Positions 1 through 64,000 of a stretch of 64,000 bases of DNA are shown in pieces. Source of the stretch: an uncultured Odoribacter sp. (lineage in GTDB: Bacteria > Bacteroidota > Bacteroidia > Bacteroidales > Marinifilaceae). Position 1 is the stretch's first letter. Each line of letters begins with the position of its first letter. The position numbers were made by a program, and so were the translations under genes. Where the stretch lies: contig CAZMOG010000001.1 in NCBI GenBank assembly GCA_964567845.1, positions 34,540 to 98,539 on the forward strand, in the 5' to 3' direction. The notes beneath the pieces are model-generated. The model worked only from the letters and a program-made list of their open reading frames with translations. It did no database searches and was not told the origin of the DNA.

Positions 1-1
1 T

Positions 2-526
2 AAGAGCGATCAGCTCTTCCCTACATTGGCGCTTAACCATTTTGGATTTTTTGCAGGACTGTGCTTCCTTTTAGGAGTAACAGCAGCCGCATATTCATCG
101 GTCGATTCATCACTTACCGCCATGACCACCTCATTCTGTTCTGACATAATGGGAGTTACCGAGAAGAATCCTCGCCCCAAATTAAGAATAGTGGTACATT
201 TGTTATTTTCGCTATTAATGGGAGCAATAATCATTATCTTTAACAGCACCAATAATAGTAGCGTGGTATCAGCTGTATTCACTGCGGTAGGATATACATA
301 CGGCCCAATATTGGGTCTCTTCCTTTTCGGGTTAGGCACAAAACGCAAAGCAAATGAAAAAGCGATACCATACATCTGTGTGGCATCGCCCATTATATCG
401 TGGATTATAAATTGCTATTCAGAAACTATCCTGTTCGGATATAAATTCGGTTTCGAGATTCTTTTGCTTAACGCCTTGATTACTATAATAGGATTGACTA
501 TTTCAAGCTACTCAAAACGTTGTTAA
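2..526 (+). CDS. Sodium:solute symporter family protein, C-terminal fragment (5' end lies outside the window)
   Basis: The frame is open from the window edge; the track's TTG start at 26 is an artefact. It has hydrophobic TM segments and an AAAYSSVDSSLTAMTTSFCSDI block resembling the conserved SSS-family AAxxSxxDSxL motif. Confidence 0.55.
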   Translation, partial: KSDQLFPTLALNHFGFFAGLCFLLGVTAAAYSSVDSSLTAMTTSFCSDIMGVTEKNPRPKLRIVVHLLFSLLMGAIIIIFNSTNNSSVVSAVFTAVGYTYGPILGLFLFGLGTKRKANEKAIPYICVASPIISWIINCYSETILFGYKFGFEILLLNALITIIGLTISSYSKRC

Positions 527-1994
527 GCATCTCCTTCCAACGCTCATAAGCCTCAAGATACTCAGCATAATGAGCAGTATCGGGGTCTATTGTATCAATC
601 TTTTGTAACTTGGCAAATGCTTCGTCGGGATTTGCATATATTCCGGCACCAATTCCTGCTCCCTGAGCGGCTCCTGCTGCTCCTGTGGTTTCATACAACT
701 CAATTGGCACACCCGCCAAACTTGCCATGGTTTTACCGAAAATATCACTCTTATACATATTTGCGGCTCCTGCACGGATTGTTGAGACATGCAATCCCAA
801 GTCACTCATAATATCCAATCCATACTTCATTGCGAATACAATTCCCTCTTGAACTGCACGCAAAAGATGAGCGCGTGTATGAACATTGAAATTTATTCCA
901 CTGAAAACTGCTCCTGTTTCACGGTTACCAAGCACTCGCTCCGCTCCGTTTCCAAATGGCAGAATAGATACTCCATTACTTCCAATTGGAATTGAATCGG
1001 CCATCATATTCATTACATCGTATGTAATTCCCTCGGGCGAGATTTGCTTCTTAATCCACGCATTCATACTACCTGTACCATTGATGCAGAGCAACATTCC
1101 CAATCGTGGATCCTGAGGAGTGTGGTTTACATGGGCAAAAAGGTTAACTCTGTTCTGCTCATCGTGTGTCAATCTATCCAAAACACCATAAATCACTCCG
1201 CTTGTGCCGGCTGTCGATGCCACCTCTCCGGGTTTAAAGACATTCAAAGACAAAGCATTGTTGGCCTGGTCTCCCGCACGGTAGCAAACCGGAGTTCCCT
1301 GTTTTAATCCCAATGCAAATGCTCCGTCGGCCGACAATCCGGCCTGTTTAGAGAAGGTTGGAACCACATCGGGCATTATGGACTTATCAAAACCGTAATA
1401 GCCCATCAACTCCTCAGAGATTGATTCACGTTTGAAATCCCACAAAATACCTTCAGACAATCCCGGAATTGTGGTTTGCACCTCTCCGGTCATTCGCATA
1501 GCAATATAGTCTCCGGGCAACATTACCTTATGAATCTTTGCATAGATCTCAGGTTCATTCTCCTTTACCCATGCCAATTTACTTGCAGTAAAGTTACCGG
1601 GGGAATTTAACAGATGGTTGTGACAAATATCACTTCCCAAAATCTTAGCAGCTTCGTCACCATAACTGACAGCACGGCTATCACACCATATAATCGATGG
1701 TCTTAACACATTATAGTGTTTATCAACCATCACCAATCCGTGCATCTGGTATGAAATACCAATTGCTCGTACCTGCTCACGATCAATTCCCGATGTTGCC
1801 AGAATTGAGGCTGAAACCATACACAAATTCTGCCACCACAATTCAGGATCCTGCTCGGCCCAACCTGGTTTTACTGCCGTCATCTTCATCTCCTGCTTCG
1901 GAAAATAATCTGAAGCAGCACACACACCGGTAGCGGCATTAATCAACGATGCCTTAACCGATGAAGTCCCCACGTCGAAACCTAACAGATACAT
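498..1994 (-). CDS. xylB: FGGY-family carbohydrate kinase, xylulokinase-like
   Basis: 498 aa. The N-terminus MYLLGFDVGTSSVKASL is the FGGY phosphate-1 motif. The protein also carries GISYQMHG and a C-terminal GAAGAAQGAGIGAG block. Its 3' end overlaps the convergent symporter gene by 29 nt. Confidence 0.75.
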   Translation of the reverse strand: MYLLGFDVGTSSVKASLINAATGVCAASDYFPKQEMKMTAVKPGWAEQDPELWWQNLCMVSASILATSGIDREQVRAIGISYQMHGLVMVDKHYNVLRPSIIWCDSRAVSYGDEAAKILGSDICHNHLLNSPGNFTASKLAWVKENEPEIYAKIHKVMLPGDYIAMRMTGEVQTTIPGLSEGILWDFKRESISEELMGYYGFDKSIMPDVVPTFSKQAGLSADGAFALGLKQGTPVCYRAGDQANNALSLNVFKPGEVASTAGTSGVIYGVLDRLTHDEQNRVNLFAHVNHTPQDPRLGMLLCINGTGSMNAWIKKQISPEGITYDVMNMMADSIPIGSNGVSILPFGNGAERVLGNRETGAVFSGINFNVHTRAHLLRAVQEGIVFAMKYGLDIMSDLGLHVSTIRAGAANMYKSDIFGKTMASLAGVPIELYETTGAAGAAQGAGIGAGIYANPDEAFAKLQKIDTIDPDTAHYAEYLEAYERWKEMLNNVLSSLK

Positions 1995-2012
1995 ATTGTT
2001 CAGTCTTTATTG

Positions 2013-2960
2013 TTACAAGATAAAGTATTCACTAATCGATTTATGATGCACCATATTGTACATCACATTTGCGAACATCTCGGCCACACATAGTGTTCGA
2101 ATCTTTGAACATGGGCGAGATATAGGAATTGAATTTGTCAATACAACCTCTTCAAGTGCAGAAGCCTCGATTCTCTCCAAAGCAGGGCCCGACAATACTC
2201 CGTGAGTTGCAACTGCTCGAACAGAGTTTGCTCCCATCTCCTTTAACAAATCGGCAGCCTTGCAGATTGTTCCGGCTGTATCGATCATATCATCGACAAT
2301 AACAACATCCTTGCCCTCTACATCGCCAATTACACGCATCTCTGCAACTACATTAGGACGTGGACGACTCTTGTGACAAATAATCATATCACAGTGGAAA
2401 TGCTTTGCCCAGCTATTTGCACGTTTAGCTCCTCCCATATCTGGCGATGCGATTGCCAAATTCGGCAAATTCAAACTCTTAATATATGGGATTGTTACAG
2501 TTGAACCATAAAGGTGGTCAACCGGAATATCGAAGAATCCCTGAATCTGGTCTGCATGCAAATCCATTGTAATTACACGATCCGCACCGGCTGCAGTCAA
2601 AAGATTAGCAACCAATTTTGCTGCAATAGTGATTCTTGGACGATCCTTTCTATCCTGACGGGCAAAACCGAAATATGGGATTACCGCAATAACTTTATAT
2701 GCAGAGGCACGCTTAGCTGCATCAATCATCATCAACAACTCCATCAGGTTGTCACTTGGTGGCATTGTTGACTGCACAATAAAGACATAATCTCCACGAA
2801 CAGTTTCATTGTAAGCTGTTACAAACTCTCCATCACTAAAACGTAGCAATGCTCTCTCTCCCAACTTTACTCCCAAGGTTTTTGCAATCTCTTGGGCAAT
2901 ATAAGCGCTCTTTTCTCCTGAAAAGACCTTAATTTCAGCACTTCCGGTCATAAAATTCAT
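2013..2960 (-). CDS. prs: Ribose-phosphate pyrophosphokinase
   Basis: Carries YFGFARQDRK, DLHADQIQGFF and the PRPP-binding loop VVIVDDMIDTAGT. The start was trimmed to the ATG at 2960 (alternative 2951) because a -7 box at 2994..3001 lies inside the TTG-initiated extension. Confidence 0.9.
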   Translation of the reverse strand: MNFMTGSAEIKVFSGEKSAYIAQEIAKTLGVKLGERALLRFSDGEFVTAYNETVRGDYVFIVQSTMPPSDNLMELLMMIDAAKRASAYKVIAVIPYFGFARQDRKDRPRITIAAKLVANLLTAAGADRVITMDLHADQIQGFFDIPVDHLYGSTVTIPYIKSLNLPNLAIASPDMGGAKRANSWAKHFHCDMIICHKSRPRPNVVAEMRVIGDVEGKDVVIVDDMIDTAGTICKAADLLKEMGANSVRAVATHGVLSGPALERIEASALEEVVLTNSIPISRPCSKIRTLCVAEMFANVMYNMVHHKSISEYFIL

Positions 2961-2993
2961 GTTTGAAGGTAAATGTGTGTATGTTATAGGATG

Positions 2994-3001
2994 CAAATAT
3001 A
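2994..3001 (-). promoter_or_regulatory. Bacteroidota -7 promoter box TATATTTG for prs
   Basis: Reverse complement of caaatata; matches TAnnTTTG. It lies 34 nt upstream of the ATG at 2960. Confidence 0.5.
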
Positions 3002-3045
3002 ATTAAACTTATCTGAAAAAGGAAACTCTATTACGCAATAATTAC

Positions 3046-3053
3046 TATTTTTG
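3046..3053 (+). promoter_or_regulatory. Bacteroidota -7 promoter box TATTTTTG for the CotH-like gene
   Basis: Matches TAnnTTTG. The ATG at 3059 is only 5 nt downstream, which implies a near-leaderless mRNA. Confidence 0.45.
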
Positions 3054-3058
3054 CACTC

Positions 3059-4360
3059 ATGAAAGAGAGATTTATAAAACTATTTGCATTTTTGCTTTTT
3101 TCATGGCTTCTATTTGCCTGTTCCGACGAAGAGACCGTTTACCAGGACAATTGGGTTATTGACAACTCTAAAGAGGCATGGGAAGAGCAAGTGGTTCCTG
3201 GCGAGGCAGAGCTATGGAAAACCGGACTTCCGGTCATTGTAATCAACACTCCAAACAGCACTCCGGTTAAAAGTAAGTACACCTGGGTAGAGAATGCCAC
3301 ATTTGAATGTTTCAATCCGGACTCAACAACCAACAGCACGGCAACAACGCGTATTCGACTTCACGGAAACTCATCCCGTGCATGTCCAAAAGTTTCGTAC
3401 AATTTAGATTTTACGGAAAAAACATCCGTACTGTCTATGCCACCACACAAAAGGTGGATATTGATTGCCAATCACTTTGACAAAACATTGTTGAGAAACA
3501 CCATTGGACAATGGTTAGGAAGAAAGTTCGGCTCATTTGCCTATTCGCCAAGAAACCAATTTGTCGAGGTAATTCTAAACGGCAAACATTTGGGAACATA
3601 CATGCTTATTGAGCACATCAGACAAAGTAACAACCGAGTTGAGAATGGCTATGTAATTGAGTTCGATGATAAGTATGCAGAAGACGATATTGTCTTCCAA
3701 TCTATCATTCGCAATGGCAAGGACACCATTAATGTGAATATCAAAGATCCCGATATTGCCATGAATGGCGAAGAGTTTAACCACATTAAAGATATTATTA
3801 ACAACCTTAGCGCAACTCTATATGGCAGTGATCCATTCAACAAAACAACCGGATATTTCCATGTTGCAGATCGGGAGACATTTGCAGATTTCTACATTGT
3901 GAACGAGATTTCAAAGAATGTTGATGCCCGCTTCTACTCAAGTTGTTTCGCAAATCTTACCACCTACGACCATCTATACATGGGGCCGCTTTGGGATTTC
4001 GATGTTGGGTTTGGAAACTACGTATTCGAGAATCCATATACAATCAATGAACCGACAGGTTTGTATATGCACAAATGTCCATGGATCGAGATTATGTTGA
4101 AAGAGAACGAATTTCTGAAGATTGTTTCGAAAAAAATAAACCGCTACTACAAGCATGAAGCTGAGATTCTTGCATATATCGACGAGCAAAGCAACTCAAT
4201 TCTGAACTCGGTAGTTCTGAATGAGCGTTTATGGAACGTTCTTTCTGAAGATAGTTCCCAACTAACGGACCAAGAGATAAAGGATTTATATTTGGAGCAG
4301 GTCGAGTGGTTGAAGAATTGGATTCACGACCGTTTTATATATCTTAAAACCAAATACTAA
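3059..4360 (+). CDS. CotH kinase family lipoprotein
   Basis: Has a lipoprotein signal (LLFAC|SDEE). NGYVIEFDDKY and GPLWDFDVGFGN resemble the CotH-family core (WDxDxxFG). Confidence 0.65.
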   Translation: MKERFIKLFAFLLFSWLLFACSDEETVYQDNWVIDNSKEAWEEQVVPGEAELWKTGLPVIVINTPNSTPVKSKYTWVENATFECFNPDSTTNSTATTRIRLHGNSSRACPKVSYNLDFTEKTSVLSMPPHKRWILIANHFDKTLLRNTIGQWLGRKFGSFAYSPRNQFVEVILNGKHLGTYMLIEHIRQSNNRVENGYVIEFDDKYAEDDIVFQSIIRNGKDTINVNIKDPDIAMNGEEFNHIKDIINNLSATLYGSDPFNKTTGYFHVADRETFADFYIVNEISKNVDARFYSSCFANLTTYDHLYMGPLWDFDVGFGNYVFENPYTINEPTGLYMHKCPWIEIMLKENEFLKIVSKKINRYYKHEAEILAYIDEQSNSILNSVVLNERLWNVLSEDSSQLTDQEIKDLYLEQVEWLKNWIHDRFIYLKTKY

Positions 4361-4436
4361 AAGAGTTGAAAATATGGGTGTTTTTAATTAATTTCGCACC
4401 CTATTAGTGAGATACAGTTATAAACAGATTCTAACA

Positions 4437-7214
4437 ATGGAATATAATTTTAAAGAGATTGAGAGCAAGTGGCAGAACTATTGGCGCGAAAACAAAACTT
4501 ACAAAGTAAGTTCTACATCAGACAAGCCTAAATACTACGTTTTGGATATGTTCCCATACCCATCGGGAGCAGGTTTGCACGTAGGTCACCCTCTTGGTTA
4601 CATCGCTTCGGACATCTATTCACGATATAAAAGATTGAAGGGATTTAATGTATTGCATCCAATGGGATACGATGCATACGGTCTTCCTGCAGAGCAGTAT
4701 GCAATCCAGACAGGCCAGCACCCTGCAATCACTACCGACAAGAATATTGCACGCTATCGTGAGCAATTGGATAAAATAGGCTTCTCGTTCGATTGGGACA
4801 GAGAGGTAAAGACTTGTGACCCTAAATATTACAAATGGACACAATGGGCTTTCATCCAGATGTTTAACCACTGGTTTGACAAAAACACCCAAAAGGCCCA
4901 GCCAATTGAGTTTTTGGTTGCAACTCTTGCAAAAGAGGGAAATGCCAGCATAAATGCAGCATGTTCACAGGACACTCCCAAAATCACAGCAGAGGAGTGG
5001 AATAACATGTCTCAGAATGAGCAACAACAGTTCCTTTTGAACTACAGATTGGCATACCTTGCCGATGCTGTTGTTAACTGGTGTCCAAAGTTGGGAACCG
5101 TACTTGCAAACGATGAGGTTAAGGATGGACTGTCTGTACGCGGAGGTTTCCCTGTTGTACAAAAGACAATGCGTCAATGGTCACTAAGAGTCTCTGCATA
5201 CGCACAAAGATTGCTTGACGGATTGGACAAGATTGATTGGTCGGATTCATTGAAAGATATTCAGCGTAACTGGATTGGTCGCTCATTGGGAACAGAAATG
5301 ATCTTCAATGTTAAGGACTCCGATGTTAAATTGGAGATCTTTACAACTCGTGCAGATACCGTTTATGGTGTTTCATTTATGGTTTTGGCACCCGAGAGCG
5401 ATTATGTTAAGATGCTTACCACCCCTGAGCAGGAGACCGCAGTAAAGGAGTATCTTGACTACGTTGCAAAACGAACCGAGCGTGAGCGTCAGAGCGAGGT
5501 TAAGACTGTAACAGGAGTATTTACCGGTTCATACGCTGTTAATCCACTTACAAACGAGGCTATTCCTATTTGGATCAGTGAGTACGTATTGGCAGGCTAT
5601 GGAACAGGTGCTATTATGGCCGTTCCTGCTCATGACAGCCGCGACTATGCCTTTGCCAAGAAATTCAATTTGCCAATCATCCCGGTTGTTGACAACGGAG
5701 GAGAGATTGATTTGTCTGAAAGTTCGTACGATGCCAAAGAGGGTAAGATGATTAATAGCGGTGATTTGAATGGCATGGATGTTAAGGATGCCATCAAATA
5801 TACAGCCGAGAAGGTCGAGAAGATGGGAATCGGTAAGATTAAGGTAAACTACCGTCTTCGCGATGCTATATTCAGCCGTCAAAGATATTGGGGAGAGCCT
5901 TTCCCTGTTTACTATAAGGACAATCTTCCATACATGCTTGACGAGAACAAGTTGCCATTGACTCTTCCCGAGATTGATAAATATTTGCCAACCGAGAGCG
6001 GAGAGCCACCATTAGGACGCGCAAAGGGATGGACAACTTCCGAGGGATACCCACTGGAGTTGAATACAATGCCTGGATTTGCCGGTTCATCGGCCTACTT
6101 CTTGCGCTACATGGATCCACAAAACGACAATGCCCTTGTAAGCAAAGAGGCTAACGAATACTGGAGAAATGTGGATTTGTATCTTGGAGGTGCAGAGCAT
6201 GCTACAGGACACTTGATCTATTCACGTTTCTGGAACATGTTCCTATATGATTTGGGAATTGCTTGCGAGGAGGAGCCATTCAAGAAGCTTATCAACCAGG
6301 GAATGATTCAGGGACGTTCAAGTTTCGTATATAGAGTTCAGGGAACAAACACATTTGTATCTGTCGGACTTAAAGATCAATATGAAACAACCGAAATTCA
6401 CGTATTGGTAGATTTCGTTAAAAACGACATTCTTGACATTGAGCAGTTTAAGAACTGGATGCCTGAATATAACAATGCCGAGTTTATCCTTGAGGAGGAT
6501 GGCAAGTACCATTGCGGTTACGCTGTTGAGAAGATGTCAAAATCTATGTTCAACGTTGTAAACCCGGACAATGTCATTGAGGAGTTCGGAGCAGATACTC
6601 TTCGTTTGTATGAAATGTTCCTTGGCCCATTGGAGGCACACAAACCTTGGGATACAAAGGGAATTGACGGAGTTTATAAGTTCTTGAGAAAATTCTGGCG
6701 TTTGTTCCACACCGGCGAGGAGTTTTGCGTTAGCAACGAAGCGCCGACTGCCGAGGAGTTGAAGATTCTTCACCGCACAATCAAGAAGATCGAGAACGAC
6801 ATTGAGACCTTCTCATTCAACACCTCGATTCCTGCCTTCATGATTTGCACCAACGAATTGGGAGCATTGAAGTGCAATAAGCGTGCAATCTTGGAGCCTC
6901 TTGTAATCACATTGGCACCATACGCTCCACATATTGCCGAGGAGTTGTGGCATGCTCTTGGAAACACCGAGAGCGTAACCGTTGCTACTTTCCCACATTG
7001 GGATGAGAAGTATTTGGTCGAGGCCTCGAAAGAGTACCCAATCAGTTTCAATGGTAAGGTTCGCTTCAAAATGACCTTCCCTGCAACTGCAACAAATCAG
7101 GAGATTGAGGAGGCTGTCAAAGCATCGGCCGACACTGCTCGCTGGATTGAGGGCAAGAGCATTAAGAAGATGATTATTGTACCTAACAAGATTGTAAATG
7201 TTGTTGTAGGATAG
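4437..7214 (+). CDS. leuS: Leucine--tRNA ligase
   Basis: The conserved N-terminus [16 protein letters not shown] starts at the ATG at 4437. Class I signatures are HVGHPLGY (HIGH) and KMSKSMFN (KMSKS). The track's GTG start at 4407 was rejected. Confidence 0.95.
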
Positions 7215-7216
7215 AT

Positions 7217-7627
7217 ATGAAATCGATGATAAGAATAATGATTGTTGTTGCGACTCTGTTTTCTTTGGTCGCAACAGCCATTATTCCCCATCATCACCAC
7301 AACGATGGCGAGACAATCTGTACTTGCCACCACAACTCTTGTTGCCACGATTGCAATGAAAGTTGCAATCATCACAATGGAGAGCCCGATGATTGCGCCA
7401 ACTGTTCATGCAATATTAAATTCCGCACTGATTTTACTAGTCAAACAGTAAAGGTTCCTGCCCCGGCCCAAATATTAACATTTGAGTTCATTGCAGAACA
7501 TTTTTCCTTTATAGATTTTAAAACTGCAAGACTCTACGAAGAGCAGAATAACTTTCCGCCAAATTTAATACACAAATATATCTTTTACCGTAAGAGCGTT
7601 GCCTTACGTGCCCCGCCACAATTTTAA
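7217..7627 (+). CDS. Small membrane-anchored Cys/His-cluster protein, putative metal-binding partner of the efflux operon
   Basis: Has an N-terminal hydrophobic segment, then 9 His and 9 Cys within residues 25-65 (HHHHNDGETICTCHHNSCCHDCNESCNHHNGEPDDCANCSC). The ATG is 2 nt after the leuS stop. Two alternative-frame ORFs overlap it (see rejected list). Confidence 0.55.
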   Translation: MKSMIRIMIVVATLFSLVATAIIPHHHHNDGETICTCHHNSCCHDCNESCNHHNGEPDDCANCSCNIKFRTDFTSQTVKVPAPAQILTFEFIAEHFSFIDFKTARLYEEQNNFPPNLIHKYIFYRKSVALRAPPQF

Positions 7628-7695
7628 GTTTCCCATATTGAGCCATACCCCATCGGATTATGGCTATAAACAGATTAACTTAAAATTGTATCACT

Positions 7696-8901
7696 ATGAA
7701 ATTCAGAATAATCACTTTCGCTATTGCGATTTGTTACACCCTATTGGGCTGTAAGGGAAATAACCATGAGCACAATCATGAGCATCACAGCCATGAACAT
7801 AACCATGTTCACGAACATGAGCACGAACACAACCATAACGCAGAGCACAACCACGAGCATGAACATGAGCAAAGCGATATCATAAACTTCACGTGCGAAC
7901 AGGCAGAGTTGATAGGTCTTACAACTGAAACTCTAAAAGCCGAGGATTTTGTGTATGCGCTGAAAGTTGGAGGAAAAATCATTAGCGCTCCGGGCGATGC
8001 AACAGCTATTGTTGCCAAAGCAAGCGGTACTATCAATTTTACCAATACTCACATAGGCGAGGGAACAAAAGTATCCAAAGGCTCCCCTATTTTGCAAATA
8101 ATTCCTGCAGGAACCATTGACGGCAACCCTCTTGCCAAAGCTGAAAATGAGTATAAAGCCTCGCTCGCAGACTATAATCGCGCAAAGGAGCTGGTAAAGG
8201 AGCAGATTATCTCACAACGCGACTTCGAGCAGAGCGAGCAACGCTATTTGGATGCCTTGAATGCATACAACGACTTGCGTGACCAGCACTCGGACGGAAA
8301 TGTAAATGTAACCTCGCCCATAAATGGATATATCACAGAAATCACTGTAAACGAGGGCGATTATGTTGAAGCCGGTACCATATTGGGTAAAGTTTCGCTT
8401 AATAATTCATTGCACATTATTGCCGATGTTACCGAAAAGAACTACTCTATTCTAAAGAGCATTAAGAGTGCAAATTTCAAGGTAAGTTACAGCCCGAAAC
8501 TCTTTAAACTATCTGAATTGCAGGGAGAATACATTTCATACGGTAAGAATATCGAATCGAATTACGCATTTATTCACGCTACTTTCGAATTCTATAACAC
8601 CGAAGAGCTAATCCCCGGAAGCTATGCCGAGATATATCTGCTTGGAGAGGCTCAACCTAATACAATTTCAGTTCCGGTAAGCACACTGCTCGAAGATCAG
8701 GGACTATACTTTGCCTATATTTTAGTAGGCCACGACCAATACAAAAAAGTACAGGTCGAGACCGGTGGAAACAATGGAGAGAGAGTAGAGATTCTTAAGG
8801 GCCTGAATGAGGGAGATATTGTTGTCACAAACGGAGTTTACAACCTGAAGCTTGCAGAAAAGGCATCATTGATTCCTGAAGGACACAGCCATAACCATTA
8901 A
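7696..8901 (+). CDS. Efflux RND transporter periplasmic adaptor subunit (CzcB/CusB-like lipoprotein) with His-rich N- and C-termini
   Basis: Has a lipobox (LLGC|K), a coiled-coil hairpin region and beta-barrel segments typical of MFP adaptors. It sits immediately upstream of the CzcA-type pump. Confidence 0.85.
   Translation: MKFRIITFAIAICYTLLGCKGNNHEHNHEHHSHEHNHVHEHEHEHNHNAEHNHEHEHEQSDIINFTCEQAELIGLTTETLKAEDFVYALKVGGKIISAPGDATAIVAKASGTINFTNTHIGEGTKVSKGSPILQIIPAGTIDGNPLAKAENEYKASLADYNRAKELVKEQIISQRDFEQSEQRYLDALNAYNDLRDQHSDGNVNVTSPINGYITEITVNEGDYVEAGTILGKVSLNNSLHIIADVTEKNYSILKSIKSANFKVSYSPKLFKLSELQGEYISYGKNIESNYAFIHATFEFYNTEELIPGSYAEIYLLGEAQPNTISVPVSTLLEDQGLYFAYILVGHDQYKKVQVETGGNNGERVEILKGLNEGDIVVTNGVYNLKLAEKASLIPEGHSHNH
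7765..7869 (+). repeat. Imperfect CAY-GAR/AAY codon repeat encoding a 17-His tract (residues 24-58 of the adaptor)
   Basis: Encodes HEHNHEHHSHEHNHVHEHEHEHNHNAEHNHEHEHE, with 17 His in 35 residues counted by hand. A second short tract, GHSHNH, is at the C-terminus. Confidence 0.9.
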
Positions 8902-8912
8902 TCTGCCGTGCC

Positions 8913-11900
8913 ATGCTGAATAGAATAATAAAATTCGCTCTGAACAACAGATTGGTTGTTATTGCAATATCGGTACTGCTATTGGGAATCGGCACATATA
9001 CAGCCTTCAACATGGAGGTCGATGTATTTCCGGACCTGAACGCCCCAAGAGTTGCCGTTATGACGGAAGCCCGAGGAATGGCACCGGAAGAGGTTGAACG
9101 TTTGGTAACATTCCCCATAGAGACCGCAGTTAACGGAGCCACCAATGTTCGTCGCGTTCGCTCATCATCGACTACCGGATTCTCGATTGTTTGGGTTGAA
9201 TTTGACTGGGGCACCGATATTTATCGCGCCCGACAGATAGTATCTGAGAAACTTTCATTAGTAAGCGAAGAGTTGCCCGACTACATTGGTAAACCTGTAA
9301 TGGGTCCCCAATCATCTATTTTGGGCGAGGTTATGATTATCGGACTTACCTCGGATTCTACATCGCTTATGGATCTGCGAACCTATGCCGATTGGACCAT
9401 ACGTCCACAACTCCTGGCAACAGGTGGCGTGGCACAGGTTGCCGTACTGGGTGGAGATGTTAAGGAGTACCAAATCCTGCTTCGTCCCGAGCTTATGAAA
9501 CACCACAACGTTACTCTCGATGCCGTAATGGCAGCAGTTGATGGAATGAACACCAACTCTTCGGGAGGAACCCTATATGAATATGGCAACGAGTACTTAA
9601 TACGTGGAGAGGTCTTGACTACAAATATTGAGGAGATGGGCAAGAATCCAATCATTGCCGAGGGAGGTAACGTGGTACTATTAGAGCAGGTTGCCAACAT
9701 TACCGTGGGAGGCGAAAGGCCGCAAACCGGCTTGGCATCGAACCGTGGCAAGGCCGCTGTACTATTGACCGTAACCAAACAACCAAACACAGGTACAATT
9801 GCGCTTACCGACCAGATTTTAGAGCGTTTGGATAAAATTAAAGGAACACTTCCTGCCGACATTAAAATCGACACCGACATTTTCCGTCAATCATACTTTA
9901 TTCAAAACTCAATTGACAATATTCAAAAAGCTCTCATTGAAGGTGGAATATTTGTAGTCATTGTTCTGTTCATATTCCTAATGAATGGCAGAACCACAAT
10001 TATTTCGCTCATTACAATTCCTTTGTCATTACTCATAACTATCCTTGTTATGAAGGCAATGGGAATGACAATCAACACAATGAGCATTGGAGGAATGGCC
10101 ATTGCCATTGGCTCGCTTGTCGATGACGCAATTGTCGATGTTGAGAATGTATATAAACGCCTGCGCGAAAACCGCCTCAAAAGCGCCAATGAGTACAAAA
10201 GCGTTCTGACCGTTGTTTACGAAGCATCGAAAGAGGTGCGCTTGCCAATTCTAAACTCAACATTCATCATTGTTGCCAGCTTTGTTCCGCTATTCTTCCT
10301 ATCAGGAATGGAGGGAAGAATGTTGGAGCCTCTTGGCATAGCATTTATTGTTTCGCTATTTGCATCAACATGCGTAGCACTGACCCTGACACCTGTTCTA
10401 TGTAGTTACCTTCTTGGAAAAGATGGTAGCGCAAAAGATAACAAAGAGCCTATCATTGCTGCAGCAATAAAGAGGGTATATATGAGAGCCCTTGATTATG
10501 TACTTAACCACAAAAAGGCAGTTTTATCAATCACTGCAACCCTTTTTGTGGGAGCATTGGTACTCTTCTTTACATTCGGACGCAACTTCCTGCCTCCATT
10601 TAACGAGGGCTCATTTACCATAAATGTAAGCACATTGCCGGGAATCTCACTTGAAGAGTCGGACAAAATTGGACGACACGCCGAGGAGCTATTGCTCACA
10701 ATTCCGGAGATTAAAACCGTTGCAAGAAAGACTGGAAGAGCCGAACTTGACGAACACGCTTTAGGAGTGAATATGTCTGAAATCGAAGCACCATTCGAGC
10801 TTAAAGATAGAAGCAAGGAGGAGGTAATGGCCGAAATCCGCGAAAAGATAAAGCTCCTGCCGGGTGTAAATCTTGAAATCGGACAGCCAATATCGCACCG
10901 TATTGATGCAATGCTATCGGGAACTCAGTCAAGCATAGCCATAAAACTATTCGGAAGCGATTTGACAACCATGTTTACCCTTGGTAACGAAATAAAACAG
11001 GCAATCGCGGGAGTTGAGGGAATTGGCGACCTGAATGTGGAGCAACAAATTGAGCGCCCGCAACTTGTAATCAAGCCCAAACGTGAAATGCTTGCCAAAT
11101 ATGGAATTACCCTATCGCAATTTGCCGATTACGTAAAGATTCTTCTTGCAGGCCAGAGTGTATCACAAGTTTACGAAGGTAACCGCTCATTCAATCTTAC
11201 GGTAAAAGTCGATAACCCCGACAGGGCAACTATTGAAGATATAAGAAACATTATTGTCGATGGAGCAAACGGAATAAAAGTTCCTTTTGAGCAGATAGCC
11301 ACAATCTACACCTCCGATGGACCGAACACCATCAATCGCGAAAATGTTGAGCGAAAGATTGTCATTTCTGCAAATGCCGTCGGACGCGATGTAGGCAGCG
11401 TGGTAAAGGACATTCAAGAGATTGTTGAGGAACAAATAACACTTCCCGAAGATTACCGCATTGAATATGGTGGACAATTCGAGAGCGAAAGAGCAGCATC
11501 GAAAATATTGTTAATCTCATCGATATTCTCGATATTGGTTATCTTCATGCTACTCTTCAACCAATTCAGAAACTTCACACAAGCCGGTCTGGTATTGCTT
11601 AACTTACCATTGGCCTTGATAGGAGGAGTTTTTGCTATATGGTTTACCGACAAGGTTATTAGTATTCCGGCAATTATCGGTTTTATATCACTATTTGGTA
11701 TTGCAACTCGAAACGGAATGTTGCTCATTGAACGCTTCAACGAATTACAAAATGAAGGAGTATCGATCCTTAAAGCAGTAAAAATGGGTTGCGCCGACCG
11801 ATTGGCACCAATCCTTATGACTGCCTTGACATCGGCACTTGGATTGCTCCCTCTTGCCCTTGGAGGCGATTTGCCGGGAAATGAAATTCAGAGCCCAATG

Positions 11901-12023
11901 GCAAAAGTGCTGCTTGGCGGATTGCTGAGTTCAACTCTTCTAAATGGATTTGTTGTTCCTATAAGCTACATTATTGTCACAAAACGAACTAAGAAAATTG
12001 AAAGATATGAGATTGCGGAATAA
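8913..12023 (+). CDS. CusA/CzcA family heavy-metal efflux RND transporter
   Basis: 1036 aa with 12-TM RND topology and two large periplasmic loops. The N-terminus MLNRIIKFALNNRLVVI and GMAIAIGSLVDDAIVDVEN are typical of the HME-RND family. Confidence 0.93.
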   Translation: MLNRIIKFALNNRLVVIAISVLLLGIGTYTAFNMEVDVFPDLNAPRVAVMTEARGMAPEEVERLVTFPIETAVNGATNVRRVRSSSTTGFSIVWVEFDWGTDIYRARQIVSEKLSLVSEELPDYIGKPVMGPQSSILGEVMIIGLTSDSTSLMDLRTYADWTIRPQLLATGGVAQVAVLGGDVKEYQILLRPELMKHHNVTLDAVMAAVDGMNTNSSGGTLYEYGNEYLIRGEVLTTNIEEMGKNPIIAEGGNVVLLEQVANITVGGERPQTGLASNRGKAAVLLTVTKQPNTGTIALTDQILERLDKIKGTLPADIKIDTDIFRQSYFIQNSIDNIQKALIEGGIFVVIVLFIFLMNGRTTIISLITIPLSLLITILVMKAMGMTINTMSIGGMAIAIGSLVDDAIVDVENVYKRLRENRLKSANEYKSVLTVVYEASKEVRLPILNSTFIIVASFVPLFFLSGMEGRMLEPLGIAFIVSLFASTCVALTLTPVLCSYLLGKDGSAKDNKEPIIAAAIKRVYMRALDYVLNHKKAVLSITATLFVGALVLFFTFGRNFLPPFNEGSFTINVSTLPGISLEESDKIGRHAEELLLTIPEIKTVARKTGRAELDEHALGVNMSEIEAPFELKDRSKEEVMAEIREKIKLLPGVNLEIGQPISHRIDAMLSGTQSSIAIKLFGSDLTTMFTLGNEIKQAIAGVEGIGDLNVEQQIERPQLVIKPKREMLAKYGITLSQFADYVKILLAGQSVSQVYEGNRSFNLTVKVDNPDRATIEDIRNIIVDGANGIKVPFEQIATIYTSDGPNTINRENVERKIVISANAVGRDVGSVVKDIQEIVEEQITLPEDYRIEYGGQFESERAASKILLISSIFSILVIFMLLFNQFRNFTQAGLVLLNLPLALIGGVFAIWFTDKVISIPAIIGFISLFGIATRNGMLLIERFNELQNEGVSILKAVKMGCADRLAPILMTALTSALGLLPLALGGDLPGNEIQSPMAKVLLGGLLSSTLLNGFVVPISYIIVTKRTKKIERYEIAE

Positions 12024-13203
12024 AACAGGATTAATAACCATACTGAGCACCATTCTGCTCGGTATGGGAGAGATATATGCCCAAAGCCATGAATCTATCT
12101 TGAAAAGCATAGAACAGAATAATCTGCTTCTAAAGGCATACAGGGCAGAGACCAACGCAGAGATGCTTGAAAATAGAAGTGGCATTACCCTGCCCAACCC
12201 CGAAGTTGAGTTTCACCACCTTTGGCTCCCTGCCAATGGCAACAACACAAGGCAAGACATCAGCGCCAGCCAATCATTCGATATTGCCACCATATCGGGC
12301 ATTCGAAGACAACTGGCAGGCAAGAGCAACGAAATTCTGGAAGAGGAGTATCGCGAAGAGCGAATTGCCACACTGCTATCGGCAAAAACTCTTCTGATAA
12401 ACCTTACCAAAACAAATGCTCTTATAAAGATTATGGAGCAACGCGAAAACGAGGCTCGGCAACTTGCCGAAATGTACAAAAGTGGCGTTGAGAATGGTCA
12501 CAACACCATTATTGAGCAAAACAAAGCTCAAATCAATGCCATTACCATAAACACCGAACTCCAAAACTTGAAGCTGGAGCGTCAGCAACTGCTTACCCAA
12601 TTGCAATTCATGAACGGAGGAATTGCCATCCAATTCAACGAAACCATGTTCGGGGAGCAATTGCCACCTATCGATTTTGATGCGTGGTATAATCAAATCG
12701 AATCGCAACTTCCCCTTTATGCTTCTGCCATGAAGAGCATGGAATTAAGCAGCAAACAGGTTGCACTAAGCCGAATGGAGGGATTACCTGAAATATCGGC
12801 CGGATACATGAGCGAGGGGCTAAAGAAGAATGACAAGGCTCATGGAATTACCCTTGGAATCTCAATCCCCCTATGGGCAAACAAAAACAACATCAAGCAG
12901 GCTAAGGCAGCAGAACAGGCAAGCCGTCTGCATAAAGAGAGCGTTGAGCAACAGCTCTACTACTCTCTCTATTCTCAATATGAGAAGTGCAGAACTCTGA
13001 ACAAAACTGTTGTACAACTACGTGAAAGCGTTAATAGTGCCAACCACTCCTCACAATTGAGAAAGGCTTTAACTGCAGGTCAAATCTCGCTTACCGACTA
13101 CATTGTCGAGAAGGAGATGATCTACGATATGTTCACTCAACTATTCACCCTTGAGTGTGACTATCACACCGCCCTTGCCGAGCTTCGCGCCGTTGAACTA
13201 TAA
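12007..13203 (+). CDS. TolC family outer-membrane efflux protein (CzcC-like)
   Basis: The ATG at 12007 gives a signal-peptide-like N-terminus (MRLRNKTGLITILSTILLGMGEIYAQ) and overlaps the pump stop by 17 nt. The protein has two coiled-coil-rich halves typical of OMFs. Confidence 0.8.
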   Translation: MRLRNKTGLITILSTILLGMGEIYAQSHESILKSIEQNNLLLKAYRAETNAEMLENRSGITLPNPEVEFHHLWLPANGNNTRQDISASQSFDIATISGIRRQLAGKSNEILEEEYREERIATLLSAKTLLINLTKTNALIKIMEQRENEARQLAEMYKSGVENGHNTIIEQNKAQINAITINTELQNLKLERQQLLTQLQFMNGGIAIQFNETMFGEQLPPIDFDAWYNQIESQLPLYASAMKSMELSSKQVALSRMEGLPEISAGYMSEGLKKNDKAHGITLGISIPLWANKNNIKQAKAAEQASRLHKESVEQQLYYSLYSQYEKCRTLNKTVVQLRESVNSANHSSQLRKALTAGQISLTDYIVEKEMIYDMFTQLFTLECDYHTALAELRAVEL

Positions 13204-13218
13204 ACAGAACAAACAGAG

Positions 13219-13255
13219 GTAGCCGGGACAAAGGAAATAATTTTGTTCCGGTTAC
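13219..13255 (+). terminator. Hairpin after the efflux operon (candidate terminator)
   Basis: GTAGCCGGGACAAA (9-nt loop) TTTGTTCCGGTTAC forms a 14-bp stem including 2 G.U pairs, 16 nt after the stop. The trailing T-run is weak. Confidence 0.45.
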
Positions 13256-13300
13256 CACATTTCAATTATTTTCTCTCTTTTTCTTGTATTTCCGCAAATA

Positions 13301-14179
13301 TTGTATTATATTGCAAAGCGAACCTCTCAAATGCCTTGCGATATGAAAACAACTCCTTACGCATATTGCGCCAACAACCCAACCAACCTAATTGACCCTA
13401 ATGGGGAGAGGATCTTTGCAACCTCTATCGTCAGCAATAATTACAATTCTTTGTTTGCTACTTACGAATGGACATACGAGTATGGTGCATGGCAATTTAT
13501 TGACATATCAACATATGAACCTTACGGCAATAATGGATATACTAGTGTATTTATGAATGAACTTAAGTATGCTTTAGACAAAATAATGTCCCGTCCATTT
13601 GGATATTCATATATTAATGATATCGTAACATTAGAGGAAATCGTAGTAATTAATCATTCAAATTTAAATAATAGTAATTCCTATAAAGAGACTTCCGGAA
13701 TCTATATGCTTAATAATATTGCCTATTCTAATATAATAGGAGTTATTAATTGGTATAATCCTAATAGTATTAATGAACAAAATTTTAAGAATTTTGAAAT
13801 TAGTACAATAGAGGGATATCAAATAAATCCTACTACATCATTAATACATGAATTAGCACATTTCTATTATGACGCAATGGGAGGAGATATGAATGACATC
13901 TGGTTTACAATTGATGAAGTTGATAAATATACAAATACTGCACCCAAAAATATATACGTTTCTGAAATATATACTACTCATATAGAAAACATTGTAAGGA
14001 ATGAACAAGGGTTTCCGTTACGAGATCAATATTTGAACGATTGTCTTAATGTTTTCGGAGATATTGATAAGATTATAAATGTAAAAAACAAAACAAATAT
14101 ATTTTTTAGGGATGGGTATGGTCTTGATTTGATACCACAGAATATATTAAACACCAAAAAAGGATATAAATATGAATAG
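13301..14179 (+). CDS. Orphan Rhs/YD-type polymorphic-toxin C-terminal module with HExxH metallopeptidase-like motif
   Basis: The ORF opens at a TTG; candidate ATGs are at 13331 and 13343. Residues after the 13343 ATG read KTTPYAYCANNPTNLIDPNGE, the Rhs core-end signature. A variable domain follows with SLIHELAHFYYD (HExxH) and THIENIVRNEQG. There are no YD repeats upstream. The region is very AT-rich. Confidence 0.65.
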   Translation: MYYIAKRTSQMPCDMKTTPYAYCANNPTNLIDPNGERIFATSIVSNNYNSLFATYEWTYEYGAWQFIDISTYEPYGNNGYTSVFMNELKYALDKIMSRPFGYSYINDIVTLEEIVVINHSNLNNSNSYKETSGIYMLNNIAYSNIIGVINWYNPNSINEQNFKNFEISTIEGYQINPTTSLIHELAHFYYDAMGGDMNDIWFTIDEVDKYTNTAPKNIYVSEIYTTHIENIVRNEQGFPLRDQYLNDCLNVFGDIDKIINVKNKTNIFFRDGYGLDLIPQNILNTKKGYKYE

Positions 14180-15419
14180 AATATATTTAGTAATGATTAT
14201 GCTTTTGGTTAACATTGATTTTGTGTTAGCTCAGAAACATGCAACTCTATTTAGCTTATGCATTGATTGTAATAATTACAAATATTACGCTCTTAATTAT
14301 AATTTTAGAAAGGGATTTGATGTGAATTTTACAGATACACAACGTAAGGATCCCATTCATATCGAAAACGAACAAGCTATATGTAATTTTATTGATTCAT
14401 TAAAAATAGTCGATTTTTCAAATGATACCATATATATCTTTGAACAGGATAATCAATATTACATAGAGACAAAAAATATAAGTGTAGCAAGAGGAATAAC
14501 AATAGTTGATAATCCATATTCATACAAAGACACTCTTATTATAACTAATAAACATTATAATAATTTGCGCGTGTCGTGGATTCCTAAATATGTGTATGAT
14601 GCATGTACACAAGGAGACACTGAATTATTAGGACAAATCTCAACATTAAATGATATATCCACATCAAGAAAAGAAATGCGGTTTAGCCGAATTATAGTGA
14701 ATAATTATGCTGTAAAACAAATTGAAGGTTATCTTTTTCCCTTTGAGGCTATGATTCAAAGTAGCTGGGATCAATTACAGGAGATCAAAACAACTGCAAT
14801 TCAAGAGAATAGATTTTTTAAAAAATCACAATTTCCATGTGAAGTTAAAAATAGAGATATACGTTTATGTGTAGATGATTATCAATTTAAAAACCTAATA
14901 CGAAGGAATAAAGAGATATATTGTTGGTATTCTCTATATGTTTTTCCATTAATTAAATCATTGAACATAATTGATGAGTCAGAAGATACAGTAAACTTTA
15001 AAATGGTATATTCACCTTATGGAATATTTAAAAATCTTTGCATCGTAAAAACCAATTCCACAAATTTATATCTATTTGAAACAAGAGATAAAATTATATG
15101 GGATACCATAAATCCATCTTACATGGAATTTTATAACTACAATAGAATCATGGAAAGAAGTAAATTATATGGAATCTATATTCCTCCTTATCTAATCGGA
15201 GAGTCTGATATTATAACCAGTAAATTTGTTTTAAGGGATTGGCCAGAATATAACCACTTTGACAATAAATTCTATCTAAAAAATATATCAACAAACACCA
15301 GAAGGATGAAGAGATATGAGGAACTTAATATTTATTATCGAGCAGAGATTTTAGATTCAAAAATTATAAAATATGCCTTTAATTACTCTATTTCACTGCC
15401 TAAATACAAACATAAGTAA
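14172..15419 (+). CDS. Secreted protein of unknown function, candidate cognate immunity/partner of the toxin module
   Basis: Overlaps the toxin ORF by 8 nt (ATG at 14172, toxin stop at 14177..14179). It has a signal-peptide-like N-terminus (MNRIYLVMIMLLVNIDFVLAQ) and weak internal duplication. Composition is AT-rich like the toxin ORF. Confidence 0.5.
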   Translation: MNRIYLVMIMLLVNIDFVLAQKHATLFSLCIDCNNYKYYALNYNFRKGFDVNFTDTQRKDPIHIENEQAICNFIDSLKIVDFSNDTIYIFEQDNQYYIETKNISVARGITIVDNPYSYKDTLIITNKHYNNLRVSWIPKYVYDACTQGDTELLGQISTLNDISTSRKEMRFSRIIVNNYAVKQIEGYLFPFEAMIQSSWDQLQEIKTTAIQENRFFKKSQFPCEVKNRDIRLCVDDYQFKNLIRRNKEIYCWYSLYVFPLIKSLNIIDESEDTVNFKMVYSPYGIFKNLCIVKTNSTNLYLFETRDKIIWDTINPSYMEFYNYNRIMERSKLYGIYIPPYLIGESDIITSKFVLRDWPEYNHFDNKFYLKNISTNTRRMKRYEELNIYYRAEILDSKIIKYAFNYSISLPKYKHK

Positions 15420-15430
15420 TAAAATTCAAC

Positions 15431-15477
15431 AGGCTGGCTATACAGATGGATATAGAGAACCTCCGTATAGCCTACCT
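15431..15477. terminator. Hairpin between convergent genes (possible bidirectional terminator)
   Basis: AGGCTGGCTATAC ... GTATAGCCTACCT forms a 13-bp stem with a 2-nt internal mismatch and a 21-nt loop, between the stops at 15419 (+) and 15478 (-). Confidence 0.35.
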
Positions 15478-17889
15478 TTACTTATTCATGCTTGGCTCTT
15501 CGAGTTTTAGTTTGCTCATATCCATATCATTCTCATCTTCGAGAATCTGCCACAATGGCTCTGTTCTGAAAATCTTACGAGCCATACTCTTCTGAATTGT
15601 TAGAAGAAGTGCAGGCAAAAGAATTAGATTTGCAATCATTGCAGCAAAAAGCGCAGAACAGGTCAATGCCCCCAATGCAAATGTTCCACCAAAATCAGAA
15701 AGGCAGAAAATTCCAAAGCCACACAATAGAATTATTGAATTATAAATAATACTCTGACCTGTCTCTTTTAATGATCTTATTACTGATGTTGACATATTCC
15801 AACCATAACTCTGCAACTCCTGTCTGTATTTTGCCAGGAAATGGATGGTTGAATCGACTGTGATTCCAAATACAACACTGAACACCAAGACTGTTGAGGC
15901 CTTGATAGGAATTCCCGCAAATCCCATAATTGCAGCTATCACAATCAATGGTATAAAGTTTGGAACCAATGCAATAAAAACCATTCTCTTGTTTCTGAAC
16001 ATTATTGCAATAAACGCTGAAATCAAAACAATAGCGAGCAATACCGAACTGAATAGATTCTCAATCAAATACTCATTTCCACGGAAGTGTATAATACTTG
16101 AACCTGTTACCTTAACATCGTATTTCTCCGGAGGGAATATTTTAGCCGCAGTCTCATAGACAAAAGCCTCCTTCTCGGCCATTCGTTTTGTTCCAATATC
16201 CTTTACACGGAAACTTAAACGTGCAGTTTGCTGAGTACTGTCGATAAACGATGATGCGTATGAATTAAAGCCTCCGCCACCCTGACCAACACTGTTGCCC
16301 ATATATCTCATAATGAAATTTTTGGTTGTGTTGGTGGGTAACTTATAGTATGATCTTTTTCCATTATAGAATGCCTGATTTGCAAACTTTGCAGCCGCAA
16401 TCAAAGAGATTGGCTTTGATATATCGGAATCTGCAGCCAATCGCTCAGAAAGAGTATCCAATTTCTTTAAATTGGTTATGTTCAACACCTGCTTCGGTTT
16501 GCGAGTATCAACAGTTACCTCTAAAGGCATAAGACCATCGAAATTCTTCTCAAAAAATGCCAAATCCTGCTTAATTGGATCATCATCCTGAAGATCATCA
16601 ACCATATAACCGGTTGTCCTCATCAATGTCACTCCTATCCCACAGATAAAGACCAACAACACGGTTGCTAAATATACTGTATGTCGGTGACGCAATATTG
16701 CACTTGTCAAGCGTTTCAGACTCTTCGCAACAAGCGGATTATCAAGATGTTTTACATGCTTGGTATCGGGAGTAGGCAAGTAGCTGAATATTGTTGGAAT
16801 CAAAATTATTGAAACTACAAAAATCATTGAAATACTTAACAGAGCAACCTGGCCAAATTCAACAAGCACTCGGCTTGATGTAATCATAAACGTTGCGAAT
16901 CCTGCTGCTGTTGTAAGATTTGAGAATAGTGTTGCACTTCCCACTTTGCTTACTATTGCCTTCAAAGCTCGCTCTTTATCGCCATGCTTGATATAAACAG
17001 CATGGTATTTATTTATCATATAGACACAGTTCGGAATACTGATAACTATTATCAAAGGCGGAAGCATTGCTGTAAGCAATGTGATTTTCACTCCTAAGAT
17101 TCCCATAAATCCAAGTGTCCACAATACGCTCAGCATTACAACACATGAGCAGAAAAATACAACCCGGTATGATCGGAAGAATAGATATAGAACTATGTTG
17201 GTAATGAGCAATGAAAGAACAATAAACAGATACATCTCTGCCTTAATCATCTCAGCATTAACAACCCTTATATAAGGCATACCGGAATAACGCACCTTAA
17301 CATCATGCTCCTCAGAAAACTTTTCAGCCAAATCCCTCACTTGGTCAACCAATTCCACACGCTTAGGCGAGGCCATAACCTCGGCACTCACGGTAATCAT
17401 CATGGCATAGGTTCCTTGCTCCTTGTTGAACAACATTCCATCGTAAATAGGAAGATTCTCAACAATGTTCACAAGGGAATCCAGCTCAGCCTTGCTTGAT
17501 ACTTTCTCCGGGAATATAGGATCGACAGTAAATTTATTCGCCTCGGAATCTTTGTTCAAATTAAAGGTATGTGTTATTGAAACCAGCGCCGACACTCCAT
17601 CAATGTCAAGGATCCCTCGTTCCAAGGCCAACCAATCATTAACCTTATCCAACTCGAAGAAATTACTATCCTGAATAGCAAGAACTATTGCGTTTCCCTC
17701 TTGTCCGAACTTCTCTTTGAAATCCTGAAACATAATGTATGCCGAATCGTCACGAGGCAGAAGATCCGCACTTTCATACGACATTTCAACCTTAAAAATC
17801 TGAGTCGAAACGGCCAAGGTACATAGTAGTGTGCCAATAATAAATTTTAATCTGTTTTGTAACAGTATGTCAGCAAGTTTAGCCCACAT
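15478..17889 (-). CDS. MMPL/RND-superfamily exporter
   Basis: 803 aa. Two blocks of about 5-6 TM helices are each preceded by a large soluble loop (the SSD-like block includes LFSNLTTAAGFATF). This architecture is typical of MMPL/HpnN-like transporters. Confidence 0.7.
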   Translation of the reverse strand: MWAKLADILLQNRLKFIIGTLLCTLAVSTQIFKVEMSYESADLLPRDDSAYIMFQDFKEKFGQEGNAIVLAIQDSNFFELDKVNDWLALERGILDIDGVSALVSITHTFNLNKDSEANKFTVDPIFPEKVSSKAELDSLVNIVENLPIYDGMLFNKEQGTYAMMITVSAEVMASPKRVELVDQVRDLAEKFSEEHDVKVRYSGMPYIRVVNAEMIKAEMYLFIVLSLLITNIVLYLFFRSYRVVFFCSCVVMLSVLWTLGFMGILGVKITLLTAMLPPLIIVISIPNCVYMINKYHAVYIKHGDKERALKAIVSKVGSATLFSNLTTAAGFATFMITSSRVLVEFGQVALLSISMIFVVSIILIPTIFSYLPTPDTKHVKHLDNPLVAKSLKRLTSAILRHRHTVYLATVLLVFICGIGVTLMRTTGYMVDDLQDDDPIKQDLAFFEKNFDGLMPLEVTVDTRKPKQVLNITNLKKLDTLSERLAADSDISKPISLIAAAKFANQAFYNGKRSYYKLPTNTTKNFIMRYMGNSVGQGGGGFNSYASSFIDSTQQTARLSFRVKDIGTKRMAEKEAFVYETAAKIFPPEKYDVKVTGSSIIHFRGNEYLIENLFSSVLLAIVLISAFIAIMFRNKRMVFIALVPNFIPLIVIAAIMGFAGIPIKASTVLVFSVVFGITVDSTIHFLAKYRQELQSYGWNMSTSVIRSLKETGQSIIYNSIILLCGFGIFCLSDFGGTFALGALTCSALFAAMIANLILLPALLLTIQKSMARKIFRTEPLWQILEDENDMDMSKLKLEEPSMNK

Positions 17890-17946
17890 CTTATTTGAAT
17901 CTTATTTTGTTTTACCAACCGATTGATTTTCTTTTATAAGCGAGGG

Positions 17947-17954
17947 CAAAATTA
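17947..17954 (-). promoter_or_regulatory. -7 promoter box TAATTTTG for the MMPL exporter gene
   Basis: Reverse complement of caaaatta. It lies 58 nt upstream of the ATG at 17889, back-to-back with the tRNA promoter. Confidence 0.45.
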
Positions 17955-17966
17955 AGAAAATTTCAG

Positions 17967-17974
17967 TACTTTTG
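17967..17974 (+). promoter_or_regulatory. -7 promoter box TACTTTTG for tRNA-Arg
   Basis: Matches TAnnTTTG, 11 nt upstream of the first tRNA nucleotide. Confidence 0.5.
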
Positions 17975-17984
17975 CCAGTAAATT

Positions 17985-18056
17985 GGTTGCGTAGTTCAAT
18001 GGATAGAATAGAGGTTTCCTAAACCTTAGATTCGGGTTCGATTCCCGGCGCGACTA
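17985..18056 (+). tRNA. tRNA-Arg (anticodon CCT)
   Basis: Hand-folded cloverleaf. Acceptor GGTTGCG/CGCGACT, D arm GTTC-AATGGATA-GAAT, anticodon arm GAGGT-TTCCTAA-ACCTT (CCT), variable AGAT, T arm TCGGG-TTCGATT-CCCGG, discriminator A. CCA is not encoded. Four G.U pairs are present, including G1.U72. Confidence 0.85.
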
Positions 18057-18075
18057 CTAATAACATTTTCTTATT

Positions 18076-19050
18076 ATGCTTACACTTAAAGAGATACGCA
18101 ATATTGTCCAAGAAGAATTGGATCGAGCAGAGTATGTTGAATATCCAGAACAGCTATTTGAGCCGGTACGCTATTTGATAGGAGATGGAGGTAAGCGCCT
18201 GCGTCCTGTTTTGGCGTTAATGGCATACAATCTGTTCCACGACGATATAACTCCGGCCATAAAAAGTGCTGCCGGCATTGAAATTTTCCACAACTACACT
18301 CTGCTACACGATGACGTGATGGACGATGCGCCTATGCGTCGCGGAGTTCCTACCGTTCACAAAAAGTGGAACAATAATGTAGCAATCCTTAGTGGTGATG
18401 CGGCTGCTATTGTTGCGTATAAATTAATTGAGCACTGCGAAGATAAATATCTGAGAAAGGTTATCAATCTCTTTAACCAAATGGCAATGGATATCTGTAA
18501 GGGCCAACAGTTGGACATGGAGTTTGAGACTCGTAATGATGTAACTGTTGATGAATATATCCGTATGATATATTGGAAAACATCGGTCCTTCTTGCCGGA
18601 AGTCTTCGACACGGTGCATTGATTGCTGGAGCATCCGAAAACATTTATAACGCTTTGTATGATTTTGGAGGTTGCTTAGGATTGGCTTTCCAACTGCAAG
18701 ATGATTATCTGGATGTTTATGGTAATGAGAAGAGTTTTGGAAAACAGATTGGAGGTGATATTATCATAAACAAAAAGACCTTTATGCTAATCAAAGCGCT
18801 TGAAAATGCCAATGATGAGCAAAGAGCCGAACTACAGAACTGGATTACTACAGAACAGTTTGACCGAAATGAAAAGATTCAAGCCGTTACAGAGTTATAC
18901 AATGCAATCGGTGTTCGCGAAATGGCTTTGACCGAGATTGCCAACTATTTGGTTCAATGCAAAGAGATTCTTAGAAATATTCCTATTGCCGAGGAGAAGA
19001 AGAGCGGTTTCTATGAAATGATAAATGCTCTTGAAGGAAGAAACAACTAA
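18076..19050 (+). CDS. Polyprenyl diphosphate synthase (trans-isoprenyl diphosphate synthase family)
   Basis: Has both Asp-rich motifs, LLHDDVMDD and QLQDDYLD, plus GKRLRP near the N-terminus. Confidence 0.88.
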   Translation: MLTLKEIRNIVQEELDRAEYVEYPEQLFEPVRYLIGDGGKRLRPVLALMAYNLFHDDITPAIKSAAGIEIFHNYTLLHDDVMDDAPMRRGVPTVHKKWNNNVAILSGDAAAIVAYKLIEHCEDKYLRKVINLFNQMAMDICKGQQLDMEFETRNDVTVDEYIRMIYWKTSVLLAGSLRHGALIAGASENIYNALYDFGGCLGLAFQLQDDYLDVYGNEKSFGKQIGGDIIINKKTFMLIKALENANDEQRAELQNWITTEQFDRNEKIQAVTELYNAIGVREMALTEIANYLVQCKEILRNIPIAEEKKSGFYEMINALEGRNN

Positions 19051-19063
19051 GAAAATTAATAGT

Positions 19064-19492
19064 ATGGCTGAAGATAAGCAACTTTTGTTGGACAAGCGCT
19101 ATTTAAGAATGGCAAAAATTTGGGGCGAAAATTCCTATTGTATGCGTCGTCAGGTTGGAGCACTGCTTGTTAAAGACAATTCGATTATCTCTGACGGATA
19201 CAATGGAACTCCATCGGGATTTGAGAATATCTGCGAGGATAACGAGGGCAAAACAAAAGCGTATGTTCTTCACGCAGAAGCAAATGCCATAACAAAGATT
19301 GCAAAATCAAATAATAATAGTAACGGAGCAACTATATATATCACAACCTCTCCCTGTATAGAGTGTGCAAAACTCATTATACAGGCAGGTATCAAACGGG
19401 TGGTATTTAGCGAAATGTATCGATGCGCAGACGGAATTGATCTGCTGAGGAGAGCAGGAATCTCAGTTGAACATATTGAGAATATTGAATAG
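19064..19492 (+). CDS. dCMP deaminase family (ComEB-like) zinc deaminase
   Basis: Has the HAEANAI and PCIECAKLI zinc-binding motifs. The ATG at 19064 was chosen over the overlapping extension at 19025. Confidence 0.85.
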   Translation: MAEDKQLLLDKRYLRMAKIWGENSYCMRRQVGALLVKDNSIISDGYNGTPSGFENICEDNEGKTKAYVLHAEANAITKIAKSNNNSNGATIYITTSPCIECAKLIIQAGIKRVVFSEMYRCADGIDLLRRAGISVEHIENIE

Positions 19493-19499
19493 AAAAACA

Positions 19500-21119
19500 A
19501 TGAGCTACAAGAATAGTAAATTTACAATCATAATGCCACTTATAATCGTGGCATCGTTTTTGGTGGGAATGTATGCAAACAACCACTTCTATCTTAAACG
19601 AAATCTGATAGGTTCAAATATTCAACAAAACATTGCAACCAATAAGATTGGTGCAGTTATGAATATGATCAGCACATCGTATGTCGATTCGGTGAATGTC
19701 GACTCTTTGGAGGAGAAAGCTATTGATTATCTGATAAAAGAGCTAGATCCACACACAGATTATCTTACAGCAAAGGAGATGGAGAAGGCCAACGAAGAGT
19801 TGGTTGGAAATTTCGGAGGCGTAGGAGTACAATTTTATTCGTTCGAAGATACGATTGTTGTTGTAAACGTCATTAAGAATGGCCCATCGGAAAAGGCAGG
19901 CATTCTTGCCGGTGACAGAATTATCAAGGTTGGAGATTCACTCATTGCCGGAGCGGACCACAAGTGCAGCAATGACAAGATTATGAAATTAATGCGTGGA
20001 GAGATAGATACTCCTGTAGATTTAACTATTTTCAGACGCTCAATAAACGACACCCTTGTTGCACATGTGACACGAGGCTCCATTCCTGTAAGCAGTGTGG
20101 CAGTTTCATATATGATCAATGACACTCTTGGATTTATTAAGGTTGATTACTTTGGTATGCAAACCTATAACGAATTTGTTACCGGAGTTGAGGGATTGAA
20201 GAGTATGGGAATGAAACACCTGATTGTAGATATGCGAGGAAACAGCGGAGGTGTTATGTCAATAGCTCTTAGAATGGTTAACGAATTCCTTCCTGCCGAT
20301 AGACTTATTCTTTACACTCAGGGAAATCACGTTCCCCGTTCTGATTACAGATCAAATGGCAAGGGAATATATCAAGAATTACCAGTAACAGTCCTTATTG
20401 ATGAGGGAAGTGCTTCGGCAGCAGAGATATTTGCAGGAGCTCTGCAGGATAATGACCGTGCTAAAATTATCGGCCGCCGCTCATTTGGAAAGGGATTGGT
20501 ACAAGAGCAAAGGGTCATGTCTGATGGTTCTGCTTTGCGATTAACCATTGCACGTTACTATATCCCATCGGGCCGCAGTATTCAAAAGCCATATAAACTG
20601 GGCGAGGATGGCAAAATGGACTACTACATGGAAGTTATGAACCGTTTGGAGCATGGAGAATTCTATCAGGCTGACAGCGTAAAGTTCGATGAATCACAAA
20701 AGTTTGAAACAATCGGAGGCAGAACTGTTTATGGCGGAGGAGGAATTATGCCCGACATTTTCGTTCCTGCCGACACTACCAACTACACAAACTATCTTTA
20801 TGAATTAGTTTCCAAGCAATTGATATATAGCTATACCTTCATCTTCATGGATCAACATCGTTCATACATGAAAGAGAATATCAAAGATTGGAAGGAGTTA
20901 CAAAAGTATTTAAAACAGTTCGATTTGGTATCGAATGTTGTTACCTACGCCTCTAAGAATGGTGTTAAGGTTAACAAAAAAGAGCTTCGTGAATCACGCA
21001 ATATTATTCGCATAATGACTGAAGCCCATATTGCCCGACACATGTTTGATAATGTCGGATTCTACCCCATTTACGACGAGATTGACTCCACGCTACAACA
21101 AGCTATAAAGCTATTGTAA
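19500..21119 (+). CDS. S41 family C-terminal processing peptidase (paralog 1)
   Basis: Has a PDZ-like segment (GPSEKAGILAGDRIIKVGD), DMRGNSGG, and the catalytic region SASAAEIFAGALQD...GKGLVQ. Start taken at the ATG at 19500 (MSYKNSKFT). Confidence 0.88.
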   Translation: MSYKNSKFTIIMPLIIVASFLVGMYANNHFYLKRNLIGSNIQQNIATNKIGAVMNMISTSYVDSVNVDSLEEKAIDYLIKELDPHTDYLTAKEMEKANEELVGNFGGVGVQFYSFEDTIVVVNVIKNGPSEKAGILAGDRIIKVGDSLIAGADHKCSNDKIMKLMRGEIDTPVDLTIFRRSINDTLVAHVTRGSIPVSSVAVSYMINDTLGFIKVDYFGMQTYNEFVTGVEGLKSMGMKHLIVDMRGNSGGVMSIALRMVNEFLPADRLILYTQGNHVPRSDYRSNGKGIYQELPVTVLIDEGSASAAEIFAGALQDNDRAKIIGRRSFGKGLVQEQRVMSDGSALRLTIARYYIPSGRSIQKPYKLGEDGKMDYYMEVMNRLEHGEFYQADSVKFDESQKFETIGGRTVYGGGGIMPDIFVPADTTNYTNYLYELVSKQLIYSYTFIFMDQHRSYMKENIKDWKELQKYLKQFDLVSNVVTYASKNGVKVNKKELRESRNIIRIMTEAHIARHMFDNVGFYPIYDEIDSTLQQAIKLL

Positions 21120-21977
21120 AGAGTGTAAACTTCTTATAGCATCATCGAGAAGTTTTGATGTCCCGATTCTGAACAATTCGGGAGTGATCCACTCCTCGCC
21201 CAAGATGTGCGATACTATTGTACGGTATTTTATGGCAGTAACGGTTGTGGAAACTCCTCCGGCAACCTTTATTCCTACTTTTTTACCAAATATGTCGTAA
21301 TAACTCTTGATTGCCAATGCCATAGCATAGACAGCCTCGGGTGTTGCATTTACAGGAACCTTTCCCGTCGAAGTCTTGATAAAATCGGCACCTGCATGAA
21401 TAGCAATGAGCGAGGCTTTATATATCAATTCAGGGGCATTTAATTCTCCTGTTTCAAGAATTACCTTTAACATAACATCCTTACAAACTTCACGCAATTC
21501 AACAAGCTCCTCATATACCTCCTCAAACTGCATTGCCACCATTTTACCTACCGGTATCACAATATCTACCTCTTGTGCTCCTGCAGCAATTGCCATTCTG
21601 CACTCGCTCTTCTTTAATTCTATAAATGTCTGCGATGCAGGGAATCCCGCAGCTACAACAGCAGTTGCAATACCTCTTCCATCCAATCCAGATCTAACAA
21701 CCGATGCATAATTGGGAAATACGCATATCGCTGCCGGTTTCACATCAAGTCTCGCAGTTTTGGTATATAGTGAATCAACAAAAGCCTTAACCGACTCCGG
21801 TGTATCTTTGGCAGTAAGGGTTGTATAATCCATACACGCTATACAGTCCTTGATATTATCAGCATTATATTGAAGTTTCAACTCCTTCTCTATAACACCT
21901 TCAATATCGTAACGTGCCTGCTCCGCAATACCATCACACTTAAAACTCTCTATCAATTCTGAAATTGTCATATTCAT
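21111..21977 (-). CDS. deoC: Deoxyribose-phosphate aldolase
   Basis: Class I aldolase motifs: AAICVF, EVDIVIPVG, LKVILETGEL and the Schiff-base Lys in ADFIKTSTGK. The start was trimmed to 21977 because a -7 box lies inside the longer ORF. Confidence 0.85.
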   Translation of the reverse strand: MNMTISELIESFKCDGIAEQARYDIEGVIEKELKLQYNADNIKDCIACMDYTTLTAKDTPESVKAFVDSLYTKTARLDVKPAAICVFPNYASVVRSGLDGRGIATAVVAAGFPASQTFIELKKSECRMAIAAGAQEVDIVIPVGKMVAMQFEEVYEELVELREVCKDVMLKVILETGELNAPELIYKASLIAIHAGADFIKTSTGKVPVNATPEAVYAMALAIKSYYDIFGKKVGIKVAGGVSTTVTAIKYRTIVSHILGEEWITPELFRIGTSKLLDDAIRSLHSLQ

Positions 21978-21997
21978 TTTTCTTAAATTTCTATCTG

Positions 21998-22005
21998 CAA
22001 ATGTA
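21998..22005 (-). promoter_or_regulatory. -7 promoter box TACATTTG for deoC
   Basis: Reverse complement of caaatgta, 21 nt upstream of the ATG at 21977. Confidence 0.5.
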
Positions 22006-22034
22006 GTTAAAATTCTCCTCATTTTTTCTAATTT

Positions 22035-22042
22035 TACGTTTG
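22035..22042 (+). promoter_or_regulatory. -7 promoter box TACGTTTG for mutS
   Basis: Matches TAnnTTTG. The track's TTG start at 22040 is part of this box. The ATG at 22058 is 16 nt downstream. Confidence 0.5.
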
Positions 22043-22057
22043 AAAAGAGTTCAAGTT

Positions 22058-24682
22058 ATGGCAGTAAAAGATAGCAAAGAGACCCCATTAATGAAGCAAT
22101 ATTATGCAATGAAGGCAAAGTATCCCGATGCTTTAATGTTGTTTCGTATGGGAGATTTTTATGAGACATTTGGCGAGGATGCAATAAAAACAGCAAAAAT
22201 TCTTGGAATCACTCTAACTCATAGAAATAGCGGTAATCCCGGTTCAAGTGAATTGGCAGGATTCCCTCATCACGCAATTGATACCTATCTTCCAAAATTG
22301 GTAAGAGCCGGATTGCGTGTTGCGGTTTGTGAACAACTTGAAGATCCCAAAAAGACCAAAACCCTGGTAAAGCGCGGTGTTATTGAACTTGTAACTCCCG
22401 GAGCCTGCTACGGAGATTATGATACAGATACACGTACAAACTCTTTTCTTGCCGCTGTTTACTACAAGAAGAGCGAAACAAGTCTGGCCCTTCTTGATTT
22501 AGCTACAGGAGAATTCCTGACAACTCAAGGTTCTGAAAACGAAATCGTACAGCTAATGAACGGGTTCTCACCCAAAGAGGTCATCTACCCCCGAGGAAGC
22601 GAAGAGAAATTTGAATCTCTGTTTGGAACAAAATACTATAAATACCCCATCGAGGAGTGGTTTTTTGATTCCGATTCGGGCAGAGCACGCCTAATAAAGC
22701 AGTTCGGAGTACAGTCATTAAAGGGTTATGGTATTGAAAATATGGATATGAGTATATCTACGGCAGGAGCGATTCTTGCATACCTTGAGATGACGAAACA
22801 CGACACCATTGCCCATATTACAGGTATCTCAAAAATTGATCAGAGCGAACATCTGCTGATTGATAAATTCACATTAAGAAACTTAGAGATTATCCACCCG
22901 ACATTCGAAGGAGGAACCTCACTTGCATCGACTATTGACAAATGTGAAACCCCCATGGGCGCAAGAATGCTACGCCGCTGGCTAGCAATGCCGTTAAAAT
23001 CACCCGAAGCAATAAACAAAAGGCTTGATATTGTAACCACCCTCTTCAATAACGAAGATCTGATTGATTCTATTGGCGCAAATCTGAGAGAGGTGGGCGA
23101 TTTAGAGCGTTTGGTAGCCAAAATCGGAGTTGGCAGAGTATCTCCCCGAGAAATGAATCAGCTTAAAAGCTCGCTCGCAACAATTCCTTCAATTATTGAG
23201 CTGTGCGGTTGCGATGATAGTGCACTTACAGCAATCTTAGAGCAATTGAATCCGTGTTCAAACCTTGTATGTACAATTGAAACCACTCTTAACCCCGAAG
23301 CCCCTGCCCAACTGAGCAAGGGCAATGTTATTGCAACAGGTGTTTCCGAGGAGCTTGATGAACTTCGGCAATTATCGCTTCACGGGAAAGATATGCTTGT
23401 TCAAATGCAACAGCGCGAAATTGAAGCTACAGGAATTCCAACACTGAAGATAGGGTTCAACAATGTGTTCGGCTACTATATCGAAGTTTCAAAGAGTTAT
23501 CGTGACAAAACTCCCGATAATTGGATCCGCAAACAGACATTGGTAAACGGAGAGCGCTTTATTACCCCTGAACTTAAAGAGTACGAGGAGAAAATCATGG
23601 GGGCTGAAGAGAGAATCGCAGAGCTTGAAAGCGAAATATACTCTTCACTTTTAGCCGAAGCAGGTGCCTACATCAAACAGATTCAAGTTAATGCCCATAT
23701 TTTGGCAACTCTTGATGTATTATACTCATTTGCAAAGAGCTCCAAACAATATAATTACTCAAGGCCTATCGTTGATGATTCTGATATTCTCGATATAACA
23801 GAGGGACGTCACCCTGTTATTGAGCGTATTTTGCCTGCAGGCGAGGAGTATATTGCCAACGATTTGGTGCTAAATCAAACAGATCAGCAGATTATAATCA
23901 TTACCGGTCCGAATATGGCCGGAAAGTCGGCATTCTTGCGACAAATAGCCCTTATTGCAATTATGGCTCAATGTGGTTGCTATGTACCCGCCAATAGTGC
24001 GCACATTGGATATTTAGACAAGATATTTACACGCGTTGGAGCTTCGGATAATATTTCACAAGGGGAATCAACATTTATGGTAGAGATGAACGAGGCCGCA
24101 TATATTTTGAACAATATCTCCAATCGCTCCCTTGTACTTTTCGATGAGCTTGGACGTGGAACCAGTACCTACGACGGAATATCCATTGCCTGTGCAATTG
24201 TAGAATCGATACACGAAAACCCTAAACACAAGGCAAAAACACTCTTTGCAACACACTACCACGAATTGAACGAAATGGAGCGTTCATTCAAAAGAATCCG
24301 CAACTTCAATGTTTCTGTAAAAGAACTTGAAAACAGAGTAATATTCTTACGAAAGTTGATACCCGGAGGCTCTGAACACTCATTCGGTATTCAGGTTGGA
24401 AAGATGGCCGGATTACCAGTCTCTGTTACTCACAGAGCAACAGAAATATTAAAACAATTAGAGAGTAATACCGCTCACAGCAATATTACCGATGGCGAAC
24501 CAAAGGAGAAGAATATGCAGGGTATTGCAGAAAATCGAGAAGGTCTTCAACTAAGTTTCTTTCAACTTGACGATCCAACACTTCGTCAAATTCGTGACGA
24601 GATTATAAATCTTGACATCAATAACCTTACTCCGGTTGAGGCTCTGAACAAGCTAAACGAAATCAAGAAGATATTAGGATAA
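22058..24682 (+). CDS. mutS: DNA mismatch repair protein MutS
   Basis: Has TPLMKQYYAMKAKYPDALMLFRMGDFYE (mismatch-binding domain), Walker A GPNMAGKS, and STFMVEM...DELGRGTSTYDG. Confidence 0.95.
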   Translation: MAVKDSKETPLMKQYYAMKAKYPDALMLFRMGDFYETFGEDAIKTAKILGITLTHRNSGNPGSSELAGFPHHAIDTYLPKLVRAGLRVAVCEQLEDPKKTKTLVKRGVIELVTPGACYGDYDTDTRTNSFLAAVYYKKSETSLALLDLATGEFLTTQGSENEIVQLMNGFSPKEVIYPRGSEEKFESLFGTKYYKYPIEEWFFDSDSGRARLIKQFGVQSLKGYGIENMDMSISTAGAILAYLEMTKHDTIAHITGISKIDQSEHLLIDKFTLRNLEIIHPTFEGGTSLASTIDKCETPMGARMLRRWLAMPLKSPEAINKRLDIVTTLFNNEDLIDSIGANLREVGDLERLVAKIGVGRVSPREMNQLKSSLATIPSIIELCGCDDSALTAILEQLNPCSNLVCTIETTLNPEAPAQLSKGNVIATGVSEELDELRQLSLHGKDMLVQMQQREIEATGIPTLKIGFNNVFGYYIEVSKSYRDKTPDNWIRKQTLVNGERFITPELKEYEEKIMGAEERIAELESEIYSSLLAEAGAYIKQIQVNAHILATLDVLYSFAKSSKQYNYSRPIVDDSDILDITEGRHPVIERILPAGEEYIANDLVLNQTDQQIIIITGPNMAGKSAFLRQIALIAIMAQCGCYVPANSAHIGYLDKIFTRVGASDNISQGESTFMVEMNEAAYILNNISNRSLVLFDELGRGTSTYDGISIACAIVESIHENPKHKAKTLFATHYHELNEMERSFKRIRNFNVSVKELENRVIFLRKLIPGGSEHSFGIQVGKMAGLPVSVTHRATEILKQLESNTAHSNITDGEPKEKNMQGIAENREGLQLSFFQLDDPTLRQIRDEIINLDINNLTPVEALNKLNEIKKILG

Positions 24683-24686
24683 CAAA

Positions 24687-24719
24687 AGGGGTGGCTCTAT
24701 TACACACAAAGCCACCCCT
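24687..24719. terminator. Bidirectional intrinsic terminator between mutS and the PPIase gene
   Basis: AGGGGTGGCT (13-nt loop) AGCCACCCCT forms a perfect 10-bp GC-rich stem, flanked by A-run and T-rich sequence. Confidence 0.7.
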
Positions 24720-24736
24720 AATTTATAAATCATGGT

Positions 24737-25414
24737 TTATTTCTCGCGAACCATACGGATAATCGCCACATTGTTTATTGGACGATCAAGAGAATCGGTC
24801 TCGACAGCCGCAATTGCATCAACCACCTCTTGTCCCTCGATAACCTCGCCAAATACGGTATATTCGCCATCAAGATGTGGAGAACCTCCGATTGTAGTAT
24901 AGATTTCACGCTGCTCATCGGTCAGAGTCAATGGACAATCCGAACGCCATGTTGAGTTAATCTTTGTTACCAAAGAGTCCAACTCTCCGGGACGGAATAC
25001 CTTTCCCTCAAACAAGCAGAATTGTGAACCACTTGACTCTCGGTTTGGATTAACATCATTTCCTTGACGTGCCGCATTTACCGCACCCTTTTTGTGATAT
25101 TTTCCAGAGATAATCTCAGCAGGAAGAGTGTAACCTACATCATTACTTCCTAATGGCTGACCAGGCTCTGCCGTTTTCGAATCAGGATCTCCAAATTGAT
25201 CCATGAAATTATCTATTACCCGGTGAAATAGAACCCCTTCGTAAAAGTTTGAATCAACCAACTTCAAGAAGTTATCGCGGTGAATCGGGGTTTCGTTGTA
25301 AAGCTTAATCTTTACATTTCCCATTGTAGTCTCGATTCTAACCACCGGCTCTGATGGAGTGCATGCTACAAACATTGTTGCAAGCAATACACATACGCTT
25401 AGTACTCTTTTCAT
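24737..25414 (-). CDS. Cyclophilin-type peptidyl-prolyl cis-trans isomerase lipoprotein
   Basis: Has FHRVIDNFMDQFGDP, GSQFCL and HLDGEYTVFGEV. The lipoprotein signal MKRVLSVCVLLATMFVAC begins at the ATG at 25414. Confidence 0.88.
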   Translation of the reverse strand: MKRVLSVCVLLATMFVACTPSEPVVRIETTMGNVKIKLYNETPIHRDNFLKLVDSNFYEGVLFHRVIDNFMDQFGDPDSKTAEPGQPLGSNDVGYTLPAEIISGKYHKKGAVNAARQGNDVNPNRESSGSQFCLFEGKVFRPGELDSLVTKINSTWRSDCPLTLTDEQREIYTTIGGSPHLDGEYTVFGEVIEGQEVVDAIAAVETDSLDRPINNVAIIRMVREK

Positions 25415-25437
25415 TTTATACTTGTTAGTTGTTACTG

Positions 25438-26058
25438 TTATTTCAACACCTTTTTCAATACCCAACTATCTTTGTATTTGGTATTATTCTGCGCCAACGA
25501 ATCACGCGCTTCGGTAGCAATTGCCATAGTTGAATGGCTACTATATGCAACACGCACCCTGCTTTCGGTAATAATCAACTTAGCATTGGGCGACTCTTTT
25601 TTCAACCGCTCCACATATTTTTCTGCCTCGGCAAGACTCTTGTTTGGAAAACTTGCAACAATCACATGGTAATTTCCAGACTCCTCCACAATAGGCTGTT
25701 TCTTAGGCTGAATTTGAGGTTTAGCCTCTGGATTAACATTGGATTGAACTTTAGTTTGAGCTTTAGGCTTTTCATTTGGCTGAGTAACAACGGTCTCCAC
25801 ATGTTTTACCGGTACCGGCTTAATAGAGTCCTCGCCCGTTAAATCAAGAATCTCTATCTTCTCCTTGGGAGCAGCAGCAACAATACTATCAACTCTCTCT
25901 AACTCCAATCCCAAACGCGACATAATTGTATCCTTTGTTTGAATTGTTTTTCTTGGAACAATTACTCGAGTCAGCTCCTTTTGTTGCATGGATGAGTGTA
26001 CACAACCAAACAGGGTTACCATTACACACAGCACCATTAGATTTATCTTTTTCATCAT
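25438..26058 (-). CDS. SPOR domain-containing protein
   Basis: Has a signal/lipobox (MMKKINLMVLCVMVTLFGC), a low-complexity Lys/Pro/Gln linker and a C-terminal SPOR-like fold (YHVIVASFPNKSLAEAEKYVERLKK). ATGA overlaps the upstream gene at 26055..26058. Confidence 0.75.
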   Translation of the reverse strand: MMKKINLMVLCVMVTLFGCVHSSMQQKELTRVIVPRKTIQTKDTIMSRLGLELERVDSIVAAAPKEKIEILDLTGEDSIKPVPVKHVETVVTQPNEKPKAQTKVQSNVNPEAKPQIQPKKQPIVEESGNYHVIVASFPNKSLAEAEKYVERLKKESPNAKLIITESRVRVAYSSHSTMAIATEARDSLAQNNTKYKDSWVLKKVLK

Positions 26059-26651
26059 AACGATAGTAGTATCATTGTTAATATAACTCCTTGAGCAAAT
26101 CCGGCCAACACCTGCCAACAGTTATGTTTTCTCAATATCAATCTTGAAGAACATACAACTCCCGCACAAATCAACGAAATGATAAAAGGCAACTTAAATA
26201 CCGGACCCAACATTAGAAATAAACAGCATGCTTCTCCCCAGGCCATTGCGTGCATACTTATCTTCCAATAAAGCGATATGGCTGCAAACAATAGCACCTG
26301 CATCGAGGTAACAAAAAGCAGCTGCGAGAATAACTCGGTTGCCTGAAACTTCATGAGAAAGAATGCACCTAAAGAGAGAAATATCCCCAATGCCAATAGT
26401 GGCCAGGCTCTATCTTCACGATTATCAAGATTTCTCTCTTTCAGTACTCCAAAGCGTTTCAATATCATAATTACCAATATGGGCAGGATTATTGAGCAAA
26501 AAACCACTATTACCCACACCATTACCTGAGATTTTATTGGTATCAATTTTCCCAAAGGGCTCACTACCAATAATTCCAACAGGATATATATCGGCATCAT
26601 GAAAGGGTGCAACACCCTGCTTAACCATTTGGCAATATGTTTTAATATCAT
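26055..26651 (-). CDS. Divergent PAP2-superfamily membrane protein
   Basis: Six predicted TM segments. It has degenerate PAP2 motifs: REDRAWP, SMHAM and SRLILRKHNCWQVLAG (SRxxxxxHxxxQ instead of D). A 4-nt overlap with the rpoN stop suggests operon membership. Confidence 0.5.
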   Translation of the reverse strand: MILKHIAKWLSRVLHPFMMPIYILLELLVVSPLGKLIPIKSQVMVWVIVVFCSIILPILVIMILKRFGVLKERNLDNREDRAWPLLALGIFLSLGAFFLMKFQATELFSQLLFVTSMQVLLFAAISLYWKISMHAMAWGEACCLFLMLGPVFKLPFIISLICAGVVCSSRLILRKHNCWQVLAGFAQGVILTMILLSL

Positions 26652-28096
26652 ATTTTTCTTCTTAATCGAGCCACAGGAATATCCATGGCATCTCTGTATT
26701 TTGCAATTGTTCTGCGCGCAACTTTATATCCCTTTTCCTGCATCAGACTCAGTAGGGTTTCATCACTATAGGGGGCACTCTTATCCTCAGAATCAATAAT
26801 TGTTCTAAGTACTTTCTTAACCTCCTCGACACTCACCTCTTCTCCGTTAGCATTTTCGATTCCTCGCGAGAAAAAGGCATTTAATGGGAATATTCCAAAC
26901 CAGGTTTCAACATGTTTCGCATTTGCAACTCGCGATATTGTAGATATATCCAAACCCGTTATGTCTGCAATATCTTTAAGTATTATCGGCTTTAAACAAC
27001 TCTCATCACCATTCGAGAGAAAGAACTCTTTTTGAAGAGCCAATATTGCCTGCATTACCGCCATAAGAGTTGCATTTCTTTGGCGTACTATATCAATAAA
27101 ACTCTTTGCATCACCCAGATTCTTTCTTACAAACGCCAAAGCCTCGCGATTACGGGCTGTATTGCCACTACGCATATACTCCTCAAGCATATCCGTGTAG
27201 TGTTTACTTAAACGCAAGTCCGGCATTTCTCCACTGTTTAACCACAGAGCCAAATGTCCATCTTGATTCTCTACAATAAAATCGGGAGTGATCTTTTGTG
27301 CCTCATCGCCCGATTCCGATGCCCCACCAGGCTTAGGATTCAATTTTTGAATCTCCTCTACCGCCTCTCTCAACTCCTCCTCGGAACATTGTAGTTTGCG
27401 TATTATCTTTTGAAAATTCCTCTTCGAAAATTCATCAAATTGCTCCGACAATAACTCTTCGGCCAATTTCATTGTATCGGTTTGAGGTTCCTTTCTGCGC
27501 AATTGAATCAATAGACACTCCTGCAAATCGGTAGCTCCAACACCTGCCGGCTCAAACTCCTGAATCTCCTTAACAATGCGCTCAATGGTCTCTACGTCGG
27601 CATAAACGTTAAAGCGAAATGCCAAATCATCTGAGAGCTGCATAAAATCACGCCGCAAATAGCCATCACTATCCAAATTGCCAATTATAAACTCGGCAAT
27701 CTTACGCTCCTCCTCGTTTAGCGATGTTACTGCAAGCTGCTCTATCAACGTTTCCCGGAACGAGGTCTCTTGCTGGAATATCGGCTCACGATTATCACCG
27801 GAATCATAATGTCCGCTTCGGATATAGATTGGGTAATCAGGGTCATCGTCGGTTGGTGTGCTATCAATATCTAAAGAGCGGTCATCATCAAGAACAGGCT
27901 GTTCCTGCTCTTGATAATCAACCGCTCCGGCTTCGTCATCCGCACTAATCTCAAGGGCAGGATTTGCCTCCAACTCCTCTTTGATGCGCTGCTCAAGCTG
28001 TATGTTGGGCAACTCAATCAACTTAACCAATTGCATTTGAGCAGGACTTATTTTAAGTCCCAACTTCTGCAAAAGTTGTTGATCCATGCCTGACAT
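26648..28096 (-). CDS. rpoN: RNA polymerase sigma-54 factor
   Basis: Has an N-terminal Gln/Leu-rich region I, an acidic linker, and a C-terminal HTH plus an RpoN box-like segment (ARRTIAKYRDAMDIPVA). Confidence 0.92.
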   Translation of the reverse strand: MSGMDQQLLQKLGLKISPAQMQLVKLIELPNIQLEQRIKEELEANPALEISADDEAGAVDYQEQEQPVLDDDRSLDIDSTPTDDDPDYPIYIRSGHYDSGDNREPIFQQETSFRETLIEQLAVTSLNEEERKIAEFIIGNLDSDGYLRRDFMQLSDDLAFRFNVYADVETIERIVKEIQEFEPAGVGATDLQECLLIQLRRKEPQTDTMKLAEELLSEQFDEFSKRNFQKIIRKLQCSEEELREAVEEIQKLNPKPGGASESGDEAQKITPDFIVENQDGHLALWLNSGEMPDLRLSKHYTDMLEEYMRSGNTARNREALAFVRKNLGDAKSFIDIVRQRNATLMAVMQAILALQKEFFLSNGDESCLKPIILKDIADITGLDISTISRVANAKHVETWFGIFPLNAFFSRGIENANGEEVSVEEVKKVLRTIIDSEDKSAPYSDETLLSLMQEKGYKVARRTIAKYRDAMDIPVARLRRKI

Positions 28097-28117
28097 ATGC
28101 CTACAATATATTTATGT

Positions 28118-29557
28118 TTAGAACTCTGCGTTCTTTGGGAATCTTGGGAAAGGAATTACGTCGCGAATGTTTGTCATTCCGGTTACGAAAAGAAGCAAAC
28201 GCTCAAATCCCAATCCAAATCCACTATGGGGTGCTGAACCATATCTGCGAGTATCCAGATAATACTGCATACCCTCGACAGGAATTCCCACCTCGTTCAT
28301 ACGAGCTACCAACTTATCGTAATCCTCCTCGCGCTGAGAACCTCCTACAATCTCTCCAATTTGTGGGAACAATACATCCATTGCAGCAACTGTCTTACCA
28401 TCAGGGTTCTGTTTCATATAGAAAGCCTTGATCTCCATTGGATAGTCGATAAGGATTACCGGCTTCTTGAAGTGCTTCTCTACCAAATAACGCTCGTGCT
28501 CGCTTTGTAAATCAACCCCCCACTCATTTACCGGATACTTGAACTTACCACTCTTGTTTGGCTTAGAGTTTTTCAAAATATCAATAGCCTCGGTATATGT
28601 CAAACGGACAAAGTCATTCTGAAGGACAAAACGAAGTTTCTCTACAAGCTCCATTGTACGCTCCTCTGCCTTCTTGTTCTTCTCCTCCTCTTGAAGACGC
28701 TTACTCAAGAACTGCAAATCATCCATGCAGTTATCCAACGCATACTGCAACAAATACTTCAAAAAGTCCTCGACCAAATCCATATTATCCTTCAAATCAT
28801 AGAAGGCCATCTCGGGCTCAATCATCCAGAACTCAGACAAGTGGCGGCTTGTATTTGAATTCTCTGCGCGGAAAGTAGGTCCAAAGGTATAAATCTTACC
28901 AAGAGCCATTGCTCCCAACTCTCCCTCAAGCTGTCCGCTAACGGTCAAATTTGTAGCCTTGCCAAAGAAATCCTGCTTGTAATCAACAGAACCATCCTCG
29001 TTCAATGGTGGATTCTTAGGATCCAATGTTGTTACACGGAACATCTCTCCTGCACCCTCGCAATCCGATGCAGTAATCAATGGTGAGTTCCAATATACAA
29101 ATCCATGCTCATTGAAATATTTGTGAATTGCAAATGCCATTGCATTTCTCATTCTGAAAATTGCACCAAAAAGATTGGTACGCATACGCAAATGTGCAAC
29201 CTCACGCAAAAACTCCAAACTGTGTTTCTTGGGCTGAATTGGATATGTTTCAGGATCTGCCTCGCCCATAACCGTCAACTCCTTTGCAATCACCTCGCAA
29301 GCTTGCCCACTACCTGCACTCGGTACCAACATACCTGTTACCGACAATGCTGCTCCTGTTGTTACCTTTTTCAATGGCTCCTCGCCAAAATTCTCAACAT
29401 CGACAACAATCTGGATATTATTGATTGTTGAACCATCGTTCAACGCTATAAAGTTTACCTGCTTGTTTCCGCGCCTATTGCGCACCCATCCCTGTACGGT
29501 TACCATCTGCTCCTTAGGCTCAGTAACCAACAACTCTTTAATGCTTTGTGTAATCAT
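28118..29557 (-). CDS. asnS: Asparagine--tRNA ligase
   Basis: Has an OB-fold N-terminus ([25 protein letters not shown]) and class II motifs [19 protein letters not shown] and [15 protein letters not shown]. Confidence 0.95.
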
Positions 29558-29634
29558 ACCTTATATAAAATATCTTCCAAGGTGCGAAATTAATGTTTTT
29601 ACTCCGCACCTACAAATTATTTTTCCAAAAGTGG

Positions 29635-29642
29635 TACTTTTG
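29635..29642 (+). promoter_or_regulatory. -7 promoter box TACTTTTG for hemW
   Basis: Matches TAnnTTTG, 9 nt upstream of the ATG at 29651. Confidence 0.5.
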
Positions 29643-29650
29643 TCCAAGAT

Positions 29651-30790
29651 ATGAGTCTATACGTACACATACCCTTCTGCCACTCCAAGTGCGCCTACTG
29701 CGGATTTTACTCTGTAGCAGGCAATACTCTGCGCCAAGATTGGCTCGATGCTTTATGTTATGAAATTGTAGCAAGAAAAGAGGAACAAGGCATCGAAACG
29801 ACTCACAACACTCTTTATTTTGGAGGTGGGACACCCTCGATGCTTACCGCTGATGAGTGGCACAGAATTATTGGATGCATTGAAGAGAATTATCATATTT
29901 CACCCAATGCCGAACGAACATTGGAAGCAAACCCCGAAGATATAACACCACAAAACACAGCTTTATGGAAAAAACTTGGTTTTAATCGACTTAGTATAGG
30001 TGTGCAATCTTTAAACAACAACGCACTTAAGGCCTCGAACAGAAGGCACTCCGCAACAGAGGCCCGCACTGCCATAGAAACAGCTTTAAGCGCATCTTTT
30101 CAAAACATTGGGGTGGACTTTATAATTGGATTGCCAAACTCAGAAGAAAGTGACATTAAATTAACAGAGAGACTGTTACATGAATTACCAATTACCCATG
30201 TTTCTCTCTACATTTTATCAATAGACGAGGGCTCAATTCTTTACAAGAAGGCTCAACAGGGAAAATTCACACCCCTATCCGACGACAAAGAGGCTGAGTT
30301 ATACAAAGAGTATTGCCACATGATAACCAATGCAGGATTTGAACACTACGAGATTTCAAACTTTGCAAAACCGGGATTCCGTTCACGTCACAACTCTGTA
30401 TATTGGGAGCAGAAACCATATTTGGGATTTGGAGCTGCCGCCCACTCATACAATGGCGAAAAATGCAGACAATGGAATATTGCCAATATTAAAAAATATT
30501 GCGAAGCATGGTTAACAAATCCGCCATCGCCCGAAAACGGATATGAAAAGGAGATTCTTGAAAATAGAGACTTGTACAATGAGCTTATAATGACCGGACT
30601 TAGAACTGCTAATGGTATTTCCATACAAACATTGGAATCGGAAAGGTTCAAAAAATATTGGAATTCAAACAAAGAGGCATTGCAGAAATACATGGAACGT
30701 GGGGTTATTAGAATTGAACGGGACAGAGTGCAACTAACAGAAGATGGGTGGCTTATTTCCGATGCCATATTTACAGACCTCTTTTACTGA
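29651..30790 (+). CDS. hemW: Radical SAM family heme chaperone HemW (HemN-like, oxygen-independent coproporphyrinogen oxidase family)
   Basis: Has the radical SAM cluster motif YVHIPFCHSKCAYCGF, then YFGGGTPS and a HemN C-terminal-like domain. Confidence 0.88.
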   Translation: MSLYVHIPFCHSKCAYCGFYSVAGNTLRQDWLDALCYEIVARKEEQGIETTHNTLYFGGGTPSMLTADEWHRIIGCIEENYHISPNAERTLEANPEDITPQNTALWKKLGFNRLSIGVQSLNNNALKASNRRHSATEARTAIETALSASFQNIGVDFIIGLPNSEESDIKLTERLLHELPITHVSLYILSIDEGSILYKKAQQGKFTPLSDDKEAELYKEYCHMITNAGFEHYEISNFAKPGFRSRHNSVYWEQKPYLGFGAAAHSYNGEKCRQWNIANIKKYCEAWLTNPPSPENGYEKEILENRDLYNELIMTGLRTANGISIQTLESERFKKYWNSNKEALQKYMERGVIRIERDRVQLTEDGWLISDAIFTDLFY

Positions 30791-30844
30791 GATTTGGTAA
30801 AAATCATATTTTTTTGTATACTTGCTGTCTGTAAAAAAGCAAAG

Positions 30845-32194
30845 ATGAAGAAAGTAATAACATACGGAACATACGATTTGTTACACGAAGGACACATTAA
30901 TCTGCTTCAGCGAGCAAAGGCCCTTGGAGACTACCTGATTGTCGGAGTGACAAATGATAATTTTGATCGCGAAAGGGGCAAATTAAATGTCAGAAATAAC
31001 GTTTTGGAACGTGTAGAAGCAGTAAAAGCCCTCAATATTGCCGACCAGATAATCATTGAGGAGTATGTTGGTCAAAAGATCGATGATATTCAAAAGTATG
31101 GTGTCGATATCTTCACTGTCGGTTCCGATTGGGTCGGACATTTTGACTATCTAAAAGAGTTTTGCGAAGTTATATATCTCCCAAGAACCAAAGGAATCTC
31201 ATCAACAATGCTGCGCGAAGAGAGCCAGGGTATTGTTAAGTTGGGTGTTGTTGGATTAGGTAGAATTGCAAAACGTTTTATTGCAGAAACATCGCACGTA
31301 AGCGGAATTAGAGTCCAGGCTATTTATGATATAAACAAAAAGAACGTTGAGCAATATTGCAAGGAGAATCATTGCGAAGCACAGGCATGCGACTCCTTTA
31401 ATGAAATATTGCAACTTGCTGATGCTGTATATATTGCAACGCCACATCTTTCTCATTACGACTATTGTAAACAAGCTATATTGAGCCAAAAGCATGTAAT
31501 ATGTGAAACACCTCTCGTTTTAAACGGAGCCCAGGCAGAAGAGTTGTACAAGCTGGCAACAGAAAAAAAAGTAGTTCTGTTAGAGGCAAATAAAACAGCC
31601 CACTGTCCGGCATTCAACCACCTAATGGTCATGATTAAGAGTGGAGTTATAGGCGAGGTGGTTGATGTCGAGGCCTCGCTTTCAAAACTTTTAGCCGATA
31701 AAACCCTGCGCGAATTCGATGCAAGTCAAGCAGGAGGCTCAATGTATGAGTTGGGTTCATATCCACTTCTGCCTATTATAAAACTGATGGGCACAAATTA
31801 TGAAAGCTCCACCACTTACTCAAAAATTGAAAACGGAGTTGACATATACACAAAAGGAATGGTTCACTATCAACATGCAGTGTGCTCATATAAATTGGGA
31901 TTGGGCATCAAAACCGAGGGCAATCTAATTATTTCCGGCACAAAGGGATATGCCTACGTCCCAGCACCATGGTGGTTAACCGACTATTTCGAACTTCGCT
32001 ACGAGGACCAGAATCTCAACAAGAAATTCTTCTACAAATGGGATGGCGAGGGATTACGCTACGAGATACAAGAGTTTGTTTCATGCATATTCAACCAACG
32101 ATACAGTTCTGCACGCCTTTCACAAAAAGAGAGCATTGCCATTGCAAAACTCATGGAACAATTCACAAACAGAGTAAACCATATTGATCTATGA
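30845..32194 (+). CDS. Fusion protein: TagD-type (glycerol-3-phosphate-like) cytidylyltransferase N-domain + Gfo/Idh/MocA NAD(P)-oxidoreductase C-domain
   Basis: The N-domain has YGTYDLLHEGHINLL (HxGH) and RTKGISSTMLR (RTxGISTT-like). The C-domain has a Rossmann start VKLGVVGLGRIAKRF and an EKP-like CETPL segment. ATG taken at 30845. Confidence 0.8.
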   Translation: MKKVITYGTYDLLHEGHINLLQRAKALGDYLIVGVTNDNFDRERGKLNVRNNVLERVEAVKALNIADQIIIEEYVGQKIDDIQKYGVDIFTVGSDWVGHFDYLKEFCEVIYLPRTKGISSTMLREESQGIVKLGVVGLGRIAKRFIAETSHVSGIRVQAIYDINKKNVEQYCKENHCEAQACDSFNEILQLADAVYIATPHLSHYDYCKQAILSQKHVICETPLVLNGAQAEELYKLATEKKVVLLEANKTAHCPAFNHLMVMIKSGVIGEVVDVEASLSKLLADKTLREFDASQAGGSMYELGSYPLLPIIKLMGTNYESSTTYSKIENGVDIYTKGMVHYQHAVCSYKLGLGIKTEGNLIISGTKGYAYVPAPWWLTDYFELRYEDQNLNKKFFYKWDGEGLRYEIQEFVSCIFNQRYSSARLSQKESIAIAKLMEQFTNRVNHIDL

Positions 32195-32910
32195 AACAGG
32201 CTATAGTTACCGGCGGAACACAAGGTATTGGACTTGCTATTGCAGAAATTCTGCTCTGCGAAGGGTATTATGTCACCCTTACCTATGCCCATAACGCCAG
32301 AGCAGCAGAGGAGTGCATTACCAAACTTATACAACTTTCAGACAACTTTGAAATTGTCAAAGCCGACCAAAACAACAAAAACGATATGCAGCAACTTACC
32401 AAGCATATCTTAAAAAAAGGGAGAGTAGATTGTATTGTATGTAATGCCGGAACTACCCTTAGGAAAGGGCTGACGGAGATAACCAATGAAGAGTGGGAGC
32501 AGGAGATGCACACCAATGTCAATAGTAACCTGTTCTTGATTCGTGACCTTTTCTCCATTATAAAACCAAATTCACGAATCATTTTTATCGGCTCAGCGAT
32601 GGCCATATACCCACACGCAACCTCGATTTCTTATGGCGTTACCAAAGCAGCTCTACACGCATTAGCAAAAAATCTGGTTAAGTGCTTCGAGGGAACCGGA
32701 ACCACGGTTAACGCAATTGCTCCTGGATTTGTCGAGACAGAATGGCAAAAGAACAAACCTCAGGAAATTCGAGACAATATATGCAACAAGACTGCATTAA
32801 AACGCTTCGCCCATGCCGACGAGATTGCCTGTGCTGTTAAATTCTGCATAAACAATCAATTCGTTAACGGATCCATTATTGAAGTGAACGGAGGTTATAA
32901 TTTCAAGTAA
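32191..32910 (+). CDS. SDR family oxidoreductase
   Basis: Has TGGTQGIGLAIA (TGxxxGIG), NAG, and the catalytic YGVTKAAL (YxxxK). ATGA overlaps the fusion gene stop. Confidence 0.88.
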   Translation: MKQAIVTGGTQGIGLAIAEILLCEGYYVTLTYAHNARAAEECITKLIQLSDNFEIVKADQNNKNDMQQLTKHILKKGRVDCIVCNAGTTLRKGLTEITNEEWEQEMHTNVNSNLFLIRDLFSIIKPNSRIIFIGSAMAIYPHATSISYGVTKAALHALAKNLVKCFEGTGTTVNAIAPGFVETEWQKNKPQEIRDNICNKTALKRFAHADEIACAVKFCINNQFVNGSIIEVNGGYNFK

Positions 32911-32988
32911 AAAAGAGCTTTCTAACTGAAATATTGCAGGATAGCAAAGAAAATTCATGCAATTGTGTGTTTGTATTCATTTTTTTTA

Positions 32989-32996
32989 TAACTTTG
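32989..32996 (+). promoter_or_regulatory. -7 promoter box TAACTTTG for the rplM-rpsI transcript
   Basis: Matches TAnnTTTG and is preceded by a T-run. It predicts a 5' UTR of about 180 nt. Confidence 0.5.
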
Positions 32997-33002
32997 CGGT
33001 CC

Positions 33003-33180
33003 ATTTTGGAGTGGTGTGGATTTTAAACTGCACGACTGACCCTTAGCCAGTTGTCGTGCGGGCACACAAAGAGGAGATAGTTTTAGGTCTGCCCGGCCAA
33101 ACGCGTTTACTATCAATTCAATGTTGCATGATGCCCCTTCGGAATGACAAACAGAATGTTTAATTAAATTATTAAAAAAA
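33003..33180 (+). promoter_or_regulatory. Long structured 5' leader of rplM (candidate ribosomal-protein autoregulatory leader)
   Basis: Noncoding region of about 180 nt between the promoter box and the GTG start. It has stems GCACGAC/GTCGTGC (33030..33059) and CGGGCA/TGCCCG (33059..33095). Confidence 0.3.
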
Positions 33181-33639
33181 GTGGATCAAATTAGTTTCAA
33201 AACGGTATCGGTCAACAAAGCAACCGCTCAGAAAGAGTGGATTGTAATTGACGCAGAGAACCAAGTATTGGGACGTATGGCATCGAAAGTTGCGAAACTT
33301 TTGAGAGGAAAGTACAAGCCATCATTTACCCCAAATGTTGATTGCGGAGACAACGTAATCATTATCAATGCAGAGAAAATTATCTTCACCGGTGCAAAGA
33401 TGACCGAGAAGGAGTATGTACGTTACACAGGTTATCCAGGTGGACAGCGCAAAACTACTCCGGAGGCTCTTATCAAGGCTGGACACGCTGAGAGAATCAT
33501 TGAGCACGCTGTAAAGGGTATGCTTCCAAAGAATCGTCTAGGAAGAGCTATCATGAAGAACTTGTTCATCTACAACGGTAGTGAGCACAAGCATGAGGCA
33601 CAGCAACCAAAAGTTATTGACATTAACGCTATTAAATAA
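33181..33639 (+). CDS. rplM: 50S ribosomal protein L13
   Basis: GTG start. KEWIVIDAENQVLGRMASKVAKLLRGKYKPSFTP is the conserved L13 N-terminus. Confidence 0.93.
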   Translation: MDQISFKTVSVNKATAQKEWIVIDAENQVLGRMASKVAKLLRGKYKPSFTPNVDCGDNVIIINAEKIIFTGAKMTEKEYVRYTGYPGGQRKTTPEALIKAGHAERIIEHAVKGMLPKNRLGRAIMKNLFIYNGSEHKHEAQQPKVIDINAIK

Positions 33640-33650
33640 GGAGGATTGCT

Positions 33651-34037
33651 ATGGAGAAAGTTAATGCTACCGGAAGAAGAAAAGCAGCCGTTGCTCGCGT
33701 GTATATCACAGAGGGTAAAGGAAATATTACTATAAATAAGAAGGCGTTGGAGCAGTACTTCACTATTCCTACACTTCAGTATGTTGTTAAGCAGCCACTT
33801 GAGACTTTGAACGTTCTTGGCCAGTACGATATTACAGCTAATATTGTTGGAGGAGGTTTCACAGGTCAGGCAGAGGCTTTGCGTTTGGGAATTGCCCGCG
33901 CACTTGTAAAGATTAATGAGGAGGATAAAGCAGCTTTGCGTGCAGCAGGTTTCATGACTCGTGACCCACGTGAGGTTGAGCGTAAGAAGCCAGGACAGCC
34001 AAAGGCACGTCGTCGCTTCCAGTTCTCTAAACGTTAA
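33651..34037 (+). CDS. rpsI: 30S ribosomal protein S9
   Basis: Has GRRKAAVARV, GGGFTGQAEALRLGIARAL and the C-terminal KARRRFQFSKR. Confidence 0.95.
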   Translation: MEKVNATGRRKAAVARVYITEGKGNITINKKALEQYFTIPTLQYVVKQPLETLNVLGQYDITANIVGGGFTGQAEALRLGIARALVKINEEDKAALRAAGFMTRDPREVERKKPGQPKARRRFQFSKR

Positions 34038-34054
34038 TCGCAGTTTAGTATCTA

Positions 34055-34100
34055 AACCGACAGGACTCTTAGTAGTGATATTATTGACTACCGGTCGGTT
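34055..34100 (+). terminator. Extended hairpin between rpsI and rpsB (terminator or rpsB leader element)
   Basis: AACCGACAGG ... CCGGTCGGTT forms a 10-bp outer stem with 1 mismatch, enclosing an inner stem GTAGT/ACTAC. No clear T-run follows. Confidence 0.3.
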
Positions 34101-34138
34101 GATTAAATTAAGAATGTAAACTTTAAAACGAAAAAAAC

Positions 34139-34903
34139 ATGTCAGTTAAAAACTTTGACGAGTTATTAAATGCAGGTTGCCACTTCGGCCACTTGACAAA
34201 GAAATGGAATCCAAAAATGGCTCCTTATATTTTCATGGAGCAAAACGATATCCACATTATCGACTTGAACAAAACATCAGTTCAGTTGGACAAGGCTGCT
34301 GCTGCTTTGAAGCAGATTGCTAAGTCTGGTCGTAAAATTCTGTTTGTTGCAACAAAGAAACAGGCTAAGGAGATTGTTGCAGAGAAAATTGGAAACGTTA
34401 ATATGCCATACGTTATCGAGAGATGGCCAGGTGGTATGTTGACAAACTTCCCTACTATCCGTAAGGCAGTTAAAAAGATGACCTCTATTGACAAGATGGA
34501 GAAGGATGGAACATTCGACCACCTTTCAAAGAGAGAGAAATTGCAAATTTCACGTCAGCGTGCAAAGTTGGAGAAGAACTTAGGTTCAATTAAAGATTTG
34601 TCACGCCTTCCGGCTGCATTGTTCATCATTGACGTAATGAAGGAGCACATTGCAGTAAAAGAGGCTAAGGCTTTGGGAATTCCAGTATTTGCTATGGTAG
34701 ATACAAACTCAGATCCTACCCCAATCGACTTCATTATCCCATGTAACGATGACGCTTCTACTTCAATCAGCTACATCCTTGACTACGTTACAGCTTCTAT
34801 TGCAGAGGGTTTGAACGAGCGCAAGGCTGAAAAGGAGAAAGAGGATGATAAAAAGGCAGCTCCTAAGAAAATAGAGAAAGTTGCTGAGTCTGAGAACATT
34901 TAA
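34139..34903 (+). CDS. rpsB: 30S ribosomal protein S2
   Basis: Has LLNAGCHFGHLTKKWNPKMAPYIF and ERWPGGMLTNF, plus an acidic/Lys-rich tail. Confidence 0.95.
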   Translation: MSVKNFDELLNAGCHFGHLTKKWNPKMAPYIFMEQNDIHIIDLNKTSVQLDKAAAALKQIAKSGRKILFVATKKQAKEIVAEKIGNVNMPYVIERWPGGMLTNFPTIRKAVKKMTSIDKMEKDGTFDHLSKREKLQISRQRAKLEKNLGSIKDLSRLPAALFIIDVMKEHIAVKEAKALGIPVFAMVDTNSDPTPIDFIIPCNDDASTSISYILDYVTASIAEGLNERKAEKEKEDDKKAAPKKIEKVAESENI

Positions 34904-34914
34904 TTTTAAACACG

Positions 34915-35733
34915 ATGGAGATTAAAGCAGCAGACGTAATGAAGTTGCGTAAAGCAACTAATGCAGGAATGATGGACTGTAAGAAGGCTCTTATCGAGGC
35001 AGAGGGAAACTTCGACGCAGCAGTAGATATTATTCGTAAGAAAGGTTTGGCTATCGCTGCAAAGCGTGCTGACCGCGAGGCTAAAGAGGGTTGCGTAATT
35101 GCAATTGCTAATGGTAACAAGGGAGTTGTTGTTAGCTTGAATTGCGAGACCGACTTCGTAGCTAAGAACGAGGGCTTTATTGCTCTTACAAAGAAAATTG
35201 CAGAGCTTGCATTGGAGACAATGCCTGCAGATTTGGAGGCTCTCTTGGCTCTTCAGATGGACGGACGCTCAATTGCAGACATCGTGTCTGAGCAGACAGG
35301 TGTTATCGGTGAGAAGATTGAGTTGAGCTACTACAGCAAGATTGAGGCTGAGGATACAGTTGCGTACATCCACCCAGGAAACAAGTTGGCTACAGTTGTT
35401 GGATTCAACAAGGCTGCTGACGAGGTTGCTAAGAAGGATGTTGCTATGCAGGTTGCAGCTATGGCTCCTATCTCTGTTAGCGAGGCTGACGTTCCTGCCG
35501 ATGTTCGTGAGCACGAGCTTCAGATTGGTCGTGAGAAAGCTCGCGAGGAGGGTAAGCCAGAGGCTATGCTTGACAGAATTGCCGAGGGTCGTTTGAACCG
35601 TTTCTACAAGGATTCTACTTTGTTGAATCAGGATTTCATTAAGGATGGTAAAATGTCTGTTAAGGCTTATTTGCAGAGCTTCGACAAGGATCTTACTGTG
35701 ACAGGATTTATCCGTTTCACATTGAACGCATAA
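34915..35733 (+). CDS. tsf: Translation elongation factor Ts
   Basis: Has a UBA-like N-terminus (VMKLRKATNAGMMDCKKALIEAEGNFDAAVDIIRKKG) and LNCETDFVAKNEGF. Confidence 0.93.
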   Translation: MEIKAADVMKLRKATNAGMMDCKKALIEAEGNFDAAVDIIRKKGLAIAAKRADREAKEGCVIAIANGNKGVVVSLNCETDFVAKNEGFIALTKKIAELALETMPADLEALLALQMDGRSIADIVSEQTGVIGEKIELSYYSKIEAEDTVAYIHPGNKLATVVGFNKAADEVAKKDVAMQVAAMAPISVSEADVPADVREHELQIGREKAREEGKPEAMLDRIAEGRLNRFYKDSTLLNQDFIKDGKMSVKAYLQSFDKDLTVTGFIRFTLNA

Positions 35734-35753
35734 TCTGATAACAGATTCCAAAT

Positions 35754-35788
35754 AAAAAACCGATTAGAAATTTTCTAATCGGTTTTTT
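35754..35788. terminator. Bidirectional intrinsic terminator between tsf and the LAB_N-domain membrane protein gene
   Basis: AAAAAACCGATTAGAAATTTTCTAATCGGTTTTTT is a near-perfect palindrome with an A-run on one side and a T-run on the other. Confidence 0.8.
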
Positions 35789-35789
35789 A

Positions 35790-36503
35790 TTACTCTTCGT
35801 GGTGGTGATGACCGATATTGCGAATAATTCTGAATATGCGAATATTCTTGATTCGGTCAACCTTTTTCTTATAATCGCTATTATCGCCCTTAAAGTGTAA
35901 CCAGATATTACGGCTATATGCTATAACGGCAGGAACATGCCCGGCAATCAAAGCCCAATCCTCACGAATCACTGCATAAACAATAATAATAAGCGAAGCG
36001 GCAATACTCATCATCCAAAAGAAAGGGGGCAAAACCGACTCCTTCTTGTTCACTGAGTAGTGCCATTGATAAACAAAACGAATCGCATAGATAAACTGAC
36101 CTATAACTCCCAATGATAACAACCATAAAGGGATACTGAAGTTTCTAAAGAACTTATCTACAAATGCGTTATAATCAGTTACCGCCATTGGAATAATTAC
36201 AACAGGCAAAATCAGAATAATCCATTGAATGACTCCGGGAACCTTTTGCCAGCTACCCTTCATCTTCAAGTTCCAGATAAATATATAGTAGGTAACCAAT
36301 TGTCCGAAGATAATAGAAAAATCATCGCGAATCCAACCATAAACCGCTAGAAGATATGTTGCGGCAAGACTGAGTTCCCAATAAATTGTTGGTGAAACGA
36401 CCTTCTTGGCCCGTTCCGACAATATCCACTGCAAAATAACACGCGCAGAGAATAGTGCTTGAGCAAAGATTCCAATAAAAAATACCCACCAATCAAACTC
36501 CAT
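35790..36503 (-). CDS. Membrane protein with two lipid-A-disaccharide-synthase N-terminal (LAB_N) type domains
   Basis: A motif is repeated twice: FAQALFSARVILQWILSERAKK and IGQFIYAIRFVYQWHYSVNKKES. The protein is polytopic and ends in HHHHEE. Confidence 0.65.
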   Translation of the reverse strand: MEFDWWVFFIGIFAQALFSARVILQWILSERAKKVVSPTIYWELSLAATYLLAVYGWIRDDFSIIFGQLVTYYIFIWNLKMKGSWQKVPGVIQWIILILPVVIIPMAVTDYNAFVDKFFRNFSIPLWLLSLGVIGQFIYAIRFVYQWHYSVNKKESVLPPFFWMMSIAASLIIIVYAVIREDWALIAGHVPAVIAYSRNIWLHFKGDNSDYKKKVDRIKNIRIFRIIRNIGHHHHEE

Positions 36504-36550
36504 GACCTAAATTGAAATTACCGAGTGCAAAATTAATTAATTTCTTTCAT

Positions 36551-36558
36551 TATCTTTG
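36551..36558 (+). promoter_or_regulatory. -7 promoter box TATCTTTG for pyrH
   Basis: Matches TAnnTTTG. The track's TTG start at 36556 lies within the box. The ATG at 36586 follows. Confidence 0.5.
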
Positions 36559-36585
36559 TCCATAGAAACGAATTGCTTTATAATT

Positions 36586-37290
36586 ATGAAGTACAAAAGA
36601 ATACTACTAAAACTTAGCGGAGAGTCTCTAATGGGAGAACAGCGCTATGGCATTGACGTTAAGAGAGTTGAAAGTTATGCACGCCAAATTAAGGCAGTTG
36701 CAGAGCAGGGTGTTCAAATTGGAATTGTTATCGGTGGAGGTAACATTTTCCGAGGTATGAGCGGTTCTAAAAAGGGATTTGACCGCGTAAAAGGCGATAA
36801 TATGGGTATGTTGGCTACCGTAATCAACAGTTTAGCTCTGAGTTGCGCACTTGAAAATGAGCAGTGCAAGAACAAAGTTTTGACAGCAATTCGAATGGAA
36901 CCTATCGGAGAATTCTATTCAAAAGCTAAGGCCGTTGAGTATTTGGAGAACGGCTATGTTACTATTTTCAGTGCAGGAACCGGAAATCCATACTTTACCA
37001 CCGACACCGGAAGTAGCTTGCGAGCAATTGAAATCGAGGCCGACGCAATGTTGAAAGGAACTCGCGTTGACGGAATCTATACCGCCGACCCTGAAAAGGA
37101 TCCTAATGCAATAAAGTTTGATAAAATCACATACGACGAGATATACAATAAGGGACTTAAGGTTATGGATCTTACAGCCACTACAATGTGTAAAGAGAAC
37201 AACTTGCCTATCGAAGTTTTCAATATGGACATCGAGGGTAATTTGGAGAAATTGATGAATGGAGAGCAGATTGGCACTCTTGTTTATTGA
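36586..37290 (+). CDS. pyrH: UMP kinase
   Basis: Has YKRILLKLSGESL, VIGGGNIFRG, and FSAGTGNPYFTTDT. Confidence 0.93.
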   Translation: MKYKRILLKLSGESLMGEQRYGIDVKRVESYARQIKAVAEQGVQIGIVIGGGNIFRGMSGSKKGFDRVKGDNMGMLATVINSLALSCALENEQCKNKVLTAIRMEPIGEFYSKAKAVEYLENGYVTIFSAGTGNPYFTTDTGSSLRAIEIEADAMLKGTRVDGIYTADPEKDPNAIKFDKITYDEIYNKGLKVMDLTATTMCKENNLPIEVFNMDIEGNLEKLMNGEQIGTLVY

Positions 37291-37312
37291 TATCACATAA
37301 GTTGTAGTTTTG

Positions 37313-39190
37313 ATGAGTATATTGGATTCTATAAATAGCCCTGCCGATTTAAAGAAGCTCCCTATTGAGAAGCTTCCGGAGGTGTGCGCAGCTGTCCGAC
37401 AGACAATTATTGACGATTGCGCCATGAATCCTGGACACGTTGGTTCAAGTTTGGGGGTTGTGGAGTTGACAGTTGCACTTCACTACGTATTGGATTTGCC
37501 ATATGACAACCTTATCTGGGATGTAGGCCACCAATCTTATGCCCACAAGATATTAACAGGACGTCGCGAGGAATTTAAAAACAAACGAAAAAAAGGGGGT
37601 ATTAGCGGATTCCCCAAAATGGAGGAGAGCCAATACGACACATTTGGAACCGGCCACTCCTCTACCTCTATTTCTGCGGCATTGGGTATGGCCGAGGCTG
37701 CCAGATTAATGGGCCAGACAGACCGACACTCAGTTGCGGTTATTGGCGATGGCTCCATGACCGGCGGTATGGCATTCGAGGCACTGAACAATGCAGGAAT
37801 CTCGAAAGCCGATATGCTCATTATCCTTAATGACAACAATATGGCCATTGACCCCAATGTTGGTGGTTTAAAGGATTATCTGTTGGATATTACCGCCTCG
37901 CAAGCATACAATCGAATCAAACACAAAGTGTGGGATTCGATGAACAAAAAGAGTAAAATCATGATGCGCATTCGAGGCGCTATAAAAAAACACTACAACA
38001 ATCTTAAGAGCACCCTTTTAAAGCATAGTAACCTGTTCGAAGCAATGGGTATACGCTACTTCGGACCTTTGTATGGCCACGAAGTGATCCGTATGGTTCA
38101 TGTATTGCAACGCCTAATGAAACTAAATGGGCCGAAGTTGTTACATTGCATCACCATTAAAGGGTATGGATTCGAGGCAGCAGAAGAGAAACCAACCTTG
38201 TGGCACTCACCAAGTCGCTTTGATCCGGCCAACGGAGAGCTATTACCCGAACCGGAAAACGAATCACTAAAGTTTCAGGATGTATTCGGCGAGACCTTGC
38301 TCGAATTGGCACAACAAAATGATAAGATTGTAGGCATTACTCCGGCAATGCCAACCGGATGCTCTATGAATATCATGATGAAGGCCATGCCTGAACGTTG
38401 CTTTGATGTTGGAATTGCAGAACCTCACGCAGTGACATTCTCGGCAGGTTTGGCTGCAAAAGGAATGATTCCATTCTGCAATATATACTCTTCGTTTATG
38501 CAAAGGGCATACGACCAGATTATCCACGATATTGCACTTCAAAAACTAAACGTAGTTTTATGCCAGGACCGAGGAGGTTTGGTTGGTTCCGACGGAGCAA
38601 CACACCATGGAGTTTTTGATTTGGCAATGTTACAGCACATTCCTAACCTTATAATTGCAGCGCCAATGGACGAGAATGAGTTGCGAAACATGATGTACAC
38701 AGCACAACTCCCCGACATGGGACCATTCTCTATCCGTTATCCACGAGGACATGGATTTTTAGGCGAGGCCTGGAGAAACCCATTCGAACAACTCGAAATT
38801 GGTAAAGCACGCTGTTTAAGCCAAGGTGATAAGGTTGCGGTGTTAACAATTGGCACTACCGGTCACGATGTTGCAAAAGTTCTTAAGAAACTAAACACAA
38901 ATAGTGTTGCCCACTACGATATGCGCTTCTTGAAACCTATTGACAACAACGTTTTAGAGCACGTATTCACCAACTTCCCAACCATTATTACAATTGAAGA
39001 TGGTACGATTACGGGAGGTTTGGCCGGAGTTGTTGCGCAATATAAGGCAAAACATAACCACAGCGCCCAAATAATATCGCTCGGAGTGCCCGACAGATTT
39101 ATAAGTCATGGCACTATATCGGAGTTGAAGGCCGAGTGTGGTTTTGATAAAGAGACAATAGAAAAGGTTATTCGCAAAACTATTGATTAA
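37313..39190 (+). CDS. dxs: 1-deoxy-D-xylulose-5-phosphate synthase
   Basis: Has GHVGSSLGVVELTVALHYV, the ThDP motif GDGSMTGGMAFEALNNAG...NDN, and GLVGSDGATHHG. ATG taken at 37313, just after the TTG at 37310. Confidence 0.95.
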   Translation: MSILDSINSPADLKKLPIEKLPEVCAAVRQTIIDDCAMNPGHVGSSLGVVELTVALHYVLDLPYDNLIWDVGHQSYAHKILTGRREEFKNKRKKGGISGFPKMEESQYDTFGTGHSSTSISAALGMAEAARLMGQTDRHSVAVIGDGSMTGGMAFEALNNAGISKADMLIILNDNNMAIDPNVGGLKDYLLDITASQAYNRIKHKVWDSMNKKSKIMMRIRGAIKKHYNNLKSTLLKHSNLFEAMGIRYFGPLYGHEVIRMVHVLQRLMKLNGPKLLHCITIKGYGFEAAEEKPTLWHSPSRFDPANGELLPEPENESLKFQDVFGETLLELAQQNDKIVGITPAMPTGCSMNIMMKAMPERCFDVGIAEPHAVTFSAGLAAKGMIPFCNIYSSFMQRAYDQIIHDIALQKLNVVLCQDRGGLVGSDGATHHGVFDLAMLQHIPNLIIAAPMDENELRNMMYTAQLPDMGPFSIRYPRGHGFLGEAWRNPFEQLEIGKARCLSQGDKVAVLTIGTTGHDVAKVLKKLNTNSVAHYDMRFLKPIDNNVLEHVFTNFPTIITIEDGTITGGLAGVVAQYKAKHNHSAQIISLGVPDRFISHGTISELKAECGFDKETIEKVIRKTID

Positions 39191-39204
39191 AACCTATTTA
39201 TTAT

Positions 39205-39212
39205 TAATTTTG
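39205..39212 (+). promoter_or_regulatory. -7 promoter box TAATTTTG for the acyltransferase gene
   Basis: Matches TAnnTTTG and lies inside the ORF-track N-terminal extension. The ATG at 39234 is 22 nt downstream. Confidence 0.5.
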
Positions 39213-39233
39213 CGTAAACATTTTTTCACAAAC

Positions 39234-40364
39234 ATGACACATAATTCAGAGTACGATTCAATCAGACCCTATGAGGGAAAAGAGATTCAGGAGGCCGTTG
39301 AGCGAGTACGCACCTCTGAAGGCTTTTTGCAGGTATTTTCACAACTATCAAATGTAGAACCGGCAGTACTAAACTCTCTGTTGACCGGAATAGAAACACG
39401 CTATGACTTTCACAAAAAGGTGTGGGGACCTATCGTAGATTTCATTTTGAAAAGGAGTTCTGATGGTATTACCCATAGTGGTTTGAATGAGTTGGATAAG
39501 ACACAATCATACACCTACGTTTCTAATCACCGCGACATTATTCTTGACTGCGCAATTCTAAACTATCTTTTACAAAGCAACGGACACAAGATTTGTCGCA
39601 CCGCTGTAGGTGATAACCTATTGGTAAATCAATGGGTCGAGGATATGATGAAACTTGCATCGAGTTTCATTATTGAAAGAAGCGTATCAGTTCGTGAAAT
39701 GTTGACAAGTTCAATGTTGCGTTCAAAGTATATGCGCGAAACAATTGCAGAGGGAGAGGACTCTATTTGGATTGCCGAGCGAGAGGGAAGAACCAAAAAC
39801 GGTGATGATCGTTGCCAGCCGGCCCTCTTGAAAATGCTTGACATGAGTGGTTCAAAAGATTTCGTTGAGAGTTTCTCCGCAATGAATCTGGTAGTTGTTT
39901 CAATCTCATACGAGTGGGAACCATGCGATGCACTGAAGATTCAAGAGAACTACCTTAAACTCCACGCTACATACCAAAAGACAAAAGATTTGGATATGTT
40001 GGCAATGGTAACAGGAATGCAGGCACCAAAGGGAAGAATTCACTACTCATTTACCCCGATTACCAAAGAGGAGCTTGAAAAAATTGGTGAAATTCAAAAC
40101 AAGGGCGAGCGTATCAACGCATTGGCTCAACTATACGACACAAAACAACACGAAACATTCCAATTGTGGCCTAACAACTACATTGCCTACGATATATTGA
40201 ACGGATGCAACAAATATAGCGCGAACTACTCTGCTCAGGAAAAAGAGGCCTTTATTGGCAATATGGAGTACAAGTTGTCAAAATTCGAGGGCGACAAAGA
40301 GGAGTTAAGAACAATGTTCCTTGAGATTTACGCAAACCCTGTAAAGAATAAATTTGAGAAATAA
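39234..40364 (+). CDS. Glycerolipid (PlsC/LPLAT-family) acyltransferase
   Basis: Has the HxxxxD catalytic motif in VSNHRDIILD and an EGR block in AEREGRTKNGD. Confidence 0.7.
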   Translation: MTHNSEYDSIRPYEGKEIQEAVERVRTSEGFLQVFSQLSNVEPAVLNSLLTGIETRYDFHKKVWGPIVDFILKRSSDGITHSGLNELDKTQSYTYVSNHRDIILDCAILNYLLQSNGHKICRTAVGDNLLVNQWVEDMMKLASSFIIERSVSVREMLTSSMLRSKYMRETIAEGEDSIWIAEREGRTKNGDDRCQPALLKMLDMSGSKDFVESFSAMNLVVVSISYEWEPCDALKIQENYLKLHATYQKTKDLDMLAMVTGMQAPKGRIHYSFTPITKEELEKIGEIQNKGERINALAQLYDTKQHETFQLWPNNYIAYDILNGCNKYSANYSAQEKEAFIGNMEYKLSKFEGDKEELRTMFLEIYANPVKNKFEK

Positions 40365-40369
40365 ACAAT

Positions 40370-40549
40370 ATGAAAGTTGCAAAATACTTGATCATGGGAG
40401 CGGCATTCTTGATGGTTGTATCAAGTGCCCTTACCCTATTTGGCTCTACCACAGATGCTAAGACAATCGTTTATGTTAATATGGGAGCAATGGTATGCCT
40501 AATTGCAACCATTACCTTTATGAATTTCGATAAGAAAAATAAAAAGTAA
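40370..40549 (+). CDS. Small (59 aa) two-TM membrane protein, not in the ORF track
   Basis: Encodes MKVAKYLIMGAAFLMVVSSALTLFGSTTDAKTIVYVNMGAMVCLIATITFMNFDKKNKK, two hydrophobic helices and a Lys-rich tail. It fills the 200-nt gap before gltX. It is supported only by ORF and hydrophobicity pattern. Confidence 0.4.
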   Translation: MKVAKYLIMGAAFLMVVSSALTLFGSTTDAKTIVYVNMGAMVCLIATITFMNFDKKNKK

Positions 40550-40563
40550 GAAGGTAAATCACT

Positions 40564-42108
40564 ATGGAGAGACGCATTAGAGTCAGATTTGCTCCAAGTC
40601 CAACCGGAGCACTTCACATGGGTGGAGTAAGAACCGCCCTATTCAACTATCTCTTTGCCAAAAAGCATGGCGGAGATTTTCTACTTAGAATCGAGGATAC
40701 CGACCAGACAAGATATGTACCCGGAGCCGAGGAATACATTCAAGAGGCTCTTAAATGGTGTGGACTGATTGTGGACGAGGGCGTAGGAGCCGGAGGCGAC
40801 TGCGGTCCTTACCGTCAAAGTGAGCGCAAGCCTCTGTACAAACAATACGCATTACAATTGGTTGAGTCGGGCAATGCATACTACTCATTCGACACAGCCG
40901 AGGAGTTGGCAGCAGAAAGAGCAGCTTGCGAGGCACGCAAAGAGACCTTCATCTATAATGCACAAAGCAGAACCCACCTGAAAAACTCATTAAACATGAG
41001 TGCCGAGGAGGTTGAAAAGGCATTGGCCGATGGAGTTCCCTACGTTATCCGCTTCAAAATGCCCGAGAACGAGGAGCTTGAGCTTCACGACCTGATTCGT
41101 GGAGAGGTTCACTTCCAGACCTCGCTTCTCGATGATAAAGTACTGTTCAAAGCCGACGGTATGCCGACATACCACCTTGCAAATGTTGTTGATGACCATC
41201 TTATGACCATATCGCACGTAATTCGTGGCGAGGAGTGGCTGCCATCAATGCCATTGCACGTGTTGTTGTACAAAGCTCTTGGCTGGGAGGAAACAATGCC
41301 ACAATTTGCCCACTTGCCACTTATCCTGAAGCCTGTTGGTAATGGAAAGTTGAGCAAACGCGATGGAAACAAAATGGGATTCCCTGTATTCCCAATGGCA
41401 TTTACCGACCCTGATACAGGCGAGGTTTGGCACGGCTACAAAGAGGATGGCTATTTCCCCGAGGCATTCGTAAATATGCTTGCACTGCTTGGATGGAACC
41501 CAGGCGATGGAGATGAGCGCGAAATCTTCACAATGGAGGAGCTAATCGAGATGTTCTCGTTAGAGCGCGTTAAAAAGGCCGGAGCACGCTTCGATCCCGA
41601 GAAGACAAAGTGGTTCAACCACAAATATCTTCAAATGAAAGACAATACCGAGATTGCTGAGATGATGCAGGAGTACCTGAAGGCCGACGGCATTGAGTTC
41701 GATAACGCACGCTTAGCTATGGTTTGTGGCCTTATGAAGGAGCGAGTAAACTTCGTTAAGGAGCTATACGATGAGTGTAAATTCTTCTTCGTTGCCCCAA
41801 CCGAGTATGTTGAGAAGGATGTCAAGAAGTTCTGGAAACCCGAGAGCACCGAGCTTATGAAAGAGTTCCACGCTCTTCTATCAGAGCAACCCGTACTTAG
41901 CAAAGAGACTTGCGATGCTACCATCAACGAGTGGCTTGCAGCCAAAGGACTTGGCTACGGAAAGTGCATGAACCCATTCCGTGTTGCCGTAATCGGCTAC
42001 GCAAAGGGGCCACACATGCTCGATGTTGCCGAGATTATCGGCAAAGAGGAGACCCTTGCACGCCTTCAGCGCGCCATTGACCTCTTCCCCACCATCATTG
42101 GCCAATAA
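40564..42108 (+). CDS. gltX: Glutamate--tRNA ligase
   Basis: Has RVRFAPSPTGALHMGGVRTALFNY (HIGH-type) and KLSKRDG (KMSKS-type). Confidence 0.95.
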   Translation: MERRIRVRFAPSPTGALHMGGVRTALFNYLFAKKHGGDFLLRIEDTDQTRYVPGAEEYIQEALKWCGLIVDEGVGAGGDCGPYRQSERKPLYKQYALQLVESGNAYYSFDTAEELAAERAACEARKETFIYNAQSRTHLKNSLNMSAEEVEKALADGVPYVIRFKMPENEELELHDLIRGEVHFQTSLLDDKVLFKADGMPTYHLANVVDDHLMTISHVIRGEEWLPSMPLHVLLYKALGWEETMPQFAHLPLILKPVGNGKLSKRDGNKMGFPVFPMAFTDPDTGEVWHGYKEDGYFPEAFVNMLALLGWNPGDGDEREIFTMEELIEMFSLERVKKAGARFDPEKTKWFNHKYLQMKDNTEIAEMMQEYLKADGIEFDNARLAMVCGLMKERVNFVKELYDECKFFFVAPTEYVEKDVKKFWKPESTELMKEFHALLSEQPVLSKETCDATINEWLAAKGLGYGKCMNPFRVAVIGYAKGPHMLDVAEIIGKEETLARLQRAIDLFPTIIGQ

Positions 42109-42142
42109 CAAGTAAAAAAGGAATTTTATTCCACTCACAATA

Positions 42143-42174
42143 AACCCCAAAGTTTTTTTCCAAACTTTGGGGTT
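42143..42174 (+). terminator. Intrinsic terminator-like hairpin after gltX
   Basis: AACCCCAAAGTTT (6-nt loop) AAACTTTGGGGTT forms a perfect 13-bp stem, 35 nt after the stop. Confidence 0.65.
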
Positions 42175-42646
42175 CTCTTCATATCCACATACTCCCTCCA
42201 GATTACTGATTCTAGTGTTCATTTCACCCGTGCATTTATGATTTCGGAGAATTAGGCTGCGTAATCCGGGCTTGCTGTATATTTACATCATAGAAAAAGA
42301 AGAAACGGATTCATCACCAACATCTAATATCTGGGAGAGGAACTACCGGGACAATACCGCAAATACCACAAAAGATACTTAAACTATATGCGCCAAATGC
42401 GTGAAAGAGGTTTACACTAACGTGTGATGCTATGCTGGCGGGGACATTGCACTACCCATATACATCATCTTATCACGACTTACATTTTGATTGCAAAATT
42501 ACATATATAAAACATAAAGCAAAAAGTTTTTCACAAAATTTCTAAATGCATGCCATTGCGGCTTTGTGACAATTGAGAAAAATCCATCTATTAACATAAC
42601 TTTAGGTTATTTAATCCGGGAGCTTGTTTTTATAAAACAAATATCA

Positions 42647-42654
42647 TACATTTG
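42647..42654 (+). promoter_or_regulatory. -7 promoter box TACATTTG upstream of the 59-aa ORF / vapD remnant
   Basis: Matches TAnnTTTG, 20 nt upstream of the ATG at 42674. Confidence 0.45.
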
Positions 42655-42673
42655 CAGTAAATAAATAACAACT

Positions 42674-42853
42674 ATGGAACCAAAAAGTGGAGATAAGATG
42701 AAAGTTAATCCTAAACTAATAGGATTGAGCATCTGGATTGAGGGACAAGTCATTGACATTGAGCGTAATCCTTTCATTGGATTGGTCATTGCAATCAAAG
42801 ACGAGTTGGGACGTATATTCTTCGGTCAAATCAAATATTTTCTGCCTACATAA
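42674..42853 (+). CDS. Small (59 aa) protein translationally coupled to the vapD remnant (candidate antitoxin/partner)
   Basis: Encodes MEPKSGDKMKVNPKLIGLSIWIEGQVIDIERNPFIGLVIAIKDELGRIFFGQIKYFLPT. Its TAA stop shares one A with the next ATG (TAATG at 42851..42855). It is not in the ORF track, and the minus-strand ORF 42607..42798 overlaps it. Confidence 0.4.
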   Translation: MEPKSGDKMKVNPKLIGLSIWIEGQVIDIERNPFIGLVIAIKDELGRIFFGQIKYFLPT

Positions 42854-42960
42854 TGTTCGCAGTTGCATTTGACATAAACATTATAGATTTCCGTAAATAC
42901 TACGGGAAACCATATAATAATGCATATTACGAAATCAAAAATATACTTCGTAGATTTTGA
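42853..42960 (+). pseudogene. vapD: Truncated vapD (virulence-associated protein D, Cas2-like endoribonuclease) remnant, 35 codons
   Basis: MFAVAFDINIIDFRKYYGKPYNNAYYEIKNILRRF* closely matches my recollection of VapD N-termini (MYAxAFD...YG.PYN.AY.....L...GF). Full-length VapD is about 90-95 aa, and here a stop follows codon 35. Confidence 0.6.
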
Positions 42961-43025
42961 TACATAATCTCAATTTAAAGTTTTGTAGATACAGTAAAGA
43001 TAGTAATAAGTCAAAGAGACTCAAA

Positions 43026-44378
43026 ATGGCAAATAAAATAATAGATTATCAAGAAATTAAAATTAGAGACTTTTCTGATTTGGTTAAAGAACCTCAATAT
43101 GAATTGTATTTCAACAATGGTGATAAAGAACGACAAGAAAATGGAACCCTACGAGTTCTATCACTCTTCTCGGGATGCGGAGGTATGGATATTGGTCTAG
43201 AAGGAGGTTTTATTTGCCATAAGCATTCTGTAACCAACCCAAGTTGGATACACCATAGAATCAATGATGACTGGATTCTATTAAATCGTAATATATTCCG
43301 AACGGTCTTTGCATGCGACATCTTAGAGGAAGCACGCCTTACCTGGTTACGCTATATGTCTAGATACAATGTTAATCCCGATATTTATCACCTATCTAGC
43401 ATTGTAGACCTTGTAAAACTACACAAAGAAGGAGGTAATATATTCCCCACAAACATAGATATAGTTACAGGAGGATTCCCATGTCAAGATTTCAGCGTCG
43501 CAGGAAAGCGCAGGGGGTTTGATTCCCCTATTCTACACAATGGAGAAAAGACAAACACAGATTCTCCATCAGAAGAAAACCGGGGTAAACTATACATGTG
43601 GATGAAACAAGTAATAGACATCGTACAACCCAAAATGTTTATTGCTGAAAATGTAAAAGGACTTGTTAGTCTTGGAGATGTAAAAAAAATTATTCAAAAT
43701 GATTTTTCCTCTGCAAATGGAAATGATTACATTGTACTGGAACCTAAAATTTTACACGCTGCAAACTACGGAGTTCCTGAAAAAAGAGAACGCATTATTT
43801 TCATTGGAATTAAACGCTCTGCTCTCCATTCGAAGGCCATTGAGGCACTAGAACAAGAACAAGTTCCTATGGACTATAACCCCTACCCCGAACCCACGCA
43901 CAATTATAATGTCAATAACATGAACCTCCATAACCCTGTAAGTTGTAGAAATATTTTCAAGGGGCTTCCAGAACCCATAGAATCTATTGATTTAGCACAA
44001 CAAGTATATTCTTGCGCTAAGTTTTTAAGTAATGGTAGTCAGGGACAAACCGAAATTGATATTGATGGATTAGCTCCAACTATTCGCTCAGAACACCATG
44101 GGAATATTGAATTTAGGAGACTATCATCTGAACATGGGGGAAAAATAATAGAGGAACTATCCAAAGGAATGATCGAAAGGAGATTAACTCCCAGAGAATG
44201 TGCACTCATTCAAACATTCCCTCCCGACTATCCATTTGTTTTTCACAGATCAAATTCAAAACGATATGCCGTAAGTCCTTCCAGTGCATACAAAGTAATA
44301 GGCAATGCAGTACCCCCAATATTAGCATATAACATTGCAAGAAGGATACAAGATGTATGGCCATTATATTTCCAATAA
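43026..44378 (+). CDS. DNA (cytosine-5)-methyltransferase
   Basis: Has motif I LFSGCGGMDIGL, motif IV GGFPCQDFSVAGKR, motif VI ENVKGL, motif VIII-like GVPEKRERIIFIG, motif IX RRLTPRECALIQTFPPDY and motif X GNAVPP. ATG taken at 43026. Confidence 0.9.
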   Translation: MANKIIDYQEIKIRDFSDLVKEPQYELYFNNGDKERQENGTLRVLSLFSGCGGMDIGLEGGFICHKHSVTNPSWIHHRINDDWILLNRNIFRTVFACDILEEARLTWLRYMSRYNVNPDIYHLSSIVDLVKLHKEGGNIFPTNIDIVTGGFPCQDFSVAGKRRGFDSPILHNGEKTNTDSPSEENRGKLYMWMKQVIDIVQPKMFIAENVKGLVSLGDVKKIIQNDFSSANGNDYIVLEPKILHAANYGVPEKRERIIFIGIKRSALHSKAIEALEQEQVPMDYNPYPEPTHNYNVNNMNLHNPVSCRNIFKGLPEPIESIDLAQQVYSCAKFLSNGSQGQTEIDIDGLAPTIRSEHHGNIEFRRLSSEHGGKIIEELSKGMIERRLTPRECALIQTFPPDYPFVFHRSNSKRYAVSPSSAYKVIGNAVPPILAYNIARRIQDVWPLYFQ

Positions 44379-44379
44379 A

Positions 44380-45498
44380 ATGAATAGAGAAAGTAAGATT
44401 ATAGCTATAAGGAAGCAAGATATTGCTCTTGCGCATGAAGCATTTGTTGAACTAATGAGTAATACAGAAGCCATTCTTAATATTGCAGCTCGTAAAGACC
44501 CTATGAAATATAAAGAATTAACAGCTTCATCATTAGAGTTATGCGCTGTAGAAAAAATAAAAATAGCGTGCACAAATTCTCCATTTAATGCTAACGAGGT
44601 AAAACTTATTTCTGGACAGAAATTTCCAGACATTGTTGCAGAAAAATATTATGGGATAGAAATAAAATCAACAAAAAAAGATTGTTGGACATCCACAGGA
44701 AGCAGTATTGTTGAAACAACACGAATAGAAAACGTTGAAGACATTTATATGCTGTTTGGTAAACTCGGAGGGGATATTCCACAATTCAAATGTCGTCCTT
44801 ACCAAGATGTTCTGTATGATATTGCTGTAACTCACTCACCAAGATACCTTATAAATATGGAGTTAGATAAGGAAGATACTATATTTTCAAAAATGGGAAC
44901 AACCTATGATGACTTCAGAACTTCCTCAGACTCCATATCATTAGCAAGGCATTATTACAAACAACGAGCCAAGCAACAAAACCGTTTAGAAATGCCATGG
45001 TGGATAACTTCTGATAATCTCGAGAAGGGGCATTCATTTAATATCAAGTTATGGAATTCACTCACTCCACTAGAAAAAAGGGAATTACAGACAAAATGTA
45101 TGATTCTTTTTCCAGAAGCTCTCAATCCTGCAAGAAGCAACACCAAATATAACAACACCACCCTTTGGCTATGTTCATACAATCAGATTGTAAATCCTAA
45201 CATCCGAGATTTGTATTCAGCGGGTGGTAAAATAACACATGTCAATTACAAAAGGCTAAAACAACCAGTAGCACAGGTCTTTAACATAATAGTGGATTAT
45301 TCTGATGACATTAAAGCAATGCTTCATCGCCCTTCTGAAGAGCTATTAATGATGATCAGAGACTATAATCCTATACTTTTAAACAACAATGACATGTACG
45401 AAGAATGGCTCAATATATGTTCTACATTTGCACAAAAATATAACATACCACTTAGAGCATGGATTGAAAACAAACCCCACTTTTTGTTTTCAAAGTAA
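44380..45498 (+). CDS. Putative type II restriction endonuclease (PD-(D/E)xK) cognate to the C5 methyltransferase
   Basis: The ATG is 2 nt after the methyltransferase stop. It has a candidate catalytic motif, FPDIVAEKYYGIEIKSTKK (PD...ExK), preceded by the acidic helix LELCAVEK. I recognise no other family. Confidence 0.55.
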   Translation: MNRESKIIAIRKQDIALAHEAFVELMSNTEAILNIAARKDPMKYKELTASSLELCAVEKIKIACTNSPFNANEVKLISGQKFPDIVAEKYYGIEIKSTKKDCWTSTGSSIVETTRIENVEDIYMLFGKLGGDIPQFKCRPYQDVLYDIAVTHSPRYLINMELDKEDTIFSKMGTTYDDFRTSSDSISLARHYYKQRAKQQNRLEMPWWITSDNLEKGHSFNIKLWNSLTPLEKRELQTKCMILFPEALNPARSNTKYNNTTLWLCSYNQIVNPNIRDLYSAGGKITHVNYKRLKQPVAQVFNIIVDYSDDIKAMLHRPSEELLMMIRDYNPILLNNNDMYEEWLNICSTFAQKYNIPLRAWIENKPHFLFSK

Positions 45499-45534
45499 CA
45501 AGTTATCGAAAAAAATTAGTCATTTTTCAAAAAC

Positions 45535-46509
45535 TTACTGATACCGCTCTTCAATTTCGTTAAAGATGCTCCACAATGACTCTTTGTCGTTGGCCTGGAG
45601 CATACGGATACGAAGATCGCGGAAGTTGGGCAATCCCTTAAACATGGCTGCCATGTGACGGCGCATATGAAGTATGCCTCGCACCTCATCAATCCAATCC
45701 ATTGAAAGCTCAATCTGCTCCTTTAAAATTGAAAGTTGTTCTGCAACACTCAGGTCAGGAAGAATTTCACCTGTCTCAAAATAGTGTTTGATTTGACGAA
45801 AAATCCAGGGTTTTCCAATGGTGGCACGTCCAATCATAACACCATCTACTCCATATTTCTCGAAAGCCTCCTTTGCCTTTTGAGGGGTGGTTATATCTCC
45901 ATTTCCAAGAATAGGTATTTTTATGCGAGGATTCGCTTTGACACGTCCAATGGGTTCCCAATCAGCCTCGCCCGTGTACATTTGTGAACGAGTTCTGCCA
46001 TGAATGGCAAGAGCCTGAATACCCACATCCTGAAGCTGCTCTGCAACCGAATCGATAATGATATTGTCACAATCCCACCCCAAACGGGTCTTTGCAGTTA
46101 CAGGGATATTAACAGCCTTGACAACCTGTTTTGCCATTTCAACCATTAGCGGAATATCACGCAACAAACCGGCTCCGGCTCCTTTTGCAGCCACACGCTT
46201 CACAGGACAACCGAAATTTATGTCGACAAAGTCAGGTTTTACGGCCTCGACAATCTTTGCGGCCTCGACCATTGAGTCGATAAAACGGCCATATATCTGA
46301 ATTGTTACAGGACGCTCGCTCTCGTCAATGGTAAGTTTCTGCAATGATTTGTTAACCTCGCGCACCAGAGCATCGGCCGAGACGAACTCGGAGTAGAGCC
46401 AATCTGCCCCATATTTTTTACAAAACTTTCTGAACGGAGGGTTGGTTACATCCTCCATCGGTGCCAAAATCAAGGGTCTATCGCCCACCTCTACTCCTGC
46501 TATCTTCAT
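45535..46509 (-). CDS. dusB: tRNA dihydrouridine synthase
   Basis: Has LILAPMEDVTNPPFR, DINFGCP, and HGRTRSQMYTGEADW. ATG taken at 46509 (MKIAGVEVG). Confidence 0.9.
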   Translation of the reverse strand: MKIAGVEVGDRPLILAPMEDVTNPPFRKFCKKYGADWLYSEFVSADALVREVNKSLQKLTIDESERPVTIQIYGRFIDSMVEAAKIVEAVKPDFVDINFGCPVKRVAAKGAGAGLLRDIPLMVEMAKQVVKAVNIPVTAKTRLGWDCDNIIIDSVAEQLQDVGIQALAIHGRTRSQMYTGEADWEPIGRVKANPRIKIPILGNGDITTPQKAKEAFEKYGVDGVMIGRATIGKPWIFRQIKHYFETGEILPDLSVAEQLSILKEQIELSMDWIDEVRGILHMRRHMAAMFKGLPNFRDLRIRMLQANDKESLWSIFNEIEERYQ

Positions 46510-46526
46510 AACTTTCAATTTGGTTG

Positions 46527-46534
46527 CAAAGGTA
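46527..46534 (-). promoter_or_regulatory. -7 promoter box TACCTTTG for dusB
   Basis: Reverse complement of caaaggta, 18 nt upstream of the ATG at 46509 and inside the ORF-track extension. Confidence 0.5.
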
Positions 46535-46625
46535 TAAAAAGAGAGAGCCAAACGAAAATTTTTGAAAAAAGATATTTATCAAGGTTAAACTTTCAAAAAT
46601 GGGGCAATCTGTTAGTTTTATATTG

Positions 46626-46633
46626 TAATTTTG
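46626..46633 (+). promoter_or_regulatory. -7 promoter box TAATTTTG for the 183-aa secreted protein gene
   Basis: Matches TAnnTTTG, 5 nt upstream of the ATG at 46638. Confidence 0.45.
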
Positions 46634-46637
46634 AGGC

Positions 46638-47189
46638 ATGAAAACGGTACTATCCATACTTTTAACTCTAATTTTCTCAATTCATACAGTTTGGGGACAG
46701 GAGGATGGCTGGGAGTGGCATAAGGTTGAAACTCCTGAGGGGATAACATTTTCTATGCCGGGCGAGACCGCTCATGAGTTTTCCATTCAAGATGGTGTTC
46801 CTACCCACATTTACAAGAGTCGTGATTTGAACTGTATTTTTGGGGTTGTATGTTCGAACTTTTCAAACAAAAAGGAGATGCTATCACCGGAATATCACGG
46901 CAGCTTGGTTGAGATTTTGAAATCGGGCTCAATTCCAAAAGAGGAGTACGGCAAATTGGTTTCCGAGCAACTGATCCAGAAAGAGCTACCATTGATATAC
47001 GAAATCAACTATACCACTATGAACGACAAAATTCAGTGGAGTTATATAAAACGGTTTATCATTACCGAGAGTCATATATACCAATTCAACATTGGTGCAA
47101 AGACCCGCAATACAGACCAATTGAAGTTTGAGTCAACCCTATTCTTTGACTCGGCACAAATAACAAATGAAGAGGGGGCAATTCCCTAA
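46638..47189 (+). CDS. Hypothetical secreted protein
   Basis: Has a signal peptide (MKTVLSILLTLIFSIHTVWGQ). I recognise no motif. Confidence 0.55.
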   Translation: MKTVLSILLTLIFSIHTVWGQEDGWEWHKVETPEGITFSMPGETAHEFSIQDGVPTHIYKSRDLNCIFGVVCSNFSNKKEMLSPEYHGSLVEILKSGSIPKEEYGKLVSEQLIQKELPLIYEINYTTMNDKIQWSYIKRFIITESHIYQFNIGAKTRNTDQLKFESTLFFDSAQITNEEGAIP

Positions 47190-47208
47190 AACTGCCCCCT
47201 TTCTGATA

Positions 47209-48303
47209 TTACTCGCTCATTAACTGAGTCTGACGATCGATTGATGCCTGGTGAATGGCCTTAAATACCTTGTCTACAAAGTCAAGATCAAGATTATTAT
47301 CGCCTGCCTGTTTGTGAACCTTCGCAAGAATATCATCCCAACGACCAGACTGCAATACAGTAATATTGTTCTGTTTTTTGTAGTTTCCTATCTTCTCGGC
47401 AACTCTCATTCTGCGGCCCAACAACTGAATCAAATCGGTATCAAGATCATCAATATAACTTCTTAACTCATCAAGATTCTCATTGAATTGACTGTTATCG
47501 GTTTTGGTTGCTCGAATAATCAACTTATCGAGCATTGCCTTCATTTCGCAAGGAACGTACTGTTGCTTTGAATCACTCAATGCCACATCGGGATTATTGT
47601 GTGATTCCACCATCAAACCATCAAAACCCAAATCCATGGCCTTTTGCGCCAACTCAGGTATCAACTCGCGCTTTCCTGCCATGTGGCTTGGATCTACAAT
47701 AATCATCATTTCAGGAAAACGGCGACGCAACTCTACCGGTAACTCCCACTGTGGCTGGTTTCTGTATTTTGATTTGCCGTATGTTGAGAAACCACGGTGA
47801 ATAACACCCAATTTCTTTATGCCGGCAAGATTTAAGCGCTCCAAAGCTCCAATCCACAAATCAACATCGGGGTTTACAGGATTCTTTACCAATACAGGTA
47901 TATCAACACCCTTAAGCGCATCAGCCAACTCCTGCATGGCAAATGGGTTTGCCGAAGTTCTTGCTCCAATCCACAACATATCCATTCCTGCCTTTAGAGC
48001 CTCGTAAACATGTTTTGTGTTTGCCACCTCGGTGGTTATCTTCATTCCCAACTCTTTCTGGATTCTGCGCATCCAAGGCAGCCCCTCGGAACCTATTCCC
48101 TCGAAACATCCGGGGCGTGTGCGAGGTTTCCATATTCCTGCTCTGAAGATATTCACTCCCTGTGCCTTTAGTTGCTTAGCAGTGTCAAGCATCTGCTCCT
48201 CGCTTTCGGCACTACATGGTCCTGCAATTATTGCCGGTACCTGCTGATTGTCAAAGATTCCCCACTCTGAAGCGGGAATTAAATCCAACTGAACATTTGC
48301 CAT
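47209..48303 (-). CDS. Bifunctional 3-deoxy-7-phosphoheptulonate (DAHP) synthase / chorismate mutase type II
   Basis: The N-terminal part is a KDO8PS-like DAHP synthase barrel (IIAGPCSAES, FRAGIWKPRTRPG, DPSH). The C-terminal roughly 90 aa are AroQ-like (LDELRSYIDDLDTDLIQLLGRRMRVAEKIGNYK). Confidence 0.88.
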   Translation of the reverse strand: MANVQLDLIPASEWGIFDNQQVPAIIAGPCSAESEEQMLDTAKQLKAQGVNIFRAGIWKPRTRPGCFEGIGSEGLPWMRRIQKELGMKITTEVANTKHVYEALKAGMDMLWIGARTSANPFAMQELADALKGVDIPVLVKNPVNPDVDLWIGALERLNLAGIKKLGVIHRGFSTYGKSKYRNQPQWELPVELRRRFPEMMIIVDPSHMAGKRELIPELAQKAMDLGFDGLMVESHNNPDVALSDSKQQYVPCEMKAMLDKLIIRATKTDNSQFNENLDELRSYIDDLDTDLIQLLGRRMRVAEKIGNYKKQNNITVLQSGRWDDILAKVHKQAGDNNLDLDFVDKVFKAIHQASIDRQTQLMSE

Positions 48304-48327
48304 AATCTCTATATTTTATATTCCTAA

Positions 48328-49170
48328 TTATCTTATAATTCTCTTAATCCTGTTCGCCCCCTGAATAAGTTCCTTAATTGCTGCCTCGTCCATCTCGTCG
48401 ATTGCCTTACGGAAAGCTCCTATCTTCTCTATATAGGTATCAAGAACTGCCAGAACATTGTCGCGATTCTGCATAAAAATCGGAACCCACATCTCCGGGC
48501 TACTCTTAGCCAGACGGGCTGTCGATGCAAAACCTCCTGCTGCCAAATCAAATATGTGACGATCATTCTTCTCACGCTCCAATACTGTCAACGCCAAAGC
48601 GTATGAAATTACATGTGAGACGTGCGACACGTATGCGGTATGAACATCGTGCTGAGCCGACGAAAGATGTATCAAACGCATATTCAGTGCATCATACATT
48701 TTTTGAATAGTAGCCAATGCTCGCATATCGCTCTCCTCGGCATCGCAGATAATACCGGCGCGTCCATCAAACAATCCGCTCATTGCCGCTCTTGGGCCTG
48801 AATACTCGGTTCCCGACATTGGGTGTCCAAGCACAAATTGTCCGCGTTTAGGGTGATATTTAACCACATTTGCTATCAACCCCTTTGTTGAGCAGACATC
48901 GGTTACAATCTGCTTCTCCGATACCTTATCCAATATTTGTGGAATAAGTTTCACCGCTCCGCTTACAGGTATTGCAACAATAATTATATCACTCCCGGCA
49001 ATACACTCGTCAAGAGTTGCCACCTCATCAATGATTCCCAAATCTTTGGCAACCTGGACATTCAATGGGTTCTGCTCAACACCTAATATCTTCTCGGCAA
49101 AACCATTCTTCTTTAAATCTATTGCTATCGAGCCACCTATAAGACCCGTTCCTATTACTCCTACTACCAT
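48328..49170 (-). CDS. tyrA: Prephenate dehydrogenase
   Basis: Has a Rossmann N-terminus (VVGVIGTGLIGGSIA), GHPMSGTE, and HDVHTAYVSHVSH. Confidence 0.88.
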   Translation of the reverse strand: MVVGVIGTGLIGGSIAIDLKKNGFAEKILGVEQNPLNVQVAKDLGIIDEVATLDECIAGSDIIIVAIPVSGAVKLIPQILDKVSEKQIVTDVCSTKGLIANVVKYHPKRGQFVLGHPMSGTEYSGPRAAMSGLFDGRAGIICDAEESDMRALATIQKMYDALNMRLIHLSSAQHDVHTAYVSHVSHVISYALALTVLEREKNDRHIFDLAAGGFASTARLAKSSPEMWVPIFMQNRDNVLAVLDTYIEKIGAFRKAIDEMDEAAIKELIQGANRIKRIIR

Positions 49171-49175
49171 GCCTC

Positions 49176-49997
49176 TTATCCAAAACTTTTATACTCTCCA
49201 AGAACCTCTATGTCTGCAACCAATGGTCTTACCGCATCGACAGCTTTCCTATAGCGATCAAAATCGTTGAACTTCAAATCCACATAGAAGAAGTATTGCC
49301 ACTCCTTTCCGACAATCGGTAATGATTGTATTTTGGTCAAGTTTAACTCATAGAACGAGAAAATTGACAATATGTGTGACAAACTTCCCTGCTGGTGCGG
49401 CAAGGTAAAGCACAACGATGCCTTATTTATTTCGTACGAGGGCACAGATAATCTGTCATCCATGATAAGGAAACGGGTGAAGTTCTGTTTATGCGTCTCT
49501 ATGCTTGGCGCTAACACCTCCAAACCGAAAAGTTCTGCCGCCAAGGTCGATGCTATTGCTCCTACCGTTCTGTCACCACGAGCAGCCACCTCGCGTGCAG
49601 CAGATGCTGTATCCGATGCCTCGACCAAGCGAATATGCGGATACTCCTTAAAGAACTCACGACATTGGGCAATTGCCATATAGTGTGAATGTACCTCTTT
49701 CAACTCCTCGATTTTTACACCCGGCATTACAAGTAGATTCTGACGTATGGGCAGAAAAACCTCGCCCTTAATTGCTTTACCATATTTGTGAAGTAGGGCA
49801 TAATTTGGCAATAATGCGCCAGCCACTGTATTCTCGATAGCCATTATTAAACCATCGGCTTCTCCTTTATTTACCTGTTCAAATTCATCTTCAAAGTTGG
49901 CACAAGGCAAAATTTCTACCTCTTTTCCATAAAAAATTCGTGCTGCCTCTTCGTGAAAACAACCCTGAATACCCTGAATTGCAATTTTACTGTTCAT
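49176..49997 (-). CDS. pheA: Prephenate dehydratase
   Basis: Has a PDT domain (IAIQGIQGCFHEEAA, ENTVAGAL) and a C-terminal ACT domain (SLCFTLPHQQGSLSHIL, ESRP-like LTKIQSLP). Confidence 0.9.
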   Translation of the reverse strand: MNSKIAIQGIQGCFHEEAARIFYGKEVEILPCANFEDEFEQVNKGEADGLIMAIENTVAGALLPNYALLHKYGKAIKGEVFLPIRQNLLVMPGVKIEELKEVHSHYMAIAQCREFFKEYPHIRLVEASDTASAAREVAARGDRTVGAIASTLAAELFGLEVLAPSIETHKQNFTRFLIMDDRLSVPSYEINKASLCFTLPHQQGSLSHILSIFSFYELNLTKIQSLPIVGKEWQYFFYVDLKFNDFDRYRKAVDAVRPLVADIEVLGEYKSFG

Positions 49998-50008
49998 AAC
50001 TCTTAATT

Positions 50009-50034
50009 AAAAAAGCCCCGAGTTTTCGGGGCTT
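50009..50034 (-). terminator. Intrinsic terminator immediately upstream of pheA (attenuator terminator)
   Basis: On the minus strand, AAGCCCCGA-AAAC-UCGGGGCUU forms a 9-bp GC-rich stem followed by UUUU. It ends 12 nt before the pheA ATG. Confidence 0.7.
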
Positions 50035-50087
50035 CAATATGATTAACTTTTAAATTTCTATCCTATATTTACATATCACGACCCCAT

Positions 50088-50153
50088 TTACTCTTTTCTG
50101 CTAAAAAAGTAAAAGTAAAAATAACCGTAGCTATTAAATCGTGTTGTCTTCAT
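50088..50153 (-). CDS. Phe/Tyr-rich leader peptide (21 aa) of the aromatic amino-acid operon
   Basis: Encodes MKTTRFNSYGYFYFYFFSRKE*, with 5 Phe and 4 Tyr, 7 of them within the 8-residue stretch YFYFYFFS. It lies between a -7 box and the terminator. Confidence 0.6.
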   Translation of the reverse strand: MKTTRFNSYGYFYFYFFSRKE

Positions 50154-50172
50154 AATTTGTGATATTTTCGCT

Positions 50173-50180
50173 ACAAATAT
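50173..50180 (-). promoter_or_regulatory. -7 promoter box TATATTTG for the leader/pheA transcript
   Basis: Reverse complement of caaatata, 20 nt upstream of the leader ATG at 50153. Confidence 0.5.
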
Positions 50181-50292
50181 ATATGCTATTTTGATTCGTT
50201 GTTCACCATACCCCAATTTTTTTTGATATTTTTTCATAGCTACTTTTTTTATACCTTTACGTTTTGAATTTTTTAAAGCACAATACGGAGAT

Positions 50293-52983
50293 ATGGAGAG
50301 TAAAAATCTATTCCTGGTCGATGCCTTTGCCATGATTTATAGAGCCTATTATGCCTTTATAAATAATCCAAGAATCACAACCACCGGAATAAACACATCG
50401 GCAACATTTGGATTTTGCACCTTTATAACAGAATTATTAGAGGAGCAGAAACCTACACATATTGCTGTTGTCTTTGATCCGGAGGGGCCTACTTTCCGCC
50501 ACGAGATGTATTCCCCTTATAAGGCACAACGCCCCCCCATGCCCGAAGACATCCGCAGTGCTATTCCCTACATTAAACAAATCATACAGAACTTGGGCAT
50601 TAAGCATATCTCTGTTCCAGGTTACGAAGCCGATGATGTAATCGGTACTCTTGCAAAAAGGGCCGAGAACGAGGGATTCCATGTATATATGATTACCCCG
50701 GATAAAGATTATGCACAGCTTGTCACTCCCAATATTACAATGTATAAACCGAGTCGGTCAGGTAATTTATCAGAGACTTGGGATATTCCCGAGGTCCTTG
50801 ATAAATTCGGTATCGAGCGTATTGATCAGGTCATAGATATTCTTGGATTGATGGGCGATACCGCAGACAACGTTCCGGGATGCTCGGGTGTAGGCCCCAA
50901 AACAGCAGCCTCGCTTGTATATAAATATGGAGATATTGAGGGAATATATGAACATATCGATGAACTGAAAGGAAAGCAGAAAGAACGCCTTTTGGAGTGT
51001 CGCGATACTGTAATGCTATCAAAAAAGTTGGTTACAATCTGTACCCAGGTTCCAACAGATATTGCAATTGAAAATCTTAGAAGAGAGAGTGTCGAGGTAA
51101 ACGAATTGAAAGAGGTTCTGCAGAAACTTGAAATTTTTTCATTGGTAAACAGATTGGTTAACTCGGGCAAACGACTTGAAGATGCCGATGATCTGCAACA
51201 CGAAGAGGATTTGCATCTAACAATTAATAACTGTTCAAATATTGCAGAGGTAATTGAAAGAGTTTCCACTCAGAATAGCTTTGCACTGACATTCATCGAA
51301 CCTGATAATTTTAATCTTTATAGTGATTGGCCCAAGGGTGTCATAATTTCAGCACAAGACAACAGTGTAGAGGTTATCAAATTGTGTTGCTCCCCTCAAC
51401 AAGAGTTACTTGCTTTAAAACCTCTGTTCGAGAACAGCGAAAAGTGCTGGATTACCGACAAAACAAAACACAATTTGATAATTCTAAAGCGTTTGGGCAT
51501 CGACATAAAGTGTAAGATTTTCGATATAACCATTGCTCACTATATTCTGCAACCGGAACTAAGCCACTCGTTACAAAGAATGGCATTAGAACTTTTGCAT
51601 TACCAATTTACCGAGAAGCAAACCACAATCCAGCCTACACAACTATCACTTTTTGATGAAGTTATTGAGGAGGATTTCTCGCGTCCGGCAACTGAGTGTA
51701 ACCTTATATTCCGCCTAAAGCCTATTCTGCAACGCAAGCTCGAAGAGAGCAACTTTACAAACCTGTTCTACAATGTAGAGATGCCGCTCTGTTTTGTACT
51801 TGCAGATATGGAGTTCGAGGGTGTTGCCGTTGATATTAATGCACTGCATACACTTGCCACGGAATTTAAAGAGAAGTGCAACTCCCTTGAAAAACAGATA
51901 TATGCCGAGGCCGGCCACGAATTCAATATCAACTCTCCCAAACAGTTGGGCGATGTTCTTTTTGGCGAATTACAACTTGATCCACAACAGAAAAAGACCA
52001 AAACCGGACAATTTGTTACCTCGGAACAGGTCCTTTCAAAGTTGGAGGAGGCAAACTCTATTGTAAAACATATATTAGAGTATCGCGGAATTAAGAAGTT
52101 GTTATCAACCTATGCCGACGCTCTTCCTGAATACATAAACAAAGCCGATGGCAAGATTCATACAAACTTTAATCAGACCGAAACGGCTACAGGGCGTTTA
52201 AGCAGTTTGAATCCTAACCTGCAGAACATACCGATAAGAACCGAGGAGGGCCGAAAAATAAGAAAAGCCTTTATTCCCGGCAATTCGGATTACAGCTTCT
52301 TTTCGGCCGATTATTCGCAGGTAGAGTTAAGACTTATGGCCTCGCTCAGTAAGGATCCTGAAATGATTGCAGCATTCAAAAATGGCGAAGATATACATTC
52401 GGCCACTGCATCTAAAATATATAAAACCCCTATTGATCAGGTAACATCGGAGATGCGCCGGCGTGCAAAGACCGCCAATTTCGGAATTATTTATGGAATT
52501 TCGGCATGGGGATTGGCAGAGCGTCTTAATATTAGTCGCAAAGAGGGTAAGGAGCTGATTGACGGATATTTTGAAATGTATCCCGAGGTAAAAAAATATA
52601 TGGAAAACTCAATCGACCATGCAAGAAAGAAACGCTACGTAGAGACTATTCTTGGCCGTCGTCGATACCTGAACGATATTAACTCGCACAATGCAGTTGT
52701 ACGCGGTGTGGCAGAGAGGAATGCCGTAAACGCTCCAATTCAAGGTTCCGCAGCCGACATAATCAAAATGGCCATGATCTGTATATGGCGTGAACTTAAC
52801 GAGCGAGGATTGAAATCAAAAATGATTATTCAGGTTCATGACGAGTTGAACTTCAAGTGTCATAATAGCGAAAAGGAGCTTCTTAAAGAGATTGTAGTTA
52901 GTTGCATGGAGAAGATTGTCAATTTAAGTGTTCCCCTCACTGTAAGTTGTGGATTCGGCAAGAATTGGTATGAAGCACATTAA
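50293..52983 (+). CDS. polA: DNA polymerase I
   Basis: Has a 5' nuclease domain (LVDAFAMIYRAYYA, GYEADDVIGTLA), a central exonuclease-like domain, and pol motifs A (DYSQVELRLMA), B (RRRAKTANFGIIYG) and C (QVHDEL). Confidence 0.95.
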   Translation: MESKNLFLVDAFAMIYRAYYAFINNPRITTTGINTSATFGFCTFITELLEEQKPTHIAVVFDPEGPTFRHEMYSPYKAQRPPMPEDIRSAIPYIKQIIQNLGIKHISVPGYEADDVIGTLAKRAENEGFHVYMITPDKDYAQLVTPNITMYKPSRSGNLSETWDIPEVLDKFGIERIDQVIDILGLMGDTADNVPGCSGVGPKTAASLVYKYGDIEGIYEHIDELKGKQKERLLECRDTVMLSKKLVTICTQVPTDIAIENLRRESVEVNELKEVLQKLEIFSLVNRLVNSGKRLEDADDLQHEEDLHLTINNCSNIAEVIERVSTQNSFALTFIEPDNFNLYSDWPKGVIISAQDNSVEVIKLCCSPQQELLALKPLFENSEKCWITDKTKHNLIILKRLGIDIKCKIFDITIAHYILQPELSHSLQRMALELLHYQFTEKQTTIQPTQLSLFDEVIEEDFSRPATECNLIFRLKPILQRKLEESNFTNLFYNVEMPLCFVLADMEFEGVAVDINALHTLATEFKEKCNSLEKQIYAEAGHEFNINSPKQLGDVLFGELQLDPQQKKTKTGQFVTSEQVLSKLEEANSIVKHILEYRGIKKLLSTYADALPEYINKADGKIHTNFNQTETATGRLSSLNPNLQNIPIRTEEGRKIRKAFIPGNSDYSFFSADYSQVELRLMASLSKDPEMIAAFKNGEDIHSATASKIYKTPIDQVTSEMRRRAKTANFGIIYGISAWGLAERLNISRKEGKELIDGYFEMYPEVKKYMENSIDHARKKRYVETILGRRRYLNDINSHNAVVRGVAERNAVNAPIQGSAADIIKMAMICIWRELNERGLKSKMIIQVHDELNFKCHNSEKELLKEIVVSCMEKIVNLSVPLTVSCGFGKNWYEAH

Positions 52984-52986
52984 AAT

Positions 52987-53691
52987 ATGCAGGATAGTTT
53001 AAACATAATCACAGATACCCTTACGCTACTGAACAGTGAATATGTAACAATACCATTTTCACAAACAGTATCGCGCATGGAAAATCTATATGGTTTAATA
53101 ACCGTTGCAATATTTATGTCGGTTATCGCATTCCTGCGTCTGACCGATACCGCCCTATTCCGATCAATTATTACCGGAATATTTAAATACAGAAACGCAG
53201 AAAACCTTCTTGGTACGGGATTTGCCACATTGGGCCAGCGATTGCTTCTATTGACACTATCGTTTGGAATGATTGCTATTTTTCTGACTCAAATAACAAG
53301 CAATGCTTTTTTCAATGTTGATACAATCGTAATCTTTTTACTATTATTCGTGGCCCACTTTGCCACAATCGGAATATACCAATACCTTGGATGGACATTC
53401 AACAATCTGCACATAGCAAAGGTAAGCTCAATGAGTTTATGGCTCTCAAACATTTCACTCGGATTTATCACATCTCCACTTATTCTATCGCTTTTTTTTG
53501 TGCGTCCGGAGTGGCATTCAACACTAATTAAATTCATTATATGTGTTGCTCTATTTTTGCTTATTGTAAGAATTTTCAGGTGGATACGAATATTATTTGA
53601 TAATAGAGTTTTTATTTTGTTTATGATTTTGTACCTTTGCGCTCTTGAAATTGCGCCTATTTTATTGTTAATAAAAGTGGTGCTAAAGTAA
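52987..53691 (+). CDS. Polytopic membrane protein (DUF4271-like)
   Basis: Has six or so TM segments. Its position immediately upstream of the uroporphyrinogen-III-synthase-like gene matches the arrangement I recall for DUF4271 in Bacteroidota. The family call is from memory. Confidence 0.5.
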   Translation: MQDSLNIITDTLTLLNSEYVTIPFSQTVSRMENLYGLITVAIFMSVIAFLRLTDTALFRSIITGIFKYRNAENLLGTGFATLGQRLLLLTLSFGMIAIFLTQITSNAFFNVDTIVIFLLLFVAHFATIGIYQYLGWTFNNLHIAKVSSMSLWLSNISLGFITSPLILSLFFVRPEWHSTLIKFIICVALFLLIVRIFRWIRILFDNRVFILFMILYLCALEIAPILLLIKVVLK

Positions 53692-53723
53692 GGAATTGTC
53701 AAACACACAAAACAGCAAAAGCC

Positions 53724-54485
53724 TTGAAAATCAAGAAAATACTTGTGTCGCAACCGAAACCTACAAGCGACAAGAATCCATACTCTGATCTTGCAGAGCA
53801 GTACGGTCTTTCGTTGAATTTTCAATCTTTTATTAAGGTTGAGGGAGTTTCAATAAAAGAGTTTCGTCAATATCATATTAATATTTTAGATTATTCTGCA
53901 ATTATTTTAACAAGTAAAGTGGCAATCGACACTCTTTTCAATTTCTGTAAAGAGCTAAGAATAACACTTCCCGATACAATGAAATACTTTTGTGTAACCG
54001 AGGCAATCGCCCTTTACCTACAGAAGTACATCATTTACCGTAAACGTAAAATATTCCATGGCGAGAAGGCATTCGAGGATTTGACAAAGGTTATCACCAA
54101 ACACAAAAACGAGAAGTTCCTATTGCCAATGTCCGATGTTCATAAAGAGACTATTCCGGAGTTCTTGGATAAGTTGAATATCAAATACACAAAGGCTGTA
54201 TTCTATAGAACCGTATCGGCAAATCTGAAAGATACCGTAAATCCAAAAGATTACGACATTTTGGCATTCTATACTCCGGCCGGTATTAAGTCATTATTCC
54301 AGAACTTTGAGAATTTTGAACAGGGCGATACTGCTATAGCTGCATTTGGTCAAGCAACATGGAAGGCTGTAGAAGATGCGGGATTACGCTTGGATATCAA
54401 GGCTCCAACCGTACAGTTCCCATCAATGACAATGGCTCTTGAGGATTATATTAAACGCTACAATAAAGAGCATAAATCAAAATGA
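53724..54485 (+). CDS. Uroporphyrinogen-III synthase (HemD) family protein
   Basis: Apparent TTG start. The length and two-lobe pattern (ILVSQPKP...AIILTSKVAID ... DILAFYTPAGIKSL) are typical of the Bacteroidota HemD-like protein that precedes rnpA. Confidence 0.6.
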   Translation: MKIKKILVSQPKPTSDKNPYSDLAEQYGLSLNFQSFIKVEGVSIKEFRQYHINILDYSAIILTSKVAIDTLFNFCKELRITLPDTMKYFCVTEAIALYLQKYIIYRKRKIFHGEKAFEDLTKVITKHKNEKFLLPMSDVHKETIPEFLDKLNIKYTKAVFYRTVSANLKDTVNPKDYDILAFYTPAGIKSLFQNFENFEQGDTAIAAFGQATWKAVEDAGLRLDIKAPTVQFPSMTMALEDYIKRYNKEHKSK

Positions 54486-54859
54486 TTCGTCAAACGCTTT
54501 GCAAAGCGGAACGACTATACCACAGAAAACTGTTCGAGGAGCTTTTAAGTTCCAAGAACAGTTTTGTTAAATATCCGCTACGAGTGGTATACAAAGAGAG
54601 CTCGACTCCCGGCGAGTTCCCGATAAGAATTGCCATAAGTGTAGGTAAAAAACGATTCAAACGCGCAAACAAACGCAACAGAATCAAGAGACTTATTCGT
54701 GAATCCTACCGTTTGTGCAAGCCGGCATTACTACCCAAAATAGAAGGCAAACATATTGATATTCTCTTCATATACATAGATAATAAACTTCCTGACTTTC
54801 ATACCGTAAATAAGAGTGTACAGATTCTTATGAATAAAATTGCCGATAACCAGGTATGA
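54482..54859 (+). CDS. rnpA: Ribonuclease P protein component
   Basis: Has the basic RNR-like motif [23 protein letters not shown] 4-nt overlap links it to neighbours on both sides. Confidence 0.85.
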
Positions 54860-55086
54860 AAAATATTAAACATATAGCTGTAGAGATTCTGATATTGCCT
54901 ATTAAATTCTATAAGTATGCAATATCTCCGCTACTTCCACCGACATGCCGATACACCCCCACATGCTCTCAATATGCAATAGAAGCACTAAGAAAACACG
55001 GAGTATTCAAAGGTTTGTATCTTACAATTAAACGCATATTGCGTTGCCATCCTTGGGGTGGCAGCGGATACGATCCCGTTCCATAA
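54856..55086 (+). CDS. yidD: Membrane protein insertion efficiency factor YidD
   Basis: Has [31 protein letters not shown] and [12 protein letters not shown]. Confidence 0.92.
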
Positions 55087-55174
55087 ATAATTATTAACCA
55101 ATTTTATTCTATTTTACTTCTCTAATTGAGAAATATAGACTATTTTCGCATTGTTGGAAATTACGTATAAACAT

Positions 55175-56824
55175 ATGAGAAAATTGAATAAAACCATTGC
55201 TTTAGTTGCAATATTCCTTATTTCTGTAACAACATTCACAAATGCACAAAATAAGGCCAACGATCAGAATTTCAGAGTTACCAAAGCTCTAAATACCCAA
55301 ATTTCGCTACTACGCGAAGTTAGTCGTTTGTACGTTGACACCATCAATCCCGATGAGCTTGTAAAAACCGGAATTGATGCAATGTTGGCAAGTTTGGATC
55401 CATACACAGTTTTTTATCCGGAAACAAATATGGACGAGGTCAAACTTATGACCAAAGGAGAGTATGGCGGAATTGGTGCTGTTATTGGAATGAATAAGGC
55501 ACGCCAGGTAATTATCCGTGAACCATATCGAGGAACCGCGTCATATAAGGCAAAACTTCTTCCCGGCGACATTATTCTTTCAATCAATGGCCAGGATATG
55601 ACCGGTAAAACAACTGTCGATGCAACAAATATTCTACGCGGACCGGCCGGCGAAGAGCTAAAATTGACAATCAAACGAGGTGAAGATAAGCCTTTCGAGG
55701 TAAAGATGATTCGCGAAAAGATTCAATTGCCAAACATTCCATATTACGGAATCATTAGAGATACTGTCGGCTATATCTATCTAAGTAGCTTTACAGAAAC
55801 CTCGGCTAAAGATGTAAGAAATGCTCTGCTTGACCTAAAGAACAAAGGAGCCAAAACAATGATTCTTGACCTTAGAAATAATGGAGGAGGCCTTATGGAT
55901 CAAGCTGTCGAGATTGTCAGTATGTTTGTTCCAAAGGGATCTCCCGTGGTTAGCGTAAAGGGAAGAATTTCACAAATAAATCGCGAACTTAAAACAACAC
56001 AAAACCCTATTCTGCCGGATATGCCACTGGCTATATTGATAAATAGCGGAACTGCATCTGCTTCGGAAATTGTATCGGGAGCACTTCAGGATATGGATAG
56101 AGCGATATTGGTAGGAACAAGATCTCTTGGAAAGGGTTTGGTGCAAAATGTGCGTCAACTACCCTACAACACCCAGCTTAAAATTACCACTGCGAAATAC
56201 TATATTCCAAGCGGACGATGTGTTCAAGCTATCGATTATTCACATAAAGACGCAAACGGTAATCCACAACCACTACCGGACTCACTTAGAAAAGAGTTTA
56301 AAACTGCCGCAGGACGCGCAGTATTCGATGGAGCCGGAATTGAACCTGATATTAAAATTCAGGACTCTGCATATAAATTATTGACACAAGAGTTAGTTAT
56401 AAACGACTACATATTCGACTTTGTAAATAATTATGCCCTTACAAATCCCGCACCTTTGAATGTAAATGATTTTACTATTCCTGAAGGCATATACGATCAA
56501 TTTACCGATTATGTCCTTAAACAAGATTTCAAATACATTACCAAAGGGTCTAACATCGTTGATGGCATGACCAAAGCCCTTGACGGAGAAGATTACCCGG
56601 AGCAGGTCAAAGAGCTGTTAAATCAGCTAAAAGAAGCTGTAAAACCAAATTTAGAGCAAGACATGAAGCGCTACAAAGACGAAATCATGGAGGCTCTTAT
56701 AGACCAGCTTGTAACAAGATACTATGACAATGAAGGATATATTGAGCACACAGTAAAGAACCGAGACAAGTACATTGATATTGCACTAAATCCTGAAAAC
56801 TGGGAAATCCTAAAGAATATGTAA
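55175..56824 (+). CDS. S41 family C-terminal processing peptidase (paralog 2)
   Basis: Has a signal peptide from the ATG at 55175, a PDZ segment (KAKLLPGDIILSINGQDM), DLRNNGGG, and SASASEIVSGALQD...GKGLVQ. Confidence 0.88.
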   Translation: MRKLNKTIALVAIFLISVTTFTNAQNKANDQNFRVTKALNTQISLLREVSRLYVDTINPDELVKTGIDAMLASLDPYTVFYPETNMDEVKLMTKGEYGGIGAVIGMNKARQVIIREPYRGTASYKAKLLPGDIILSINGQDMTGKTTVDATNILRGPAGEELKLTIKRGEDKPFEVKMIREKIQLPNIPYYGIIRDTVGYIYLSSFTETSAKDVRNALLDLKNKGAKTMILDLRNNGGGLMDQAVEIVSMFVPKGSPVVSVKGRISQINRELKTTQNPILPDMPLAILINSGTASASEIVSGALQDMDRAILVGTRSLGKGLVQNVRQLPYNTQLKITTAKYYIPSGRCVQAIDYSHKDANGNPQPLPDSLRKEFKTAAGRAVFDGAGIEPDIKIQDSAYKLLTQELVINDYIFDFVNNYALTNPAPLNVNDFTIPEGIYDQFTDYVLKQDFKYITKGSNIVDGMTKALDGEDYPEQVKELLNQLKEAVKPNLEQDMKRYKDEIMEALIDQLVTRYYDNEGYIEHTVKNRDKYIDIALNPENWEILKNM

Positions 56825-56825
56825 T

Positions 56826-58634
56826 CTACTCGTCAGGGTGAAAATAGTTATACACGATAGCAGCTCGTTTAGCACCTAAACAGGCTGCTATCTGTTTTAT
56901 ATCTGCCAACTTTATGCGTTCAACACTGCCAAATGTCTGAAGCAAAGCGCGCTCAGCAGCATCTCCAATTCCCTTTATATGCCTTAACTCGCTATCTATC
57001 TGAGATTTACTCCTTAAAGATCTATGAAAAGTAATTCCGAATCTGTGTGCCTCATCGCGAATATGCATCAAAACTCTTAATGTTTCAGATTTCTTGGAAA
57101 GAACCCAAGGCTCACTGTCTCCTGGAAAATATATCTCCTCTAAACGCTCAGCCAAACCCAATATTGCAATTTTGCCCCTTAAATTTAATTCAGCAAGAGC
57201 ATCCAAAGCGGCTCCTAATTGCCCCTTACCTCCATCAATAACTATCAAATCCGGAAGAGGCAATCCCTCCTCTAAAACACGAGAATATCTTCGATATACA
57301 ATCTCGCGCATTGAGGCATAATCATTAGCTCCAACAACACTCTTTACATGAAATTTTCTATAATCGCGTTTCGATGGTTTACCATTGACAAATACAACAC
57401 AAGCAGCAACAGGATTTGTACCTTGAATATTCGAGTTATCAAAACACTCTATTCTTCGAGGTTCAACATTCAACTTAAGTTCACTCTTCATCTGAAACAT
57501 AAGCTGATTTACAGTATCATTAGAATCACGTCGAACACTCCTTTGTCTATCTCTATCAGCTTTAAATTGCTTAGCATTTCGCTCCGACAACTCCAATAAA
57601 TGGTGTTTTTCTCCGATTTGTGGAATAGTATAAACAACTTTATCTATTTGAATATCAGGTAAAAACGGTACAATTATCTCGCGAGCGGAACTCTGAACCA
57701 AAGAGCGAATCTCATAAATAACATATGATAATAAAGACTCTTTATCCTCGTCTAATTTCTGCTCAACTTCCACTGTATGTACCTTATTTACAGCACCATG
57801 CTCTACTCCTAAATAGTTTACGTATATATATTTTTCCCCCTCTATAAAACTAAATACATCGATACTTGCCTGAGTTGTCCTAACAATTGTTGACTTGGAT
57901 CTATACTCTTTTAGTAGGTTAATTGCAATCATTGTTTCGTTAGCCTTTTCAAACTGAAAAATTGATGCATAGTGCAATTCTTGATTTGATAGATATGAAA
58001 TTACCTCAGAGAAATTTCCTTTAAGAATATTTCTAATCTGAGCAATGTAACCATCATATTCACTCTGTGAAATACCGGAGATACATGGTGCCTGACAGTT
58101 ATGAATATGATACTCTAAACAGGGTTTAAATTTCAATGATTGAATTGAAGCCTGCGACAACACCAAATTACAAGTACGCAACTTGTACAAAGAGCGTATC
58201 AGTTTCATTAAAACATTAGCAAACCTTACAGATGTATATGGCCCATAATACTCTGCCTCTGATCTGTTAAAATGTCGAGTAATTTCAACTCGCGGAAAAG
58301 ATTCTTTTCTTATTGCAATCCAGGGATAAGTTTTGTCATCTTTTAAAAGAATGTTGTACTTAGGCTTATGTTGCTTTATTAAATTATTCTCTAATAAAAG
58401 TGCATCCTGCTCAGAGTTTACAACTGTATAATTTAAATCAGCAACTCGTCTAACAAGATTCAATGTTTTTGAACTTTGATTGCTTTTACTTAAATATGAT
58501 GAAACTCTATTACGTAAATTCTTTGCCTTACCAATGTAAATTATATTTCCGTCGGAATCCAAATAGATATAGACTCCCGGATCGGTAGGAAGATTTCTAA
58601 CCTTCTCTCTTAAATTTTCATCGTATAAAGCCAT
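56826..58634 (-). CDS. uvrC: Excinuclease ABC subunit C
   Basis: Has a GIY-YIG N-terminus (GVYIYLDSDGNIIYIGKAKNLRNRV), a UvrBC-interaction region, an endonuclease V-like domain and a C-terminal HhH. Confidence 0.95.
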   Translation of the reverse strand: MALYDENLREKVRNLPTDPGVYIYLDSDGNIIYIGKAKNLRNRVSSYLSKSNQSSKTLNLVRRVADLNYTVVNSEQDALLLENNLIKQHKPKYNILLKDDKTYPWIAIRKESFPRVEITRHFNRSEAEYYGPYTSVRFANVLMKLIRSLYKLRTCNLVLSQASIQSLKFKPCLEYHIHNCQAPCISGISQSEYDGYIAQIRNILKGNFSEVISYLSNQELHYASIFQFEKANETMIAINLLKEYRSKSTIVRTTQASIDVFSFIEGEKYIYVNYLGVEHGAVNKVHTVEVEQKLDEDKESLLSYVIYEIRSLVQSSAREIIVPFLPDIQIDKVVYTIPQIGEKHHLLELSERNAKQFKADRDRQRSVRRDSNDTVNQLMFQMKSELKLNVEPRRIECFDNSNIQGTNPVAACVVFVNGKPSKRDYRKFHVKSVVGANDYASMREIVYRRYSRVLEEGLPLPDLIVIDGGKGQLGAALDALAELNLRGKIAILGLAERLEEIYFPGDSEPWVLSKKSETLRVLMHIRDEAHRFGITFHRSLRSKSQIDSELRHIKGIGDAAERALLQTFGSVERIKLADIKQIAACLGAKRAAIVYNYFHPDE

Positions 58635-58674
58635 AAAATTGCGTATTCTGAGAATTTAATATTTACAAAGTTCA

Positions 58675-60324
58675 TTAACTCCGGTCATGAATATTGAAAA
58701 ATGAAAAAGTCTCAAAATTAAACAAACCCTGCTCTCCCAACTTAATTTTTGGAATAACTATCAACGACAAAAAAGAGAGAGTCATAAATGGGTCGAGTAA
58801 ATTAGAACCAAACTTCTTCACCTTTCGCTTTAATGAAGTGAAAATATTATTTACATACAAACCTCCACGGTCAGACATAATACCACCTATGGGTAATGGA
58901 AGTATTGCAGTACTTCCATTAGAACTACATGCCAAACCTCCCTTATACTCTATAACCTTGTTTATTGCTTTCAGTAAGTCTACATCCGATGTTCCTACAG
59001 CCAAAATATTATGCGAATCATGTGCCACTGTAGAAGCAATAGCCCCGCTCTTGAAACCGAAACCTTTTACATAAGCTATTTGAGGTTTGGAATTATCGTT
59101 ATAGCGATTTACATAAACTATTTTCAATAAATCCTGCTCCAAATCAGATTCCAAATTATCACATGGTTCAGTAAGATTAAAATTACACTCTTCTGTCACT
59201 AACTGATCAAAAACAATTTGAATAGCTTTGTGAGTTCCTTGCGTCATTGGCTTTCTTAGTTCTGATAGCAATAAATGTCCTCGCTTAAACTTGTTCAGAG
59301 TAATATTCACGATACTCTCATCGCTATTATCCAAGTGTGAAACATCCTTGTCAAAAACACATTTTCCTGCAACGTATGTCTGTATTGTCTCGAACTTTTT
59401 TAAATCCTTCACAACTTGAAAATCTGCAGCATCGGCAACTCGCAACAATCCAACCGAAAGATTATAGTGAAGTATCGGATTAACAGATGCAGCTTTAATA
59501 ACATTGAAAAGATCATACCCCTCTTTAACTGCCTTGCAAACCATTTTATCTATATGGCCAAGTTTAATCAATGTATCAGGATGAGAATCATCAGTACAGA
59601 ACATAACTGAATTCGGATACAATTCCAACAATTGCTTCAAATCATCGAAATTATTTACTGCACTTCCATATCTAATTTGAATCTTCATTCCGGCATTAAT
59701 CTTCTCTATAGCCTCGTCTAAAACCACACATTCATGATCCGTGGTGACGCCTGCAGCAACATATTTTTTTAGATTCTCTCCACTACACAACGGAGCATGA
59801 CCATCTATCCTTAAACCATACCTCTTTGCTGCTTGCAATTTCAACTGCATCTCCTTATCTCCATTTATAACAGCAAACAGATCCATTACCTCTGAAAGGG
59901 CAACAAAATTTCCCGACTTTGCCAAAATATCAATATCAGCACTACTTATCGTAGCTCCGGAACCATCAAAACTTGTAGCAGGAACACAAGATGGTATAGT
60001 AAAAAACATTTTACATAGAGCATTTGAACTGTTCTTTACCATTGACAAAACTCCTGTTACTCCTGTCACATTTGCTATCTCATGAGGATCTGTTACAATA
60101 GCAACTGTTCCACGTGGAACAATTAACTTTGAAAATTCCTGCGGCGATAACATTGAACTCTCAATATGAACATGAGAATCGACAAAACCAGGAATAATAT
60201 AGTTTTCGTAATGCTTATTTTCAACTCGCTCTATCGAGACAATTATACCATTTTCAATCTTGATTTTGGCAGGATATATTGACCTGCTATGAACATCTAC
60301 TAAGTTACCAACTACCTGTTTCAT
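58675..60324 (-). CDS. ade: Adenine deaminase
   Basis: Has amidohydrolase motifs PGFVDSHVHIESS, RIDGHAP and TTDHE. ATG taken at 60324 (MKQVVGNLVDV); the longer ORF would start inside the palindrome. Confidence 0.88.
   Translation of the reverse strand: MKQVVGNLVDVHSRSIYPAKIKIENGIIVSIERVENKHYENYIIPGFVDSHVHIESSMLSPQEFSKLIVPRGTVAIVTDPHEIANVTGVTGVLSMVKNSSNALCKMFFTIPSCVPATSFDGSGATISSADIDILAKSGNFVALSEVMDLFAVINGDKEMQLKLQAAKRYGLRIDGHAPLCSGENLKKYVAAGVTTDHECVVLDEAIEKINAGMKIQIRYGSAVNNFDDLKQLLELYPNSVMFCTDDSHPDTLIKLGHIDKMVCKAVKEGYDLFNVIKAASVNPILHYNLSVGLLRVADAADFQVVKDLKKFETIQTYVAGKCVFDKDVSHLDNSDESIVNITLNKFKRGHLLLSELRKPMTQGTHKAIQIVFDQLVTEECNFNLTEPCDNLESDLEQDLLKIVYVNRYNDNSKPQIAYVKGFGFKSGAIASTVAHDSHNILAVGTSDVDLLKAINKVIEYKGGLACSSNGSTAILPLPIGGIMSDRGGLYVNNIFTSLKRKVKKFGSNLLDPFMTLSFLSLIVIPKIKLGEQGLFNFETFSFFNIHDRS
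60106..60121. repeat. 16-bp perfect palindrome TGTTCCACGTGGAACA, copy 1 (inside ade coding sequence, about +204 from the ATG)
   Basis: Read directly from the sequence. It encodes VPRGT of ade and is identical to copy 2. Confidence 0.95.
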
Positions 60325-60334
60325 ATCGAAAATT

Positions 60335-60350
60335 TGTTCCACGTGGAACA
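60335..60350. repeat. 16-bp perfect palindrome TGTTCCACGTGGAACA, copy 2 (fills the mnmG-ade intergenic spacer)
   Basis: Read directly from the sequence. It starts 1 nt after the mnmG stop codon and ends 10 nt before the ade ATG. It is a candidate operator or short hairpin. Confidence 0.95.
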
Positions 60351-62234
60351 TTAACGTCCCATCAATACTAAAAGCACACTAATATCTGCAGGTGAAACTC
60401 CGCTTATTCTTGACGCTTGACCAAGTGTTTTAGGTTGAATTTTTTCAAGTTTTTGACGAGCCTCAGTAGAAAGATTTTGAATGTTTTTGTAATCAAACTT
60501 ACCCTCAATCTTCAAATTTTCTAATCTACTAAATTTATCTACAAGCAACCTTTCACGCTCAATATACCCAGAATATTTAAGTAAAATTTCAGCAGATTCA
60601 ACAACTTCATTAGAAAAATTATGCTCACTAATAAAAGTGAATAAATCATTTAATATTGTACATAATTTTTTTATTGTTATAGTTGGTCTTGCCAAAATAT
60701 CTACCAATTTACAACCTTGTTTCAATGGATTTAAACCTTCAGAAAGTAAAAAGGCATTTATCTGTGATTGTTTAACACTGAAGTTTCTTATATAATCGAC
60801 CAACAAATCTCTATCACTATATTTCTTAATAAACTGAGAATATCTATCGTCGGTCACCAAACCTATAGATTTTCCTAAATTAGTTAATCGTTCATCAGCA
60901 TTATCCTGCCTTAAAAGTAATCTGTACTCCGCTCTTGAGGTAAACATTCTGTAAGGTTCATCTACACCTTTAGTAACTAAATCATCGATCAGAACGCCTA
61001 TATAGGCCTCAGAACGCGAAATTGTAATCATCTCCTTACCGCTGGTAGAAAGATGAGCATTAATACCCGCAAGTAATCCCTGCGCAGCTGCCTCTTCATA
61101 ACCGGTAGTACCATTAATCTGACCGGCAAAGAATAGATTTGATATTAACTTTGTCTGTAATGTATGATTCAATTGGGTTGGTGGAAAATAATCATACTCT
61201 ATGGCATAACCGGGTCTATAAATCTTAACATTCTCAAAACCCTCAACCTTTCTTAGCGCAGCCAACTGAACATCCCATGGTAATGAAGATGAAAAACCAT
61301 TCAAATAATACTCATTGGTATCCTCTCCTTCGGGTTCCAAAAAGAGATGATGAGAATCCTTACCGCTAAAAGTATCTAATTTTGTCTCTATACTTGGGCA
61401 ATATCTTGGACCTATACTTTTTATGGTTCCATTAAATAATGGACTATCCTCAAAGCCTGTTCTTAAAATATCATGAACCTCTTTATTGGTATATGCAATA
61501 TAACAGGGACGTTGCTTAAGACCTTTAGAGTTGGTTTCCAGATAGGAAAATTTATGAAAGGTATCATCGCCATATTGAATGAAAAGCTTTGAATAATCAA
61601 CACTTCTTCCATCAATTCTCAATGGCGTGCCGGTCTTCATTCTACCGGTTTCAAAACCTAATTTCACGAGTTGTTCAGTCAATCCATGAGATTCAGGCTC
61701 TGATATTCTACCACCTTTAAAACTAACCTTTCCTACATGCATTAAACCATTTAGAAATGTACCATTGGTCAATACAACACTTTTGGCATTGAACTCTATT
61801 CCTAAAGCCGTAACTACACCAACTACCCTGCCCTGCTCTATTTTTAAATTTATAACATTGTCCTGAAGCATGTCAAGATTTGGTATTGACTCAAGAGCTC
61901 CTCTCCACTCTGCTGAGAATTTCATTCTATCACATTGCGAACGAGGACTCCACATAGCAGGTCCTTTAGATAAATTCAACATTCTGAATTGAATTGAACT
62001 TTTATCTGTAATTATGGCCGACATACCACCTAAAGCATCAATTTCTCTAACCAATTGACCTTTGGCAATACCACCGATAGCAGGATTGCAACTCATCTGC
62101 GCTATCTTCTGCATATCTATAGTAATAAGCAATGTTTTCGAACCTAAATTCGCTGCAGCTGCAGCTGCTTCACATCCGGCATGACCCGCACCGACAACTA
62201 TAACATCATAGTTTGGGAATAAATTATCTATCAT
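60351..62234 (-). CDS. mnmG: tRNA uridine 5-carboxymethylaminomethyl modification enzyme MnmG
   Basis: Has the FAD motif YDVIVVGAGHAGCEAA and GPRYCPSIE. ATG taken at 62234, forming an ATGA overlap with the ybeY stop. Confidence 0.95.
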   Translation of the reverse strand: MIDNLFPNYDVIVVGAGHAGCEAAAAAANLGSKTLLITIDMQKIAQMSCNPAIGGIAKGQLVREIDALGGMSAIITDKSSIQFRMLNLSKGPAMWSPRSQCDRMKFSAEWRGALESIPNLDMLQDNVINLKIEQGRVVGVVTALGIEFNAKSVVLTNGTFLNGLMHVGKVSFKGGRISEPESHGLTEQLVKLGFETGRMKTGTPLRIDGRSVDYSKLFIQYGDDTFHKFSYLETNSKGLKQRPCYIAYTNKEVHDILRTGFEDSPLFNGTIKSIGPRYCPSIETKLDTFSGKDSHHLFLEPEGEDTNEYYLNGFSSSLPWDVQLAALRKVEGFENVKIYRPGYAIEYDYFPPTQLNHTLQTKLISNLFFAGQINGTTGYEEAAAQGLLAGINAHLSTSGKEMITISRSEAYIGVLIDDLVTKGVDEPYRMFTSRAEYRLLLRQDNADERLTNLGKSIGLVTDDRYSQFIKKYSDRDLLVDYIRNFSVKQSQINAFLLSEGLNPLKQGCKLVDILARPTITIKKLCTILNDLFTFISEHNFSNEVVESAEILLKYSGYIERERLLVDKFSRLENLKIEGKFDYKNIQNLSTEARQKLEKIQPKTLGQASRISGVSPADISVLLVLMGR

Positions 62235-62668
62235 ACACCAACCAAATTTAGCATCTGAAGGCATTTAGCCTCCTGCTCACGCATTATTATTGAATCCTCG
62301 TCCGATTTATCCTTAAAACCTATTAAATGTAAAATTCCATGACAAAATACCCTGTTAAACTCGTCTTCAAAACTTGTTCCAAAAAGTTCTGAATTCGATT
62401 TTACCGTATCTATACTGATATAAATATCGCCGTTTAAAATATCGCGTCGGCAATAATCGAAAGTAATTATATCGGTATAGTAATCATGATTCAGAAACTC
62501 ATTGTTTACTTTGAGTATCTTCTCATCATTACAATAAATGAAAGAGAGTTTACCGACCCTCTTTCCATAATGTTCAGCTATAATATCAACCCATTTATCA
62601 AATCTTTGAAATGAAAAAAAAATGGGAGAATCAATCTCTTCAAACTCTATATACAGTGCTCTCTTCAT
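62231..62668 (-). CDS. ybeY: rRNA maturation RNase YbeY
   Basis: Has the zinc motif HGILHLIGFKD (HxxxHxxxxxH/D). Confidence 0.9.
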   Translation of the reverse strand: MKRALYIEFEEIDSPIFFSFQRFDKWVDIIAEHYGKRVGKLSFIYCNDEKILKVNNEFLNHDYYTDIITFDYCRRDILNGDIYISIDTVKSNSELFGTSFEDEFNRVFCHGILHLIGFKDKSDEDSIIMREQEAKCLQMLNLVGV

Positions 62669-63066
62669 ATATTAAAATAGAGTGTTACCTTAGCTCCATT
62701 CTTCTCATATATCATCCTGTCTGAAAGAATAGACATCAAGTATATTCCACGTCCGCTTGTCTTCTCTAAATTTTCCGGCAAAGTTGGATCCTCGGGATAT
62801 TTGGAATAATCAAAACCATTACCCTCGTCTTCAATTGAGACATAAAAAAGAGTTTCATCAAGAGTTGCAACAACAGTTACATACTTACTTTTGTCCTTTT
62901 TATTTCCAAAAAGAATAGCATTATTCACAGCTTCAATAATAGATAAATCAATCTGTCCATAAAGACGCTGTCCCAAATTAAACTCAGTAGTGAAAGAGTC
63001 AATAAATTTTTCGACTTCGGATATATTCTCAATACCAGAAGCTATTTTGAGTTCCAGACTTTTCAT
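62665..63066 (-). CDS. GHKL-ATPase (HATPase_c) anti-sigma-factor-like serine kinase (RsbW/SpoIIAB-like)
   Basis: 133 aa. Has an N box (EAVNNAILFG), a G1 box (IEDEGNGFD) and a G2-like box (SGRGIYLM). A 4-nt overlap links it to ybeY. Confidence 0.7.
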   Translation of the reverse strand: MKSLELKIASGIENISEVEKFIDSFTTEFNLGQRLYGQIDLSIIEAVNNAILFGNKKDKSKYVTVVATLDETLFYVSIEDEGNGFDYSKYPEDPTLPENLEKTSGRGIYLMSILSDRMIYEKNGAKVTLYFNI

Positions 63067-63135
63067 TTCTATAGTTATAAATTGTGTTTATTTAACTCAT
63101 ATACGAAGTTACGAAAAAAAAAGTAAAAAACAAAG

Positions 63136-64000
63136 TTATTTCCTTAACCAATATTCAGGATTAAGCTTTGTTAACTCTTTCCATACCTGTAACTCCATTG
63201 TACTGCCCTTATCCGAACTATACGCTACTTTTCCCAATTTCTGACCGGTTGCAACTATATCACCCTGTTTTACATACACCTCTGAAAGATTTACGTAAAG
63301 AGTAAAATAATTACCATGCTTAATCAATACAACATTATTGGAACTTGATACAAAATGAATACTTACCACTGTTCCTTTAAATATTGATTTTACCTGACTA
63401 TCTTTTTTACAACTGATAACAATTCCGGAAGAATTTGTCTGAACATTCTTCAACACGGGATGCGTATGAGTTCCAAATTTTTCAATTATTACACCTCCAT
63501 CCACCGGCCATGGTAATTTACCCTTATTTCCCTCAAAATCGTTAGCCAGCTGAATCTCTGTTTGAGTCATTTTCTGACCTGATGAGCCACTCCGGGTACT
63601 CTTTTTGACCTGTTGTTCTATCAACTTTTTAATCTTGTTATCAAGAGCCTTTTTATTAGCTATCTCCTTATTTAACTTAGTGCGTAGAGATGACTCATTC
63701 TTCTTTATACTATTCAGAAGCGCCTGCTCTTTGTTTTTATCCTCGTTTAAAGATCTTTGCATATTACTAACTTCAACTTTTGCAGAGACCTTCTTATCAA
63801 GTAAAACCCTATTACGCTCATTTAAAACTCTTAGTGAATCATTTATTGTTTGAATCTCCTTAATCTTATTCTTAGTGAAGTATTTCATCTCTTTGTAGTA
63901 GCGAAATCTTCTATAAGCTTGGTCAAATGATTCAGAGGCTAAAATATATAGAAGTTGATTATCAAAATCCTTTACTTTCCATTGTTCATAAACAGCTTTG
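63136..64000 (-). CDS. M23 family metallopeptidase with N-terminal coiled coil (EnvC-like), 5' end outside the window
   Basis: The C-terminal LytM-type domain includes KGKLPWPVDGGVII, GIVISCKKDSQVKSIFKGTVV and HGNYFTLYVNLSEVYVKQGD. The frame stays open beyond the track's ATG at 63888 to the window edge. Confidence 0.8.
   Translation of the reverse strand, partial: KAVYEQWKVKDFDNQLLYILASESFDQAYRRFRYYKEMKYFTKNKIKEIQTINDSLRVLNERNRVLLDKKVSAKVEVSNMQRSLNEDKNKEQALLNSIKKNESSLRTKLNKEIANKKALDNKIKKLIEQQVKKSTRSGSSGQKMTQTEIQLANDFEGNKGKLPWPVDGGVIIEKFGTHTHPVLKNVQTNSSGIVISCKKDSQVKSIFKGTVVSIHFVSSSNNVVLIKHGNYFTLYVNLSEVYVKQGDIVATGQKLGKVAYSSDKGSTMELQVWKELTKLNPEYWLRK

Follow-up and report, generated by a model that had tools for sequence, protein, structure and literature searches.

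An AT-rich islet, wedged between the czcC (OEP) gene upstream and an MMPL gene downstream, raises the question why a bacterium should carry a toxin tip of the Rhs type that has no Rhs body and is followed by an overlapping gene for an exported partner. The sequence-only reading of this DNA had offered two suggestions, a silent reservoir for toxin-tip switching or an orphan immunity module.

The islet and its surroundings

The features of the locus are collected in Table 1. The window is the entire 64-kb stretch of DNA that was analysed. Both previously predicted ORFs were recovered on the plus strand, ORF1 with possible starts at 13301 (TTG), 13331 (ATG) and 13343 (ATG) and its end at 14179, and ORF2 from 14172 to 15419; the coordinates reproduce their 8-nt overlap. 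The distance from the end of czcC to the start codon of ORF1 is 140 nt, and the ends of ORF2 and the MMPL gene are convergent. The hairpin on the czcC side is part of the core genome, bounds the islet on the left and is also kept by the sister lineage described below. It was not called by a terminator scan because no T-run follows it, and the scan called no intrinsic terminators at the locus. The right edge is the imperfect hairpin between the convergent gene ends; at the corresponding site in the sister lineage stands a hairpin that is shorter and perfect. Target-site duplications and terminal inverted repeats were sought at the islet edges, where only short AT-rich chance matches were found.

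Table 1. Coordinates of the islet features in the window.
Feature	Position	Strand	Basis
Hairpin after the czcC stop codon	13218..13256	+	Inverted repeat GGTAGCCGGGACAAA/TTTGTTCCGGTTACC, read directly from the sequence
Leader, rhs 5′ region (putative promoter and 5′ UTR)	13261..13342	+	Identity to the leaders of L021 and L024
ORF1, body-less Rhs, 278 aa	13343..14179	+	Start codon, last ~17 Rhs core codons and Peptidase_M91/Tox-HopH1 domain
Rhs core tail ('handle') TPYAYCANNPTNLIDPNGE	13352..13408	+	TIGR03696, nucleotide identity to rhs genes
HELAH, predicted zinc-binding/catalytic motif	13847..13861	+	Codons 169-173 of the form starting at ATG 13343
HIEN, Tox-HopH1 [DE]N motif, following helix	13979..13990	+	Conservation of E215/N216
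ORF2, exported partner, 415 aa, predicted cognate periplasmic immunity protein	14172..15419	+	Overlap, homology, signal peptide
Sec/SPI signal peptide of ORF2	14172..14231	+	Predicted cleavage between VLA and Q
Imperfect hairpin between the convergent ends of ORF2 and the MMPL gene	15431..15477	.	Inverted repeat I20

The foreign-looking composition of the islet was borne out by our calculations. All four G+C counts made by hand (13/60, 15/60, 27/60 and 34/60) are exact. The islet (13261-15450) has a G+C content of 28.4% compared with 40.2% in the window, the lowest value of all 2190-nt segments (mean 40.3%, sd 3.3%), and a GC3 of 0.22-0.25 compared with 0.39-0.50 in the neighbouring genes.

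In a sister lineage, represented by at least 10 contigs, the same slot between czcC and the MMPL gene holds an intact partner gene (416 aa, 91% identical). The toxin gene of this lineage consists of two remnants, corresponding to 13427-13493 and 14124-14179, and the leader is deleted. Since the partner is conserved there, its expression does not strictly require the leader. The dN/dS computed for ORF2 against the sister-lineage copy is 0.16, indicating purifying selection. Between the window and the sister lineage, dS is 0.24 for the partner but 1.7-2.7 for the flanks; hence the islet, foreign in origin, is younger than the split of the hosts.

The earlier claim that the window lacks an Rhs core body, a secretion-system gene and a recombinase was confirmed by ORF lengths, six-frame translation and Pfam scans. 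The largest ORF in the 64 kb does not exceed 1036 aa, and the Rhs-end motif of ORF1 is the sole one in all six frames. The window has 56 ORFs of 130 aa or more; a Pfam survey of most of these, supplemented by synteny for several others, revealed no RHS repeat, T6SS or T9SS component or recombinase; it returned solely housekeeping families and one DNA methylase. VgrG/PAAR or adaptor genes are likewise absent from the window.

ORF1 and its rhs ancestry

The larger part of ORF1 had been interpreted as a metallopeptidase-type toxin domain, and both profile and motif searches agree with this. Peptidase_M91 (PF14891) matches residues 83-244 of the 292-aa form with 38.5 bits (E 2e-9; gathering cut-off 25 bits), covering profile positions 12-176 of 176. 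H169, E170 and H173 of the HExxH motif are invariant in 11 of 11 homologs, and conservation of E215 and N216 among the 11 sequences reaches at least 90%. The combination of HExxH and [DE]N defines Tox-HopH1 (PMC3482391). Judged by these features, the tip of ORF1 is a Peptidase_M91/Tox-HopH1 zinc-peptidase tip, which would act as a protease. The exact 278-aa product is present in NCBI as P0001, and close relatives of ORF1 were not found in a metagenome scan. An AlphaFold model was poor (pLDDT 48.8), and a Foldseek search of the PDB with it returned nothing significant, the best match being botulinum light chains (E 0.7).

The Rhs-end signature that had been noticed after ATG 13343 (KTTPYAYCANNPTNLIDPNGE, directly following this codon) is supported at two levels. 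The frame of ORF1 opens three codons before the core tail, and TIGR03696 is matched at its last 19 positions (57-75 of 76) with E 0.0014 and 19.1 bits; this score lies below the cut-off of 32.5 bits because the match is only partial. At the nucleotide level, positions 13353-13413 share 85-88% identity with the equivalent rhs segment elsewhere, including loci L021 and L025, and the handle is 83-88% identical to the handles of other rhs genes and modules. Moreover, in the PDB the family profile hits YenC2, TccC2 and RHS2 at their core ends. On the strength of the nucleotide homology to rhs genes, the motif is beyond chance and the core tail is judged genuine; as predicted, the N-terminal segment of ORF1 matches the end of an Rhs core. 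The core with the autoproteolytic residues is missing from ORF1, and the YD/RHS repeat profile PF05593 has no match in it.

Homologs of the tip do occur as C-termini of Rhs proteins, as the earlier reading had anticipated. L024 encodes a complete Rhs protein of 2416 aa with a Sec signal, DUF6443, RHS repeats and an M91 tip, and a gene of the partner family overlaps its stop codon. L020 comprises an Rhs core end, a tip 94.7% identical to ORF1 at the nucleotide level and the start of the same partner, whereas L025 contains an Rhs body with the tip of P0003 and the partner P0021. L021, by comparison, is a body-less rhs module with 85 core codons and two tandem partner copies.

Homology to rhs genes is not restricted to the core tail. 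The leader (13266-13351) is 87% identical over 86 nt to that of the body-less module L021, which resides in another genome, and positions 13298-13349 are 83% identical over 52 nt to the upstream region of the full-length rhs gene of L024 including its ATG, with ATG 13343 aligning with the rhs start codon of L024. Compared with L021, exactly 249 nt (83 codons) of core are missing from the window. As the 80-nt leader and the ATG are homologous to the 5′ end of rhs, ORF1 looks like an rhs gene whose body has been deleted in frame and not like a displaced, promoterless cassette. The leader might act as promoter. A sigma-70 scan gave fewer matches than in shuffled sequences, the sigma-70 consensus being inapplicable to Bacteroidota; no convincing TAnnTTTG box was seen in the leader by eye, and no Bacteroidetes-type promoter consensus was recognised there with confidence. 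A 27-nt leader core had no match in the metagenome scan.

Since ORF1 is fully intact, with all catalytic residues present, and shows a dN/dS of 0.17 against the L020 tip, it could still be in use. One possible use is that of a stand-alone effector, which would have retained the rhs promoter and would leave the cell without a signal, either as cargo of a secretion system or upon lysis, with ORF2 conferring self-immunity. The intact frame, native start codon, conserved leader and purifying selection relative to L020 would all suit this role, and relatives of the M91 domain without an Rhs shell (the short proteins P0004-P0009) appear to be built for secretion. However, these relatives all possess Sec signal peptides of their own, which ORF1 lacks (maximal 12-residue hydropathy 0.31, no h-region), and a Pfam scan detected no T9SS-type C-terminal domain in ORF1. 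Considering also that neither secretion-system nor VgrG/PAAR or adaptor genes are found in the window and that the sister lineage lost the gene and kept its partner, we regard a stand-alone effector as very improbable.

ORF2, the exported partner

A signal peptide had been assigned to ORF2, and its h-region with a hydropathy of 2.69, followed by Ala-Gln at residues 20/21, leaves this assignment standing. An h-region, a small residue and Gln are shared by all ten partner proteins examined; the Q-rule describes this feature of Bacteroidetes signal peptides (PMC5837995). Export of the partner is the rule in this M91 tip family, and the full-length Rhs of L024 is Sec-signalled as well. The remainder of ORF2 consists of two tandem alpha/beta repeats, each opening with IDSLxxIDxxxDT. 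In a low-confidence AlphaFold model (pLDDT 49.7) the pattern H-E-E-E-E-H-H-E-E appears twice, and an internal-repeat test with hhalign gave 85% probability for one sub-segment only. ORF2 has no match in Pfam, NCBIfam or PADLOC, and the profile of its family matched no PDB sequence. The family is tiny and unannotated, with 8 real representatives in 1.84 billion proteins, and the closest non-orthologous relative of ORF2 is P0020, whose contig is too short to reveal its neighbours. The partners of more distant M91 toxins, of about 205 aa, showed no significant homology to the halves of ORF2 except for a shared NDTxY motif.

The immunity-like position of ORF2, proposed from the overlap, recurs in independent, diverged modules. 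Three other M91 tips have partners homologous to ORF2 (E 8e-22 for that of L021), and the ORF2 family adjoins this M91 toxin subfamily in all four modules whose surroundings could be read far enough (window, L021, L024 and L025), each time directly 3′ of the Rhs tip and overlapping it. Between the window and L021 the toxins are 35% identical (E 3e-38) and the partners 24% (E 8e-22), and toxin and partner diverge together across the four modules (window, L021, L024 and L025/L019). The partner duplication of L021 is a tandem one with a mosaic C-terminal half, and truncated partner copies were also seen in arrays. These relationships suggest that ORF2 is an immunity protein that would neutralise the tip.

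Alternatively, ORF2 might be an unrelated exported protein, such as an adhesin, a binding protein or a chaperone of the Rhs tip, with adjacency reflecting nothing but inheritance. No domain is recognisable in it, none of its homologs has a solved structure and its fold was not predicted with confidence; its function is deduced from position only, and its persistence without the toxin demonstrates that it can stand alone. On the other hand, an unrelated protein would not be expected always to follow and overlap an M91 Rhs tip and to track the divergence of the toxin, and the tandem duplication, the mosaic C-terminal half and the truncated array copies are typical of immunity genes. Retention of a toxin chaperone at the low dN/dS given above is not expected once the toxin is lost. 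Of all the readings considered, we give this one the least credence.

Two further classifications of the pair were rejected. In type II toxin-antitoxin modules both products are cytoplasmic, in contrast to the family-wide Sec/SPI signal of ORF2, and an anti-phage defence reading was dismissed on the lack of a PADLOC match to ORF2.

Fate of the locus and comparison with known systems

Tips of this kind have evidently been exchanged. In L019 and L023 the identical junction of ATGAAAACAA with CTCC is combined with another toxin/partner pair, and a single Rhs body type (…LDSLETVMDYYPFG…CANNPTNLIDPDGE) occurs with tip A in L020, tip B in L025 and tip C in L021, from which we conclude that tip exchange has taken place at the handle. 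This lends some substance to the silent reservoir, according to which ORF1 and ORF2 form a donor cassette that recombines via the handle into a full-length rhs gene elsewhere in the genome and so alters which toxin is deployed, a scenario compatible with decay of the locus. The nucleotide identity among handles and the intact, constrained ORF1 point in the same direction, and if a full-length rhs gene sharing the handle exists elsewhere in the genome, ORF1 may be a recombination donor. Yet there is no rhs body in the 64 kb, the sole match to the handle-coding pattern in the sister MAG is another body-less module, and a 57-nt handle with about 85% identity offers homologous recombination little to act on. 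A lineage that lost the toxin and kept the partner did the opposite of what a reservoir predicts. We consider the reservoir unlikely. Of the two initial suggestions, the orphan immunity module is the better supported, because the sister lineage dropped the toxin and kept only the partner, under purifying selection.

Our preferred explanation, in which we have good though not full confidence, is that the islet is a decayed rhs polymorphic-toxin locus heading to orphan immunity. The ancestor would have been a full-length, Sec-exported Rhs protein with a C-terminal M91/Tox-HopH1 tip, followed by a co-transcribed and translationally coupled immunity gene. An in-frame deletion of about 2,100 codons would then have taken out the signal peptide together with the N-terminal domains and the entire YD-repeat shell, so that the last ~17 core codons became fused to the native start codon. 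What is left would be the rhs 5′ leader, an intact but presumably undeliverable tip for which there is no exporter, and the exported partner. ORF2 would be the working part: Sec would export it, signal peptidase I would cleave it ahead of Gln21, and in the periplasm it would then bind M91 tips from competitors that possess complete Rhs proteins and neutralise them. ORF1 is probably tolerated because it is confined to the cytoplasm, apart from its presumed target in the envelope. Its retention for now is probably due to the promoter and translational coupling that it supplies to ORF2, and it would be en route to the loss that has already occurred in the sister lineage.

Orphan rhs-CT/rhsI pairs are known from Salmonella Typhimurium (rhs-orphan), E. 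coli, Dickeya and Serratia. Like these enterobacterial orphans, the islet comprises a 3′ fragment of rhs with a short core stretch, a complete toxin domain and a cognate immunity gene, is devoid of shell and trafficking domains, and belongs to a group with evidence of tip exchange at the conserved core end; an orphan rhs-CT/immunity example from Serratia has been documented (PMC10539506). Classical orphans, however, adjoin a main rhs gene on its downstream side and lack a start codon and promoter, whereas the islet stands alone between housekeeping genes and keeps the rhs ATG and 5′ leader, as after an internal deletion and not as a displaced 3′ end. Furthermore, most rhsI products are cytoplasmic, whereas the predicted immunity protein of the islet is exported. 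The parent architecture is that of L024, a Sec-dependent RHS/YD protein of Bacteroidota with a Gln+1 signal peptide, a long N-terminal region, DUF6443, RHS repeats, core, M91 tip and overlapping partner; the window gene is without the first four of these elements.

Acquired interbacterial defence (AID) and orphan immunity genes are known from gut Bacteroidales (PMC12247911, PMC10470768), where Ross et al. reportedly described them in 2019. As in AID, a predicted immunity gene is conserved here in the apparent absence of a deliverable cognate toxin; its composition is foreign, there are signs of horizontal exchange between lineages, and the sister-lineage partner is a true orphan. AID genes are clustered in arrays on mobile elements, in many cases accompanied by a recombinase (rAID), and protect against T6SS effectors. 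The islet, by contrast, has a single partner gene at one fixed place in the chromosome and no terminal repeats, the window contains no recombinase, and the gene would have arisen in situ through decay of a Sec-type Rhs locus.

With the Tox-HopH1 tips of Zhang et al. (2012), ORF1 shares HExxH, [DE]N and a Pfam match above the cut-off. Tox-HopH1 has already been listed together with RHS repeats and in Bacteroidetes, and the table in that study gives no immunity family for it ('-') (PMC3482391). Unlike that entry, the ORF1 subfamily has a consistent, exported partner with two repeats. Other Peptidase_M91 members, NleD, HopH1 and XopG, are T3SS effectors acting in the eukaryotic cytosol, whereas the context of ORF1 is interbacterial.

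Taken as a series, the full Rhs gene of L024, the 85 core codons of L021, the 17 codons of the window and the toxin remnants beside intact immunity in the sister lineage show a contact-weapon locus decaying to pure defence. A body-less Rhs relic is of an already known kind; it agrees with what is established about polymorphic toxins and orphan immunity and overturns no current view. Its practical value lies in an improved annotation of such islets in uncultured Bacteroidales and in a candidate toxin/immunity pair. The ORF2 family is a likely immunity partner of M91/Tox-HopH1 Rhs tips and hints at action in the envelope. More tentatively, ORF2 might represent the first immunity family of Tox-HopH1/M91, or gutted rhs genes might be a recurrent, transferable form, or both; the latter is suggested because the same deletion junction recurs with other tips and is also present in a genome of the Marinifilaceae. 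If so, the obligatory export of the ORF2 family would mean that Rhs-borne M91 proteases kill through cleavage of a periplasmic or outer-membrane protein of the cell envelope and not of a cytoplasmic one, and a gutted rhs gene, reduced to promoter, start codon and tip, would keep immunity expressed with the weapon disarmed.

A body-less rhs gene with a predicted peptidase tip

ORF1 matches the Pfam family Peptidase_M91 (38.5 bits, E 2e-9; gathering score 25), and its sequence places the predicted toxin domain in the NleD/HopH1/XopG family, termed Tox-HopH1 in the catalogue of polymorphic toxins. There, Tox-HopH1 is defined by HExxH and [DE]N, and its occurrence with RHS repeats and in Bacteroidetes is listed (PMC3482391). 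Across 11 aligned homologs, H169, E170 and H173 of ORF1 are invariant and E215/N216 are conserved to at least 90%. Directly after ATG 13343 the gene reads MKTTPYAYCANNPTNLIDPNGE. This Rhs-end motif, the HExxH (HELAH) and a downstream Glu-containing helix (THIEN), all noted in the sequence-only reading, are present in ORF1; the positions and 8-nt overlap it gave for the two ORFs agree with the ORF coordinates, and its four hand counts of G+C were reproduced exactly. The N-terminal 19 residues align with the final 19 positions of TIGR03696, the model of the Rhs-associated core; covering only part of the model, the match scores below the cut-off. Among PDB entries, YenC2, TccC2, RHS2 and teneurin are matched at their core ends by a profile built from longer family members. 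An N-terminal export signal (hydrophobic region, small residue and Gln) was sought in ORF1 and is absent; that ORF1 acts as a stand-alone secreted effector is very unlikely.

Coordinates of features in the window and in related loci
Feature	Position	Strand	Remarks
ORF1	end 14179	+	in-frame candidate starts TTG 13301, ATG 13331, ATG 13343
ORF2 (partner)	14172-15419	+	8-nt overlap with ORF1
Islet	13261-15450		28.4% G+C
Toxin gene parts left in the sister lineage	13427-13493 and 14124-14179 (window)		two fragments
PDZ + Peptidase_S41 genes	19467-21119 and 55151-56824		tail-specific protease paralogs
DNA methylase gene pair	42957-45498		35-37% G+C
Long low-G+C stretch	57000-64000		32-37% G+C
Tandem partner genes, L021	4602-6065 and 6332-7759		24% identical to ORF2 (E 8e-22); adjoining toxin 35% identical to ORF1
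Partner, L024			P0025
Partner, L025 and L019			P0021
Decayed array, L023	2045-2823	-	
ATATAA units, L002	~9985-10003 (= window 14160-14174)		sister lineage
Small toxin genes, L010	8001-12877		

The 80 nt 5′ of ATG 13343 share 87% identity with the 5′ flank of L021, a second body-less module at another locus in another genome, and 13298-13349 is homologous to the start codon of a full-length rhs gene on metagenome contig L024 together with the sequence just before it (…TATATTGCAAAGCGAACC…AAATGCYTTGC..ATGAAA). These 80 nt are thus not random spacer. The L021 start codon is joined to the final 85 core codons (M-ETVMDYYPFG…); the window gene has the same structure with a further 249 nt (83 codons) gone, leaving M-K-T-/TPYAYC. 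From leader homology and this fusion, ORF1 is best described as an rhs gene whose whole body was deleted in frame while the native 5′ region and start codon were kept. The retained 5′ region partly answers how the cassette, whose expression had been called unexplained, might be transcribed, its promoter activity being predicted from conservation only. A clear Bacteroidetes -7 box was not recognised in the leader, and a sigma-70 scan was uninformative. Metagenome scans for close ORF1 relatives and for the 27-nt leader core were both empty.

As the sequence-only reading held, neither a Rhs body nor a secretion system or recombinase occurs in the window, judging from Pfam scans covering most ORFs (which yielded nothing beyond housekeeping families and a single DNA methylase), ORF lengths (at most 1036 aa) and a six-frame search of all 64 kb, in which the Rhs-end motif occurs once. 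No other 2.2-kb stretch of the window (40.2% G+C overall) is as poor in G+C as the islet. Composition alone is nevertheless weak evidence for foreign origin, for which other results below speak more strongly, and low G+C cannot be relied on in this genome to mark foreign DNA, because the low-G+C stretch at 57-64 kb, with strongly negative GC skew, yet encodes the housekeeping genes uvrC, adenine deaminase, mnmG and ybeY. Elsewhere in the window, a C-5 cytosine DNA methylase gene (PF00145, E 1.6e-47) and an ORF of 387 aa that overlaps it and matches no Pfam family are probably a restriction-modification islet, and two paralogous PDZ and Peptidase_S41 genes occur.

Full-length relatives and exchange of tips

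The proposed origin of the tip as a Rhs C-terminus is borne out by homologs in that position at three loci. The 57-kb contig L024 encodes a complete 2416-aa protein with Sec signal peptide (…TTLLA/QK), DUF6443, RHS repeats, a core reading …DYYPFG…GRWLHRDP…SPYTYCANNPMNLVDPYGE and an M91 tip of the ORF1 subfamily ending in GYKYK; a 481-aa ORF2-family gene overlaps its stop. On the 989-bp contig L020, a Rhs core end joined to a tip 94.7% identical to ORF1 in nucleotides is followed by the beginning of the same partner gene as in the window; a frameshift and a 3′ deletion have damaged this copy. L025 combines a Rhs body with the tip of protein P0003 and with P0021 as partner. Since a single Rhs body type carries three different tips, in L020, L025 and L021, tips have been exchanged at the Rhs core tail within this gene pool. 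The junction ATGAAAACAA/CTCC recurs with a different toxin/partner pair in L019 and L023; in L023 this junction follows immediately on another partner gene and has decayed further. The L023 array, from a Marinifilaceae MAG of water-deer rectum, comprises the 3′ part of a partner gene and then the same 'C-A-MKTTPYAYCANNPTNLIDP' junction with about 60 residues of P0003-type toxin, whose reading frame continues into the C-terminal end of a P0021-type partner. The array shows that the body-less form was transferred across Bacteroidales families and then decayed further.

A different arrangement was seen in L009-L012, where three small genes each encode a signal peptide, the Rhs core tail only (ARWLQVDPKAE.YY.TSPYAYC.NNP...DPNG) and a differing toxin domain (M91, a weak CCL2-lectin-like match or Toxin-JAB1), each followed by a gene for a small exported protein. 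They lie inside a T2SS/type-IV-pilus-like cluster (T2SSE ATPase, N_methyl pilin, secretin), and such secreted 'mini-Rhs-tail' toxins may constitute a separate mode of delivery.

The exported partner and its maintenance without the toxin

ORF2 has zero matches in Pfam, NCBIfam, PADLOC and PDB, and of 1.84 billion representatives searched in full with HMMER, only eight are real relatives. Those with readable context lie directly 3′ of an M91 Rhs tip (L021, L024, L025, L019). With diverged partners beside diverged M91 tips, toxin and partner thus co-diverge as a pair. A role of ORF2 other than immunity is highly improbable. The 'Q-rule' pattern of Bacteroidetes signal peptidase I (PMC5837995), in which a hydrophobic stretch near the N-terminus precedes a small residue and Gln, is present in all ten partner proteins examined, among them unrelated partners of ~205 aa that accompany more distant M91 toxins. 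Structure prediction gave usable models for neither ORF (ORF2 AlphaFold pLDDT 49.7). In the poor ORF2 model the secondary structure H-E-E-E-E-H-H-E-E appears twice, and both halves start with IDSLxxIDxxxDT; hhalign supports an internal duplication only partially. The tandem partners of L021 are identical over their first ~165 residues and only ~45% identical thereafter, a pattern that resembles mosaic duplication and suggests that the C-terminal repeat has diversified.

In a sister lineage, at least 10 contigs (among them the Bacteroidales MAG GCA_015061245.1) share the window's gene order leuS - czcCBA - MMPL - polyprenyl synthase - mutS. In all of them the corresponding slot holds a partner of 416 aa with 91% identity to ORF2; leader, core tail and most of the peptidase are gone. 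With dN 0.040 and dS 0.241 (dN/dS 0.16) between window and sister lineage and the toxin lost, the partner is maintained by purifying selection even without its toxin. As dS in the flanking czcC, czcA, MMPL and polyprenyl synthase genes is 1.7-2.7, the common ancestor of the islet is much more recent than that of the surrounding chromosomes. At each islet edge, identity rises from ~77% to 90-98% in less than 60 nt. No recombinase or terminal repeats were found for the islet; same-site re-acquisition or gene conversion from rhs-linked copies may account for its recent shared ancestry. Just 5′ of the partner ATG, the sister lineage has four copies of an ATATAA unit present once in the window, an expansion that may bear on partner expression because the rhs leader is deleted there.

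A predicted disarmed Rhs locus

We consider it likely, from sequence comparison, that the islet is a decayed, disarmed Rhs locus with ORF2 as predicted protective immunity. A Sec-exported Rhs protein with M91 tip would require immunity in the compartment that it passes through or attacks, hence an exported partner, which suggests that the peptidase target lies in the cell envelope. In this genome, loss of shell and export signal would have disarmed the weapon, and the ORF1 tip, if produced, would be cytoplasmic and undeliverable. ORF2 production would continue, coupled to ORF1 through their overlap, and would protect against neighbours still firing the complete toxin; the next stage would be tip loss, as in the sister lineage. 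A reservoir for tip switching is compatible with such a disarmed locus and agrees with the tip exchange seen in this gene pool, but appears unlikely, as no rhs body is nearby and the sister lineage kept the partner, not the toxin.

Orphan Rhs tips with immunity genes, RHS-borne Tox-HopH1 tips in Bacteroidetes and orphan immunity genes of gut Bacteroidales have been described (PMC3482391; PMC10539506; PMC12247911). In contrast to the described orphan tip/immunity systems, the window module stands alone, and its gene has retained both start and leader of rhs, which points to loss of internal sequence and not to displacement of a 3′ end. The 2012 catalogue lists no immunity protein for Tox-HopH1 (PMC3482391), whereas the toxin domain of ORF1 has an exported, unannotated partner family. 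The boldest reading, offered tentatively, would place ORF2 in a new immunity family, have the M91 protease act in the envelope and make the 'gutted rhs' gene a form that recurs.

Follow-up and report, generated by a model that had tools for sequence, protein, structure and literature searches.

The 295-bp gap between polA and pheA in the window, the 64,000-nucleotide stretch of DNA that was analysed, holds on its minus strand all the leader elements of what is most probably (at roughly 85%) a classical ribosome-mediated, or leader-peptide, transcription attenuator controlling the pheA-tyrA-DAHPS/CM operon. Read in that direction, a -7 box is followed by a leader ORF, a G-rich segment, an A/U-rich spacer, a terminator and the pheA ATG (Table 1); an unannotated 66-nt ORF and its hairpins account for the gap. 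An earlier note on this DNA had proposed a pheL-like ribosome-mediated attenuator here, and the anatomy, folds, conservation and covariation described below agree with it; all of its elements are present, in the order it gave and at coordinates right to within one base. Our reading is built on the sequence elements, their alternative folds, conservation and covariation, from which we infer a transcription start, translation of the leader, ribosome stalling and a regulatory outcome.

Table 1. Features of the polA-pheA region and the operon downstream (positions in the window)
Feature	Positions	Strand	Sequence or domain match	Remark
polA	50293..52983	+		Divergent from pheA
-7 promoter box, Bacteroidota type	50174..50181	-	TATATTTG; consensus TAnnTTTG	20 nt upstream of leader ATG
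Leader ORF	50088..50153	-	MKTTRFNSYGYFYFYFFSRKE	21 codons and TAA (50090..50088)
Segment 1	50136..50143	-	CACGAUUU	Codons 4-6, with conserved CGA-UUU hexamer; predicted partner in the untranslated leader: GGGGUCGUG of segment 2
Regulatory run	50103..50129	-	Y G Y F Y F Y F F (TAC GGT TAT TTT TAC TTT TAC TTT TTT)	Codons 9-17; proposed ribosome stalling zone
Segment 2, antiterminator 5' strand	50072..50085	-	GGGGUCGUGAUAUG	Begins 2 nt past leader stop
Segment 3, antiterminator 3' strand	50028..50041	-	CAUAUUGAAGCCCC	Overlaps terminator 5' arm
Intrinsic terminator	50009..50035	-	GAAGCCCCGA-AAAC-UCGGGGCUUU and T-run to 50009	G+C-rich stem
pheA, prephenate dehydratase	49997..49176	-	Pfam PF00800
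tyrA, prephenate dehydrogenase	49170..48328	-	Pfam PF02153/PF20463
DAHP synthase/chorismate mutase fusion (DAHPS/CM)	48303..47209	-	Pfam PF00793+PF01817
Regulated operon pheA-tyrA-DAHPS/CM	47209..49997	-	Pfam matches

Pfam matches confirmed the identities that had been given to the downstream genes (pheA, tyrA and DAHP synthase/chorismate mutase). An 81-aa ORF at 50088..50333 was rejected as a gene, being the leader frame prolonged upstream into the polA start region. The DAHPS/CM of the operon is the sole DAHP synthase detected in the genome of the window; a second PF00793 match there belongs to a 280-aa stand-alone protein, presumably KdsA. In this gut or rumen-type Bacteroidales member, the element thus points to probable control of the genome's only DAHP synthase and hence of entry into the shikimate pathway. 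No TrpA gene was found in the genome (assembly 85.8% complete), nor was there a Bacteroid-trp leader (RF01692) in positions 49000..51000 (E up to 10) or in the whole genome, with a Bacteroides thetaiotaomicron control positive. It may be, then, that the pathway in this organism yields no amino acids other than Phe and Tyr as end products, a possibility that a leader lacking Trp codons would fit.

The -7 box is where the earlier note had seen it, save that the coordinates given there (50173..50180) are off by one base (50181..50174). There is no clear -33 TTTG element upstream of it. Transcription probably begins a few bases past the box. Of 75 related loci, 57 have a TAnnTTTG motif no more than 60 nt ahead of the first leader ATG, compared with 5% of shuffles, and the distance from box to ATG has a median of 21 nt.

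Phe or Tyr occupies 9 of the 21 leader codons (5 F and 4 Y, as counted previously), and 8 of the 9 codons that make up the regulatory run. The codons of the run vary in close relatives as T-[A/T]-[T/C], with changes that are synonymous or swaps between F and Y, as expected if codon identity is under selection. To place the leader in its genome, we scanned both strands of the assembly (2.06 Mb, 131 contigs) for ATG-started ORFs of 8-45 codons. Out of 35,456 such mini-ORFs, this leader is the only one that has at least 6 aromatics per 8 residues together with a strong terminator downstream, and the scan yielded no other convincing attenuator. An Ile/Leu-rich ORF on contig C121 was considered and set aside, as it overlaps the end of another gene and resembles a small membrane protein. 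Across relatives, purines make up 73% of the 12 nt that follow the aromatic run, where most codons are for Lys, Ser or Arg, and these 12 nt fold with the U-rich run into a local hairpin (mean z = -1.8), which could act as a pause hairpin. Near the N terminus, an R-F motif recurs in many leaders, with CGA as its codon in 22 of 25 cases; such conservation at the nucleotide level suggests that the constraint acts on RNA or decoding and not on the peptide.

The terminator stem, GAAGCCCCGA-AAAC-TCGGGGCTTT (50035..50012), comprises 10 pairs, 6 of them G-C, with a predicted energy of -16.8 kcal/mol, bearing out the strong hairpin and U-run that had been placed before pheA. The hairpin lies close upstream of the pheA ATG (49997), at 14 nt counted from the end of the stem and 11 nt counted from the T-run; the latter distance had earlier been counted as 12 nt. 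A consensus scan of 49800..50400 gave one terminator-like site, with 0.2 expected from shuffles, and the 186-nt leader RNA has a folding z of -3.45.

The terminator has a competitor. The motif UGGGGU, said by the earlier note to lie after the leader stop at about 50081..50086, is indeed there (50086..50081, minus strand). The note's proposed antiterminator pairing also stands, although its extent was put too low at 6 bp: the helix has 12 bp, GGGGU:GCCCC and UGAUAUG:CAUAUUG, in blocks of 5 and 7 bp on either side of a 2x2 internal loop, with an energy of -11.7 kcal/mol. This antiterminator is the minimum-free-energy fold of the RNA that runs from the last Phe codon to the terminator loop, in which the 3' arm is absent. 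Because the helix consumes the terminator 5' arm, the two structures are mutually exclusive. With 14 nt masked from the stop codon onwards, to mimic a terminating ribosome, only the terminator folds. The full-length leader, left untranslated, folds with CACGAUUU paired to GGGGUCGUG and the terminator formed; this pairing of segment 1 is an 8-bp duplex (-9.1 kcal/mol) that is present in minimum-free-energy folds. With pairings 1:2, 2:3 and 3:4 all found, the four segments of the textbook model are present. On these modelled energies the terminator (-16.8 kcal/mol) is the more stable of the two and the antiterminator (-11.7 kcal/mol) the less, and switching would therefore have to be kinetic. 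Kinetic switching is usual for attenuators.

From this anatomy we propose the following mechanism. The 21-codon leader would be translated at once after transcription starts. With charged tRNA-Phe and tRNA-Tyr plentiful, the ribosome would reach the UAA at 50090..50088 and its footprint would lie over segment 2; segment 3 would then be left to pair with segment 4, forming the terminator, and RNA polymerase would stop at the T-run, 11 nt before pheA. Were Phe or Tyr scarce, the ribosome would stall within Y-G-Y-F-Y-F-Y-F-F and segment 2, at least 17 nt downstream, would stay free to pair with segment 3 (5+7 bp), so that no terminator would form and the operon would be transcribed. The last Phe codon ends at 50103, 17 nt upstream of the start of segment 2 at 50085. 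In the absence of translation, segment 1 (CACGAUUU) could sequester segment 2, making termination the predicted default state. Segment 1 sits 5' of most of the aromatic run, and a ribosome stalled late in the run would consequently leave it uncovered. As the Phe and Tyr codons are interleaved, the device would respond to shortage of either end product of the operon, in the manner of an OR gate.

Such an arrangement of F/Y mini-ORF and terminator before pheA, for which the earlier note had suggested a conservation check, is kept in Bacteroidales and beyond. We examined 41 genomes of the same genus, family or order, the window's own included; 23 have pheA, and upstream sequence was available for 22 of these. 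An F- or F/Y-rich mini-ORF and a terminator precede pheA in all 22, and 11 of them carry a tandem pair of leader units. A search of GTDB species representatives returned 80 named loci, 78 of them usable, and the device is found in about 68 of these 78 Bacteroidota loci (59 by heuristic and a further 9 or 10 by eye, the heuristic having overlooked loci with GTG starts or imperfect stems). The nearest pheA sequences, at about 60-64% amino-acid identity, come from Bacteroidales MAGs of goat, ruminant and chicken guts, Candidatus Cryptobacteroides among them. Loci with the device occur in Alistipes, Parabacteroides, Dysgonomonas, Prevotella, Phocaeicola and Muribaculaceae, and further ones in Paludibacter, Saccharicrinis, Lentimicrobium, Pedobacter and a Chitinophagales MAG; in those without it, pheA is mostly fused into an upstream operon. 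Taken across roughly 100 related loci, most share with the window an F/Y(/W) run, an antiterminator strand, a terminator and a TAnnTTTG box before pheA. The element is thus no oddity among Bacteroidota; it is the rule for pheA in that phylum, and has been published for Flavobacterium psychrophilum.

Conservation at close range has the footprint expected of a switch. Two species of the same genus are 100% identical from leader codon 4 to the end of the antiterminator 5' strand and both retain the terminator stem, whereas the terminator loop and the spacer differ freely.

MAFFT alignments brought the terminator into register and left the antiterminator out of it; covariation was therefore assessed by a duplex permutation test that needs no register. 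For each of 86 non-redundant units, we computed the best pairing of the stretch lying between aromatic run and terminator with a terminator 5' arm, using the unit's own arm and then that of every other unit. Own pairings gave -12.6 kcal/mol and foreign ones -8.2 kcal/mol, and none of 20,000 permutations did as well (p<5e-5), a p-value that, like the others of this test, overstates the case, the units being related and not fully independent; shared ancestry lifts the foreign scores too, which counts against the test. Two controls were flat: with the terminator 3' arm as target, own and foreign pairings gave -5.8 and -5.9 kcal/mol (p = 0.62), and with the sequence upstream of the ORF as query they gave -5.1 and -5.0 kcal/mol (p = 0.29). 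Reducing the set to one unit per distinct arm core (57 clusters) left the outcome in place (own -12.7, foreign -8.1 kcal/mol, p < 1e-4), with about 36 of the 57 own pairings in the best 10% of their row. The paired sequences themselves vary by lineage, from GGGGU/GCCCC in the window to GAGCGGGA/UCCCGCU, ACAGGAUUCU/AGAGUCCUGU, UUGGGA/UCCCAA and ACCGGA/UCCGGU elsewhere. In these comparisons, the predicted antiterminator co-varies with the terminator 5' arm. The 1:2 pairing, of the leader coding region with segment 2, gave a similar picture over the 86 units (own -10.9, foreign -7.5 kcal/mol, p < 5e-5); in the window itself it is only moderately specific, with 24 of 85 foreign partners pairing as well.

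The antiterminator 5' strand starts a median of 12 nt past the last aromatic codon over the 86 units (interquartile range 10-14), and 17 nt past it in the window. About 12 nt is the downstream reach of a stalled ribosome, footprint sizes being well established. The geometry fits a ribosome footprint, such that a ribosome at the stop codon would mask segment 2 and one stalled in the run would leave it free.

That the leader is a mixed Phe/Tyr sensor, as the earlier note held, fits the comparative data, in which Tyr content follows operon content. In 69 loci with DAHPS-CM and/or prephenate dehydrogenase (either of two types) after pheA, the median leader ratio Y/(F+Y) is 0.40 and no leader has a value of 0. 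The ratio is 0-0.13 in 8 of the 9 loci that have no DAHPS-CM or tyrA genes downstream of pheA. Seven of these nine loci belong to the window's own family, with pheA monocistronic or followed only by unrelated genes. The association of Phe-only leaders with stand-alone pheA may represent just one or two evolutionary events. Among the leaders compared, Tyr codons accompany a co-transcribed tyrA or DAHPS-CM, and those of stand-alone pheA genes are almost pure Phe. The link between composition and operon supports an OR gate for Phe and Tyr. Five genomes with Phe-only pheA leaders were searched for DAHPS-CM paralogues elsewhere, and no aromatic or Tyr-specific leader was found upstream of these. 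The comparative data offer a clear natural case of an OR-gate attenuator for two amino acids, in which the choice of codons appears to go with the genes of the operon.

Several other explanations bear on the same sequences. The hairpin might act as a terminator that is constitutive or leaky, or mark where a small RNA has its 3' end, with the F/Y ORF as untranslated U-rich sequence that senses no amino acid. U-rich sequence does easily give Phe and Tyr codons in one frame, and the Rfam Phe_leader score lies under its threshold. The frame defined by the ATG, however, is always the aromatic one in about 90 loci, and substitutions in the run are synonymous or F/Y swaps; the antiterminator co-varies with the terminator and keeps a footprint-like distance from the run, and Tyr content tracks operon content. 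Since polA is divergent, the hairpin terminates no neighbouring gene. We consider this explanation quite unlikely. The same judgement, in slightly milder form, applies to a translated Phe/Tyr sensor whose output is control of pheA translation initiation, or polarity mediated by Rho or mRNA stability. The proximity of the hairpin to the pheA start codon (14 nt from the stem, 11 nt from the T-run; in relatives usually 11-40 nt from terminator end to ATG) would suit it, as would the general dependence of Bacteroidota start sites on unstructured upstream sequence. Against it stand a canonical G+C-rich stem with a T-run and a conserved alternative helix that competes specifically with the terminator 5' arm, and in F. 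psychrophilum a separate short 5' transcript and conditional read-through have been reported (PMC9723704). This output is unlikely.

The recurrence of the N-terminal R-F motif in many leaders could be taken to mean that the mini-ORF serves to make a small functional peptide rich in aromatic residues, rather than to sense amino acids. Yet length and sequence vary freely outside the aromatic run, R-F is conserved at the nucleotide level (CGA 22/25), and an antiterminator and a terminator invariably accompany the ORF before pheA, all of which makes a functional peptide highly improbable. Equally hard to credit is an operator acting in trans instead of the ribosome, be it a tRNA contact of the T-box type, an RNA-binding protein resembling TRAP or PyrR, or a metabolite-sensing riboswitch. 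With permissive settings (E up to 10, 49000..51000), Rfam gave no match to T-box or riboswitch models in the 5' region. What is conserved is codon identity, stop position and alternative hairpins, and no conserved aptamer-like domain lies between leader and terminator, where the spacer is free to change even within the genus. Ribosome-mediated attenuation remains our preferred reading.

On a wider view, we tentatively suggest, at somewhat less than an even chance, that the Bacteroidota pheA leader constitutes a phylum-wide RNA family, absent from Rfam, in which the sensor has been retuned along with the operon: Phe-only where pheA stands alone, interleaved Phe and Tyr (sometimes with Trp) where tyrA or DAHPS-CM accompanies it, and often in tandem, with the conserved CGA-UUU hexamer near the leader's beginning serving as a programmed slow-decoding site or as an anti-antiterminator strand. 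The element is in any case common enough in Bacteroidota to merit an Rfam family. Should the phylum-wide proposal hold, such ubiquity would imply tight coupling of transcription and translation in Bacteroidota, of which we know of no demonstration. Our literature search found no formal description of the element for Bacteroidales and no account of a link between leader composition and operon content. Vitreschak and colleagues are said to have predicted attenuators in Bacteroidetes/Chlorobi (2004, in FEMS Microbiol Lett). A B. thetaiotaomicron transcriptome paper treats leader-like sORFs in general terms only.

The closest known system is in F. psychrophilum, where a leader peptide attenuation element has been described in the 5' region (THC0290_N_0195) of the pheA-aspC3 mRNA (Guerin et al. 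2021, ISME Commun 1:33, PMC9723704, Table S7, SI D9). That study mapped its transcription start, reported a short 5' transcript and read-through that varied with conditions, and noted that it is conserved in Flavobacteriaceae and absent from Rfam (PMC9723704). The element comes from the same phylum, has pheA as the first gene and an intrinsic terminator just before it, and its leader, MNTNNTFYSNNSFYFYWNIGRDCYMVI, is mixed aromatic like that of the window. Checking the published sequence, we found a G-rich antiterminator strand about 10 nt past the run, forming 8 bp at -12.2 kcal/mol; in both elements, then, a G-rich strand after the run pairs with the terminator 5' arm. The window shares the full set of published Bacteroidota pheA leader features, namely a site upstream of pheA, an F/Y run, an antiterminator strand, a terminator and TAnnTTTG. 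The two differ in detail: the F. psychrophilum leader is of another length and has a Trp codon as well, its ORF stays open across the antiterminator whereas that of the window stops 2 nt before it, its operon is pheA-aminotransferase rather than pheA-tyrA-DAHPS/CM, and the primary sequences align over the U-rich run only.

The pheL-pheA system of E. coli and other Gammaproteobacteria (RF01859, PMC3082878) follows the same logic, with a run of leader codons, alternative hairpins and a terminator before the gene for prephenate dehydratase. The pheL leader uses Phe codons only, whereas Phe and Tyr are interleaved in the window, which moreover belongs to another phylum, has a Bacteroidota -7 promoter, has no Shine-Dalgarno-type start and serves an operon that is also for Tyr and DAHP. 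A search of Rfam for leader families gave a full-length match to Phe_leader (RF01859) at 50006..50140, scoring 35.4 bits (E 0.0012), below the gathering threshold of 55. Other Rfam matches (rimP, Arrc14, isrJ and others) were dismissed, as they match the terminator hairpin only. The window element works like pheL and is not a member of the Phe_leader family.

In its segments the window resembles the textbook trpL-trpE attenuator of E. coli, which has the same four (1:2, 2:3 and 3:4) and a stop codon at the edge of segment 2. There the terminating ribosome masks the antiterminator, as is proposed for the window, and the regulatory codons lie some 12-17 nt upstream of segment 2, as in the window. 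The amino acid sensed by trpL-trpE is a different one, and segment 1 of the window does not contain the regulatory run, being placed mostly 5' of it. Within Bacteroidetes, Bacteroid-trp (RF01692; Weinberg et al. 2010, PMC2864571) is likewise a leader-type cis-regulatory RNA of an amino-acid biosynthesis operon, preceding trp genes where the window element precedes pheA. The mechanism proposed here is of the textbook kind, its pheA case has already been published for F. psychrophilum, and no concept is changed by it.

An early Arg-Phe pair, occupying leader codons 5-6 in the window, recurs in many leaders of related pheA loci (L004-L008, L055-L064, L099, L100 and L116, among others), and its codons are CGA-TTT in 22 of 25 cases; CGA encodes just 8 of the 92 remaining Arg residues in these same leaders. 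The constraint on this early CGA-TTT is exerted at the nucleotide or decoding level, where the hexamer may serve as an anti-antiterminator strand or as a slow codon. Downstream of the aromatic run lies a 12-nt segment that, across the window and 86 related leader-plus-terminator units, is 73% purine and consists mostly of Lys, Arg and Ser codons. Local pairing of this segment with the U-rich run gave a mean z of -1.8 in the 86 units, and the resulting hairpin may cause RNA polymerase to pause.

Features of the leader region and operon in the window
Feature	Position	Strand	Remark
CGATTT hexamer	50136..50141	-	Arg-Phe pair
12 nt 3' of aromatic run	50091..50102	-	equivalent positions compared in 86 related units
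Terminator stem end to pheA ATG	49998..50012		14 nt
Operon	47209..49997		no class I/II aminotransferase
81-aa ORF	50088..50333	-	artefact

The 81-aa ORF, taken from a mechanical ORF list, is no gene; it results from carrying the leader's frame upstream as far as an ATG overlapping the polA start. At the other end of the region, the terminator stem finishes only a short distance from the pheA ATG, a spacing that is usually 11-40 nt in relatives. A hairpin re-forming in read-through transcripts could affect pheA translation initiation as well.

Most relatives carry a class I/II aminotransferase between pheA and tyrA, a gene that is absent from the operon in the window's genus; the best aminotransferase matches elsewhere in the window's own genome (G000) are only about 26% identical. 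In this assembly, 85.8% complete, the operon's DAHP synthase/chorismate mutase fusion is the sole DAHP synthase detected, and neither TrpA (PF00290) nor the Bacteroid-trp leader RNA was found. In large-genome relatives from the window's family (L035-L041 and L088), pheA is monocistronic or followed solely by unrelated genes, and the leader or leaders are nearly pure Phe, as in MQTVFFHSFFFSFFFFGNEKDRILAV. The five genomes of this set that were searched each encode two paralogues of the fusion, located away from pheA, and no aromatic leader was found before them.

The window holds a single unit, versus two complete leader-plus-terminator units in tandem upstream of pheA in 11 of 22 relatives (L004, L005, L006, L014, L015, L017-L021 and L024). 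One such pair consists of MKSFWNAYYFYFYFFSKK and a terminator, followed by MAKYFRFSDGFYFDFYFYF... and a second terminator. In all 11, the two units share one promoter box and sit between that box and pheA, a serial pair of predicted attenuators in which the repression ratio would be multiplied.
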